A model generated the notes under the pieces. The model saw only the letters and a program-made list of their open reading frames with translations, ran no database searches and was not told where the DNA came from. 40,000 nucleotides of DNA from Granulicella rosea. GTDB taxonomy: Bacteria; Acidobacteriota; Terriglobia; Terriglobales; Acidobacteriaceae. The position numbers and the translations under genes were made by a program. Below are positions 1-40,000 of this stretch, piece by piece; the first letter of the stretch is position 1, and each line of letters starts with the position of its first letter. The DNA is taken from contig NZ_FZOU01000015.1 of NCBI RefSeq assembly GCF_900188085.1, positions 14,644 through 54,643 on the forward strand, written 5' to 3'.

Positions 1-137
1 TGCGAGTAGGTTTCGTAAGCGAGATTTGTGCGTCTACGCAACGAAACAAAGAGATTCAGTGATCTGTAAGCAAGTGAATATAAGGTAAACGGTTTGCGCA
101 GCACACCGTTTGCAAAGCGCATGGTACGATTTGCTAT

Positions 138-644
138 ATGAGCACAAAACGAGTGAACACTCCAATTATTGAGCATGAAACTCGCGCCACCGCACTCGAT
201 GAGATTGATACCGCCATTATCCGGGTGCTGCAACGCAAGGGTCGCGCGACCAACGACGAGGTAGGGGATGCTGTGGGGCTCTCCTCTTCGGCAGCCTCCA
301 GGCGCATCCATGCGCTCGAAAGCCGCGGCGTGATTACGGGCTACCAGGCGCTGATCGAGAACAAGATTCTCGGCGCCGACATTACGGTCTTCGTGCGCGT
401 CACGCTTGAGCGCCAGGCCGCGGCAGCGCTCCAGAACTTCGAGTCGGCGATCCGCCGGTGCAACTCGGTCGCGAGCTGCCACCTGATGGCCGGCGAGTAC
501 GACTACATGCTGCAGGTCAAGGTCGCGAGCATGGCGGACTACGAACGGCTGCACCAGCAGGAGCTCTCGCGCTTCCCTGGCGTCAGCCGCCTGGAGTCGA
601 ACTTTGCCGTGCGCGACGTCATTGAGCGCGAAATCGGGATTTGA
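138..644 (+). CDS. Lrp/AsnC family transcriptional regulator
   Basis: 168-aa ORF of typical family size. N-terminal HTH (IDTAIIRVLQRKGRATNDEVGDAVGLSSSAASRRIHALESRGVI) plus C-terminal RAM/AsnC-type ligand domain (FVRVTLE...GEYDYMLQVKV...). Confidence 0.9.
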   Translation: MSTKRVNTPIIEHETRATALDEIDTAIIRVLQRKGRATNDEVGDAVGLSSSAASRRIHALESRGVITGYQALIENKILGADITVFVRVTLERQAAAALQNFESAIRRCNSVASCHLMAGEYDYMLQVKVASMADYERLHQQELSRFPGVSRLESNFAVRDVIEREIGI

Positions 645-673
645 TGACGCTCGCGTAAGGCTTCGACGCAAAG

Positions 674-2179
674 CTAGAACTGGAAGTAGATGAACGGCCG
701 GTAGCCCAGCGGCAGCATCGAGAGAGCGAGCGCCCAGATCATGCCATATACCAGCGCAAAGCGCTGCAGGCTTAGCCGCGTCATCCTGCCTTCGACGTCC
801 GACTTTCGCATGATGAGCTGGCCCAGCAGCAGCACGGGTCCAAGCAGTGCGAGCCATGCCGGAATCATCTCGGCGCCTCCGTGGTTGAGTCCAAGGTAAC
901 GGCGGATCATCAGCCACGCCACCGGAAACGTGGACGCTCGAAAGAGAATCCAGCACAGGCAGACGAAGTTCAATGTGAGGAACCAACTGAGTATGCGACG
1001 GTAGGGCTCCTGCTCGGGCTTTGGCGGGAGATGTTTGCGAAACTCCTGATGAATCACCTGCGCGGCGCCATGCGCGCCGCCCCACGCAACGAAGGTCCAT
1101 GCCGCGCCGTGCCACAGTCCGCCGGCCAGCATGGTGATCAGCAGGTTGCGATACACGAGGTACCGTGTGCGCATGCGGCTGCCGCCGAGCGAGATGTAGA
1201 TGTAATCGCGGATCCAGAGCGAGAGCGAGATGTGCCAGCGTCGCCAGAAGTCCTGGATGGAGTCGGCCAGGTAGGGCGCGTTGAAGTTTGGCGCGAGCTT
1301 GTAGCCCAGCAGAGCCGCCACCGCAATCGCCATATCGGAGTAGCCAGAGAAGTCGCAGAAGATCTGGATGGTGTAAAGCCAGGTTGCATTGAGGCAGGAG
1401 AAAGCTGTGAACCCGGCCGGATGATGGAAGACCTGGTCGACGTAGGGGCTGATGTTATCCGCGATGCAGACCTTCTTGATGTATCCCAGTAAGAACAGGT
1501 ACATGGCCTGCTTCGCTTCATCCAGCATGACCGTGCGGGAGGTCGCCATCTGCGGCACGAAGTATCTGGGCCGCACGATGGGGCCGGCGACCAGTTGCGG
1601 AAAGAAGCTGGAGAACATGAGGTAATCCCGCAGGCTGGAGACAGCGGGAATCTCATCGCGGTAGACATCGATGGTGTAGGACAGCGACTGGAAGGTGAAG
1701 AAGCTGACCCCGACGGGCAGGATGATGTGCAGCGTAGGTTCGTCCAGCTTCAACCCGGCGGCGCCGGCGGCTGCAATGGCCGACTCCACGAAGAAGTGAA
1801 AGTATTTGAAGAAACCGAGCACGATCAGGTTCATCGCGACGGAGAGCGTAACGTACATCCTGCGTGTACGCAGCGCCGCGGCGTCGGCGCCCTTCGCCTC
1901 TGCGATACGCAGGGCGAAGAACCAGTCGGCGGTGGAGATGCCACAAAGCATGAGAGCGAAGCGCGGATCCCACGAGGAATAAAAATAGTAGCTGGCAAGC
2001 AGCACGAACCATTTGCGCAGGTTGTTCGTGCGCAGCGACCAGTAGACCATCAGCACAATCGCGAAGAAGAGGAAAAAGCGAGGTTCTACAAAGAGCACGC
2101 GGTATCGGTCTCCACGCCGGATGGATGTCGAGGTAAAGTGCGAAGCCGGTTCATGAGCCGCATGCCGCAGGCGCTCCAT
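674..2179 (-). CDS. MBOAT family O-acyltransferase (AlgI/DltB-like)
   Basis: Polytopic membrane ORF with the MBOAT hallmark FWRRWHISLSLWIRDYIYISLGGSR and a conserved His region (GGLWHGAAW). The probable true start is GTG at 2098 (VLFVEPRFFLFF, GGAGA about 11 nt upstream). That start removes the 29-nt overlap with the upstream gene. Confidence 0.9.
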   Translation of the reverse strand: MERLRHAAHEPASHFTSTSIRRGDRYRVLFVEPRFFLFFAIVLMVYWSLRTNNLRKWFVLLASYYFYSSWDPRFALMLCGISTADWFFALRIAEAKGADAAALRTRRMYVTLSVAMNLIVLGFFKYFHFFVESAIAAAGAAGLKLDEPTLHIILPVGVSFFTFQSLSYTIDVYRDEIPAVSSLRDYLMFSSFFPQLVAGPIVRPRYFVPQMATSRTVMLDEAKQAMYLFLLGYIKKVCIADNISPYVDQVFHHPAGFTAFSCLNATWLYTIQIFCDFSGYSDMAIAVAALLGYKLAPNFNAPYLADSIQDFWRRWHISLSLWIRDYIYISLGGSRMRTRYLVYRNLLITMLAGGLWHGAAWTFVAWGGAHGAAQVIHQEFRKHLPPKPEQEPYRRILSWFLTLNFVCLCWILFRASTFPVAWLMIRRYLGLNHGGAEMIPAWLALLGPVLLLGQLIMRKSDVEGRMTRLSLQRFALVYGMIWALALSMLPLGYRPFIYFQF

Positions 2180-3308
2180 GCGTGGCGTACCATTCGGCCA
2201 GCTTCCGGCCCATCAGGGTGGAGACCATCCGCGCCCCTTCGCCGCCCAGGTGTGCGTCGTCGTGCCAGATTCCGGGGACGTAAAGCTCCGGATACAGATC
2301 CGGCCGGCCGAGGTTGAGGATCGGCACATCGCGTCCTCCCACCGTGATGTGGTCGGGATAGCTCTTGATCTCGTCCACATCGCCAAACCTGGGCCATTTG
2401 ATGTAGACGAAGGAGAGGTGATGCACTGGACTGGCGGCAACCAGTTGTTCGATGAGGGCGAAGTGGCCACGCAGCACCTCGCCCTTTGCCACGGCAGGCT
2501 GCACGGGGCGGTTCGCAATCAACCGCGCAATGCCGTTCGTATCGGGCGCCAGAGCCCTCTCCAGGTGAAGTCCGCGGCGATCGTCCTCGGTCTGACTCAG
2601 CATCGTCTCCGCGTTCAGCGAAGGCGAAAAGATAAGGCTAGAGAGCATGCCGATGTTCAGGTAATGCAAGCCCATCGCCGCCATCGCGAAGCCCGAGCGT
2701 CCCCAGCGCTGCGTGACCGGCATGGCCAGGCTGGAGAACTGGCTCATCAGCCGCATCGTGGGCCAGTCGTAGATATTGATGGCGCGCGGATGCATCAGAT
2801 GATTGCCGCCGAAGTTGGCGCCGGCATCAAGCTCCAGCAGGATCAGGCAAGGCTGAGGCTGGGCCGGCGTCGTGAGTTGTTCGACAAACGACTTGGCCAT
2901 CGCGCGCTGCTCGGACTGACTTCCGCCCGCTACGGCGAGGTTGACAGAGTGCGTGGGCTCGGGCGTCTGGCTCATAATAGCGTCGAAGGCGCGCGGATCA
3001 AAGCCGTTGTTGATGTGGCTGGAGCCGAAGGCGGCAGAAAACTCGTCCCCATGCAAGCTCTGGAGCATGGCCAGCTTCTCGCTCCGCAAGTCCGCGTGCA
3101 GGCGGATGGTATCGTGGACTCGCGCAACGATCAGAGCATGAGTGACTGTAGCGGCAAACAGAAGACCGACGGTAAACAGGCCAAGGGCTTTGACTATCTC
3201 TCCAAGCCGGGGCTTCTCATCAGGAACTGCAGGCGTACTTTCCTGGCGGGTCTTCACTGAATTCTTACCGTCCAAAGAAGATAGCTGAGCGTTAAGTATA
3301 CAGGGCAC
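2151..3308 (-). CDS. Membrane-anchored SGNH/DltD/AlgJ-like accessory protein of the MBOAT acyltransferase (putative)
   Basis: One N-terminal TM helix (ALGLFTVGLLFAATVTHALIV) followed by an extracytoplasmic domain of about 320 aa. It has a Ser block (FGSSHINNGF) near its start and an Asp-x-x-His block (WHDDAHLGG) near its end, as in DltD/AlgJ/AlgX-type partners. It lies directly upstream of, and co-oriented with, the MBOAT gene. Confidence 0.55.
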   Translation of the reverse strand: MPCILNAQLSSLDGKNSVKTRQESTPAVPDEKPRLGEIVKALGLFTVGLLFAATVTHALIVARVHDTIRLHADLRSEKLAMLQSLHGDEFSAAFGSSHINNGFDPRAFDAIMSQTPEPTHSVNLAVAGGSQSEQRAMAKSFVEQLTTPAQPQPCLILLELDAGANFGGNHLMHPRAINIYDWPTMRLMSQFSSLAMPVTQRWGRSGFAMAAMGLHYLNIGMLSSLIFSPSLNAETMLSQTEDDRRGLHLERALAPDTNGIARLIANRPVQPAVAKGEVLRGHFALIEQLVAASPVHHLSFVYIKWPRFGDVDEIKSYPDHITVGGRDVPILNLGRPDLYPELYVPGIWHDDAHLGGEGARMVSTLMGRKLAEWYATHGAPAACGS

Positions 3309-3352
3309 GAATTTCCGTCCGATCGACAGCTGTATACCGTCCGCGTATCGCC

Positions 3353-3724
3353 GTGGGGCTCTCCTCGTCGGCTGCCTCGCGGCGCATCCATGCGCTTGAA
3401 AGCCGGGGCGTCATTACTGGTTACCAGGCGCTGATCGAGAACAAGATCCTCGGCGCGGGCATTACTATCTTCGTGCGGGTGACGCTCGAACGCCAGGCCG
3501 CGGCGGCGCTGTAGAATTTCGAGTCGGCGATTCGCCGCTGCAACTCGGTCGCAAGCTGCCACCTGATGGCTGGCGAACACGACTACATGCTGCAGGTGAA
3601 GGTCGCGAGCATGGCCGATTACGAACGCCTGCACCAGCAGGAGCTGTCGCGCTTTCCCGTGGTCAGCCGGTTGGAGTCGAACTTCGCCGTGCGCGACGTG
3701 ATCGAGCGTGAGATCGGCATTTAG
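3353..3724 (+). pseudogene. 5'-truncated, stop-interrupted second copy of the Lrp/AsnC gene (3' 372 bp only)
   Basis: Aligns without gaps to 273..644 at a constant offset of 3080 bp. My hand count is about 47 mismatches in 372 positions. The HTH-encoding 5' part and the start codon are missing. CAG (Gln) at 432-434 is TAG at 3512-3514. The tracked minus-strand ORF 3254..3727 is simply its antisense. Confidence 0.85.
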
Positions 3725-3737
3725 CACGGCGATTCGA

Positions 3738-4001
3738 TTACAGGTGCTTGCGCAGAATGTCGTCCACCCTCGCCTGCCAGCCGGCGCCTGAGGATCTTAG
3801 GGAGTTCACTACATCGGGCGACAGCCGTATCGACACGGGAACCTTTCTGGGCGCCTTTTGCGGTCCGCGTGTATGAGCTTTAAGCGCGGCTTGTAATCCT
3901 GCGGGCAGGCCACTCATGGGAACAGCGCGGGCGAAATCCTGCTGGGTCCACTCCGGATTGTCGCCTTGCTCAGCGGGCTTCGCGATACTCTTTTTGCTCA
4001 T
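3738..4001 (-). CDS. brnA: BrnA family antitoxin
   Basis: The 87-aa product starts at the ATG at 4001 (MSKKSIAKPAEQGD...). The C-terminal segment PRKVPVSIRLSPDVVNSLRSSGAGWQARVDDILRKHL matches the BrnA ribbon-helix-helix-type tail. It lies downstream of the BrnT gene and overlaps it by 32 nt. The 173-aa tracked ORF is an upstream over-extension. Confidence 0.75.
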   Translation of the reverse strand: MSKKSIAKPAEQGDNPEWTQQDFARAVPMSGLPAGLQAALKAHTRGPQKAPRKVPVSIRLSPDVVNSLRSSGAGWQARVDDILRKHL

Positions 4002-4281
4002 GTTTGGTTGCCTTCCGCAGACTGATAGCGCGAATCGTTTCGTCTTCCTGTGTGAACACCAGAGCGTAAATATGAGCCTCGATAAAGCCGATGGCGCGAT
4101 ACCGTATCTCGCCATAGTCTTCCCGGTCATCGACGGTATAGAGAGCGGAGTCGAAATCGAACTCTTCGGTACGGGCCAGGGAAATACGATGCTTTCGCTT
4201 GTTGATGGCATCTTTCGATGGGTCGAATTCGATCGCCACAAACCTGATTGTATATACATTCACGATGAATTCAACGAACAA
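3970..4281 (-). CDS. brnT: BrnT family toxin (DUF497 ribonuclease toxin)
   Basis: IEFDPSKDAINKRKHRISLARTEEFDFDSALYTVDDREDYGEIRYRAIGFIEAHIYALVFTQEDETIRAISLRKATKHEQKEY follows the BrnT pattern (FEWD..K...N..KHG.SF.EA...F.D......D......E.R....G......L.VV.T.R....RIIS.R.A...E). The likely true start is GTG at 4239 (VAIEFDP). Confidence 0.8.
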   Translation of the reverse strand: MFVEFIVNVYTIRFVAIEFDPSKDAINKRKHRISLARTEEFDFDSALYTVDDREDYGEIRYRAIGFIEAHIYALVFTQEDETIRAISLRKATKHEQKEYREAR

Positions 4282-4398
4282 TGCGCGGAAGTTCCCATGC
4301 CCTGACGTGCATACGCTGGATATATTTCACAGAACATGGGAGCGGGTGGGCTTCGTCCGTCATAGACTCATCTGTATGGATAGGACGGTTTCAAGGAC

Positions 4399-5775
4399 AT
4401 GAAGATTGCAGTAGTCGGTTCGGGTTACGTTGGGTTGGTCGCGGCTGTCTGCTTTGCTGAAATGGGTCACGACGTCATCTGCGTCGACAACGACGAGCGC
4501 AAGGTCAAGGCGTTGCAGGGTGGCGACTCGCTCATTCACGAGGAGTATCTGCCTGAGCTGCTGAACCGGTATCGCAATACCAAGGTTCTGTTCATGACCG
4601 ACCTTGCGGAGGCGACGCGCGAGTCCGAGGTGATCTTTATCGCCGTTGGTACGCCCCAGTCGGATACGGGCGACGCCGATCTGTCGTACGTCGAGGCCGT
4701 TGCATGTGAGATTGCGCGTTCGCTCACCAGCTACAAGGTACTGGTCGAGAAGAGTACCGTACCCGTCTACACGAACGAGTGGATACGCCGCGCGATCGAG
4801 CGCAACGGTGTCGCACGCAGCATGTTCGACGTGGTCTCAAACCCTGAGTTCCTGCGCGAAGGCACAGCCGTCGCCGACTTTCTCCACCCAGACCGGATCG
4901 TGGTCGGCGCAGACTCCGAGCGCGCCACCAAGCTGCTGCAGGAGATCTACGCCCCGCTGACCGAGGGCAGCTACTACCGCCGGCCGGATGCGATCACAGG
5001 CAGCTGTTCGGCTGAGGCGCTGCCTCCGTTGCTCATCACCTCGACCAAGTCGGCCGAGATCATTAAACATGCGTCGAATGCCTTTCTCGCGCTGAAGATC
5101 AGCTTCATCAACGCCGTCTCGAACCTGTGCGAGGCAGCCGATGCGGATGTCGAACAGGTCGCCATGGGAATGGGTCTGGACTCACGGATCGGCCCCAGGT
5201 TTCTGCGGCCGGGGATCGGCTATGGCGGCTCGTGCTTCCCCAAGGATGTCGCGGCCTTTCGCTCCGTTGCGGGTCAGCTTGGCGTCGACCTCGGCATTCT
5301 GGCCGAGGTCGAGAAGATCAACGCTCAGCAGAAGAAGCGCTTTCTGTCGAAGGTCCGCGCAGCACTGTGGACGCTGCGCGGCAAGCATCTCGCCGTGCTC
5401 GGCCTGGCGTTCAAGGGAGGCACGGACGATATCCGCGCTTCCCCTGCCATTGACCTCATCGGAATGCTGATCGGCGAAGGCTGTTCGATTACGGCCTACG
5501 ATCCAGCGGCTATCGAACGGGCCCGCGAGAAGATGCCGCCAAGCGCCTGCCTGAAGTATGTCGACGATCCGTATGTCGCGGCGAAGGACGCCGATGCCCT
5601 GCTGATTCTCACCGACTGGAGCGAGTTCGGCAGCCTCGAGCTGAAACGTCTCTACAAGACCATGCGCTACCCGATCGTCATCGATGGCCGCAATCTCTAC
5701 GAGCCGAAGGTGATGCTCGATAAAGGATTCACGTACGTCAGCATAGGGCGCCCAACCCTGCACCAGGCACGCTAA
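4399..5775 (+). CDS. ugd: UDP-glucose 6-dehydrogenase
   Basis: N-terminal Rossmann motif MKIAVVGSGYVGLV and catalytic Cys motif GYGGSCFPKD. Typical length of 458 aa. AAGGA RBS lies 2-6 nt upstream of the ATG. Confidence 0.95.
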   Translation: MKIAVVGSGYVGLVAAVCFAEMGHDVICVDNDERKVKALQGGDSLIHEEYLPELLNRYRNTKVLFMTDLAEATRESEVIFIAVGTPQSDTGDADLSYVEAVACEIARSLTSYKVLVEKSTVPVYTNEWIRRAIERNGVARSMFDVVSNPEFLREGTAVADFLHPDRIVVGADSERATKLLQEIYAPLTEGSYYRRPDAITGSCSAEALPPLLITSTKSAEIIKHASNAFLALKISFINAVSNLCEAADADVEQVAMGMGLDSRIGPRFLRPGIGYGGSCFPKDVAAFRSVAGQLGVDLGILAEVEKINAQQKKRFLSKVRAALWTLRGKHLAVLGLAFKGGTDDIRASPAIDLIGMLIGEGCSITAYDPAAIERAREKMPPSACLKYVDDPYVAAKDADALLILTDWSEFGSLELKRLYKTMRYPIVIDGRNLYEPKVMLDKGFTYVSIGRPTLHQAR

Positions 5776-5806
5776 GGCCAACTAAAATACCGTACCGATG
5801 CGTAAA

Positions 5807-5840
5807 GAGCCCTCTGCCCACTCCGGCAGAGGACTCTTTT
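5807..5840 (+). terminator. Rho-independent terminator of ugd
   Basis: The 12-bp stem gagccctctgcc / ggcagaggactc has one mismatch and a 6-nt loop. It is followed by TTTT and begins 31 nt after the ugd stop. Confidence 0.75.
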
Positions 5841-5972
5841 GTCGCGTTTTGCGACAGTGCGCTACACCCAGGTAACGAACGCTTTGCACGCGGTGTACGA
5901 AAGCGGCATTGCGTCCATTACCTCCGTGTAGAGCAACCTGAGACAGCGACCGCAAGACAAAACGCAGCACCG

Positions 5973-6315
5973 ATGAACCTCTTGAGCGCAGCGCTCAGGA
6001 CGGACATGATCGACCCCTTCGGCCAGCCCATCCTCTACATGCCCATGGTCAGCGCCGGACGTGGCAAGGTCACTGGCGTCGAGGTGCAGTACGACACCGA
6101 TCTGCACCGCCGTATCTTCGCGCAGATCAATGCGAGCTCCAGCAACGTCCAGCACCAGGCGCTCGACGGCGTATGGCGCCGCGCCAACTTCGACATGCCC
6201 GTCATGGCCAATATACTGGCCGGCGTTAATCTGACCCGACGTCAGATCCTCACCAGGTCCGTATGAGCTCACCCAGCTGGGCCGCCAGATGGACGGCGGT
6301 ATGTGGAGCTTCTGA
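5973..6315 (+). pseudogene. Decayed 3' fragment of a TonB-dependent-receptor-like outer-membrane protein gene (paralog of 37814..40000)
   Basis: The translation DPFGQPILYMPMVSAGRGKVTGVEVQYDTDLHRRIFAQINASSSNVQHQALDGVWRRANFDMPVMANILAGVNLTRRQILT aligns to DSFGQPYLYMPMVSAGRGKVLGFEAQYETNMKRRVFAQVNLTSRSVQHTALDGVWRRANYDMPILGNLLGGVRLSRRQVLT of the intact gene. About 0.26 kb is then missing and the frame shifts. The tail LTQLGRQMDGGMWSF-stop matches LTQMGRYMDGGMSWSF-stop. There is no 5' part or start. A GC-rich hairpin plus T-rich tract follows at 6341-6380. Confidence 0.8.
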
Positions 6316-6416
6316 ACGTTTAGAACGACCCTGCCCATCAGCCCCTCCGCCAGCGGGGGGCTTTCTACGTTGCTTTTCTCCGCAACCATAATAGAAGGGC
6401 GTCGATTCTTTTTGCC

Positions 6417-6456
6417 GTACCCAGGGTATGTTTCACCCCCTGGGTACGTTTCAACC
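6417..6456. repeat. Motif cluster 1: two direct GGGTAYGTTTCA units on CCCWGGG cores
   Basis: Sequence gtaCCCAGGGTATGTTTCAcCCCCTGGGTACGTTTCAacc, read directly. It lies upstream of the HTH-parA operon. Confidence 0.9.
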
Positions 6457-6514
6457 ATGGAGCCCTGTCCACGTTTCGTACGTAGGATAGAGCACCCTTC
6501 ATACCCTCCCCTGT

Positions 6515-6551
6515 GGATGAAACATCCCCACCCCCAGGGGTCGTTTCATCC
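6515..6551. repeat. Motif cluster 2: inverted repeat GGATGAAAC (6515-6523) / GTTTCATCC (6543-6551) with a 19-nt spacer containing CCCCAGGGG
   Basis: Read directly. It uses the same word set as the intragenic clusters, about 200 bp upstream of the HTH gene start. Confidence 0.9.
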
Positions 6552-6749
6552 ACACAGCTTAAGCAATATCTTAGGGAAGTGTTTTTAATGACAATCGGAA
6601 AGAAACGAGCGACGGCGACGTTTGACCTTGGTTCTGTCCGAGATGCTCCGAATCCAAAAAATCCATATTGGAAGGCCTTGTCGATTTCTGTCATGGGTTG
6701 TGTACTTTTACCCTTGTCGCTGCCGATATTATCCAGTAGGGTTACCTTC

Positions 6750-6959
6750 ATGAGAAAACCATCCCCGCGAAATGTGTCCATCTGGCTGCGATCGGCAGAG
6801 GTAGCGTCGGTCCTGGGAATCTCTCACCGTACTCTCATGCGTAAGCTCGCGGCAGGAAAGGTTTTAGAGCCCGCGCGCGATCCAGAAAACAATTACCGGC
6901 AATGGCGGCCGGAGGAAGTAAACGCCATTCAGCAGCAGCTAATGAGGGAAAAAGCATGA
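6750..6959 (+). CDS. Excisionase/MerR-type helix-turn-helix DNA-binding protein (HTH_17-like)
   Basis: The 69-aa product is MRKPSPRNVSIWLRSAEVASVLGISHRTLMRKLAAGKVLEPARDPENNYRQWRPEEVNAI... This follows the pattern (L)T..E.A..LG.S..T......G.......... .yr....v. Its stop overlaps the parA start (ATGA at 6956-6959). The start is uncertain: the tracked ORF begins at 6513, and ATG 6588 is an alternative. Confidence 0.6.
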   Translation: MRKPSPRNVSIWLRSAEVASVLGISHRTLMRKLAAGKVLEPARDPENNYRQWRPEEVNAIQQQLMREKA

Positions 6960-7738
6960 TTCGTCTCGTCATCTCCAACCAGCGTGGCGGCGTCTCGAAG
7001 ACCACGACCACCACTACCCTTGCCCGGGAGTTCGCCGACCGCGGCAAGCGCGTCCTGGTGATCGACACGGACCCTCAGGGATCGATCAGCAGCGTGCTCG
7101 GACTCAAGCCCGAGTATGGCCTGTACAACTTCGTCATCGAGAAGCTCCGTTTCGACGACTGCATCGTGAAGATCAGTCCGCAGCTCCATGTCCTCTGCTC
7201 CAATCGTGAGACGACCAAGGTCGAGACGATCCTGATGGGAAACGTCGCGCGCGAGCACGCCTTCAGTCAGCTCTTTTCGCAGGTCGAGAAGGACTACGAC
7301 GTGGTCCTGATCGACGTCAGCCCGTCGATCACGCTGCTGCAGACCTGCGCCATGGTGTACGCGGAGCGGGTGCTCATCCCCATTGGCATGGACACGCTCT
7401 CGTTCCAGGGTGCGATGGCCTCGATCGAAGCCTCGAAGTCGCTCAACCAGCTGCTGAAGGCAAACATCCGCACGGTCGGGCTACTGCCAGTGATGGTTGA
7501 CCGGCGCCTAGCCATGACGACGACGGTTCTTGAAGGCCTCGAAGGTCTGTCGCAGGGAACGAAGATTCCGATGCTGCACCCGATCCGTACGGACCAGAGC
7601 GTGACCAAAGCCGCTCGTGCGGCGCAGTTCATCGTCGACTACGACCCCAAATGCAAGGCAGCCGAAGACTACCACCAGGTGGCGGATGAGTTGGAGAAGC
7701 TGCTCAAGGAAGATTTGAATGTCACAGCTGCCGCGTAG
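6956..7738 (+). CDS. parA: ParA/Soj family partition ATPase
   Basis: Deviant Walker A region LVISNQRGGVSKTTT, Walker A' VLVIDTDPQGS and Walker B VVLIDVSPS, in about 260 aa. The position of the signature first lysine (KGGxxK[ST]) is Arg here. Confidence 0.9.
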   Translation: MIRLVISNQRGGVSKTTTTTTLAREFADRGKRVLVIDTDPQGSISSVLGLKPEYGLYNFVIEKLRFDDCIVKISPQLHVLCSNRETTKVETILMGNVAREHAFSQLFSQVEKDYDVVLIDVSPSITLLQTCAMVYAERVLIPIGMDTLSFQGAMASIEASKSLNQLLKANIRTVGLLPVMVDRRLAMTTTVLEGLEGLSQGTKIPMLHPIRTDQSVTKAARAAQFIVDYDPKCKAAEDYHQVADELEKLLKEDLNVTAAA

Positions 7739-9140
7739 CTCACGCAGACAGAAGATCGAACCCCTGAACTGGACCGAGGCCGCACAGGCTCCGGCCCTGA
7801 AGGGGATGACTTCGTTTCTGGATGTGAGCGCAGAGGATGTCCGCAACGGAACCTTCCATAGCTTTGGCCCGCACTTTATGGGCAAGCATGTTTCATCCCC
7901 TAGAGATGAAACATCCCCAGGGGATGAAACATCAGTTGATCGTTCTGCATCCCGTCAGATCCGTTCGTCCAGTGCAGTCACTCCTATTACGGTCAGGAAG
8001 CTAACGACATCGACTGCTCCGCACGATCTGGCAGAGCCCGTATCGCGCGCAGGGGTGGAATTGTACCCAGGGGTGCTTTCATCCCCTGGGTATGAAACGT
8101 ATATAGGCTCTGATGAGCCTCTTGCCGCCGACCTCGCACCGCAGGTTCGAGATGGTTTGACCCCTGGGCGTGGCCGTTCCAAGGTAAGGCGTTGTGTGCT
8201 GGCTCAGGATGGCCACTCGCTCGGCGAGGAGGCGATATACCAGGTGATGTGGCGCGCCGGACGGCCTGAGAACAACGACCCGAACTGTGCCCGCACGATC
8301 CGGATCGGTGCGGCAGACATCGGCTGCAAGGTCAATATGGCGAAGAAGAATGTGCGCCAGAACATCTCCCGGCTCTTCGAGAAGCTAGCGATCGAGATTC
8401 TCGAAGACTTCGAGACCATGAGTTCGCAAGCCCGGCTCTACCGGGTCTACTCGTATAAGCAGATTCTGGAGCGCAGGCGTGCGGCTGGGCTGGACTACGT
8501 GCTGCGCAATAAGGGGGTAGTGTTCTGCACGGCGGATGGAGAAGAGGTTGTTTCATCCCCTGCCTACGTTTCATCCCCAGGGGATGAAACGTATATACGT
8601 CCTGCTGCTCCGAAGAAGCGCCGCGCTCCGCAGCCTCCCAACGCACTGGCTCCGCTTCATCCAGCCCTTCGGCAGGCAGCGCCGCAGGAGAGCTCCGAAA
8701 GCATGGACGTCGAGATCGTTTCGCAGGCGCTCAATCGGTACTGGCCTGTCGATCAGCCGGCGGCCGAGCAGCTGATTCGCGACTGTCGCCGCATCCGTCC
8801 CGATGCGACGGGGGAGGAGATATCCTTCTTTGTCCGTGAGAAGCTTGAGCTGGCGCGACAGAACCGGAATATCGCCAACCCGATTGGCCTGATCCTTGCG
8901 ACCGTGCCCCAGTCATTCGTAGGCGCCACCTTTCTCGGCTTTCGCGAGCGCATGGGGCGTCAGGCAATGCTCGCGGCGGAGGAGCAGCAGCGGAAGCAGC
9001 AGGAACAGGCGGAGCTTTCGACCTGGCTGCTGAACGAGCGAGAGCGCTACGAGACGATCGCGGGAGACCCGGATCGCTCGGACAGAGAACGGATCAACGC
9101 GGAGAATCGCTTGCGTCAGCTCGCGTCGTGGAACCTGTAA
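7719..9140 (+). CDS. ParA-coupled winged-helix DNA-binding protein (candidate centromere-binding or replication-initiator protein); function unknown
   Basis: The start ATG at 7719 overlaps the parA stop (7736-7738). The central part IRIGAADIGCKVNMAKKNVRQNISRLFEKLAIEILEDF...RLYRVYSYKQILERRR looks like a winged-helix/HTH domain. The C-terminus is a charged coiled-coil-like tail (EEQQRKQQEQAEL...). The N-terminal third is low complexity and carries three copies of the DNA motif, so the true start could lie further downstream. Confidence 0.6.
   Translation: MSQLPRSSRRQKIEPLNWTEAAQAPALKGMTSFLDVSAEDVRNGTFHSFGPHFMGKHVSSPRDETSPGDETSVDRSASRQIRSSSAVTPITVRKLTTSTAPHDLAEPVSRAGVELYPGVLSSPGYETYIGSDEPLAADLAPQVRDGLTPGRGRSKVRRCVLAQDGHSLGEEAIYQVMWRAGRPENNDPNCARTIRIGAADIGCKVNMAKKNVRQNISRLFEKLAIEILEDFETMSSQARLYRVYSYKQILERRRAAGLDYVLRNKGVVFCTADGEEVVSSPAYVSSPGDETYIRPAAPKKRRAPQPPNALAPLHPALRQAAPQESSESMDVEIVSQALNRYWPVDQPAAEQLIRDCRRIRPDATGEEISFFVREKLELARQNRNIANPIGLILATVPQSFVGATFLGFRERMGRQAMLAAEEQQRKQQEQAELSTWLLNERERYETIAGDPDRSDRERINAENRLRQLASWNL
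7888..7933. repeat. Motif cluster 3 (inside the WH-protein CDS)
   Basis: Sequence atGTTTCATCCCCtagaGATGAAACATCCCCAGGGGATGAAACatc, with GTTTCATCCCC at 7890-7900 and the palindrome ATCCCCAGGGGAT at 7913-7925. It encodes HVSSPRDETSPGDETS. Confidence 0.9.
8063..8107. repeat. Motif cluster 4 (inside the WH-protein CDS)
   Basis: Sequence gtaCCCAGGGGtgcTTTCATCCCCTGGGtATGAAACgtatata. It encodes YPGVLSSPGYETYI. Confidence 0.9.
8548..8598. repeat. Motif cluster 5 (inside the WH-protein CDS), with a perfect 23-nt palindrome at 8568-8590
   Basis: Sequence gttGTTTCATCCCCtgcctacGTTTCATCCCCAGGGGATGAAACgtatatac. GTTTCATCCCC-A-GGGGATGAAAC is a perfect 11-1-11 palindrome. The cluster encodes VVSSPAYVSSPGDETYIR. 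Confidence 0.9.
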
Positions 9141-9212
9141 ACCTCGTATTGAGGCAGGAAATGAGACGATCAAGCCCTAAGGTATAGCTGCGCGTATGCG
9201 CATCTTCGGAGG

Positions 9213-9440
9213 GTGAGTTCGGTTTTGGAACAACATAAAGCGGGTCGTGATCTTTGGCGCGACGTTCGCTGTCCGTTCTGGAACCTGCAGACGGAGCTCG
9301 ACGGGCGCGGCGTTGAGGACGCCATCGCTGCCGCCATGCTCCCCGAGAAGCAGTTCGAGAACGGATTCTTTACCGATGCGCCGCGTCGCGTTCTGGCAAA
9401 TCTGCTCAGAAAAGGAGGCTCGGTCGCGACGCTTCTGGAG
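9213..9440 (+). pseudogene. Possible remnant of a type IV secretion coupling protein (TraD/TraG/VirD4-like) gene
   Basis: The segment DLWRDVRCPFWNLQTEL...EDAIAAAMLPEKQFENGFFTDAPRRVLANLLRKG resembles the conserved coupling-protein stretch (D.R...WN...E......d.....a..l.p.......FF...AR.ll..ll). The rest of the ORF is Pro/Arg-rich junk, and no Walker motifs are present. This call is weak. Confidence 0.3.
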
Positions 9441-9877
9441 TGGATGGCCGAGCCGAGACCGTTGCCTCCTCCTACTGCTGTGCCGGAGCCGGCTTCCATC
9501 CCCGACCCACCTCCTCCTGAGAATCGAGGACGCGGAGCCGGAGCGCGCAAGTCCGCCTTCAAGAAGAAGCACAGTGCGGGACGGGAATGGAGCCTCAACC
9601 TCAACGTGCCCATCAGCAGAGCAGGGCTCAATCGGAACAACCTCTTGAGCCTCCAAAGCTAGATACCCCTCGTCTCTCGACGCCAGAAACTTATGACTTC
9701 CAATCGGCGGATGGTGCAGGTAAGCCACAATTCCCGGATAGCTATAGCCTCACGGCGCGTTCAGATAGCGATACATGTCCGACGCTTCCATCGACTTTCG
9801 CGGCAGCAACCAACCAGTAGAGCGGCGGAACTGCGAAAGCCCGTCGATAGATGCGCGAACGCGTAAGTATCGGACAG

Positions 9878-10130
9878 AAACGCAGCGTTTTCAGCCGGAT
9901 ACACATCGAGCCTTCGGGGCCGCGCCGAACCTGTACTGTAAAGCCGGGACGGGGAACGGAAGTGCTACCATTAAGTCCTGACACGTCTAGCCGCCAGAAC
10001 GAACTGCTTTCCGTTGAGGCATTCCGCTGCGAACCGTCGCATCGAGGTTTCTACCCAGGCATGTAAGTTTGACACGGGAATGCTCGAAATGGAGCTGGAT
10101 TGTTCCTTACCCAGATGCAGAACAGTAAAA
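9878..10130 (-). pseudogene. Possible remnant of the C-terminal end of a DDE (rve/integrase-core) transposase
   Basis: The minus-strand reading ...NLHAWVETSMRRFAAECLNGKQFVLAARRVRT-stop-W-stop-HFRSPSRLYSTGSARPRRLDVYPAENAAF resembles the IS3/IS481-type tail (.E.FN..L..ECLN...F.SL.EAR..IE.W...YN..RPH..L....P.EF). It is interrupted by two stops. This call is weak. Confidence 0.3.
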
Positions 10131-10224
10131 CCCAAATGGCCGCCACGGGTCGTCGGAGTTCGCGCAAGACGGGATGCGGCATATCGTTTGGAGCGGTGAC
10201 GGTTGTGTCGCAAGGGAGATCGTA

Positions 10225-12105
10225 ATGAAGCGTAACGTTCCTGTCCTAGCTCTTTTCGTCCTGTGCGCTTCGAGTGGCGTTGTCCATGCACAGACGCTCC
10301 CTGCAGGCCCGGAGCCGCAGCTCCATCTCGCTTTGAACAATTTCTCGACGCCTGAAAGCCTTCATCTCACATCCTCCGATACGGAGCCGGCTGCCAGGGC
10401 AGTCGAGACATCGGAGGCGTTTCGCGCCGCGTCCTGGCATGAAGGCCTGTTCAAGAAGCGTCAGGGCTTCAAGTTCGCGGGCAACCGCAGCTCGGTCTAT
10501 CTCCCCGACGATAGCTGGATCTACCCCGAGATGACGCGGCTGTATTCGATGGGCTATGTCGACTCGATGTATCTAAGCATGCGGCCGTGGACGCGTCTCA
10601 GCCTGCTGCACATGTTGCAGGAGACGCAGGACAACATCATGAGCGGCTCGAACGAAGAGGCGAAGGAAATTCTCGCCGTCGTGCTCCGCGAGCTGACCGA
10701 CGAGGAGACCGTAAACGCCCATTCTGGCGGAACGATCTATGGCGTGGACTCCATGTACACGCGGATGATGGGCATCGCCGGCCCGTCGCTGCGCGACAGC
10801 TACAACCTGGGCCAGACGATCGTCAACGACTACGGCAGACCGTATCAGCCGGGATTCAACACCATCGATGGCGTCTCGACGACAGAAGAAAAGGGACGCT
10901 TCTCGCTTTACATCCGCGGCGAGTATCAGCATTCGCCCTCCGGTACGGGATACTCGCCCGAACTGGCGAACACACTCTCCATATTGGATATCGGTCTGCC
11001 GTATATCGCGCCCAACGCGCCGCAGGCCACCATTCCCGCCGGCCCGATCGCCGCGCAAAATCCCTTCCGGCTGGTGGAGGCGGTGCTCTCCTTTCACTTC
11101 CTCAATCACGAGATTTCGGGCGGCAAGACCGATTCATGGCTTGGCCCCGGTCAGGGCGGATCGCTCGCATGGAGCAACAATGCGGAGAACATCTACTCCT
11201 TCCGCATCGATCGCGTGGAGCCGTTGTACATCCCGCTACTCTCCCGCGTGCTCGGCCCGGTTCGATACAACTTCATGTACGGAAGCCTGAAGGGACACAC
11301 CGCGCCGAACAGCCCGTATGTTCACGAGGAGGCGTTCTCCTTCCGGCCAACCAAGAACTTCGAGTTTGCGTTCGAACGTACGGTGATCTTCGGCGGGGAA
11401 GGCCATACGCCGGTGACCCTGCATACCTTCCTGCGAAGCTTCTTTTCGCTCTCCGACGTGGAAGACGACCCCGGCGTGAAGCTGATTGGACAGGATCCCG
11501 GCGCCCGCTTCAGCGATTTCAGCTTCTCCTGGCGGCTGCCGTTTATCAGCAAGTACGTCACCCTGTACGCCGACTCCGAGTGCCATGACGACGTGACGCC
11601 CATCAGCGCACCACGCCGCGCGGCTTACCGGCCGGGATTCGTCATCTCGCAGATTCCGGGTGCGAGGAAGATGGAGTTGCGGGTCGAAGGTCTGGATTCG
11701 AACCAGCCGACAACCCGCAGCAACCTCGGCCACTTCACCTACTTCGAAGGCTTCCAGCCGCAGGGTTACACGAACAAGGGATTTATCATGGGCGACTGGC
11801 TCGGTCGCCAGGCGGTCGGCGAACAGAGCTGGCTGACCTACCATCTCTCGGGCAACGAGCTGGTCCAGTTGGAGTATGTGCACAAGAAGAATGCGCACGA
11901 CTTCACCGAGGGCGGAACGACGCAGAACCAGTTCAAACTGAGTGTGGTGAAGCGGTTCAAGAAGGATCTCGAGCTGAACGCCTGGGTACAGCAGGAGCGC
12001 TTCAAGGCGCCTCTGTATCTTCCCGGCGCGCGGAACAATACGACGGCGGTGGTTCAGTTGACGTACTTCCCGAAGCTTCGCCTGGCGGGGCTGGGCAAGG
12101 ACTAG
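10225..12105 (+). CDS. wzi: Capsule assembly Wzi family outer-membrane protein (putative)
   Basis: Start ATG at 10225 with GGGAGA 6-11 nt upstream. Signal peptide MKRNVPVLALFVLCASSGVVHA-QT. The N-terminal segment SWIYPEMTRLYSMGYVDSMYLSMRPWTRLSLLHMLQE fits the Wzi-family helical bundle motif. The remaining part is rich in alternating aromatic/Gly beta-strand patterns typical of a large beta-barrel. Confidence 0.55.
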   Translation: MKRNVPVLALFVLCASSGVVHAQTLPAGPEPQLHLALNNFSTPESLHLTSSDTEPAARAVETSEAFRAASWHEGLFKKRQGFKFAGNRSSVYLPDDSWIYPEMTRLYSMGYVDSMYLSMRPWTRLSLLHMLQETQDNIMSGSNEEAKEILAVVLRELTDEETVNAHSGGTIYGVDSMYTRMMGIAGPSLRDSYNLGQTIVNDYGRPYQPGFNTIDGVSTTEEKGRFSLYIRGEYQHSPSGTGYSPELANTLSILDIGLPYIAPNAPQATIPAGPIAAQNPFRLVEAVLSFHFLNHEISGGKTDSWLGPGQGGSLAWSNNAENIYSFRIDRVEPLYIPLLSRVLGPVRYNFMYGSLKGHTAPNSPYVHEEAFSFRPTKNFEFAFERTVIFGGEGHTPVTLHTFLRSFFSLSDVEDDPGVKLIGQDPGARFSDFSFSWRLPFISKYVTLYADSECHDDVTPISAPRRAAYRPGFVISQIPGARKMELRVEGLDSNQPTTRSNLGHFTYFEGFQPQGYTNKGFIMGDWLGRQAVGEQSWLTYHLSGNELVQLEYVHKKNAHDFTEGGTTQNQFKLSVVKRFKKDLELNAWVQQERFKAPLYLPGARNNTTAVVQLTYFPKLRLAGLGKD

Positions 12106-12177
12106 CGATTACTTCGTTGTCTGAGCGCCTGCCACGAACCCGCTCTAAAGTATCGGACGCCGCAGGGTAAATCGTTG

Positions 12178-12220
12178 CCCACCTGACCGAAGCGCGAATC
12201 TTCGGCTTCGCTCAGGTGGG
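12178..12220. terminator. Bidirectional hairpin between the convergent wzi and giant-lipoprotein genes
   Basis: The arms cccacctgaccgaagc (12178-12193) and gcttcgctcaggtggg (12205-12220) form a 16-bp stem with one mismatch. No clean U-tract is present. Confidence 0.55.
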
Positions 12221-12250
12221 CGGATTGCTGCCAACGAACGGCTCACCAAC

Positions 12251-15200
12251 TTAGTGAGTGATCTTGCGAATCCGCTGGTTGCCGGAGTCCGAGAAGTAGA
12301 TGTTGCCCTTGCTGTCGGTCACGATGCCGGTGGACACGTAGTAGTTGAAGTTGACCTGCCCGGCCGACGCCAGGCCGCCATCGCCGGTGAAGCCCAATAC
12401 GCCGTTGCCGATGATGGTGTTAATGATTCCTGCCTGCGAGACGACGCGAATCCGATCGTCGCCGGTGGCTATATAGACGTTGCCCGCACTGTCGACGGCA
12501 AGGCCGTAGGGCTGATAGATGGTTGCTGACGCACCGGTGGCGCTGCCTCCGTCTCCGGAGAAATAGCATGGATAGACGGTGTAGTAAGAGGGTGAGCCAG
12601 CCAGCATTGTGACGATACCCGCCGGATTCACCTCCGCTACGTGGCAACGCTCGTCGCCGACGTACAGGTTTCCAGAGGCATCGATTGCCACGGAGAAGAT
12701 TTTGTTGAATGCCATGTTGGTTGCGAGGCCGCCGTAACCCCAGTCATTCGAGCCGCCGCCGACGACGGTGTTGATGACGCCGCCCGGGGACAGCCTGCGG
12801 ATACGGTTGTTGGTGTAGTCGGCGATGTAGAGGTTGCCGGCTCTGTCGACCGCGAGGCCAACGGGGTTGGCCAGCATCGCGCTGGTCCCCTGGCCGCCGT
12901 CGCCGCTGAAGCCCGATATGCCCGTGCCTGCGACGGTGACGATGATGCCATTGGGTGAGATCCTGCGGATGACGTTGTTACCCGTGTCGGCGATGAAGAT
13001 GTTGCCGGTGAGATCGACCGCGACCGATCTTGGCGCGTTGAGCCATGCCGCCGTCGCCTGGCCGCCATCGCCGTAATAGCCCGTTGAGCCGTTGCCCGCC
13101 ACGGTGGTGATGATGCCCGCCGGGGTGACCATGCGGATGCGATTGTTCGCCGTGTCGGCGATGTAGAGATTGCCGCTGCCATCCATGGCGACTCCGGTCG
13201 GATTGTTGACCGAGGCGTTGATGCCGGGGCCACCGTCTCCGCCATAGGTGGCGGCGCCGTTGCCGATGACGGTGTTGATGATCCCGGCGGCGGGGTTGAT
13301 GTAGTACCCGGCGGTTGCGGTCAGGCTGGCGGTGTAGCTTGCAGAGAGCGTGATGGCGTTGATGGTCTCGGAGCTCGAGACGGTGACTGGCCCGGTGTAG
13401 AGGGTGGAGGCAGAGGTGGGATTGGACCCATCGGTGGTGTAGTAGATGGGGGTTCCCGAGGTGGTCGAGATCGTCACCGTCTGGGCCGCGGTGAAGGTTC
13501 CGGCTGCAGGCGAGAAGGTCGGGGTTGCGGCGGCTGGTAGAAGGGTGACGCTATAAGCGGCGCTGCTGACAGAGCTTGCGGCATAGCCGCCGCCCGAGGC
13601 GAAGGCCTTGACGGTCTGCGAGGCAGAGATGGCGATGGGTGCGGTGTAGAGGGTAGACGCCGCGGTCGGCGTGGAGCCGTCGATGGTGTAGTAGATCGGC
13701 ACGCCGGGCGAGCTGGTCGAGAGGGAAAGATACTGCGTGGAGGTGTAACTTCCGGAGGCGAGCGAGAAGATCGGCGCGGAGGCGGTGAAGGCGTTCGAGT
13801 AGCTCACCTTACGGACGCGCTGATTGTAGGTGTCGGCGAGGTAAAGATTGCCAGTCTTGTCGACCCACATCCCGGTGGGGTTCAGGGTGGAGAAGTAAAG
13901 AGACGCGGTGGTCGCGTTGACTCCGTCTCCGCTGTAGCCCGAGCCGCCGTTTCCTGCAACCGTGGAGATGATGCCGCCCGTAGTTACCTTACGGATACGC
14001 TCGTTGCCGCTATCGACGATGTAGAGATTGCCGGCGGTGTCGGCGAAGATGCCATTCGGAAGATTGAGGGTTGCACTGGCGGCGGCGGCTCCATCGCCGG
14101 AGAAGCTCTTCGTGCCGGTGCCGGCGAAGGTGGAGATGATGCCAGCGGCGTTGACCTTGCGAATGCGGTTATTGCCGATGTCGGCGATGTAGACGTTGCC
14201 GCTGGCGTCTGCCGCGATGCCTCCGACGTTGGCCAGCGAGGCGCTGGTTCCGATGGCTCCATCTCCGCTGAAGCCCGTTGTGCCGTTGCCCGCGATGGTG
14301 GAGATGATGCCGGAGGTGTCGATCTTGCGGACCCGGTAGGTGCCTGCGTCGGCGATATAGAGGTTGCCATTGCTGTCGAACGCGAGGGCCTGAGGGTATG
14401 CTAGCTCGGCGCTGGTCGCTGCGCCACCGTCGCCGGTGAAGCCTCGGGTTCCGTTGCCTGCGATGGTGGAGATGATGCCTGCGGGGGTGACCTTGCGAAC
14501 GCGGTTGTTGGTGCTGTCCGCGATATACACGTTGCCGCTGCTATCGACGGCAACGCCTAAAGCAGCGCCAATCTGCGCGGCGCTGGCCGCTCCGCCGTCT
14601 CCGCTGAATCCGGAGACGCCTGTGCCGGCGAAGGTGGAGATGACGCCTGCCGGCGTGACTTTACGGATGCGGTAGTTGTTCCAGTCGTCGATATAGACGT
14701 TGCCGCTGTTGTCTACGGCCACCGCATACGGGGAATAAAGCTGGGCGCTGGTGGCGGCGATGCCGTCGCCGTTATAGCCCGAGGTTCCAGTGCCTGCGAT
14801 GGTGGTGATGATGCCGATGCCCTGGTTGATGTAGTAGCCGCCGCTCGCAACGGAGCTGGCGACATAGCCGGTAGGCGCGGCAAAGGCGTTGATCGTCTCG
14901 GAGGCCGCAACTGTGATGGCGCCAGTGTAGAGCGTGGATGAGGTGGTGGGGGTCGAGCCGTCGGTGGTGTAGTAGATGGGGCCGCCGCTGCTGGAGGTAA
15001 GGGTGACCGTCTGTCCCGCAGCATAGTTGCCCGGCGCGGGCGAGAAGGTGGGTGTGCTGGCGACCTGCGGGAGCGAGATGACGTAGTTCGCGATGGCGAC
15101 TGAGCTGTTGTTCAGCAGACTGGTTTGGACGGCGATTGCCTTCAGGGTCTCGGATGTACGGACCGTGACGGGAGCGCTGTACAGAGAAGACGTCGTTGTC

Positions 15201-18200
15201 GGCGTCGTGCCGTCGGTGGTGTAGTAAATCGACGCGCCCGTTGTCGCGGTGGTGATGGCGACGACCTGGACCGAGGTGTAGATTCCGGAGGCGACGGAGA
15301 AGGTCGGCGTTGCGGCATATGCGTTGGAGTAGGTTACCTTGCGGACGCGCGAGTTGGCCCAATCGGTGAGGTAGAGGTTGCCTATGCTATCGGCGAAGAT
15401 GCCGGTAGGGTTGTTCAACTCTGCGGTGACCGCATTGATGCCATCGCTGTTGTAGCCTGCCGTACCGTTTCCGGCGACGGTGGTGATGATGCCGGAGGGA
15501 TCGACCTTGCGGAAGCGCTGGGCGTCGGCGAAGTAGAAGTTGCCGGCCGTATCGACGTTCACGGTAAATGGCTGGTTCAGGGTCGCGCTGGTGGCGGCGA
15601 ATCCGTCGCCGGAGAAGCCTTGGACACCAGTGCCCGCGACGGTGGAGATGACGCCGGCGGAGTTCACCTTGCGGATGCGGTTATTGCTTTCGTCCGCGAT
15701 GTAGATATTGCCGGCGCCATCGACCGCGACGCCCGAGGGGTAGGACAGTTGGGCGCTCGTGGCCGGTCCGCCGTCTCCGCTGAAGCCCGCCGTGCCGTTG
15801 CCGGCGACGGTAGAGATGATGCCTGCGGAGTTGACCTTGCGGATCTTGTTGTTGCCGATGTCGGCGATGTAGAGGTTTCCGCTGCCATCGACCGCGACAT
15901 ACAGACGGTTGGACAAGGTGGCGCTGGTGGCCAGTCCGCCGTCGCCGCTGGAGCCCTGGGCGCCTGTGCCTGCGACGGTGGTGATGTTGCCTGTCGTATC
16001 GACCTTGCGAATGCGCAGGTTTAAGCTGTCTCCTATATAAAGGTTGCCGGCGCTGTCGATGGCCAGGCCTTCCGGATAGTTGAGATACGCGGTGGTTGCT
16101 GGGCCTCCGTCGCCCCCATAGGCAAGATGGCCTGGGCTGCCCGCGATGATGGAGATGACGCCTGCGGGGGTGACCTTGCGAACGCAACTGCAGGAGCCCG
16201 CGGCATTGGTGATGTACAGGTTGCCGCTGCGGTCCATGACGGTGGTGTAGGGGAAGGCGAGCTCCGCGCCGGTCGCCTGGCTGCCATCGCCTGTGTATCC
16301 GGAGATTCCATCGCCGGCAACAGTGGAGATGATACCGATGCCCTGGTTGATGAAGTAACCCGCGCTGACGACGGAGCTGCTGGTATAGCCCGTGGCGGTG
16401 GCAATGGCGTTGATCGTCTCGGGCGTCGAGACCGTAATGGGACCGGTGTAGAGCGTGGACGAGGTGGTAGGCGTCGAGCCATCCGTCGTGTAATAGACGG
16501 CGCCGCTGATGGGGGCGGTAATGGAGACCGTCTGGGCGATGGAGTAGTTGCCTGGTGCAGGCGAAAAGGTGACCGCGCCGGGGTAGGGCAGCGATCCGGT
16601 GATCGTGTAGGCGGCGCTGGCGACGGGGCTCGATGTGTAACCGGCGCCGGTGGCGATGGCGTTGACGGTCTGCGAGGCGGCGACGGTGATGGGCGCGGTG
16701 TAGATATTGGACGAGGTGGTGGGCGTGGAGCCGTCGGTCGTGTAGTAGATCGACGTATCGGGAGAGCTGGTCGAGATGGAGACGGTCTGAGCGGCGCTGT
16801 AGCTTCCGGCAGCCGGTGAGAAGACCGGAGTGGCGGCGGCGAGCCCGGTCGAGTAGGTGATCTTGCGGACGCGCTGATTGTAGGTGTCGGCGAGGTAGAG
16901 ATTGCCGAAGCTGTCGATCGTCAGCGTATCTATTGCATAGTAAACAAAGCTGAACGAAGCGGCCAGTGGACTGCCTCCGTCGCCGCCGTATGATGGGGTG
17001 CCGCCTTTTCCGGCGACGGTGGAGATGATGCCAGCAGGTGTGACCTTGCGGATGCGATCGTTGTCGGTGTCGACGATATAGAGATTTCCGGCCGTATCGA
17101 AGGCGATGCCACTTGGATTGTTGAGCAAAGCGGCGCTGGCGGGGCCGCCGTCACCGCCGAATCCCCCCGCTAAACCAGGCGTGCCGGCGCCTACGGCGGT
17201 GGTCAGATAGCCGGTGGTATCTACCTTGAGAATCCGGTTGTAGGCCGGGTCGGCGATGTAGAGATTGCCGCTGGTGTCTAAGGCGATGCCACCAATCTGA
17301 TAGGACAACTCGGCGCTGATCGCCGGTCCATCGCCGGAGTAGCCTGCCGTGCCATTGCCCGCAATGAGGGTGAGCCCATGGGTAATGTGGTCCATCTTGT
17401 AAACTCGGCTACCGATGCCGCTGAACTGGCCTTGGCCTGGGTAGGTGAAGTAAATATTGCCTGCCTGATCGAATATGAAGGACTGGCTGGCCCCCGCGAC
17501 AACGGTGGAGATAACACCGTCCGGCGCGATCCTGTGAATAGATCCGTCCGAGAAATAGACGTTGCCACTGTTATCGACGACCACGCCTCCTGGGTATCCG
17601 ATCTGTGCGAGCGTGGCCGGTCCACCCTCGCCGGTGCTTCCGGAGACGCCCGTGCCGGCGATAGTGGAGATGATGCCTGCCGGAGTGACCTTGCGAATGC
17701 GGTAATTGACCGAATCAGCAATGTAGAGATTGCCGCTGCTGTCAACCGCAGTCGCCGTTGGAGTGGAGAGCGGTGTGCTGGTGGCGGGGACGCCATCGCC
17801 GTAGTATCCCGTCTCACCATCGCCGGCGATGGTGTTGATGACGCCGACGCCCTGGTTTAAGAAGTATCCGCCGGCCGTGACCGTACTGCTGGCATAGCCG
17901 GAGGGGAAGGAGATGGCGCTGATTGTCTCGGAGGTCTGGACGGTGATCGGACCGGTGTAGAGCGTGGACGAGGTGGTGGGGGCGGAGCCGTCGGTGGTGT
18001 AGTAGATGGCTCCTGTGGTGGAGGAGATCGTCACCGTCTGTCCTGCGGCGTAGTTGCCGGGCGCGGGCGAGAGGATGGGCGCCGAGGCGACCGGAATCTG
18101 AATGACATAGGCCGCAGAGGCGACGGCGCTGTTGTTGCTGTAGCCGGGCAAGACCGCAATGGCCTTGATGGTCTGCGAGGTGGTGAGAGTGATGGGGCCG

Positions 18201-19800
18201 GTATAGACCGCTGAGGTCGTATAAGCCAGGGTCGCGGTCGGAAGGGAGCCGTCGGTGGTGTAGTGGATCGTTGCGCCCGGGGTCGTGGTGGAGAGGCTTA
18301 TAACCTGGGCCGAGGTGTAGGTTCCGGCCGCGACCGAGAAGGTGGGGGTGGCGGCGGCATTTGGATTGAAGTAGGTAACCTTACGAATTCGATAGTTAGC
18401 CGTGTCGGCGATATAAAGATTGCCAGTGCTGTCAACGCCTACTCCCTGGGGAACATTCAATTGGGCGGTCGTCGCGCTGATGAAGTCGCCGTTGTAGCCT
18501 GCGGCTCCGGTTCCGGCGACGGTTGTGATGACGCCGGACGAGTCGATTCTGCGGACCCGCTGATTGTCCATGAAGTAGAGGTTGCCGGCTGCGTCGGAGC
18601 TGATGTAGGTCGGCCCGTAGAGAGTGGCGCTGAGGGCTGGCCCTCCGTCGCCGGTAGAGCCTCGAACACCCGTGCCAGCGATTGTGGTGATGATGCCGTT
18701 CGTGTCGACCTTGCGGATTCTATAGTTGGTCGAGTCGGCAATGTACATATTGCCGGCTGCGTCGAACGCAACGCTGTTGGGGGTTAACCCGGCGCTGGTA
18801 GCCGGTCCTCCATCTCCGCTGAAGGCCGCCGAGCCATTGCCCACGACGGTGGTGATGATGCCCGAGGCGTCGACCTTGCGAACCCGGTAGTTTCCGGTAT
18901 CAGCGATATAGGCAAGGCCTGTGTTATCTAAGCCGACGGTAAAAGGGGTGGTGAATTTCGCGGCAGTTGCGAGCCCTCCGTCTCCGCTGAAGCCCACGCC
19001 GCCAAAACCCGCGATGGTGGAGATGGTGCCCGCCGTGGTGAACTTGCGAACGAGGATATCGTTCTGATCCGCAATATAGAGGTTGCCGCCCTTGTCGAAG
19101 GCAATGTTGGATGGGCTGCTAAGGGCAGCGGGAATTGTCAGGGTGGAGATGACGCCTGTGGGGGTAATCTTCCGAATGATGTTGCCGCTGACGAAATAGA
19201 GGTTGCCGCTGCCGTCGACCGCTGGGGCTATGCCGTAGATCTCTGCATTGCTGGCCTGGGCTCCGTCGCCCGTGTCTCCATCGATTCCGCCCGCGTAGGT
19301 GGAGATGATGCCGCTGCCCTGGTTGATGAAGTAGCCCCCGCTGACGATGGAGCTGTTGACGTAGCCGGTAGCAGTTGCGATGGCGCTGATGGTCTCGGAT
19401 GCCGGGACGGAGATAGGCGCGGTGTAGCGTGTGGACGAGGTGGTGGGCGTCGAGCCGTCCGTGGTGTAGTAGATGGCTCCGCTGGTGGGGGCGGACAGGG
19501 TCACCGTTTGGGCCGTGGCGTAGTCGCCGGGCATCGGGGAGAAGGTTACCGCGCCGGGGTAGGTCACAGGCGTGATGATGGTGTACGCCGCGCTGGCGAT
19601 AGCGCTGGGCGCGCGGTTCAGGTAGGCGACGGCCGTGAGGGTTTCGGACGCAGCGATGGCGATGGCGCCGCCGGAGTAGACGGAGGAGAAGATCGTCGGC
19701 GTTGTGCCATTGGTGGTGTAGTAGACCGTCGCGCCGGTTGTGGTCTCGGCGATGGTCGCCGTCTGGGCGCCGGTGTAAGTTCCGGCCGCGAGCGAGAAGG
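12251..19800 (-). repeat. Five tandem intragenic super-repeats with a period of about 1.5 kb
   Basis: The YYTTDG-encoding word (plus-strand cc(g/a)tcggtggtgtagtagat and variants) recurs in pairs near 13440/13685, 14970/15222, 16490/16745, 18000/18260 and 19465/19725. Confidence 0.85.
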
Positions 19801-20797
19801 TCGGCGTCGCGGGCATGGGGAGGATCGGCAGGGTCCAGTCGGGATTCGGCGCTGGAAGGGCCGGCTGGAAGGGTGCGTTGGCGGTGCTCAGGTTAAACAG
19901 ATTGGCGACGTTCAGGGTCGGATTCTTGAGGATATTGAGGATGGCGCCGACGGTTTCGGTGGGCGCCGTGCCATTGGCAGGCGTCGTGTATTGCAGCAAC
20001 ATGCCGCAGTTGCTGCCGTCCTTGGCGACGCCGCCGGTCGAATTGATGCAGGCTGCAAGGATGTTCGCCAGGGTGTCGATCTCGACGCTGGAGGCGTAGT
20101 ATCCGGCGGGCAGCGTCGTGCCGGGAGCTGTGCCGCTGGCCACGTTCACGTACTCGGCGGCCAGCGAGAAGGCTGATGCCAGCGATGTTGCATCGCTGGT
20201 TCCGGAGCCGATGGCCGCATACGAGGCCATATAAGGATAGAGTGCGGCGGTCGAGCCGACGGTGGTGACCTCGTTGAGCGTGATGAAAGTAGCCGGCGTA
20301 AGCGAGCCGCAGGGTCCGAGCGCGGCCAGCAGGATCAGGTCGGAGTTGTTGACGGGGCTGGCGAAACCGGGATTGCCGCCCGTGCTGACGAGGTAGACCT
20401 CGGTCGAGGCGCTGGGGCAGGTGTAGTCGCCGGTGATGCCGAACGTGCCTACGGGCAGGCTGTTGAGCTGGTTTCCGGCGTTGGCGTTACTGTTGGACGC
20501 GTTGCCGGAGCCGTCGCTGGTGGTGACGGTCTTGGTCAGCAACGCCTGCGACGGGGAGCCGTCTCCGGTTGCGCCCACCGCATAAAGCTGGATAGTGGCA
20601 CCGCTGACGGGCTGCTGCCCGCCATGCACCAGACCCTTTATCGCATACCCGGTGGTGCTCACGGGAGTTGGCGTCGGGGTGTGGGTGCAACCGGTAAGGG
20701 CGAGGCAGGCGGCAAACGCGACGGAGAAAACTGCCGCCGTCGACGTTTTTACGCTGGACGCGGTAGACGCAAAGGCGGACAGGCGGAGCTTGAACAT
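12251..20797 (-). CDS. Giant surface lipoprotein of about 2850 aa: N-terminal unique domain plus 5 x [two chitobiase/beta-hexosaminidase-C-type (CHB_HEX_C / Fn3-associated) Ig-like domains + NHL-repeat beta-propeller]
   Basis: Probable start ATG at 20797 (MFKLRLSAF..., GAGGA 5-9 nt upstream); the tracked start at 20815 is TTG. Lipobox AACLALTG-C. Ten copies of TPTFSPAAG.Y..AQTV.(I/L)S....GA.IYYTTDGS.PT.SS..YT.PI.V..SET(I/L).A(I/F)A. There are dozens of NHL units of the form P.G(V/I)A(V/F)D..GN(L/I)YIAD..N.RIRKV...G.I.T(V/I)AG.G..G..GDGG.AT.A.L. Confidence 0.9.
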   Translation of the reverse strand: MFKLRLSAFASTASSVKTSTAAVFSVAFAACLALTGCTHTPTPTPVSTTGYAIKGLVHGGQQPVSGATIQLYAVGATGDGSPSQALLTKTVTTSDGSGNASNSNANAGNQLNSLPVGTFGITGDYTCPSASTEVYLVSTGGNPGFASPVNNSDLILLAALGPCGSLTPATFITLNEVTTVGSTAALYPYMASYAAIGSGTSDATSLASAFSLAAEYVNVASGTAPGTTLPAGYYASSVEIDTLANILAACINSTGGVAKDGSNCGMLLQYTTPANGTAPTETVGAILNILKNPTLNVANLFNLSTANAPFQPALPAPNPDWTLPILPMPATPTFSLAAGTYTGAQTATIAETTTGATVYYTTNGTTPTIFSSVYSGGAIAIAASETLTAVAYLNRAPSAIASAAYTIITPVTYPGAVTFSPMPGDYATAQTVTLSAPTSGAIYYTTDGSTPTTSSTRYTAPISVPASETISAIATATGYVNSSIVSGGYFINQGSGIISTYAGGIDGDTGDGAQASNAEIYGIAPAVDGSGNLYFVSGNIIRKITPTGVISTLTIPAALSSPSNIAFDKGGNLYIADQNDILVRKFTTAGTISTIAGFGGVGFSGDGGLATAAKFTTPFTVGLDNTGLAYIADTGNYRVRKVDASGIITTVVGNGSAAFSGDGGPATSAGLTPNSVAFDAAGNMYIADSTNYRIRKVDTNGIITTIAGTGVRGSTGDGGPALSATLYGPTYISSDAAGNLYFMDNQRVRRIDSSGVITTVAGTGAAGYNGDFISATTAQLNVPQGVGVDSTGNLYIADTANYRIRKVTYFNPNAAATPTFSVAAGTYTSAQVISLSTTTPGATIHYTTDGSLPTATLAYTTSAVYTGPITLTTSQTIKAIAVLPGYSNNSAVASAAYVIQIPVASAPILSPAPGNYAAGQTVTISSTTGAIYYTTDGSAPTTSSTLYTGPITVQTSETISAISFPSGYASSTVTAGGYFLNQGVGVINTIAGDGETGYYGDGVPATSTPLSTPTATAVDSSGNLYIADSVNYRIRKVTPAGIISTIAGTGVSGSTGEGGPATLAQIGYPGGVVVDNSGNVYFSDGSIHRIAPDGVISTVVAGASQSFIFDQAGNIYFTYPGQGQFSGIGSRVYKMDHITHGLTLIAGNGTAGYSGDGPAISAELSYQIGGIALDTSGNLYIADPAYNRILKVDTTGYLTTAVGAGTPGLAGGFGGDGGPASAALLNNPSGIAFDTAGNLYIVDTDNDRIRKVTPAGIISTVAGKGGTPSYGGDGGSPLAASFSFVYYAIDTLTIDSFGNLYLADTYNQRVRKITYSTGLAAATPVFSPAAGSYSAAQTVSISTSSPDTSIYYTTDGSTPTTSSNIYTAPITVAASQTVNAIATGAGYTSSPVASAAYTITGSLPYPGAVTFSPAPGNYSIAQTVSITAPISGAVYYTTDGSTPTTSSTLYTGPITVSTPETINAIATATGYTSSSVVSAGYFINQGIGIISTVAGDGISGYTGDGSQATGAELAFPYTTVMDRSGNLYITNAAGSCSCVRKVTPAGVISIIAGSPGHLAYGGDGGPATTAYLNYPEGLAIDSAGNLYIGDSLNLRIRKVDTTGNITTVAGTGAQGSSGDGGLATSATLSNRLYVAVDGSGNLYIADIGNNKIRKVNSAGIISTVAGNGTAGFSGDGGPATSAQLSYPSGVAVDGAGNIYIADESNNRIRKVNSAGVISTVAGTGVQGFSGDGFAATSATLNQPFTVNVDTAGNFYFADAQRFRKVDPSGIITTVAGNGTAGYNSDGINAVTAELNNPTGIFADSIGNLYLTDWANSRVRKVTYSNAYAATPTFSVASGIYTSVQVVAITTATTGASIYYTTDGTTPTTTSSLYSAPVTVRTSETLKAIAVQTSLLNNSSVAIANYVISLPQVASTPTFSPAPGNYAAGQTVTLTSSSGGPIYYTTDGSTPTTSSTLYTGAITVAASETINAFAAPTGYVASSVASGGYYINQGIGIITTIAGTGTSGYNGDGIAATSAQLYSPYAVAVDNSGNVYIDDWNNYRIRKVTPAGVISTFAGTGVSGFSGDGGAASAAQIGAALGVAVDSSGNVYIADSTNNRVRKVTPAGIISTIAGNGTRGFTGDGGAATSAELAYPQALAFDSNGNLYIADAGTYRVRKIDTSGIISTIAGNGTTGFSGDGAIGTSASLANVGGIAADASGNVYIADIGNNRIRKVNAAGIISTFAGTGTKSFSGDGAAAASATLNLPNGIFADTAGNLYIVDSGNERIRKVTTGGIISTVAGNGGSGYSGDGVNATTASLYFSTLNPTGMWVDKTGNLYLADTYNQRVRKVSYSNAFTASAPIFSLASGSYTSTQYLSLSTSSPGVPIYYTIDGSTPTAASTLYTAPIAISASQTVKAFASGGGYAASSVSSAAYSVTLLPAAATPTFSPAAGTFTAAQTVTISTTSGTPIYYTTDGSNPTSASTLYTGPVTVSSSETINAITLSASYTASLTATAGYYINPAAGIINTVIGNGAATYGGDGGPGINASVNNPTGVAMDGSGNLYIADTANNRIRMVTPAGIITTVAGNGSTGYYGDGGQATAAWLNAPRSVAVDLTGNIFIADTGNNVIRRISPNGIIVTVAGTGISGFSGDGGQGTSAMLANPVGLAVDRAGNLYIADYTNNRIRRLSPGGVINTVVGGGSNDWGYGGLATNMAFNKIFSVAIDASGNLYVGDERCHVAEVNPAGIVTMLAGSPSYYTVYPCYFSGDGGSATGASATIYQPYGLAVDSAGNVYIATGDDRIRVVSQAGIINTIIGNGVLGFTGDGGLASAGQVNFNYYVSTGIVTDSKGNIYFSDSGNQRIRKITH

Positions 20798-20877
20798 GGA
20801 AATCCTCGTGTGCAAGCTGTTCTACCCATCGCCTTGTGTAAGCGTGGGGATTGTTTGCAGGTATGCCGAGAATTTAC

Positions 20878-21693
20878 TTACTCGTTCATGCGTTTTACAC
20901 GGTCGGCGCCGGTGATGACCTTAGCCGCCATCGAGCTCGCGATGCGCCGCAGAACGCTGAAGGCCACGCGAGGAAGACCCATCTTCAGGTTACGGCGTTG
21001 TGCTCTTGCGGCCTGCAGAATGAGCTTGGTTTTATTGCGGCCGCTGGTGGCTTCCGCTGTAAATTCATTCTCGCTGAAAAGAATATCAGCCGACTGTAAC
21101 TTCAGCGTACGCGACATGCGAGTGACGACGTCGTAGTCGGCGCAGATCGTATAAGTCATATCGTAAGGAAACTTCGCATGCTCGCGGCGATCGAAGATGG
21201 TGGCTTGGTGCAGGCCGGGCTGGCCGTGCCAGAGATAGCTGGGATCCTTCACCTTGCGCTTCACCTGCATCACGCCGAAGCTCATCAGCGAGCTGCAGAA
21301 GAGAATTCCCGGCCTGTCTTTGACGAGGACTTCTTTCGCCTCGGCGAGGGCAGTGGTGGTCGCAAGGCGGTCGCCGCTGTTCAGCAAGATGACATACTCG
21401 CCGGTCGCGCGAGCCAGCCCCTTGTTCATGGCGTCGTAGATGCCTTTGTCGCGCTCGCTGACAACGGTTACGCGCGGGTCGTCCCAGGTTCGCGCGAATT
21501 CAGGTGAGCCATCGGTCGATCCGCCGTCGATGACGAGCCACTCCCAGTCCGCGCATGTCTGCCGGCTGAGAGACTCCCTGGTCCGCTTGAGACCGTCCAG
21601 GTTGTTCCAGACCACGGTGATTACGGAAAAATAAGGGGACGATGAGGAGGGGGGCGCCGGCTGGGAGGGAAGTGTGGGGGTTGGATCGATCAT
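20878..21693 (-). CDS. Family 2 glycosyltransferase, WcaE-like
   Basis: FSVITVVWNNLDGLKRTRESLSRQTCADWEWLVIDGGSTDGS...DKGIYDAMNKGLARATGEYVILLNSGD follows the GT2 DxD-type fold. As I recall it, this closely tracks E. coli WcaE (SIITVAFRNLEGI...FEWIVVDGGSNDGT...DNGIYDAMNKGI...FLNSGD). Confidence 0.85.
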   Translation of the reverse strand: MIDPTPTLPSQPAPPSSSSPYFSVITVVWNNLDGLKRTRESLSRQTCADWEWLVIDGGSTDGSPEFARTWDDPRVTVVSERDKGIYDAMNKGLARATGEYVILLNSGDRLATTTALAEAKEVLVKDRPGILFCSSLMSFGVMQVKRKVKDPSYLWHGQPGLHQATIFDRREHAKFPYDMTYTICADYDVVTRMSRTLKLQSADILFSENEFTAEATSGRNKTKLILQAARAQRRNLKMGLPRVAFSVLRRIASSMAAKVITGADRVKRMNE

Positions 21694-21768
21694 CGGAACG
21701 GACTTCCTTATTTGAGGTTTTTCTAAAGGTCTTTGGAAGAATGCTCCATAACACGGATAAGGCGTATC

Positions 21769-23025
21769 TCAGATCTTGTTTGCGAGGGAAAGGTCGATGG
21801 CGCCAGGGTTCGTTTGTGACTGCCAGCTCTGTTTCACCCGTGAGGGCCTCGAAAGAGTCCATGCCGGGTTGTTCGATTTGAAGCGCATGGAGACAATGAA
21901 GATAGCGATCAGCAGGGAAGATTCGATACTGAGAAAGCTGCTGGAGGCGCCTGTCGCCAGAATAAGATAACTTCCGGCCAGAGCCATGGACGTATCTCTG
22001 CGTCGCAAGCATCGAATGATGAACAGAACAACCATCGTAAAAGGCACCAGCGCCATGAAGCCGAAATACATGACGAACTCGTAGACGCCGTTGGTGATCT
22101 TGGCCTCACGGAAGTCCAGGAGCTCTGCCGAAGAAGCATTTCCAACGACCGAGGCATTGGCTCCAATCGGGACGCCCATGGGGTAGTGCGGCAGCAGTCC
22201 TTTCAGCACGAACAAAGGCAGGACGGTACGCACCAGGGTCGAGTTGTCGCTTTCGCCGCCTACGCCGACCTCCAGCCGCTTTTCAAGCAGCGGCCATGCG
22301 ATGGCAATGATCAGAAGAGCCGCGATGCCGAGTCCGACGATCGATTTCTTCATACCAGCCGCATAAAAGACCATTGCGGTTACGACGAGAATGATGATGC
22401 TGAACGAGCTGCTGAAGATGAAGGCCATCGCGGTATAGGCAATAAAAGTGTAAGGCTTCTTATCGCGGACCAGCAGCATCATGGCGAGCGTACTGGTGAC
22501 GCGACCGAACATGGAGGGCTCGTAGTAAGAGCCCACGGCGCGCGTTGCATCCGAGGCTAATACATTGGTATAGCCTTCGAAGAAGTTATTGATGGAGATA
22601 GGTTGAATTAAGGTGTATCCGATGGTGGTGCCGAGAAACGTAAGACCTATGTATTGCAAAGCGCCCAATGCAAGCAGGATCCACAATACTTTATCGGGAC
22701 GCATATCGCGAATCACCGAGCGCCGCTGAAAGGCGCACCAGATCACAACGACAGAAACAAGCCAAAGCGCATAAGATGAAAGAAAGCGCGTGATTCCGAG
22801 CGAATAAGTGCTTCTGAACGCCACATGTGCTAAATAGACCAGAATAGGGTAGAGCGCCATCGAGGCAAGCTCGAGCGTATAGCGTAAATTCTTTCCGTTG
22901 GCGATGAAGGTGGCAACGATGAAGATGGGCACATATAGGCTACCCACGGTCACGGCATAGGTTCCCACCATAAGGATCTTGGCATAGAGCAAAAAAACGA
23001 CGAGCGAGAGTCCTACTTTACCCAT
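21769..23025 (-). CDS. Polysaccharide polymerase, Wzy/WcaD-like polytopic membrane protein (putative)
   Basis: 418-aa protein with about 10-12 predicted TM segments and no soluble domain. GC content is visibly lower than the flanks. It occupies the slot between the WcaC-like and WcaE-like genes, which WcaD occupies in the E. coli colanic acid operon. Confidence 0.55.
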   Translation of the reverse strand: MGKVGLSLVVFLLYAKILMVGTYAVTVGSLYVPIFIVATFIANGKNLRYTLELASMALYPILVYLAHVAFRSTYSLGITRFLSSYALWLVSVVVIWCAFQRRSVIRDMRPDKVLWILLALGALQYIGLTFLGTTIGYTLIQPISINNFFEGYTNVLASDATRAVGSYYEPSMFGRVTSTLAMMLLVRDKKPYTFIAYTAMAFIFSSSFSIIILVVTAMVFYAAGMKKSIVGLGIAALLIIAIAWPLLEKRLEVGVGGESDNSTLVRTVLPLFVLKGLLPHYPMGVPIGANASVVGNASSAELLDFREAKITNGVYEFVMYFGFMALVPFTMVVLFIIRCLRRRDTSMALAGSYLILATGASSSFLSIESSLLIAIFIVSMRFKSNNPAWTLSRPSRVKQSWQSQTNPGAIDLSLANKI

Positions 23026-23091
23026 GCGGGGCGCTCCTGGCGAGGACGTACATTTGGGTAATTCTGTGTCGGGTCATAGGATTACTCGGGG

Positions 23092-24297
23092 TTACGAAGC
23101 GGTGGGAAGCATCTCGCGATAGAGCTGGATATGGGTGTCCGCCATGGTTTTGCCGGAGAAGATGGCGAGTGCGCGGCGGCTGAGTTCGATGGAATCCATA
23201 CCACCATAGAGTTCTTCGATTTTGTCGTTGGCGATGACGTCGGCCATAGCCTGCCGGTCGGGCAGCGTGCGTCCGCCTACCTTGGCGAGAATCTCATCAG
23301 TTGCCGGGGAGTTGTATGCCAGCACATGACATCCGGCGGTCAGCGCCTCGATGACTGTAAGGGGTGCATTGTCCGATGTGGAGCAGAAGACCAGGGCGCG
23401 TGCGCGAAGCAGGATTTTGACCATCTCTTGACGTGCCCGCACTTCGCCCAACTCTTCGACATTGGAGTAATGGAATGGATTGTTACGGCCCGCCAGGATC
23501 AATGGAATCTCGGGCCGATTCGCGAGCTTCTCCACGAGGGCGTGATCGACCTTGACGACGGAGTTCAGGTCGGCGGCGGAAAACAGGAAGCCTCGGCGCG
23601 CGGCGACGGTATCCCGATTCAGAGTCTCTTCTTCCAGCGCAGCTTCAAACTCGGCGTCGATGGAGTTCGGCACTACCTGGATCGACGTATTGGGGAGAAC
23701 GGACCGGTAGTTGCCTGCCAGATGTTCCGCTGGACAGAGGAAGCGCGGGGCAGGAAGACGTGCGATTGCTGCCAGTTTTTGCTTCCGGCGCAAACGCGAT
23801 ATATCGAATACTGTCTTGAGATCGTTGAAGCGCAGTTGACCGCACTCGCCACATCCACGTTCCCATCCGGTGCATCCCGCAAGCAGCCCGCAACGTCCGG
23901 TAATGAACCACCAGTCATGTGCCGTCAGTACGATAGGTTTGCGATGGCGGACGACGAGATCGACGAGATGGCTCCAGTTCAAATAATAATGATGCGGTGC
24001 GTGAACGTGGACGATGTCGGCTGCTTGGATGGCGCTCTCCAGCAGAGCCGGACTGCTGGTGACCATGTCGTATCCGAGCAGGGTGTGGCTTATATAGTTG
24101 GTCATCACAGTGGCTTTGGTTGCCAGTCGCTGGATGTTGGGGTCGCCTGCTACGGCGGGATCGTTGGTGACGCCGGAGCCGTATCCATAGAGTAGGCGGC
24201 TATCGACGCCAGCCCCCCGTAGCCGCTTGTGAAGGTCCAGCGCGACTCGTCCGGCTCCTCCCTGAGAAGCACGGATGTTTAACAGCAATATCTTCAC
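23092..24297 (-). CDS. GT-B (family 4) glycosyltransferase, WcaC-like
   Basis: MKILLLNIRASQGGAGRVALDLHKRL... and AHDWWFITGRCGLLAGCTGWERGCGECG parallel, as I recall it, E. coli WcaC (MNILQFNVRLAEGGAAGVALDLHQR..., LHDHWSVTGRCAFTDGCEGWKTGCQKCP). Confidence 0.8.
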   Translation of the reverse strand: MKILLLNIRASQGGAGRVALDLHKRLRGAGVDSRLLYGYGSGVTNDPAVAGDPNIQRLATKATVMTNYISHTLLGYDMVTSSPALLESAIQAADIVHVHAPHHYYLNWSHLVDLVVRHRKPIVLTAHDWWFITGRCGLLAGCTGWERGCGECGQLRFNDLKTVFDISRLRRKQKLAAIARLPAPRFLCPAEHLAGNYRSVLPNTSIQVVPNSIDAEFEAALEEETLNRDTVAARRGFLFSAADLNSVVKVDHALVEKLANRPEIPLILAGRNNPFHYSNVEELGEVRARQEMVKILLRARALVFCSTSDNAPLTVIEALTAGCHVLAYNSPATDEILAKVGGRTLPDRQAMADVIANDKIEELYGGMDSIELSRRALAIFSGKTMADTHIQLYREMLPTAS

Positions 24298-24454
24298 CAG
24301 AAGCTCCTGTGCGATCTCGTCTCAACAGTTTACAGGAAGATGCAGACAGAGCGAGGCTTCCTCGCGAGGGTCGTGGAGCCCCCTGAAGGCGGCGGGTCGG
24401 GGGTGGTTCGGTCTGGTATATTCTAAGAGATCAAGGAAGAGCACCCCAGACCAT

Positions 24455-26749
24455 ATGGCTTTTGATAATAACGACGCGTCCATTGCGAGCGATTTAAACG
24501 ACGCGGAACAGGGATCGAGCGACCTAACCCTTGAAAGCGTTTGGGAGTTCCTGCGACGGCGCAAGATCTGGATCGCGCTCGGCATCGTGTTGGGTTTCCT
24601 GTCAGGCCTGGCGGTTTATCTCCATACGCCGCCGCTTTATACGGCAACGGCCATCGTCGAGTTGAATAAAGACTCATCCTCCGGGCTCGGTCTTCAAGAG
24701 CTTTCCGGTTTGAGCGACTCGCTGAGCGGCGGGATGGAGCTCAACACCGACATGTTGACCCATCAGCGGATTCTACAGAACGACAATACGGCCCTGTCGG
24801 TGATCTCCTCGCTAAATCTCATGCAGGAGCCTCCTTACAACGAGATCCCCAAGGGGAAGCTGCATGATGTGTACGAGCGTGAGCGCAGCCTGCCGCTCAA
24901 GGATGCACCTTATACCCGCGACCGCGTCTTGGCGATCTTTCATAAAGGACTCCAGGTAGAGGTACTGAAAAGTACGCGCCTGCTTGCCGTCTCTTACACC
25001 GACACGGATCGCAACCGCGCCAGCAAGATTGCCAACTATGTCGTGCAGGCGTACCTGCAAGACAATACGGAGAACCGTTACCAAGCGACCTCTATGGCGT
25101 CTACCTGGCTCACGACGCAGCTTGAGGATCTGAAGCGGAAGATTGAAGAGAATCATCGCCAGGTCGCGGCTTTTCAGCAAAAATCCGGCATTGTCTCCGA
25201 AGGAATGAGCGCCCCCGCTCCATCGGCCGGCGGTGGAGCGCGCGGCAATATCGGAGCGATGGCGCCGAGCGTCGACAGCACGGCGTTTCAACGGTTGAGC
25301 GCACTGAACGAAGAGCTGACCCGTGCTGAGGTAGCCCGCATCCAGCGGGAGGCTCTGTACCACATTATCCAGACCAATGATGTCGATCTGGTCCTGAACA
25401 GTGCCAGTTCGCTGGGTGCCGGTCTGGCCGGCGGCAATGAAATGCGCGTGTTGGGTACTTTGCGCGAACAGGCCTCGGCGATCAAAATCCGGATGGCCTC
25501 GGAGTCGGTCAAATTCGGCTCTCAGTATCCTGCGGTGCTGGAGCTGCAGAACCAGCTCAACTCCATCGATGCGCAGGTTCACGAGCAGATGGTCCGCCTG
25601 AACTCCGAGACCAGAAGCAGCTATCTGCTGGCCAAGGCCGATGAGGACGGGATACGGAAGCGCGCGACCGATCAGCGGCAACAGGTGCTCGAACTGGGCA
25701 ACAGTCTTACCGCGTTGACGTTCCTGCAGCAGGAAGAGAACACCAGTCGCGGTCTGTATCAGGATCTTTATACCCGTTTGCAGGAAGCGAGTATCTCTGC
25801 CGGCGTACGGTCGACGGATATGGTCATTGTCGATCCCGCCCGTCCGCCGAGCCTGAACTCCTCGCCCAACGCAAGCCGCCTGCTGGCGACCGGCACCGCT
25901 GCCGGTCTTCTGCTGGGCCTGCTGATTGGCATCGCGCTTCACCTGCGGGATCGATTTCTTTACACCATCGAAGATTTCCAAGCTGCGTGGTCCGCTCCCG
26001 TGATTGGAGTCGTTCCCCATTTTGTGGAGAACGGCCAGAGCAAGAATGTTCCCGCTTCTCCAGACAAACAGGAGGATGCCGCCTGGCTGATTCGCGCTCC
26101 TAAGTCGAAGTCGGCGGAGAGCTATCGGCAGATTCGCACCGCCATTCTTTTTTCAAGAATCGACGATCCGCCGAAGGTCATTCTGTTCACCAGCGGCATC
26201 AGCGGCGAAGGCAAGTCGACGACGGCCTACAACATGGCGGTGGCGTTCGCGCTGCAGACCAAGCGGGTCTTGTTGATCGATGCTGATATGCGCCGGCCGA
26301 CGATCCGAGAGCGTGTCAACCTGCAGCAGGGACGCGGTCTGAGCGATCTGCTCAGCCTGAACCTGGAGCTCGACGAGGTGCTGCAGCAACACCCGAACCA
26401 GGACAATCTCTTCATCATCGAAGCGGGCACCATCCCGCCCATGCCCGCAGAGCTGCTGGGGTCCAAGCGCTTCCTTGCGATCCTCGAAAAGGCGCGCAAA
26501 GAGTTCGACTACGTGCTGATCGACGGCCCGCCGGTTTTGCTGGTGACCGATCCGCTCCTGATCGCCCCGCATGCCGATGCGATCGTCGCGGTGTTCCGTT
26601 CAGGCAGGTCCACCAAGCAGGTCGTTCGCGCAACGGCTTCGATGCTGCGGCAGTATAGCGGCCGTCTGCTGGGCTATGTCGTCAACGATGTGGAATCAAA
26701 TCAGACGGCGTACGGTTACGGTTATGGTTACGATGCTTACTATCAGTAA
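24455..26749 (+). CDS. wzc: Polysaccharide co-polymerase / BY-kinase (Wzc, PCP-2a family)
   Basis: Start ATG at 24455 (MAFDNND...). An N-terminal TM helix is followed by a Wzz-type coiled periplasmic domain and a second TM helix. The kinase domain has Walker A SGISGEGKSTT, Walker A' VLLIDADMRRP and Walker B YVLIDGPPVL. The C-terminal Tyr cluster is AYGYGYGYDAYYQ (6 Tyr). Confidence 0.9.
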   Translation: MAFDNNDASIASDLNDAEQGSSDLTLESVWEFLRRRKIWIALGIVLGFLSGLAVYLHTPPLYTATAIVELNKDSSSGLGLQELSGLSDSLSGGMELNTDMLTHQRILQNDNTALSVISSLNLMQEPPYNEIPKGKLHDVYERERSLPLKDAPYTRDRVLAIFHKGLQVEVLKSTRLLAVSYTDTDRNRASKIANYVVQAYLQDNTENRYQATSMASTWLTTQLEDLKRKIEENHRQVAAFQQKSGIVSEGMSAPAPSAGGGARGNIGAMAPSVDSTAFQRLSALNEELTRAEVARIQREALYHIIQTNDVDLVLNSASSLGAGLAGGNEMRVLGTLREQASAIKIRMASESVKFGSQYPAVLELQNQLNSIDAQVHEQMVRLNSETRSSYLLAKADEDGIRKRATDQRQQVLELGNSLTALTFLQQEENTSRGLYQDLYTRLQEASISAGVRSTDMVIVDPARPPSLNSSPNASRLLATGTAAGLLLGLLIGIALHLRDRFLYTIEDFQAAWSAPVIGVVPHFVENGQSKNVPASPDKQEDAAWLIRAPKSKSAESYRQIRTAILFSRIDDPPKVILFTSGISGEGKSTTAYNMAVAFALQTKRVLLIDADMRRPTIRERVNLQQGRGLSDLLSLNLELDEVLQQHPNQDNLFIIEAGTIPPMPAELLGSKRFLAILEKARKEFDYVLIDGPPVLLVTDPLLIAPHADAIVAVFRSGRSTKQVVRATASMLRQYSGRLLGYVVNDVESNQTAYGYGYGYDAYYQ

Positions 26750-27821
26750 ATGGATCGACCAACCGGTCCAAAGGGTGAGATTTCAAGGGGTGAGAGCGGT
26801 GGCAAAAAAAAGTCTTCTGTACTCAGTTTGCCTGCCGAGCATATTCTTTCTCGCCGCATTCTGGTGCACTCTTGCGTCCGCCCAGACGAATACCTCCGTT
26901 GGCGCCAATTTAGATCAGCAGACGACCTCGCCTTCCCGGGGATCGTCCGCTTCCGCCTCCAGCTCCACCGGCCCTATCGCACTCCCGGAAAATTTCGGCC
27001 AGTTGCGCATCGGAGAGGCGTTCCTGTTGAACTTCGAAGTGGACGGCGTGCCGGAGCTATCGCAACAACTCACCGTCGAGGGTGGGAATATTGTCGTTCC
27101 TCTCCTTGGTCCCGTGCAGGTCGAAGGCGACAGCCTGAGAACCGCCGAGGGTAAGATCGCGAAGTTGCTAGTCGATGGCAAGTTGCTGAACAATCCGCTT
27201 GTGCATCTGCGCATCCTGCAATTTTCAAAGCCCTATGTGACCGTCGCCGGAGAGGTGCAGTCGCCCGGCCGTGTTCTGCTTCTCAGTCCACGCAGTGTGG
27301 TCGATGTGCTGGCGCTGGTTGGCGGCGAGACCACAGCGGCAGGCGGAACGGTGGACATCCGACGTATCGGAGCAGCGCCCGACACCGAGATCGAACAGGT
27401 GCCTTACACCAACGGAAGAGACTCCGCCGTGGCCCGCAACACCCTCGTCTATCCGGGAGACGAGGTCTACGTCCGCAGATCGGGCGTCGTGTACGTGCTG
27501 GGCGAGGTGCAAAAGCCCGGCGGCTATCTGATGGTTCACTCCGGCACGCTCTCGGTGGCCGAGGCAGTCTCGCTCGCGCAGGGCACGACGGCGATCGCCT
27601 CACTGGGCGAGGCGGTGGTCATACGCCGCAACGACAATAAGCTGGAGCGGATCACGGTGTCGCTTAAAAAGCAGGAGCGCGGCGAGGACGAAGCCGTCCA
27701 GCTAAAAGATGGCGACATGCTCTACGTGGCGACGAACAAGATCAAGTCGGCCTTCGTCACAACTCAGGGCATCATCGGCGCGGCCCTGGCCTCCGCCATC
27801 ATCGCCTCATCGCAGCGATAG
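26733..27821 (+). CDS. wza: Outer-membrane polysaccharide export protein (Wza/OPX family)
   Basis: Poly_export plus SLBB signature (LRIGEAFLLNFEVDGVPELSQQLTVEGGNIVVPLLGPVQVEGDSLRTAEGKIAKLL...VTVAGEVQSPG; VYVLGEVQKPGGY). C-terminal amphipathic helix SAFVTTQGIIGAALASAIIASSQR. The start is either ATG 26733, which overlaps the wzc stop, or GTG 26799. The latter gives the signal peptide AKKSLLYSVCLPSIFFLAAFWCTLASA. Confidence 0.85.
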   Translation: MLTISKWIDQPVQRVRFQGVRAVAKKSLLYSVCLPSIFFLAAFWCTLASAQTNTSVGANLDQQTTSPSRGSSASASSSTGPIALPENFGQLRIGEAFLLNFEVDGVPELSQQLTVEGGNIVVPLLGPVQVEGDSLRTAEGKIAKLLVDGKLLNNPLVHLRILQFSKPYVTVAGEVQSPGRVLLLSPRSVVDVLALVGGETTAAGGTVDIRRIGAAPDTEIEQVPYTNGRDSAVARNTLVYPGDEVYVRRSGVVYVLGEVQKPGGYLMVHSGTLSVAEAVSLAQGTTAIASLGEAVVIRRNDNKLERITVSLKKQERGEDEAVQLKDGDMLYVATNKIKSAFVTTQGIIGAALASAIIASSQR

Positions 27822-27831
27822 CCATCGAAGC

Positions 27832-29340
27832 TCAGGGGCGAGCGGGCAAAGGCTCGTCTTGCCTTGAGGCCTCACTTCCGGCAGGCATCGCGAAGTTATT
27901 CCCCTCGCCCAGAAGAAGCACATGCTGAAAGTAAGGATCGCTGAAATCCTTCAGGTTGATCTGCACCTTCCCATCGGCGTCGCGAACGTGATTGCGCTCC
28001 AGCTCGACGACGAAGCGGCCACCGCGCTCGTTCGGCGACCGCCCCGCGCCCAGATCGAGGTTCAGGCCGTTCTCTCCTGCTGGAGATAGGACATCGTTTC
28101 CGATGAGCGTATAGGAACACACGCCTGTATGCCGGATCGTCCCACGCACAATGATATTGTCCCTGATGATCGACTCCACCGCCTGATGGTTGGGCGATGG
28201 AGCCTGCCACGTACAGATATCCAATATCCCGGCCGCGCCGATCACCTGATTGCCTACAATGATGTTCTGGCCGCCGCTGGGAATGAAGCGGTTCTGAATG
28301 ACGCCGGCCATAATCAGGATCGTGCCGTACCGTCCGCTCTCCGAGATATGGTTTCGGCTGACCGAGCTGTCGTACGAGCCGACTAGTTGAATCGCCGCCA
28401 CATCGATCGAATCCGAGCCATACATCGGATCGACTTCTGTAATTTTGTTGTCGTCTATCTCGGCACTTACACAGACCTCGCAGTGAAGCGCCTGCCGGAC
28501 GCGGCGAACGGTATTGTGGACGATCGAGATACGGTCTTGCGCGTGGATCGGAACATCTGCATACGGGCCTTCCCCCGCCACTCCAATGCCGATCCCCTGG
28601 TTGACCAGCTTTCCATGCACGAGGTCGATCCTGTTGTCGGCAATGGAAAGCTGGCCGTCTCCGTAGCCGATGTTCCACTCGATGGCGTCGCCGCTCAGAT
28701 CGAAGAACTGGTTATGGTGTATCTCGGCGAATTGCACGGTGTGCGCCGCAGTGGAGCTGTCTCGCAGGATGCCGAACTGAACCTTGCTGAAGTAGACGTC
28801 ATGGATATCGAGCGTGCTGATGCCCTCTGCGGTCGGAGCGATCAGAATCGCTTCGTTGAGTTGTTTGTCGCCGTCGCTGACAAATCGTATTCCCGAGATG
28901 GTGACCCGGCCCTGTTGCACCCTGATGCCGAAGACATGGCCGCTGCCATCGTCCGTCATGCCGATGGAGCCGGTTCCCGATGCGGTCAGATCGCCCAGTG
29001 CGTTCAGTCTGCCGCCGGCGCCTTTGAGCGCGCCATCGAGCGTGAGTTGCGTAGCGGAAGGGAGCCGTAGTTCGCCATGAATGGACAGGGTGCAGTTGAC
29101 TGGAATATAGACACGCTGGCCTGTGCGGGCGCCCGCATCGAATGTCGCCTGCAGCGCCCTGGTATCGTCTGCCTTGCCATCGCATGCAGCGCCATGATCT
29201 CTCGGAGACTCTGCGGCCGAAACCCCGATTTCAGTTGTGGCTGAAGGCAGCTTCGGCAATCCGCTGGCATAGATCGCTTCGCAGGCCATGCAGAGCATGG
29301 AAGCTGCGCAGAAGAAGCTGTGGCGAACGCTTGCACGCAT
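27832..29340 (-). CDS. Secreted right-handed beta-helix protein (Pectate_lyase_3 / WcaM-like; candidate polysaccharide glycanase)
   Basis: Start ATG at 29340 (MRASVRHSFFCAASMLCMACEAIYA, signal-like). The motif GAACDGKADDTRALQATFDAG is typical of the Pectate_lyase_3 N-terminus. It is followed by many short I/V-x-G/N-N repeats characteristic of parallel beta-helices. The longer tracked ORF would overlap the divergent gene. Confidence 0.6.
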   Translation of the reverse strand: MRASVRHSFFCAASMLCMACEAIYASGLPKLPSATTEIGVSAAESPRDHGAACDGKADDTRALQATFDAGARTGQRVYIPVNCTLSIHGELRLPSATQLTLDGALKGAGGRLNALGDLTASGTGSIGMTDDGSGHVFGIRVQQGRVTISGIRFVSDGDKQLNEAILIAPTAEGISTLDIHDVYFSKVQFGILRDSSTAAHTVQFAEIHHNQFFDLSGDAIEWNIGYGDGQLSIADNRIDLVHGKLVNQGIGIGVAGEGPYADVPIHAQDRISIVHNTVRRVRQALHCEVCVSAEIDDNKITEVDPMYGSDSIDVAAIQLVGSYDSSVSRNHISESGRYGTILIMAGVIQNRFIPSGGQNIIVGNQVIGAAGILDICTWQAPSPNHQAVESIIRDNIIVRGTIRHTGVCSYTLIGNDVLSPAGENGLNLDLGAGRSPNERGGRFVVELERNHVRDADGKVQINLKDFSDPYFQHVLLLGEGNNFAMPAGSEASRQDEPLPARP

Positions 29341-29451
29341 CGTGCTGCACCTCATGGTCCTTCTCAGTGTAATCTCGCGTGGCGATGAGACCGGGTTTCG
29401 CCGGTATGTCTTTGAGACGCAGGCGTTAAGCCCGTTTGGTATATTTGTACT

Positions 29452-31374
29452 GTGCCTCCCACTCACTCCCTCAGATACCGTCCCGATATAGATGGGCTAC
29501 GAGCGATTGCGGTACTATCCGTCATTGCGTTCCATATCCAGTTTGTGTTCGCTCCCGGCGGCTATGTTGGAGTCGATATCTTCTTCGTGATATCGGGGTA
29601 TCTCATTACTTCGATTCTCGTTCGCGATATCTCGAACGGTCGCTTCAGTCTTTCCACCTTCTACGAACGACGCTGCCGCCGCATCCTGCCGCCGCTCGTC
29701 GTCGTTCTGCTGGGAACGATCGCACTGGCATACATCTATCTGCTGCCGGTCGATCTGATCGACTATGCGAAGTCGCTCTGCGCGACCGTCTTTTCCGCCT
29801 CCAATATCTATTTCTGGACCAAGGAAAGTTACTTCTCCGCTTCGGGGCCCTTGCTCCATACCTGGTCCCTGTCGGTCGAAGAGCAGTTTTACGTCGTCTT
29901 CCCGCTGTTCCTGGCGACTGTCTATCGCTATAAGCGCGATTGGATGGCCCGTGCCATCGTCGTGGTCGCGATCCTTTCCTTCTGTCTCAGCGTTTACAGT
30001 CAGTACCGCTGGCCGACGACGAACTTCTATATGCCGACGACCCGTGCATGGGAGTTGATGGTCGGTTCCATCGTTGCCCTGCGGGCCTTTCCTCACCCGG
30101 AAAAGCCGTTGACCAGAGCCATGATTGCCGCGCTCGGCCTTGCCTCCATGCTGGTGCCGATCCTGACGTATACCGCGGCCACGCCTTTTCCGGGATTGGC
30201 GGCGCTTCCGCCTTGCCTCGGTGCCGCGCTGGTCATCATCAGCGGCGAAGGCGAAAAGCCGACATGGCTGGGGTCGATTCTCTCGCTGCGCCCGATCGTC
30301 TTTGTCGGCAGCATCTCGTACTCTCTGTATCTTGTGCATTGGCCATTGATTATCTTTGGCGAAGATGGCTTCCTCCACTTCGTCAGCCTGTCGCACCGGG
30401 TCAACCTGCTGATCTTCATTGCAACATGTCTCGCGCTGGCCTCTCTGATGTACTACTTCGTCGAGAACCCGTTCCGCGCGAAGAAGATACTCGGCAGCAA
30501 GCCCAGCATCCTGATCGCCAGCGGCATCGGAATCGCCGCGATTGCGGCGGTCGGCCTCTCCATGCTGGCTCTCCACGGCATGGCGTCCCGGTATCCGCCG
30601 GAGGCGCTCAAGATCGCGCGTTGGTATCGCGACCCAAGCGAGATTGCGCAGTTCCGCCAGGGAACCTGCTTTGTCGCGTTCCCGGAGCCTTACTCGGAGT
30701 ACTCCCCGGCGACCTGCCTCCACCTTGATCCGCAGCGCAAGAATGTTTTGCTGATGGGCGACAGTCACGCTGCGGCGGCCTGGGCCGCGCTCTCGGCCGA
30801 CATTGCGCCTGCCAATCTGCTGCAGGCCACTGCCTCCAACTGCAAGCCGTTTCTGCTGAAAGGCGCACGCACCGACTGCGCACAACTGATGGCGTATGTC
30901 TTCGGGCAGTTTCTACCTAGGAATAAGGTTGACGCGATCGTCGTGACCGCGCGCTGGAAGGACTCCGACCTCGTCGAACTGGCGCATCTGGCGGACTGGG
31001 CGCACAAGAACAATACGCCGCTCATCGTGCTCGGTCCGGCGGTGGAGTATGACGCGCCTCTGCCGGTCCTGCTGGCATACGGCATTCGCGCCCACGATGC
31101 CGGCCTGGCCAATAAACACCGGATCACCCTGATCGATGGATTGGACAAACAGATGCAGACGGACGCCGCAAACCTCTGGCACGTGCCCTATATCTCTTTG
31201 GTAAATGCGACGTGTACAGCCGGCACGTGCGTCGAAACGGTGCCCGAACACGGTGCGGCCGGGGGGGACTCCGTTCCCATGCTGTTCGATCACGATCACT
31301 ATACCCAAACCGGTGCCGCCTATATCTTCGCCTGCCTGCGCCAGAGCGGGCAGCTCGACGCCGTGCCGCGATGA
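29452..31374 (+). CDS. Acyltransferase-3 family O-acyltransferase with C-terminal SGNH domain (OafA/YrhL-like)
   Basis: GTG start. The RYRPDIDGLRAIAVLSVIAFH motif is followed by about 10 TM segments (WSLSVEEQFY). The C-terminal soluble domain has LLMGDSHAAA (Ser block) and DHDHYT (Asp/His block). Confidence 0.9.
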   Translation: MPPTHSLRYRPDIDGLRAIAVLSVIAFHIQFVFAPGGYVGVDIFFVISGYLITSILVRDISNGRFSLSTFYERRCRRILPPLVVVLLGTIALAYIYLLPVDLIDYAKSLCATVFSASNIYFWTKESYFSASGPLLHTWSLSVEEQFYVVFPLFLATVYRYKRDWMARAIVVVAILSFCLSVYSQYRWPTTNFYMPTTRAWELMVGSIVALRAFPHPEKPLTRAMIAALGLASMLVPILTYTAATPFPGLAALPPCLGAALVIISGEGEKPTWLGSILSLRPIVFVGSISYSLYLVHWPLIIFGEDGFLHFVSLSHRVNLLIFIATCLALASLMYYFVENPFRAKKILGSKPSILIASGIGIAAIAAVGLSMLALHGMASRYPPEALKIARWYRDPSEIAQFRQGTCFVAFPEPYSEYSPATCLHLDPQRKNVLLMGDSHAAAAWAALSADIAPANLLQATASNCKPFLLKGARTDCAQLMAYVFGQFLPRNKVDAIVVTARWKDSDLVELAHLADWAHKNNTPLIVLGPAVEYDAPLPVLLAYGIRAHDAGLANKHRITLIDGLDKQMQTDAANLWHVPYISLVNATCTAGTCVETVPEHGAAGGDSVPMLFDHDHYTQTGAAYIFACLRQSGQLDAVPR

Positions 31375-32768
31375 TCCAGAAGATCAAAAGATCGCTCGCC
31401 AACCTGACGCTTAAGCCCTTCGACACCTCGACCGAGGACGGGCGGGCGCGGGAGCGGATGCGCCGTGTGTTTCTCACCTCGCTGGCCTCTGGCGTCTCGA
31501 AGGTCATCAGCGTCGGCGGCACGCTGGTCTCGGTGCCGTTCACGCTGCGCTATCTCGGGCCGGAGCTCTACGGCGTATGGATGGTGCTGGTCTCGATCAT
31601 CGGCGCCATGAGCTTTGCCGACCTCGGCATCGGCAACGGCCTGATGAACGCAGTCGCCGACGCCAGTGGCAAGGACGACCGCGTGGCACTCGAAGAGGCC
31701 ATCTCCAGCGCCTTCTTTCTGATGCTGATCATTGCAGGGTCGCTTACGCTGATCGGCGTGGTCGCCTACCCATTCCTGCCCTGGCCGCGGCTCTTCAACG
31801 TGCGCCCCGACCTGGCCGTGCAGGGCGCGCATGCCTTCGTCGTGCTCTACGCCTTCTTTGTCGCCAATATTCCCCTGGGCGTCATTCTGAGAATCCAGTC
31901 GGGACTGCAGCAGGGCTATCTTTCGAACATCGTCGCCGCAGCGGGCAGCGCACTCGGACTCATCCTGCTCTTCGTCGTCATCGTCCTGCACGGCAGCCTG
32001 TCATGGCTGGTCTTCGCCTCAAGCTGCGGCATCGTCGTCGCTACGCTGATCAACGGTTATCTGCTCTTTCGCGAGATGCCCTGGCTTCTGCCCCGGTGGG
32101 CGACGTATCACGGCACGACGTCGCGGCGGTTACTGCAAAGCGGCCTGATGTTTTTCATCCTGCAGACCGCCGTTGCGCTGAGCTATACCTCGGACAATAT
32201 CGTCATCGCGCAGGTCAAGGGCGCGGCCGCAGTCGCCGTGTATTCGGTTCCGCAGAAGCTCTTTGCCGTCATTTCCATGCTTATCTCCATGGTGCTTCTA
32301 CCGTTATGGCCGGCGTATGGTGAGGCGGCCTCGCGTGGAGACGTAGGCTGGGTACGGAGTACCTTTCTCAATTCTCTGAAGACGGCTTTTACGTTCTCCG
32401 CGCTCGCTGGCACGTTCTTTGTACTGATCGGTCCATGGCTGCTGAAGCATACCGTCGGCCGCGAGGTTCATCCCTCGATCGCGCTTTTAATCGCTCTTGC
32501 CGTCTGGAGCGTCATCGCCTCGATCTCCTCCTGCTTCTCCATGCTGCTGAACGGGGCAGGTGTGCTGAAGGTACAGTCGATCGTCGCCATCTTTGTCAGC
32601 CTCGCAAACCTGGGGCTTTCCATCTACTTCACGCGCCGATTCGGCATCATCGGCGTCTGCCTGGGCTCCATCCTCACTCAACTGATCATCACGCTGCCGA
32701 TCCAGAGTGTCCTGATTCGCAACCTGTTGCGCGATATGCGGATCAAGACGGTTGCGGCCAGTTCCTAG
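31371..32768 (+). CDS. wzx: Oligosaccharide-unit flippase (Wzx, MOP/Polysacc_synt family)
   Basis: The ATG at 31371 overlaps the stop of the preceding gene (ATGA). Polytopic protein of about 465 aa with the typical N-terminal region (ASGVSKVISVGGTLVSVPFTLRYLGPELYGVW). Confidence 0.8.
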   Translation: MIQKIKRSLANLTLKPFDTSTEDGRARERMRRVFLTSLASGVSKVISVGGTLVSVPFTLRYLGPELYGVWMVLVSIIGAMSFADLGIGNGLMNAVADASGKDDRVALEEAISSAFFLMLIIAGSLTLIGVVAYPFLPWPRLFNVRPDLAVQGAHAFVVLYAFFVANIPLGVILRIQSGLQQGYLSNIVAAAGSALGLILLFVVIVLHGSLSWLVFASSCGIVVATLINGYLLFREMPWLLPRWATYHGTTSRRLLQSGLMFFILQTAVALSYTSDNIVIAQVKGAAAVAVYSVPQKLFAVISMLISMVLLPLWPAYGEAASRGDVGWVRSTFLNSLKTAFTFSALAGTFFVLIGPWLLKHTVGREVHPSIALLIALAVWSVIASISSCFSMLLNGAGVLKVQSIVAIFVSLANLGLSIYFTRRFGIIGVCLGSILTQLIITLPIQSVLIRNLLRDMRIKTVAASS

Positions 32769-32907
32769 GGAACTTCTGAATAAGCCCGTGTTTTGAAACG
32801 GCGGGACTTCAGTCCCGCCGCAAATCATTCGGAATGAATGCGGCTTTAGCGCTTTAGCTGCCGAGGGAATGCTGGTCACTTGATCAGAACTACCCTAGCT
32901 AGAACAG

Positions 32908-32943
32908 AAGGCCTGCCGCGATCTCTCGGCGGCAGGCCTTTTG
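32908..32943. terminator. Hairpin terminator between the convergent wzx and fcl genes
   Basis: The arms aaggcctgccg (32908-32918) and cggcaggcctt (32930-32940) form a perfect 11-bp stem that runs into TTTT. A second, smaller hairpin cggcgggac/gtcccgccg lies at 32799-32820. Confidence 0.65.
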
Positions 32944-32960
32944 CAGCAAATCACACAGCG

Positions 32961-33932
32961 TTAGAGGAAGGTCTTCGCCAGCTCCCAGGTTCGGCCGATG
33001 CCTTCTTCGAGACCGACCTTGTGATGCCAGCCCAGATCGTGCAGACGGGTGACATCCATCAGTTTGCGCGGCGTTCCGTCCGGCTTGGTCGTGTCGAAGA
33101 CCAGCTCGCCCTCAAAGCCCAGCACCTTCGAGACGACCTCCGCCAGCTCGCGGATGGTGACGTCTTCACCGGTTCCGATGTTGATCAGCGGGGGACCGTC
33201 TTCGTTCATCAGGCTGCCGAACTTCGTTTCGTCCAGATTCATCAGGAAGATGCACGCCTCGGCCAGATCGTCCGAGTACAACAGTTCGCGGCGCGGCGTG
33301 CCTGTGCCCCAGACCGTGATGTCCTTCGCGCCTGCGGCCTTGGCCTCGGCTGTCTTGCGGATCAGCGCCGGCAGCACGTGCGAGTTTTTCAGATCGAAGT
33401 TGTCGCCCGGACCGTACAGGTTAGTCGGCATCGCCGCCAGGTACTTCGTGCCGTACTGACGGTTGTAGCTCCAGCACATCTCGATGCCGGCGATCTTGGC
33501 CAGCGCATACGGACGGTTGGTCGGCTCAAGCGGACCGGTCAGCAGGCAGGTCTCCGGCATCGGCTGGGGCGCCATCTTCGGATAGATACAGGAAGATCCG
33601 AGGAAGAGCAGACGTGTCACATCGACGTCGCGGCTGGACTCGATGATGTTGGTCTGGATCGTCAGATTGTCGCGAATGAAGTCCGCCGGATAGGTGTTGT
33701 TAGCGAGAATGCCGCCGACCTTCGCTGCGGCGAGGAAGACGTACTCCGGCTTCTCATCGGCGAAGAACTTCGCGACCGCCTCATGGTCGAGCAGGTCGAG
33801 CTCGGTCCGTGTGCGCGTAAGAATGTTGGTGTAGCCCTGTGCGGTGAGGCCGCGATGAATCGCCGAACCGACAAGACCACGGTGGCCGGCGATGTAGATG
33901 CGCGCGTCCAGGGGCATGAAATGGGAAGACAT
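32961..33932 (-). CDS. fcl: GDP-L-fucose synthase (GDP-4-keto-6-deoxy-D-mannose 3,5-epimerase/4-reductase)
   Basis: [15 protein letters not shown] Rossmann motif, [12 protein letters not shown], and YALAKIAG (the YxxxK catalytic motif). Typical length of 323 aa, adjacent to gmd. Confidence 0.95.
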
Positions 33933-34030
33933 AGCTCACTCCGTTCGATCATGGGATGTTGCAGGGAGGCGCAAAGACGCAAACGGCGCACCCGAAGGCA
34001 TCCAGCTTGGTCGCTCTTCTGACTTGAAGC

Positions 34031-34067
34031 GCAGCCTGGGGCGGCAGAAATCGCCGCCCCAGGCTGC
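34031..34067 (-). promoter_or_regulatory. Intercistronic stem-loop between gmd and fcl
   Basis: The arms gcagcctggggcggc (34031-34045) and gccgccccaggctgc (34053-34067) form a perfect 15-bp GC-rich stem with a 7-nt loop. It starts 8 nt after the gmd stop, and neither strand has a U-tract. Confidence 0.6.
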
Positions 34068-34074
34068 CGAGGTG

Positions 34075-35160
34075 CTAGGTCTCGCGAACGTTGTACGCCT
34101 TGTAGCCATGCTTGATGACCAGGGCGTCGCGCTCGGCGGCGGCCAGATCGCTCGCAACCATCTCCTTGACGAGTTCGTCGAAGCTGGTGCGGGGAACCCA
34201 GCCGAGCTCGGTCTTCGCCTTGGTCGGATCGCCCAGCAGGGTCTCGACCTCGGTCGGGCGGAAGTAGCGCGGATCGACGGCGACGACAACCTTGCCATCC
34301 TTGTCCACGGCCTTCTCGTCCACACCAGTGCCAGACCAGGTCAGGTCCAGCTCCAGCAGCTCGCAGCAGCGCTGGATGAACTCGCGCACGCTGTACTGCA
34401 CGCCGGTCGCGATGACGTAATCGACGGGCTTCTCCTGCTGCAGCATCATCCACTGCATCTCGACGTAGTCGCGGGCATGACCCCAGTCGCGGCGAGCATC
34501 CAGGTTACCCATGAAGAGGTTTTCCTGAAGGCCGACCTTGATGCGCGACAGACCGCGCGTGATCTTGCGGGTGACGAAGGTCTCGCCGCGCAGCGGGCTC
34601 TCATGGTTGAAGAGCGTACCGTTGCAGGCGAACATGCCGTAGGCCTCGCGGTAGTTGACCACGATCCAGAAGCCGTACATCTTGGCGACGGCGTAGGGCG
34701 AACGCGGATAGAAGGGAGTCGTCTCCTTCTGCGGGATCTCCTGCACCAGACCGTAAAGCTCTGAAGTCGACGCCTGGTAGAACTTCGTCTTCTTCTCGAG
34801 GCCGAGGATGCGGATGGCCTCCAGCAGACGAAGCACGCCGAGCGCGTCCGAGTTCGCCGTGTACTCCGGCTCTTCGAACGAGACCTGCACATGCGACTGC
34901 GCGGCCAGGTTATAGACCTCGTCCGGCTGAACCTTCTGCATGATGTGGATCAGCGACGTCGAGTCCGTCATATCTCCGTAATGCAGAAAGAACTTAGGAT
35001 TCGGGTTATGCGGATCCTCATAGATGTGGTCGATACGCGCCGTGTTGAAGAGCGAGGTGCGACGCTTGATACCGTGAACCTCATACCCCTTCTTGAGGAG
35101 AAATTCCGCCAGATACGCGCCGTCCTGCCCGGTCACTCCCGTGATCAATGCCTTCTTCAA
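34075..35160 (-). CDS. gmd: GDP-mannose 4,6-dehydratase
   Basis: [40 protein letters not shown]...; SPYAVAKMY (YxxxK); [17 protein letters not shown]. Length 361 aa. Confidence 0.95.
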
Positions 35161-35322
35161 AACGCACTCTCCTGCCCGAGATTCAAATTCAGATGATTTG
35201 TACTAGGTTACCTTGTTCTGAGATTTTGGTGCATATAGAAACGCACATCTAAATCCCAACCAGCCGGAGATGTCAACCGGCACAACACTCGGTACTATAA
35301 ACCAATCCACCTCTTTCCACAC

Positions 35323-35342
35323 GCTCCAATCGAGATTGGAGC
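35323..35342. promoter_or_regulatory. 9-2-9 perfect palindrome in the gmd / wcaF-like divergent control region
   Basis: The palindrome gctccaatc-ga-gattggagc sits in the AT-richer 358-bp region between the divergent start codons (35160 and 35519). Confidence 0.4.
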
Positions 35343-35518
35343 CGAGGGCGAAGGTGAGTTTACTTTTTTGTCGTGAAAACAGCGAAGGCTTGTTCTACGT
35401 TCACTTTACGGCAGCATCCGGGGAAACTCAATATCCCTCTTGGTGGGCAGGCACATACCTCCCACATGAGAGCATTGGAATACACAACCTCGAAAAGAGA
35501 TCGCGTAGGATAGAGACC

Positions 35519-36097
35519 ATGCATGATTCAGGAGGCCAACGGCGATACCAGGACCTGTCTCGGTTTACCGTACCGGCGAACTTCCGAGGCAAGCCAGCGT
35601 GGTTCGTTCAGATCTGGTGGATCGTTCAGACGCTTCTGTTTCATCCTTCGCCGCAGGGAATGTATGGCTGGAGAGCGTTTCTGCTTCGGGCCTTTGGCGC
35701 GAAGATCGGCAAGAATGTCATCATTCGACCGTCCGTTTCGATCGTTTACCCATGGAATCTCAGCATCGGCGACTATGCCTGGGTCGGAGACGAGACTGTA
35801 CTTTACACACTCGGCCGTATCTCGATCGGCAATCACGCCGTCGTCTCGCAGCGAAGCTACCTCTGCGCCGGCAGTCACGATTCGACCAAAATCGACTTCA
35901 CCATCACCAACGAACCTATTTCGATCGAGGACGAATGCTGGATCGCCTCCGATGTGTTCGTCTGTCCGGGAGTAAATATAGGATTTGGTACCATCGTTGC
36001 AGCGCGGAGCACCGTAACACGAAGTCTTCCCAGCGACTCGATCGCCATGGGTTCGCCGGCCAGGGTGGTAGCTCCACGGAAACCGAGCCACCAGTAA
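35519..36097 (+). CDS. wcaF: Hexapeptide-repeat (LbH) O-acetyltransferase, WcaF-like
   Basis: Start ATG at 35519 (MHDSGGQRRYQDLSRF...). The sequence GKPAWFVQIWWIVQTLLFHPSPQGMYGWRAFLLRAFGAKIGKNVIIRPSVSIVYPWNLSIGDYAWVGD...ISIGNHAVVSQRSYLCAGSHD follows the WcaF pattern. About 192 aa. Confidence 0.85.
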   Translation: MHDSGGQRRYQDLSRFTVPANFRGKPAWFVQIWWIVQTLLFHPSPQGMYGWRAFLLRAFGAKIGKNVIIRPSVSIVYPWNLSIGDYAWVGDETVLYTLGRISIGNHAVVSQRSYLCAGSHDSTKIDFTITNEPISIEDECWIASDVFVCPGVNIGFGTIVAARSTVTRSLPSDSIAMGSPARVVAPRKPSHQ

Positions 36098-36203
36098 GCG
36101 TTCTTGCTCCTCCATCGCAAACGTATGAGAACGATGAGTTTATGATGGGGCCTGGCGAAGGCGTGTCCGTCCTGCGCGGTAAAGATTCGATCTAAGGGAT
36201 AAA

Positions 36204-37445
36204 GTGCGCATTCTCATTTACGGCTTAAATTACTCGCCCGAACTCACTGGCATCGGTAAGTACTCGGGTGAGATGGGTGAGTGGCTAATCGAACGCGGAC
36301 ATGAGGTTCGTGTCGTGACGGCGCCGCCGTACTATCCCGCGTGGAAGGTCTGGGACGACTATCTTCCCAACCGGTACCGCACGGAAAAAGGCGCCAACAA
36401 CTCCGTCGTCTACCGTTGCCCCATTTATGTTCCCGCAGTGCCGACCGGCATGCGCCGCATGGCCCATCTGCTCTCGTTCATGTTGAGCAGTCTTCCCGTG
36501 CTTGGCAAGCTCGCCACCTGGGAACCGGATATCGTCATCACGGTTGAGCCGACCTTCTTCTGCGCTCCCATCGCCCTGCTCTTCGCCGCCTTCGGCAAGA
36601 GCGCCTCCTGGCTTCACATCCAGGACTTTGAGGTCGATGCGGCCTTCGATCTCGGTCTGCTGCCCGCCGAGGGCTTTCTGCATTGGTTAGCGCTTGAACT
36701 CGAAGACTTCTTTACGCATACGTTTTCGCGCGTCTCCAGCATCTCCAGGAAGATGGTGGAGCGCGCCGTGATCAAAGGCGTCGATCCCGCCAACGCCGTG
36801 CTCTTTCCCAACTGGGTCGACACCGATTTCATCCACCCACTCACCGGCCCCAACTCGTTTCGCAGGGAGCTGAGGCTGGACGATAAGATCGTTCTTCTTT
36901 ACTCCGGCAACCTGGGTAACAAGCAGGGTCTCGAGATCCTCGATCCGCTCTGCCAGTCCTTCAAGGACAATGACCGCGTCCACTTCCTCATCTGTGGCGA
37001 TGGCGCGCTGCGTCCCCATCTTGAAGAGCTTGCAGGCCGGCAGACCAACATCACACTGCTTCCGCTGCAGCCCCTCGACAGGCTGAACGAGCTGCTGAAC
37101 GCCGCAGACATCCATTTACTGCCACAGCGCGCCGGCGCCGCCGACCTGGTCATGCCTTCCAAGCTGACGGGGATGCTGTCCAGCGGCCGCCCTGTCGTCG
37201 CCACCGCCGTCCCGGACACTCAGGTGGCGTACATCATCGCGGGAGACAAGGGACACGCTCCGGCCGGTCTGATCGTCAACCCAGACGATGCCGTCGCCTT
37301 CCAGGGTGCGATCCAGAAGCTCATCGACGACCCGGAACTTCGCGCCACCCTTGGCGCCGCGGGCAGAGCATTTGCCGTCGATCAACTGGGCAAGACGGCC
37401 ATCCTGCTTCGCTTCGAACAAAGCCTGTTGGAGCTGCGCGCGTAA
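36204..37445 (+). CDS. wcaI: GT-B (family 4) glycosyltransferase, WcaI-like
   Basis: GTG start. MRILIYGLNYSPELTGIGKYSGEMGEWLIERGHEVRVVTAPPYYPAWKV is the characteristic WcaI N-terminus. Length 413 aa. Confidence 0.85.
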   Translation: MRILIYGLNYSPELTGIGKYSGEMGEWLIERGHEVRVVTAPPYYPAWKVWDDYLPNRYRTEKGANNSVVYRCPIYVPAVPTGMRRMAHLLSFMLSSLPVLGKLATWEPDIVITVEPTFFCAPIALLFAAFGKSASWLHIQDFEVDAAFDLGLLPAEGFLHWLALELEDFFTHTFSRVSSISRKMVERAVIKGVDPANAVLFPNWVDTDFIHPLTGPNSFRRELRLDDKIVLLYSGNLGNKQGLEILDPLCQSFKDNDRVHFLICGDGALRPHLEELAGRQTNITLLPLQPLDRLNELLNAADIHLLPQRAGAADLVMPSKLTGMLSSGRPVVATAVPDTQVAYIIAGDKGHAPAGLIVNPDDAVAFQGAIQKLIDDPELRATLGAAGRAFAVDQLGKTAILLRFEQSLLELRA

Positions 37446-37813
37446 GCTGTATCGATTTCGGTCAGCCGTCTTTCGCTATCCACTACCCACCACAAACGCT
37501 CATCATCCCGACCGAAGCAGCGGACAGTTTTCATCGTTCGCCACGCTCAGGAGGATGAGCGTTTGTGGCTGTATCTATTCGCTACGCCACCCTTCGAAAG
37601 CCTCCATCTCCAGCGTGAGGACCATCCGAAAACAGGGCATTTTAGCCCCTGCTGGACGCCCTGCGCTACACGCTGGTAATGCGTCCGCGAAGGCCTGTGT
37701 ACGAATGTGGCAGCGGGCCCGGTACTTTGGTGTGGCACGTTACTGTCCGCCTCCCCCAGCCCAAAAGTCGACGCCGATGAACGCCCTGAGCACGGTGCTC
37801 AAGGAGAGTTCGT

Positions 37814-40000
37814 ATGAAGATCAAAGGGTCGCAGAAGGCAGTAACGGTTGCGGTTTGTGGGTTGGCGATGGCGGCAGTATCGAGCGTTTCGCGCGCTCAG
37901 CAGATGACGGCATTGACGCTTCCGAATGCGCTGCCAACGGCCACAAGCACCTCGCCGCTGCCCGATGCTCCGATGCCGGCGGTCAAGTCCGCCGAGCCCG
38001 TCGCTCCGCGTGAGAGCGTGATGCAGAACATCGATGTGAGCGTTCGCGACGATGTCCATGCACAGTCGCCGGACGAGGGCGTGGCCCTCCATGCGACCGC
38101 CCAGGAGGTCAGCCTCGCGGCCGGTGCCTACAACGACGTTCCGCGCTACCTCCAGACCATGCCCGGCGTCTCCTTCGACACCGATGCGCGCAACACCTAC
38201 CTGGTGAATGGCGGCAACGCGATGGAGAACACCTTCGTCCTCGACGGCGTCGAGATGCCGAACATCAACCACATCAGCACCAACGGCTCCTCTGGCGGAT
38301 TCGTCTCCGTCATCGATACGAGCGCCATCTCCGACATCACCCTGCACAAGCAGCTTTATGGTTCGGAGTACGGCGGAACCCTGTCCTCGGTGCTCGATAT
38401 GCACACGCGTGTGCCCGAGAGCGACCAGCGTCACGGCGAGCTCGACCTGGGCTATGCCGGCTCCGGCTTCGTGCTCGAGCAGCCCATCGGCCGCATCGGT
38501 TCGACTCTGACCCAGTATCGCCACAGCATCGTGAACTATCTCACCAATGACATCGGTCTCGACGGTGTGCCGGATTACCACAGCATTCTTTCGACCTCGA
38601 CCATTGCGCTCAGCGACCGCGACACCATCAAGACGCTCTATCTCTCGTCGGGCGACACGCTGAACATCTCGCCGAACACCGAGGACCCGGATGACCCAAA
38701 CATTCTGAACACGCGCTTCGGCGGCAACCGCAGCACCGGCGCCGTGACCTGGCACCGCGCGGAGAAGAACGGCGGCAGCGATCTGCAGCTCAACTACTCC
38801 AGCGTGACCAGCACCACCAGCCAGACCAGCGCCTATAACAACGATGCGCCGGTCTACAGCGATCGCCTGAACGAGACGCCCATCACGATGAAGTACGACG
38901 CCTATCTCGAGACGAGCCGCGTTCACGTACAGGGCGGCTTCACCTGGAGCCATCACAGCATTGACTACAACATCAACCAGGCGCAGGGCTTCCCGACGCC
39001 GTACAGCCAGGATCCGACCCCGGTCGACGCCTCGAACACCTCCTACAACGGCGCTCCACACAACTATGCCGTGTACGGTGAAGGCACCGTGCGTGCGGTC
39101 GGCAAGCTGGAGCTACAGGCAGGCCTGCGCGGCGAGCACTGGGGCATCAACAACTCCGCCGCCTGGATGCCGCGTGCCGGCGCCAAGCTCGGCCTGGGCA
39201 AGCGCTCGTTCCTCTTCGGCGGCATCGGCAGCTACAGCCAGATGCCCTCGCTTCCGATCATGCTCGGCTACGCCTCGAACATCGGCCTGAAGCCGATGCG
39301 CAACGTGCAGACGCAGTTCGGCTTCAGCGCGATCGACAGGTTCGGCGGCCACTTCATGACCACCGTTTACACCCGCCGCTACTCCGACTATCCCGTCTCC
39401 ACGCAGTTCACCTCGCTCAGCCTGGCCGACATGGTCGACTCCTTCGGACAGCCGTACCTCTACATGCCGATGGTGAGCGCGGGCCGCGGCAAGGTGCTCG
39501 GCTTTGAAGCCCAGTACGAGACGAACATGAAGCGCCGCGTCTTCGCGCAGGTCAACCTCACCTCGCGCTCGGTGCAGCACACCGCTCTCGATGGCGTCTG
39601 GCGCCGCGCGAACTACGACATGCCGATCCTTGGGAACCTGCTGGGCGGCGTACGCCTCAGCCGCCGCCAGGTCCTGACCGGACGCTACAGCTACCACTCC
39701 GGCACGCCGTATACGCCGTTCCTGCTCGACGAGTCGTACAACCAGCAACGCGAGATCTACGACCTGTCGCAGGTCAACGCAATGCGCGGAACCAGCTACG
39801 CCCGCATGGACCTTCGCTATGAGATCAACCTGCCCGTGCGCCACAAGAACCTGAAGATCTACTCCGGCATGGAGAACGTGCTGGGACGCAGCAACTTCTA
39901 CCAGTACGTGATGCTGCACGATGCATACTGGGGCCACACGCCCTACGCTCTGACCCAGATGGGACGCTACATGGACGGCGGTATGTCCTGGAGCTTCTAA
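37814..40000 (+). CDS. TonB-dependent-receptor-like outer-membrane beta-barrel protein
   Basis: Signal peptide MKIKGSQKAVTVAVCGLAMAAVSSVSRAQQ. Plug-like segment DVPRYLQTMPGVSFDTDARNTYLVNGGNAMENTFVLDGVEMPN. Long barrel ending in the OMP C-terminal signature ...GGMSWSF-stop. It is complete within the window. Confidence 0.7.
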   Translation: MKIKGSQKAVTVAVCGLAMAAVSSVSRAQQMTALTLPNALPTATSTSPLPDAPMPAVKSAEPVAPRESVMQNIDVSVRDDVHAQSPDEGVALHATAQEVSLAAGAYNDVPRYLQTMPGVSFDTDARNTYLVNGGNAMENTFVLDGVEMPNINHISTNGSSGGFVSVIDTSAISDITLHKQLYGSEYGGTLSSVLDMHTRVPESDQRHGELDLGYAGSGFVLEQPIGRIGSTLTQYRHSIVNYLTNDIGLDGVPDYHSILSTSTIALSDRDTIKTLYLSSGDTLNISPNTEDPDDPNILNTRFGGNRSTGAVTWHRAEKNGGSDLQLNYSSVTSTTSQTSAYNNDAPVYSDRLNETPITMKYDAYLETSRVHVQGGFTWSHHSIDYNINQAQGFPTPYSQDPTPVDASNTSYNGAPHNYAVYGEGTVRAVGKLELQAGLRGEHWGINNSAAWMPRAGAKLGLGKRSFLFGGIGSYSQMPSLPIMLGYASNIGLKPMRNVQTQFGFSAIDRFGGHFMTTVYTRRYSDYPVSTQFTSLSLADMVDSFGQPYLYMPMVSAGRGKVLGFEAQYETNMKRRVFAQVNLTSRSVQHTALDGVWRRANYDMPILGNLLGGVRLSRRQVLTGRYSYHSGTPYTPFLLDESYNQQREIYDLSQVNAMRGTSYARMDLRYEINLPVRHKNLKIYSGMENVLGRSNFYQYVMLHDAYWGHTPYALTQMGRYMDGGMSWSF

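Follow-up and report, generated by a model that had tools for sequence, protein, structure and literature searches.

Why is one short palindromic word repeated throughout a single operon, at three places even within a reading frame, and which protein reads it? The question is posed by a contig of Granulicella rosea that is plasmid-like in appearance and from which a stretch of 40 kb (mean GC 0.60), below called the window, was analysed.

The operon and its site clusters

The clusters lie within and upstream of an operon encoding a small HTH protein, a ParA-type ATPase and a 473-aa protein that we call X, in this order and with the start of each downstream gene overlapping the end of the preceding one. 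The features of this module, numbered from the first nucleotide of the window, are:

6417-6456: upstream cluster 1, two direct 18-bp units, CCCAGGGTATGTTTCACC / CCCTGGGTACGTTTCAAC
6509-6553: upstream cluster 2, an inverted pair TGTGGATGAAAC...GTTTCATCCACA around CCCCACCCCCAGGGG
6540-6720, plus strand: low-GC leader (GC 0.37-0.43) separating the upstream sites from the HTH start codon
6750-6959, plus strand: small HTH protein, 69 aa, excisionase-like, with weak HTH_17/MerR matches
6956-7738, plus strand: ParA-type ATPase, 260 aa; AAA_31 (E=1e-37), CbiA (1e-18), ParA (1e-11)
7719-9140, plus strand: protein X, 473 aa, with a 20-nt overlap with the end of parA
7740-7856, plus strand: conserved N-terminal peptide of X, residues 8-46, SRRQKIEPLNW..APALKGMTSFLD, after a basic start
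7888-7933: in-gene cluster 3, X residues 57-72, VSSPRDETSPGDET, in predicted disordered linker 1
8063-8107: in-gene cluster 4, X residues 115-130, LSSPGYETY, in predicted disordered linker 1
8172-8543, plus strand: predicted winged helix-turn-helix domain of X, residues 152-275; recognition helix 209-221, KKNVRQNISRLFE
8548-8598: in-gene cluster 5, X residues 277-294, VSSPAYVSSPGDETY, at the start of predicted disordered linker 2; holds the palindrome 8565-8593
8691-9128, plus strand: C-domain and long coiled coil of X, residues 325-470; conserved four-helix region, ..FFVREKLE..NRxIxNPxGLILATVPQSF..

The 18-bp repeat unit joins a palindromic core of 9 bp, CCCCWGGGG, to an arm of equal length, ATGAAACAY; direct copies at 18 bp spacing occur at 6416/6434 and 8549/8567. 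With up to one mismatch, GTTTCATCCCC is matched 11 times in the window, in all cases between 6430 and 8590. The 15-mer GTTTCATCCCCWGGG has seven matches with ≤1 mismatch and ten with ≤2 (chance expectation from first-order Markov resamplings of the window: 0 and 0.03, respectively), all within 6430-8590 and none with ≤2 mismatches in the remaining 37.8 kb; at ≤3 mismatches, 12 matches fall inside this interval and one outside (28275). The five clusters listed in the preliminary description (6417-6456, 6515-6551, 7888-7933, 8063-8107 and 8548-8598), spread over ~2.2 kb, all held, as did its observation that the three in-gene clusters share one reading frame and encode the peptides given above. 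A perfect 11-1-11 palindrome that it had placed at 8568-8590 was confirmed as well and is in fact longer, namely 14-1-14 at 8565-8593 with 100% complementarity (TACGTTTCATCCCC A GGGGATGAAACGTA). A chance hit noted near 35640 corresponds to an exact GTTTCAT at 35638-35644(+), which together with 175-181(-) makes up the only other exact matches to this heptamer in the window. No further repeat families are present within the module.

Upstream cluster 1, which is followed by a degenerate third arm at 6463-6486, is situated in a 483-bp intergenic space 3' of an ORF at 5973-6266, and its counterpart in homologous loci is an exact site ~1290-1355 bp 5' of the X start. Upstream cluster 2 adjoins the AT-rich leader and likely occupies the operator position. 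Its arms read TCATCCACA, one mismatch off a DnaA box; both of these DnaA-box-like 9-mers are themselves variants of the word, and other loci lack them. The leader is the lowest-GC stretch of the region and presumably comprises promoter and 5'UTR, with a DNA-unwinding element being a possible alternative; a simple scan of its plus strand found no sigma-70 promoter.

The operon combines two hallmarks of type I partition loci, that is, a gene for a ParA-family ATPase with a deviant Walker-A motif and repeated cis sites that adjoin the operon and are specific to it. Partial matches of the ATPase to the ParA_partition, RepA and PrgP models were also obtained, the first two below curated cut-offs. 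The small HTH protein, whose stop codon overlaps the parA start, weakly matches residues 30-86 of the TIGR03453 RepA model and by resemblance looks like a detached N-terminal HTH of a type-Ia ParA. Protein X is annotated by NCBI in a truncated form of 314 aa and has no sequence match in Pfam, NCBIfam or PDB. Its predicted layout comprises a basic N-terminal peptide (beginning MSQLPRSSRRQK), a disordered linker, a winged helix, a second disordered linker, a helical C-domain and a coiled coil, with residues 51-151 and 280-324 at pLDDT <50 in AlphaFold2. For the winged helix, Foldseek returned only generic wHTH fold matches of the MarR/CRP type (E ~0.03-0.1) as well as weak ones to AspA (4rs8, 5k5q) and TubR (3m8e). 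The very highly conserved C-domain (model pLDDT 91; 406 representative clusters) gave no fold match; its function is unknown, and dimerisation and/or partner binding is merely inferred for it and the coiled coil.

Constraint on the DNA and co-variation with the winged helix

Kin of the module are carried by plasmids of Acidobacteriota and found in soil/peat metagenomes, for example, the X homolog of Telmatobacter bradus on plasmid CP184533.1, and genes for type IV secretion, NikA, SLT, tyrosine recombinases and BrnTA are among their neighbours. Around each related locus, only ~±5-10 kb of plasmid was visible. The arrangement of word copies set in frame into linker-coding parts of the gene recurs over a large, undescribed protein family, and the word is conserved in 36 non-redundant homologous loci. 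A scan of 65 related loci (≤1 mismatch) gave 147 matches in 182 kb of module sequence as compared to two in 233 kb of flanks, so that the confinement to the HTH-parA-winged-helix module claimed for the window holds. The motif cannot, however, be called private, as had been proposed, since the word is common to this whole plasmid module family. Four to five clusters are kept at fixed positions among relatives, including after the stop codon, with cluster 5 being the best conserved position.

That the conserved unit is DNA and not peptide, as previously suggested, is shown by codon comparison. In seven loci with X proteins that are 44-64% identical, the 146 invariant degenerate columns have a mean pairwise codon identity of 0.40, whereas the codons of the word are fixed in 7/7 loci (GGG at G68, G124, and G288, GAA at E70, and GAT at D289); synonymous positions are thus fixed in the word and saturated elsewhere. 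Furthermore, homologous loci carry the word in both orientations and also in non-coding DNA 5' of the operon and 3' of the stop codon. All 98 in-gene sites use one frame per orientation, and the encoded peptide recurs at the matching place in many homologs. The three in-gene clusters of the window are all confined to the two predicted linkers of X (pLDDT <50). For the peptide VSSPGDET, GTGAGCAGCCCGGGCGACGAGACC is an example of a synonymous recoding.

Sister lineages use different words at the same positions. Lineage B, with X ~40% identical, has no copy of the window's word (type A), but instead 173 copies of GCGAWTCGCTWACAGG (as compared to three in flanks) at offsets matching the A sites (-1300, +170, +360, +900-960, and +1460-1520). 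In more distant relatives, other palindromes flank the part coding for the winged helix (TCGACCATGGTCGA, CGGGTATACCCG, CAGGTATACCTGA, and TGCTGTWACAGCA), and the peptides at corresponding positions are entirely different in other lineages. Between B-type X and the window protein, identity amounts to 67-69% in the N-terminus and 64-67% in the C-domain, but drops to 49-53% in the winged helix and 47% in helix 3. Among A-type X proteins, the winged helix remains 77-90% identical, even where other domains drop to 41-59%. ParA, in turn, shows 80-95% identity among loci with A and B words alike, and the recognition helix of the small HTH protein is nearly identical in A and B lineages despite their different words. 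Computation thereby shows that the word tracks the winged helix of X and neither the small HTH protein nor ParA. Of the two DNA-binding proteins that the preliminary description had left as candidates, we take X to be the reader because its winged helix switches with the word, which the small HTH helix does not; in the absence of binding data, this assignment is inferred from co-variation. Moreover, sites are present on either side of the segment coding for the winged helix, and site and reader would therefore be inherited as one specificity cassette.

Translational coupling of parA and X was found in every locus with sufficient upstream sequence, except for one lineage in which X is paired with an AAA_22 ATPase in place of ParA. 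In this lineage, the N-terminus of X is swapped for a different one, and across seven loci the identity of the N-terminal peptide tracks that of ParA (r ~0.85; hand-computed). We infer that this peptide is a ParA interaction motif, the interaction itself being likewise inferred.

The partition reading and its rivals

Our preferred explanation, which we hold with moderate confidence, is that the winged helix of X recognises the word as its cognate site and that the sites form a split centromere and operator of a ParA partition cassette. The earlier proposal that the sites are a centromere or iterons recognised by a neighbouring DNA-binding protein is supported as far as computation can test it; actual binding, ParA contact, partition and operator function remain inferences, with no binding, stabilisation or incompatibility data at hand. 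X, in the ParB position of a ParA operon, would act as the centromere-binding adaptor, with its winged helix reading the sites, its basic N-terminal peptide contacting ParA, and its C-domain and coiled coil holding dimers or higher oligomers together. The 23-bp 11-1-11 palindrome would represent two inverted units bound by an X dimer. The clusters at 6417-6553, 7888-7933, 8063-8107, and 8548-8598, plus the post-stop sites of some relatives, may constitute one split centromere of ~2.2 kb, via which ParA would segregate the plasmid, while the upstream inverted pair beside the AT-rich leader would probably double as an autoregulation operator. In-gene sites may be tolerated only where the protein is disordered, and the sole frame used gives small polar residues (VSSPG / PGDET). 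Several observations speak against this reading: X is outside any known centromere-binding family, and its fold matches are generic with weak E-values; one lineage has AAA_22 instead of ParA; the conservation of the C-domain exceeds what dimerisation needs; and some features of the locus and its relatives are replication signals.

The latter features lead to the strongest rival, a possible scenario in which the words serve as replication iterons and X as initiator, or as initiator and ParA adaptor in one, with the origin in or around the X gene. The direct repeats at 6417-6456 and the AT-rich 6540-6720 would then form the melting region and the inverted pair at 6509-6553 an autorepression operator, in parallel to oriV inside repC of repABC plasmids (PMC3155836) or to iterons in the linker-coding centre of RepA_N rep genes; RepA_N plasmids have iterons inside rep. 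In support, distant members of the X family match DnaA_N (7/75, best E 6e-9), DnaD_N (5/75), and HTH_36 (7/75), the DnaA_N-like domain being at the extreme C-terminus in an otherwise identical HTH-ParA-X operon. The upstream sites adjoin the lowest-GC stretch of the region, as origin iterons do, and neither the 40 kb window nor any of the retrieved flanks (~±5-10 kb each) showed a separate gene for a replication initiator, although with so little of each plasmid visible a Rep gene elsewhere is not excluded. The C-domain is also conserved beyond the need of a dimeriser. On the other hand, X has no sequence match to the Rep families Rep_3, RepA_N, RepC, and TrfA or similarity to any other known one, and in the window protein a coiled coil takes the place that DnaA_N has in some relatives; domain I of DnaA is, besides, a mere dimerisation module as well. 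The spread of the sites in five clusters across 2.2 kb, without an AT-rich stretch beside those inside the X gene, resembles a dispersed centromere rather than a compact origin, the ~530 bp of 18-bp units upstream in one relative (L066) far exceed typical origins, and nearly all loci have X coupled to a segregation ATPase. From sequence alone, the choice between centromere and iteron cannot be made. Bolder, and in our view unlikely, is the combination of both, with X initiating replication and also handing the plasmid to ParA, and the 18-bp arrays serving as origin iterons and centromere. If true, "site - winged helix - site" in disordered-linker codons would be a portable specificity cassette whose swapping makes new incompatibility groups and leaves ParA, N-terminal peptide, and C-domain unchanged. 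Plasmids of Acidobacteriota and related soil bacteria would then have a compact maintenance system that has not been described before, and this would also be a clear natural case of a protein-linker sequence dictated by the protein's own DNA sites.

The remaining alternatives fare worse. The sites might be transcriptional operators or roadblocks only, by which X (or X, ParA, and the HTH protein) self-represses or attenuates the operon, without any role in segregation or replication. Partition proteins commonly autoregulate, the upstream inverted pair directly adjoins the AT-rich leader, and in-gene sites could block elongation. We nevertheless consider this very unlikely, as one operator would be enough, yet four to five clusters are kept at fixed positions, including post-stop ones, and as the coupling to ParA would be purposeless without a cis segregation site, for which the module offers no other repeat family. 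Conservation of a peptide motif (an SSPGDET SLiM) or of an mRNA hairpin, with the DNA as a by-product, is all but excluded. The recurring peptide, the single frame of the in-gene copies, and the capacity of full palindromes to fold as RNA would favour it, but synonymous positions are fixed, the word is found in either orientation and outside coding DNA, the peptides at these positions are completely different in other lineages, and most copies are single units unable to form a hairpin; Rfam 15 gave no match at gathering score and only sub-threshold miRNA-hairpin matches over the palindromes. A generic REP/MITE-like repeat was likewise rejected in view of the empty remainder of the window (0 matches with ≤2 mismatches in 37.8 kb, albeit with only 40 kb of the genome covered) and the contrast between modules and flanks of related loci (147 and two matches, respectively).

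Relation to known maintenance systems

Under the partition reading, a close parallel in working, not by homology, is ParT of SCP2 from Streptomyces coelicolor, whose basic N-terminal peptide binds ParA and whose own gene contains parS (PMC12260392). Both proteins have a flexible, positive N-terminal peptide (SRR in ParT, MSQLPRSSRRQK in X; PMC12260392), a middle DNA-binding domain, a linker, and a C-terminal dimerisation region (inferred for X), lack a CTPase domain, and harbour an inverted-repeat centromere (putative for X) within their coding sequence. ParT, however, has a ParB-type HTH and slides from one 18-bp site (PMC12260392), whereas X has a winged helix without detectable sequence relation to known families and five multi-unit clusters, upstream and in-gene, the latter systematically in linker-coding DNA; an extra small HTH gene also precedes parA. 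Judged by the hallmark of a ParB-type HTH in the middle, gated by helix alpha2 of the N-domain, X was rejected as a ParT-type protein on account of its strand-containing winged helix, without direct comparison to a ParT model. Chromosomal parS of ParB/Spo0J can also lie inside spo0J/parB (Lin and Grossman 1998), that is, a palindromic centromere site within the gene of its binding protein (inferred for X) beside a ParA gene. There, a single parS is located in the region coding for a folded domain, in contrast to the multiple clusters dictating linker peptide in X. Membership of X in ParB/Spo0J was rejected, too, as neither ParB_N (PF02195), the CTPase domain, nor a ParB-type HTH was matched by Pfam or NCBIfam in X or 20 + 75 relatives, and the model shows a winged helix.

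The repABC plasmids of Alphaproteobacteria similarly combine a ParA-type ATPase with a downstream DNA-binding protein gene that holds a cis maintenance site (oriV in repC), and their centromere positions vary between upstream, internal, and downstream (PMC3155836); the HTH protein and ParA together resemble a split RepA. The X module differs in having no RepB/ParB gene, no RepC similarity, and no evident ctRNA, and its cis sites are short palindromic repeats, not an A+T-rich in-gene origin. RepA_N plasmids, for example pSK41 and pAD1 (Weaver et al. 2009; Schumacher et al. 2014), have repeats bound by the encoded protein in the poorly conserved, linker-coding centre of its gene; as is inferred for X, this centre separates a winged-helix-like DNA-binding domain from a C-terminal domain for partner binding. 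X, however, has no RepA_N Pfam match, is coupled to ParA, and carries a ParB-like N-terminal peptide, and its sites are found on either side of the segment coding for the DNA-binding domain as well as upstream of the operon. Finally, short-repeat arrays near the operon that double as operator (inferred for X) are shared with TubR/tubC, pNOB8 AspA, and TP228 ParG/parH, and the weak Foldseek matches extend this likeness to the winged-helix fold of TubR and AspA. These proteins are of ~80-100 aa and work with TubZ or a separate ParB adaptor, whereas X is a 473-aa multidomain protein that would apparently be reader and adaptor in one and has sites within its own gene.

Repeat architecture of the DNA word

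The clusters examined here lie in and ahead of a small operon, the three genes of which have overlapping start and stop codons:

within 6267-9140, ahead of the operon: intergenic space of 483 bp
6750-6959: small HTH protein, 69 aa
6956-7738: ParA ATPase, 260 aa
7719-9140 (+): protein X, 473 aa

The preliminary description had reported five clusters of a shared palindromic vocabulary, all of which were confirmed (6417-6456, 6515-6551, 7888-7933, 8063-8107 and 8548-8598, the last three inside the X gene). The repeat unit spans 18 bp and consists of a 9-bp palindromic core, CCCCWGGGG, and a 9-bp arm. Units are arranged either as direct repeats 18 bp apart or inverted, and inverted pairs give rise to a 23-bp 11-1-11 palindrome (TACGTTTCATCCCCAGGGGATGAAACGTA), the best copy being a perfect 14-1-14 palindrome at 8565-8593. 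All copies of GTTTCATCCCC with at most one mismatch (n=11) and of GTTTCATCCCCWGGG with at most two mismatches (n=10; 0.03 expected in resampled sequence) fall within 6430-8590. Perfect palindromes are uncommon even in relatives, and when metagenome contigs were scanned for exact copies of the complete 23-bp palindrome, none matched.

Candidate DnaA boxes at 6512 and 6546 were rejected, since both are versions of the word itself and neither is conserved in other loci, and GC skew was discarded as an origin marker because gene orientation dominates the profile. The same ACGTATATA(G/C)G extension trails both cluster 4 and cluster 5 (8097-8107 and 8589-8599; read as ETYI), and a similar CGTATATG is found beside an upstream site in the related locus L001 (~1916). 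Conceivably, this extension lengthens the site or provides a bendable element; it does not recur throughout the loci.

Sites in the codons of protein X

The three in-gene clusters correspond to X residues 57-72, 115-130 and 277-294, all located in predicted disordered linkers, and peptides such as VSSPAYVSSPGDET are conserved in homologs. Codon usage was compared across seven loci with X proteins 44-64% identical, comprising 146 invariant degenerate amino-acid columns. Over these columns, mean pairwise codon identity is 0.40, and synonymous sites are therefore saturated. Columns of the word, however, show the same codon in 7/7 loci (GGG at G68, G124 and G288, GAA at E70, and GAT at D289). The preliminary description had considered its DNA-level reading refutable if homologs kept the peptide through variable synonymous codons; instead, codons are fixed inside the word and saturated elsewhere.

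The forward word reads VSSPG and the reverse PGDET. In 36 non-redundant loci, 98/98 in-gene copies use one frame per orientation, and this frame yields small polar residues that are compatible with a linker. Non-coding DNA carries the word as well, at 1290-1355 bp ahead of X and, in a subset of loci, directly past the stop codon. Given the fixed synonymous sites, the presence of both orientations and of non-coding copies, and the use of a single frame, the DNA word is primary and is what is conserved, and the protein tolerates it in predicted disordered segments only.

Three other explanations were rejected or excluded. A motif conserved solely as peptide is at odds with the fixed synonymous codons and the module-wide distribution including non-coding copies. 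An mRNA hairpin is contradicted by the fact that most sites are single units, in both orientations and in some cases non-coding; no Rfam family was found. A dispersed REP/MITE-like repeat, which would be scattered regardless of gene context, is excluded within the limits of the sequence at hand, since the word (at most one mismatch) is confined to the module in the 65 related loci searched, with 147 copies in 182 kb of module DNA as compared to 2 in 233 kb of flanks. The X gene offers a clear natural case of dual coding, with its own putative binding sites inside disordered-linker codons.

Protein X and the predicted reader of the word

The layout of X was derived from the homolog alignment and AlphaFold2 models:

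X 8-46: conserved peptide following the basic start (MSQLPRSSRRQK)
X 51-151: disordered linker (pLDDT <50)
X 152-275: winged helix predicted by the model, with recognition helix 209-221 (inferred)
X 280-324: disordered linker (pLDDT <50)
X 325-410: confident four-helix domain (C-domain), predicted by the model
X 411-470: long coiled coil, predicted by the model

Sequence searches with X returned no match from Pfam, NCBIfam or the PDB, and a profile search of the family against PDB sequences gave noise only. Foldseek of the whole model against the PDB retrieved only generic winged-helix matches (E about 0.03-0.1), among them MarR and CRP as well as AspA and TubR, which bind plasmid centromeres, and found no fold match for the confidently modeled C-domain. 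Neither the module nor X matched PLSDB plasmids (BLASTN, TBLASTN), a search of genome contigs with X alone gave 2 loci only, and a word-index search with the 90-aa C-domain gave 5 fragments only. The X family is large and undescribed, with its C-domain shared by no fewer than 406 clusters (50% identity) and no Pfam model available; the literature searched yielded nothing on the HTH-parA-X module. A truncated "hypothetical protein" encoded on a 55-kb Granulicella rosea contig matches X at 100% identity; the public annotation (SAMN05421770_11520) is cut to 314 aa, approximately the last 314 codons. The full 473-aa frame is kept in homologs, including the N-terminal peptide and linker 1 with its two site clusters, and the truncated public model can now be corrected.

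A sister lineage (B-type, as opposed to the A-type lineage of the window) encodes X proteins ~40% identical to the window X and lacks A-type words. Its own 18-bp unit, GCGAWTCGCTWACAGG (B-type unit GCGATTCGCTTACAGGTA), is unlike the A-type in sequence and likewise forms 23-bp 11-1-11 palindromes. These units reside at A-like offsets (about -1300, +170, +360, +900-960 and +1460-1520), with 173 in modules versus 3 in flanks. Relatives at 28-35% identity carry other palindromes directly on either side of the winged-helix coding segment (for example, TCGACCATGGTCGA, CGGGTATACCCG, CAGGTATACCTGA and TGCTGTWACAGCA), whose translation gives recurrent linker peptides (STMVE or SGIPE, for instance).

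Domain-resolved identities, with the window X as reference
B-type: N-terminal peptide 67-69%; C-domain 64-67%; winged helix 49-53%; helix 3 47%
A-type: N-terminal peptide down to 41-59%; C-domain down to 47-52%; winged helix 77-90%; helix 3 80-100%

The recognition helix of the small HTH protein is nearly identical between A and B, and ParA is 80-95% identical throughout. As the winged helix of X switches with the word, whereas the small HTH protein and ParA do not, the word is probably read by this winged helix, an inference from co-variation without binding data. The small HTH protein was rejected as reader, its recognition helix being unchanged when the word changes. The 'site - winged helix - site' block likely behaves as an exchangeable specificity cassette, although this is inferred from sequence alone. 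The sites bracket the DNA-binding domain and switch with it, an unusual design that tightly links the inferred reader to its site.

An orphan B-type unit, GCGATTCGATTACAGG, is present in the window at 3729-3744, in the space that separates the BrnA stop codon from the gene that follows (1 mismatch to GCGAWTCGCTWACAGG; about 0.003 expected per 40 kb), and a second one in the A-type locus L040 at about 7346. Cassette exchange may have left these units as relics, or they may reflect cross-talk between plasmid classes.

Partition, replication and the plasmid setting

On balance, we favor a ParA partition cassette with X as the presumed centromere-binding adaptor, albeit by a modest margin and with DNA binding, ParA contact and partition itself all inferred. 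This reading rests on the ParB position of X in the operon and its translational coupling to ParA almost everywhere, on its conserved basic N-terminal peptide, which tracks ParA identity (r about 0.85, 7 loci, hand-computed) and gives way to another peptide in the one lineage whose partner is an AAA_22 ATPase, and on the dispersed sites (several clusters over ~2 kb; a 530-bp array in the related locus L066), as is usual for centromeres. The inverted pair ahead of the operon abuts the only AT-rich stretch (6540-6720) and is therefore likely to double as an operator, a function that is inferred; this leader gave no + strand promoter in a sigma-70 scan. The small HTH protein and ParA together resemble a split type-Ia ParA. 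The closest working precedent for X is SCP2 ParT, which has a basic N-terminal ParA-binding peptide, lacks a CTPase domain and harbors parS inside parT (PMC12260392); X is not homologous to ParT or ParB.

In the distant locus L062 (2742-3575 and 3572-4495), an AAA_22-type ATPase takes the place of ParA as the translationally coupled partner of an X-like gene, and palindromes (CGGGTATACCCG) still lie on either side of the winged-helix coding part; locus L058 has the same X-like protein.

In the main rival reading, which we consider less likely, X could be a replication initiator, solely or additionally, with the words as iterons. In support of this possibility, distant family members match Pfam DnaA_N (7/75), DnaD_N (5/75) and HTH_36 (7/75), the DnaA_N-like domain is C-terminal in relatives with the same HTH-ParA-X operon, no further initiator gene was seen in any flank examined (one such contig, of about 8-11 kb, is a fragment running into type IV secretion genes), and origins inside initiator genes are known, for example, in repC (PMC3155836). 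On the other hand, X lacks Rep-family similarity, no AT-rich element adjoins the in-gene sites, and DnaA domain I can act as a simple dimeriser, where the window X has a coiled coil. The preliminary proposal of centromere or iteron sites for the adjacent DNA-binding proteins is therefore supported and sharpened to cognate sites of the winged-helix protein at the DNA level, with binding inferred; the choice between centromere and iteron remains undecided.

In L066, the gene at 5001-6821, in the same HTH-ParA-X operon, encodes a C-terminal DnaA_N-like domain; upstream lies a very large array of 18-bp units TGCTGTWACAGCA, spanning about 530 bp (3300-3826), with more copies in central linker codons (5875-6040).

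The operon represents a ParA-linked maintenance module with an undescribed family of putative adaptors and with sites, their binding being inferred, written systematically into its own linker codons. Acidobacteriota are a dominant soil phylum in which plasmid maintenance functions are essentially uncharacterised. The cis sites of the X family can be read straight from sequence, the predicted centromere or origin could serve in building acidobacterial vectors, and incompatibility classes (A, B and others) are predicted.

One homologous module is located on the 132,487-bp Telmatobacter bradus plasmid CP184533.1, the record of which begins at parA, and others adjoin type IV secretion genes, NikA, SLT and tyrosine recombinases. 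Owing to these plasmid-like surroundings, the setting is likely that of a plasmid maintenance module. Elsewhere, the window encodes a type II toxin-antitoxin pair ~2.5 kb from the module, consistent with a plasmid contig, and a capsule or exopolysaccharide gene cluster:

3970-4281 (-): BrnT toxin
within 3738-4259 (-): BrnA antitoxin
10174-12105: Wzi, capsule or exopolysaccharide cluster
12251-20815 (-): giant 2854-aa protein with NHL/teneurin-type propeller repeats and ten CHB_HEX_C/Fn3_assoc modules
24275-26749: Wzz-type tyrosine kinase, capsule or exopolysaccharide cluster

This cluster also includes glycosyltransferases, MBOAT and an AT3-SGNH acyltransferase, and the gene of the 2854-aa protein, which sits inside it, has a DNA repeat period of 168 bp. 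An unrelated tandem array (period ~35 bp, containing CGATTGCGC) was observed at 11134-11432 of the related locus L007, downstream of AAA/SLT genes on a 137-kb metagenomic plasmid-like contig.

Follow-up and report, generated by a model that had tools for sequence, protein, structure and literature searches.

The 8.5-kb minus-strand gene at 12251..20797 of the analysed window (40,000 nucleotides of Granulicella rosea contig NZ_FZOU01000015.1, positions 14,644 to 54,643) probably encodes a membrane-tethered, non-catalytic, multivalent binding scaffold from an Acidobacteriaceae lipoprotein family, rather than a conserved component of the Wzx/Wzy system. The open reading frame spans 12251..20815, and the in-frame ATG at 20797 gives a product of 2848 aa. 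NCBI protein P0121 of G. rosea, also of 2848 aa, matches this product at 100% identity. The giant gene proposed in the original prediction is confirmed. The features of the gene and its ends are as follows:

12251..20797, minus strand: gene for the giant lipoprotein, 2848 codons and a stop (ORF list and translation; 100% identical to P0121)
20803..20807, minus strand: Shine-Dalgarno sequence GAGGA, 5 nt before the ATG, read from the sequence
20687..20797, minus strand: signal peptide with lipobox L-T-G-C at aa 34-37, Cys37 being the predicted lipidated residue
20654..20686, minus strand: Thr/Pro-rich tether THTPTPTPVST, directly after the lipobox
19814..20653, minus strand: conserved N-terminal family module (aa ~49-328), from homologues, alignment and AF2
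18344..19801, minus strand: super-module 1 (aa 333-818), two CHB_HEX_C Ig-like domains and an NHL propeller
16826..18343, minus strand: super-module 2 (aa 819-1324)
15305..16825, minus strand: super-module 3 (aa 1325-1831), the one modelled (AF2 pLDDT 89.5)
13772..15304, minus strand: super-module 4 (aa 1832-2342)
12254..13771, minus strand: super-module 5 (aa 2343-2848), which diverges most from the others
12178..12221, no strand assigned: GC-rich hairpin in the space between the giant gene and the convergent wzi, a probable bidirectional terminator with no clear U-run

The translated N-terminus reads MFKLRLSAFASTASSVKTSTAAVFSVAFAACLALTG-C. The predicted Sec/SPII signal has a basic start (MFKLR...VFSVAFAACLALTG-C), a hydrophobic region and a lipobox of the form [LVI][ASTVI][GAS]C, and the lipobox that had been claimed is present. 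The C-terminus, ...SGNQRIRKITH, contains neither a PEP motif nor a TM/basic tail, and no PEP-CTERM/exosortase sorting signal was found in the protein. Ala, Gly, Thr and Ser make up 50% of the residues and the charge is low. The strong hairpin predicted at the end of the gene and common to the convergent wzi was verified by folding 12160-12250 (91 nt), which gave a dG of -46.8 kcal/mol and a z of -5.1, with 0 of 200 shuffles as stable.

Behind the N-terminal region, five super-modules of about 500 aa each start at aa 333, 819, 1325, 1832 and 2343. Pfam detected ten CHB_HEX_C_1/Fn3_assoc stretches (PF13290/PF13287, E 4e-170) with 552 and 414 bits, above the curated cut-off, as well as NHL/TEN_NHL propellers (PF01436/PF25021, E 1e-174) with 332 bits for NHL, where the cut-off is 20, and 581 bits for TEN_NHL. 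The AF2 model of super-module 3 consists of two beta-sandwiches and a propeller of six four-stranded blades. Both results agree with the predicted arrangement of two CHB_HEX_C-type domains plus one NHL propeller per block. CHB_HEX_C domains are typically part of proteins that bind carbohydrates or act on them. No catalytic, toxin, RHS or sorting domain was present among the Pfam and NCBIfam matches, and with the C-terminus described above this upholds the earlier statement that the protein has no catalytic, C-terminal toxin or sorting domain.

Foldseek with the model of super-module 3 gave a bacterial teneurin-like protein (TLP), 9ifo, as the best PDB match (E 1e-31). The closest solved relatives of the propeller are 9pt5/9ifo, the PknD sensor 1rwi and its Pizza derivatives, SOQ1 and NHLRC2, which are non-enzymatic binding or sensor propellers. 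The 9ifo/9pt5 structures belong to the TLP of Bacillus inaquosorum (Nat Commun 2026, PMC13018210), and TLPs of Gram-negative bacteria are likewise predicted lipoproteins (PMC13018210). The B. inaquosorum protein is the best match to the giant protein in both sequence and fold: the phmmer E-value is 8e-136 over the repeated blades, Foldseek aligned super-module 3 with 36% identity over ~497 columns, including an Ig-like domain ahead of the propeller, and the two proteins share a 56-residue blade motif type. However, the giant protein lacks the FN-plug, the YD/RHS shell, the TIP domain and the C-terminal toxin, and it carries five propellers instead of one. A teneurin-like/RHS-YD polymorphic toxin was discarded, as only the NHL part was found by Pfam and NCBIfam. 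PknD of Mycobacterium tuberculosis (1rwi) and Pizza resemble the giant protein in having six-bladed, highly symmetric, extracytoplasmic NHL propellers with no known catalytic role, but PknD has only one propeller, linked by a transmembrane helix to a kinase, and its blades are shorter (~42 aa).

The DNA periodicity of the gene is 1530/1521/1509/1467 nt, with a blade period of 168 nt, and the gene had been regarded as a candidate for recombinational expansion and contraction. Homologues do vary in module count and arrangement, in agreement with that proposal. Recent recombinational expansion is nevertheless unlikely, since the modules are old duplicates that share 43-59% of their residues and 63-77% of their nucleotides, with no exact repeat between them longer than 32 bp. 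In the module tree, long branches radiate in a star-like pattern, and recent repeat expansion was rejected on this basis too.

The N-terminal region of about 330 aa, originally thought to be unique, turned out to belong to a very large family. Its conserved module, about 275-290 aa, directly follows the lipid-anchor region, and its AF2 model (pLDDT 91.5) shows a transthyretin-like beta-sandwich with a helical subdomain. Four Cys residues are invariant in the alignment (aa 127, 163, 250 and 264) and probably form two disulfides. One search retrieved 370 homologues and another 4738 cluster representatives at 50% identity. The module of the giant protein is 45-60% identical to hundreds of members, and the family profile matches its N-terminus at E 2.5e-122, with the module placed after the lipobox, the four Cys and the motifs GGQQPV, GGNPG, NEVTTV and CINS.GG. 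The module had no match in Pfam, NCBIfam or the PDB; the NCBI label for the family is 'prealbumin-like fold domain-containing protein'.

Across the 4738 representatives the module nearly always keeps its N-terminal position, and a lipobox-like motif was found in 101 of the 124 family representatives starting with Met. The cargo behind it is diverse, with Ig-like arrays dominating and CHB_HEX_C, NHL, GDSL esterase, GH44, arabinofuranosidase, RHS and PLD domains also present. Module loci were collected by a pattern scan with a 7-sequence alignment, a 28-sequence alignment being too diverse, and all 79 lie in Acidobacteriaceae-type genomes, often as tandem paralogues.

From this anatomy, the giant product would be exported through the Sec/SPII route as a lipoprotein, and the lipid anchor together with the N-terminal module would fix it to a cell-envelope membrane, probably the outer membrane. 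The module would carry interchangeable cargo, which in this protein would be the five repeats of two Ig-like domains and a PknD/teneurin-type NHL propeller. The CHB_HEX_C pairs may serve as stalks or spacers that string the five propellers into a long scaffold, whose ligand is probably a polymer. The gene itself lies where a movable cassette of glycosyltransferase genes meets the conserved wzi.

The neighbouring genes on which the proposed capsule function relied are the following:

10174..12105, plus strand: convergent Wzi-family gene (Pfam Caps_assemb_Wzi, E 9e-110)
20798..20877, minus strand: intergenic gap from the GT2 stop to the giant gene start, 80 nt, with a predicted fold that pairs the Shine-Dalgarno region
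20878..21693, minus strand: GT2 glycosyltransferase, wcaE-like (Pfam Glycos_transf_2; TIGR04009 134.8 bits, equivalog cut-off 369.2)
21769..23025, minus strand: putative Wzy-type polymerase, at least 8 hydrophobic segments, no HMM match
23092..24297, minus strand: GT4 glycosyltransferase, with which the minus-strand series opens

The surrounding locus is a complete Wzx/Wzy set with Wzi, Wzc, Wza, Wzx, glycosyltransferases, a WcaM-like protein and acyltransferases. The minus-strand series had been described as WcaC-, WcaD- and WcaE-like after the colanic-acid genes. The order of GT4, multi-TM protein and GT2 does hold, wcaE is the best NCBIfam match of the GT2, and a protein with weak likeness to WcaM is encoded nearby. 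Yet these are resemblances and not equivalogs: none of the neighbours reached the wcaC, wcaD or wcaE equivalog cut-offs, the GT2 and the polymerase candidate scoring as listed, and the WcaM-like protein scored 66 against a cut-off of ~800. Colanic-acid clusters are not known to contain such a lipoprotein.

The operon-like position after the GT2 gene was substantiated. No terminator-like or promoter-like site was detected in the 80-bp gap by a sequence scan (fold dG -21.6, z -2.8), and it is about as long as the two spacers further upstream in the series, of 66 and 75 bp. Judged from the sequence, the giant gene may be read through from the GT4-Wzy-GT2 series and is possibly co-expressed with the EPS genes in G. 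rosea. An EPS role specific to this species is conceivable because of this position, with its short gap lacking a terminator, its own Shine-Dalgarno sequence and its matching spacing.

The claim that the protein is a dedicated capsule or EPS accessory, co-transcribed with GT4-Wzy-GT2 and anchoring, organising or cross-linking the polymer beside Wzi, could draw on the operon-like position, the complete Wzx/Wzy locus, the carbohydrate-associated Ig-like domains and the exosortase XrtJ, which adjoins family members at a minority of loci (8/79). It is considered unlikely in view of the genomic context of the homologues. Wzi, Wza, Wzc, Wzy or Wzx were found near none of the six homologues of the same architecture, of which L003, L006, L103 and L104 have short or contig-end-cut flanks, and within 10 kb of none of the 79 N-terminal module loci, while the positive control of the method worked. 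The neighbours were searched by single-sequence phmmer, which divergent glycosyltransferases may escape (one GT2 in L005 was detected only at E 4e-4). The expected recurrent linkage of homologues to wzy/wzi loci was therefore not observed, and the homologues lie scattered in unrelated contexts, the outcome that the original prediction had itself named as evidence against an EPS accessory.

The orthologous loci point in the same direction. A metagenome scan with the GT2 protein gave a single close orthologue, L086, and synteny was compared for L086 and three Wzi loci. L086 carries the orthologous GT4-Wzy-GT2 block (GT4 at E 7e-160, Wzy candidate at E 2e-135), but there ordinary sugar-biosynthesis genes, for GT2, FdtA, DegT and a flippase, come next in place of the giant gene, whose placement after this series was seen only in G. 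rosea. Wzi orthologues with 57-69% identity are widespread in Acidobacteriaceae, and no N-terminal module, CHB or propeller gene was found at the orthologue loci L100-L102, including that of Granulicella arctica. The giant protein does not behave as a conserved EPS component at these loci, and it also lacks the GAAAPVVTPL tail of the XrtJ-linked paralogues. Since the relatives of the family were not found at polysaccharide loci, the location beside the EPS genes seems to be a local coincidence of gene order and not the sign of a capsule component; where a polysaccharide locus is variable, the adjacency of genes says little about function, and with the comparative evidence against a conserved EPS role, the protein matters little as a capsule component. 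Wzi is an outer-membrane lectin that anchors K30-type capsule in E. coli. The likeness suggested between this protein and the giant product is a functional analogy, in which a surface protein keeps polymer attached to the cell, and the Wzi gene is the convergent neighbour; there is no kinship in sequence or fold, and Acidobacteriaceae EPS loci conserve Wzi but not the giant protein family. Literature searches turned up no paper on giant NHL proteins of Acidobacteria and none on a Granulicella EPS locus with such a gene.

Two further readings concern the function of the repeats. NCBI names the protein 'Sugar lactone lactonase YvrE', and if the propellers were lactonases or lyases, it would be a multi-catalytic enzyme modifying EPS or plant polymers. 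The Pfam SGL score of 75.7 bits, weak Vgb_lyase, Phytase-like and strictosidine-synthase-type matches, and the real enzymes carried by some relatives of the N-terminal family (GDSL, GH44, arabinofuranosidase, PLD) go with this reading, which is nevertheless very improbable. The SGL score is a sum of blade-level matches, since no single stretch is significant and the best one covers positions 138-220 of the 246 in the profile. The top relatives in sequence and fold are non-catalytic NHL propellers, and the blades share one consensus, a pattern that would be typical of binding propellers. The SMP-30/gluconolactonase/YvrE name was rejected because no full-length SGL domain was found, and the domain evidence corrects what is a misleading database label. 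A structural envelope or matrix protein, either an S-layer-like coat, an aggregation factor or an adhesin for soil or plant polymers with partners unrelated to the cell's own EPS, would suit the size, the repetitiveness and the low-charge composition of the protein. Its Ig-like and propeller architecture resembles large bacterial adhesins, Ig-like arrays prevail in the family cargo, and many genomes hold paralogue arrays. This is considered quite unlikely as a separate explanation: besides the lipobox, no secretion-system or sorting signal was found in the protein, and the reading overlaps the tethered binding scaffold, from which it differs only in the ligand.

The tethered scaffold can also be compared with the SusE/F-type SGBPs of Bacteroidota, which are lipid-anchored, non-catalytic beta-sandwich proteins with several binding modules on a stalk. 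The giant protein is likewise multi-domain and predicted to be lipid-anchored, and TonB-dependent-type barrels occur near genes of its family. Nonetheless, the folds are different, SusC/D pairing is not the rule, glycan binding is only putative and the barrel association is infrequent. Such an outer-membrane barrel was rejected as an obligatory partner, as 12 of the 79 loci have one within 10 kb and only 6 directly adjacent, and clustering of all neighbouring genes at the 79 loci revealed no universal neighbour.

A broader and more tentative proposal is that the N-terminal module is an undescribed anchoring or display domain for diverse cargo, so far limited to Acidobacteriaceae. The giant protein would then be its largest display product and may retain EPS made by the cell itself or polymers from outside, and the NHL paralogues with the GAAAPVVTPL tail would include XrtJ substrates. 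The analysis exposes a very large unmodelled N-terminal lipoprotein family in an abundant, poorly studied soil lineage, the Acidobacteria, in whose soil members giant repetitive Ig/propeller surface proteins are common. Work on this family could show by what means these bacteria present enzymes and binding proteins on their surface. Some members of the family may be linked to XrtJ, which belongs to a class of enzymes that has been associated with EPS producers, and the XrtJ-linked NHL paralogues form a sub-branch with a conserved ...GAAAPVVTPL...P tail.

The giant gene occupies an open reading frame at 12251–20815 on the minus strand, in which an in-frame ATG at 20797, preceded 5 nt upstream by the Shine–Dalgarno sequence GAGGA, gives a protein of 2848 aa. 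The original prediction of a lipoprotein with five super-modules was accurate with respect to the ORF, the lipobox, the Pfam domains and the periodicity. The sequence opens with a basic region, runs through a hydrophobic segment to the lipobox L-T-G-C (Cys37) and continues in a Thr/Pro tether. Pfam detected ten domains of the CHB_HEX_C_1/Fn3_assoc type, many NHL/TEN_NHL repeats and no catalytic, toxin or sorting-related domain; further NCBIfam matches were to sub-threshold propeller families only. The super-modules start at aa 333, 819, 1325, 1832 and 2343, matching a DNA periodicity of about 1.5 kb (spacings 1530, 1521, 1509 and 1467), and the blade period in the DNA is 168 nt. The AlphaFold model of module 3, obtained with an alignment of ten modules (pLDDT 89.5), shows two beta-sandwiches and then a six-bladed propeller closed by an N-terminal strand.

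An identical 2848-aa sequence is already deposited for Granulicella rosea with the automatic name 'Sugar lactone lactonase YvrE'. This NCBI/UniRef name (12251–20797) is apparently an over-annotation. It is unsupported, since the Pfam score for SGL (lactonase) adds up matches to individual blades, no stretch being significant by itself; a full-length SGL domain is absent by Pfam, and the name likely arose from these partial matches. The nearest solved structures to the propeller in sequence and fold are the NHL domain of a bacterial teneurin-like protein (9pt5/9ifo; phmmer E 8e-136; Foldseek E 1e-31, 36% identity), SOQ1, NHLRC2, the PknD sensor propeller and 'Pizza' derivatives. No catalytic activity is known for these propeller domains, and an enzymatic role, as the deposited name would have it, is unlikely. 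Teneurin-like proteins are defined by an FN-plug, a YD shell and a toxin, all three missing from the giant protein.

The genes around it form a Wzx/Wzy-type polysaccharide locus:
674–2179, minus strand, MBOAT
4399–5775, plus strand, UDP-glucose dehydrogenase (UGDH)
10174–12105, plus strand, Wzi
20878–21693, minus strand, GT2
21769–23025, minus strand, Wzy candidate, multi-TM with at least 8 hydrophobic segments and no HMM match
23092–24297, minus strand, GT4
24275–26749, plus strand, Wzc-like protein
inside ORF 26571–27821, plus strand, Wza-like protein
27832–29466, minus strand, weakly WcaM-like protein
29452–31374, plus strand, AT3-SGNH acyltransferase
31212–32768, plus strand, Wzx flippase
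35270–36097, plus strand, hexapeptide transferase
36204–37445, plus strand, second GT4

The colanic-acid names given to the three minus-strand genes upstream of the giant gene hold as resemblance and not as identity (wcaE 134.8 bits vs. a cut-off of 369). No terminator- or promoter-like site was found in the 80-bp gap upstream of the giant gene, which is similar to the 66- and 75-bp gaps separating the upstream genes, and, as had been predicted, a strong hairpin (12178–12221; dG −46.8 kcal/mol and z −5.1 for a 91-nt stretch) lies between the giant gene and the convergent wzi. The 80-nt gap itself (20798–20877, minus strand) folds with dG −21.6 and z −2.8 (1 of 200 shuffles as stable), AAAUUCUCG, directly past the GT2 stop, being paired with CGAGGAUUU, which contains the Shine–Dalgarno sequence. 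This fold could reflect translational coupling or control, or chance.

With the starts listed, the divergent GT4 and Wzc-like ORFs share 23 bp at their 5' ends (24275–24297), and 179 bp are common to the Wza and Wzc ORFs (26571–26749), with the Poly_export domain from aa 145 only. The true GT4, Wzc and Wza starts are probably further in, which would leave wzc and the minus-strand glycosyltransferase series separated by a short divergent promoter region. The Wzi ORF encodes 643 aa with the Pfam Wzi domain from aa 202 (NCBI product, 590 aa), and an N-terminal extension of 100–200 aa seems to be a feature of Acidobacteriaceae Wzi proteins. Between UGDH and Wzi, a ParA/AAA_31-type ATPase (278 aa, also BcsQ-like; 6902–7738, plus strand) overlaps by 20 bp with a 473-aa protein (7719–9140, plus strand) that has no match in Pfam or NCBIfam; the two may serve the locus as a second kinase/co-polymerase-like pair. 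The 544-aa WcaM-like protein (66 bits vs. a cut-off of about 800), with pectate-lyase-like beta-helix similarity, is a more conventional candidate than the giant gene for a polymer-processing enzyme. The MBOAT (501 aa) and a 385-aa protein without a Pfam match (together 674–3308, minus strand) resemble an AlgI/AlgJ-type O-acylation pair.

The proposed role as a capsule or EPS accessory was not reflected in the genomic context of homologues. Six proteins of 1595–2595 aa (P0138, P0122, P0124, P0127, P0199 and P0126) share the full plan of N-terminal module plus CHB/NHL modules, with 1–4 Ig-like domains per propeller and 2–5 propellers. None of the six adjoins wzy, wzi, wza or wzc, with short flanks in four of them; neighbours include a ROK kinase with an M48 peptidase, a heparinase-like protein, rpoD, GcpE and ribosomal protein S21. 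In addition, 79 genome loci encoding the N-terminal module were scanned by phmmer with eighteen proteins from the window's locus. Within 10 kb, Wzi, Wza, Wzc, Wzy, Wzx and GT4 were found at 0 of 79, and only occasional matches, to acyltransferase, MBOAT and dehydrogenase, were seen. Applied to control loci, this procedure picked up Wzi, Wzc, Wza and UGDH (E 1e-22 to 1e-263). Homologues of the MBOAT and of the 385-aa protein lie about 8–10 kb from N-terminal-module genes at two unrelated loci (L023:128-1702 and L051:19894-20805), probably by coincidence. Clustering of all neighbouring genes gave no universal partner gene; 12 loci have a TonB-dependent-type barrel.

The upstream GT2 has one close relative in the metagenome collection (62% identity), at a locus (L086) that keeps the GT4–Wzy–GT2 order (E 7e-160, 2e-135 and 3e-108). 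Beyond these, L086 carries a GT2, an FdtA/hexapeptide protein, a DegT aminotransferase, a flippase, a GT2 and a GDSL protein, and no N-terminal module, CHB or propeller gene. Wzi orthologues are widespread (57–69% identity). In Granulicella arctica and the Acidobacteriaceae genome GCA_002197545.1, a convergent epimerase and UGDH come after Wzi, and a divergent Wzc-Wza-GT4-GT4 series after these; a third orthologue locus is arranged differently again, and the giant gene family is absent from all three. Judged by these gene orders, the giant gene thus sits at the junction of a movable glycosyltransferase cassette and the conserved wzi, a placement seen only in G. rosea. A species-specific EPS role, with which the operon-like position and the upstream gap free of terminator-like sites would agree, has a low probability. 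The giant protein is probably a lipid-anchored, non-catalytic, putative multivalent binding scaffold of a very large acidobacterial lipoprotein family, possibly co-expressed with EPS genes here and not a conserved EPS component. Giant Ig/propeller surface proteins are a kind already known, to which it adds one more.

Recombinational expansion and contraction had also been suggested in the original prediction. Module number varies among homologues, but ongoing change is not indicated. Super-modules share 43–59% protein and 63–77% DNA identity, no exact repeat between modules exceeds 32 bp, and the module tree is star-like, with distances within the protein as large as those separating its modules from ones in other proteins. 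These values mark the duplications as old.

What emerged alongside, and is more interesting, is an N-terminal module family lacking a Pfam or NCBIfam model, which is occasionally paired with exosortase XrtJ. The N-terminal region had been considered unique, but a search with aa 1–328 returned 370 relatives (43–61% identity), those listed being typically of 300–570 aa with varied C-terminal domains (GDSL esterase, PLD, NHL, CHB_HEX_C, ASH-type Ig); one carries the name 'prealbumin-like fold domain-containing protein [Granulicella sp. S156]'. A 28-member profile searched against 1.84 billion cluster representatives detected 4738 proteins at E ≤ 1e-3, of which 2421 reach E ≤ 1e-30, with the module nearly always starting inside the first ~60 residues. 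A lipobox-like motif is present in 101 of the 124 Met-starting representatives among those listed. Four cysteines invariant in the family alignment (Cys127, 163, 250 and 264 of the giant protein) suggest two disulfides, which would imply an extracytoplasmic location. In the AlphaFold model (pLDDT 91.5), the module folds as a beta-sandwich with a helical subdomain behind it. Foldseek against the PDB gave nothing below E 0.01, with weak transthyretin/CnaB-like sandwich resemblance only, and Pfam, NCBIfam and PDB sequence searches gave no match. Cargo in 48 sampled members is mostly Ig-like arrays (15), CHB_HEX_C (11) and NHL (6), occasionally GDSL, GH44, arabinofuranosidase, beta-helix or RHS. 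Since the cargo behind the common module is so varied, the module looks like a general-purpose N-terminal element for anchoring or display in Acidobacteriaceae lipoproteins.

In the scan of one genome per species, all 79 loci lie in Acidobacteriaceae-type genomes, several with 3–4, and the family forms tandem arrays (136 genes in 77 loci). Paralogues often come in twos or threes of about 620–700 aa (L031:7842-13687, L016:5371-12547, L029:8404-13607), and one genome may hold several independent loci (four in OY843766.1). Two loci (L009 and L063, CAVUSA01 contigs) belong to a MAG labelled 'uncultured Gammaproteobacteria bacterium', likely a mislabelled or contaminated bin.

By neighbour-gene clustering, an exosortase was found in 8 of the 79 loci (L016, L024, L028, L029, L031, L036, L042 and L074; e.g., L024:12741-14372 and L029:6273-8030). 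It is Exosortase J (TIGR04199), with 429–593 bits vs. a cut-off of 200 in the three members scanned. XrtJ adjoins tandem paralogues of about 610–670 aa with N-terminal module and NHL, many sharing a C-terminal tail ...(V/I)GAAAPV(V/K)TPL...(R)P without a PEP-CTERM-type TM/basic end. This tail, absent from the G. rosea giant protein, is borne by nine genes, seven of which sit in XrtJ loci, and may be the XrtJ sorting signal.
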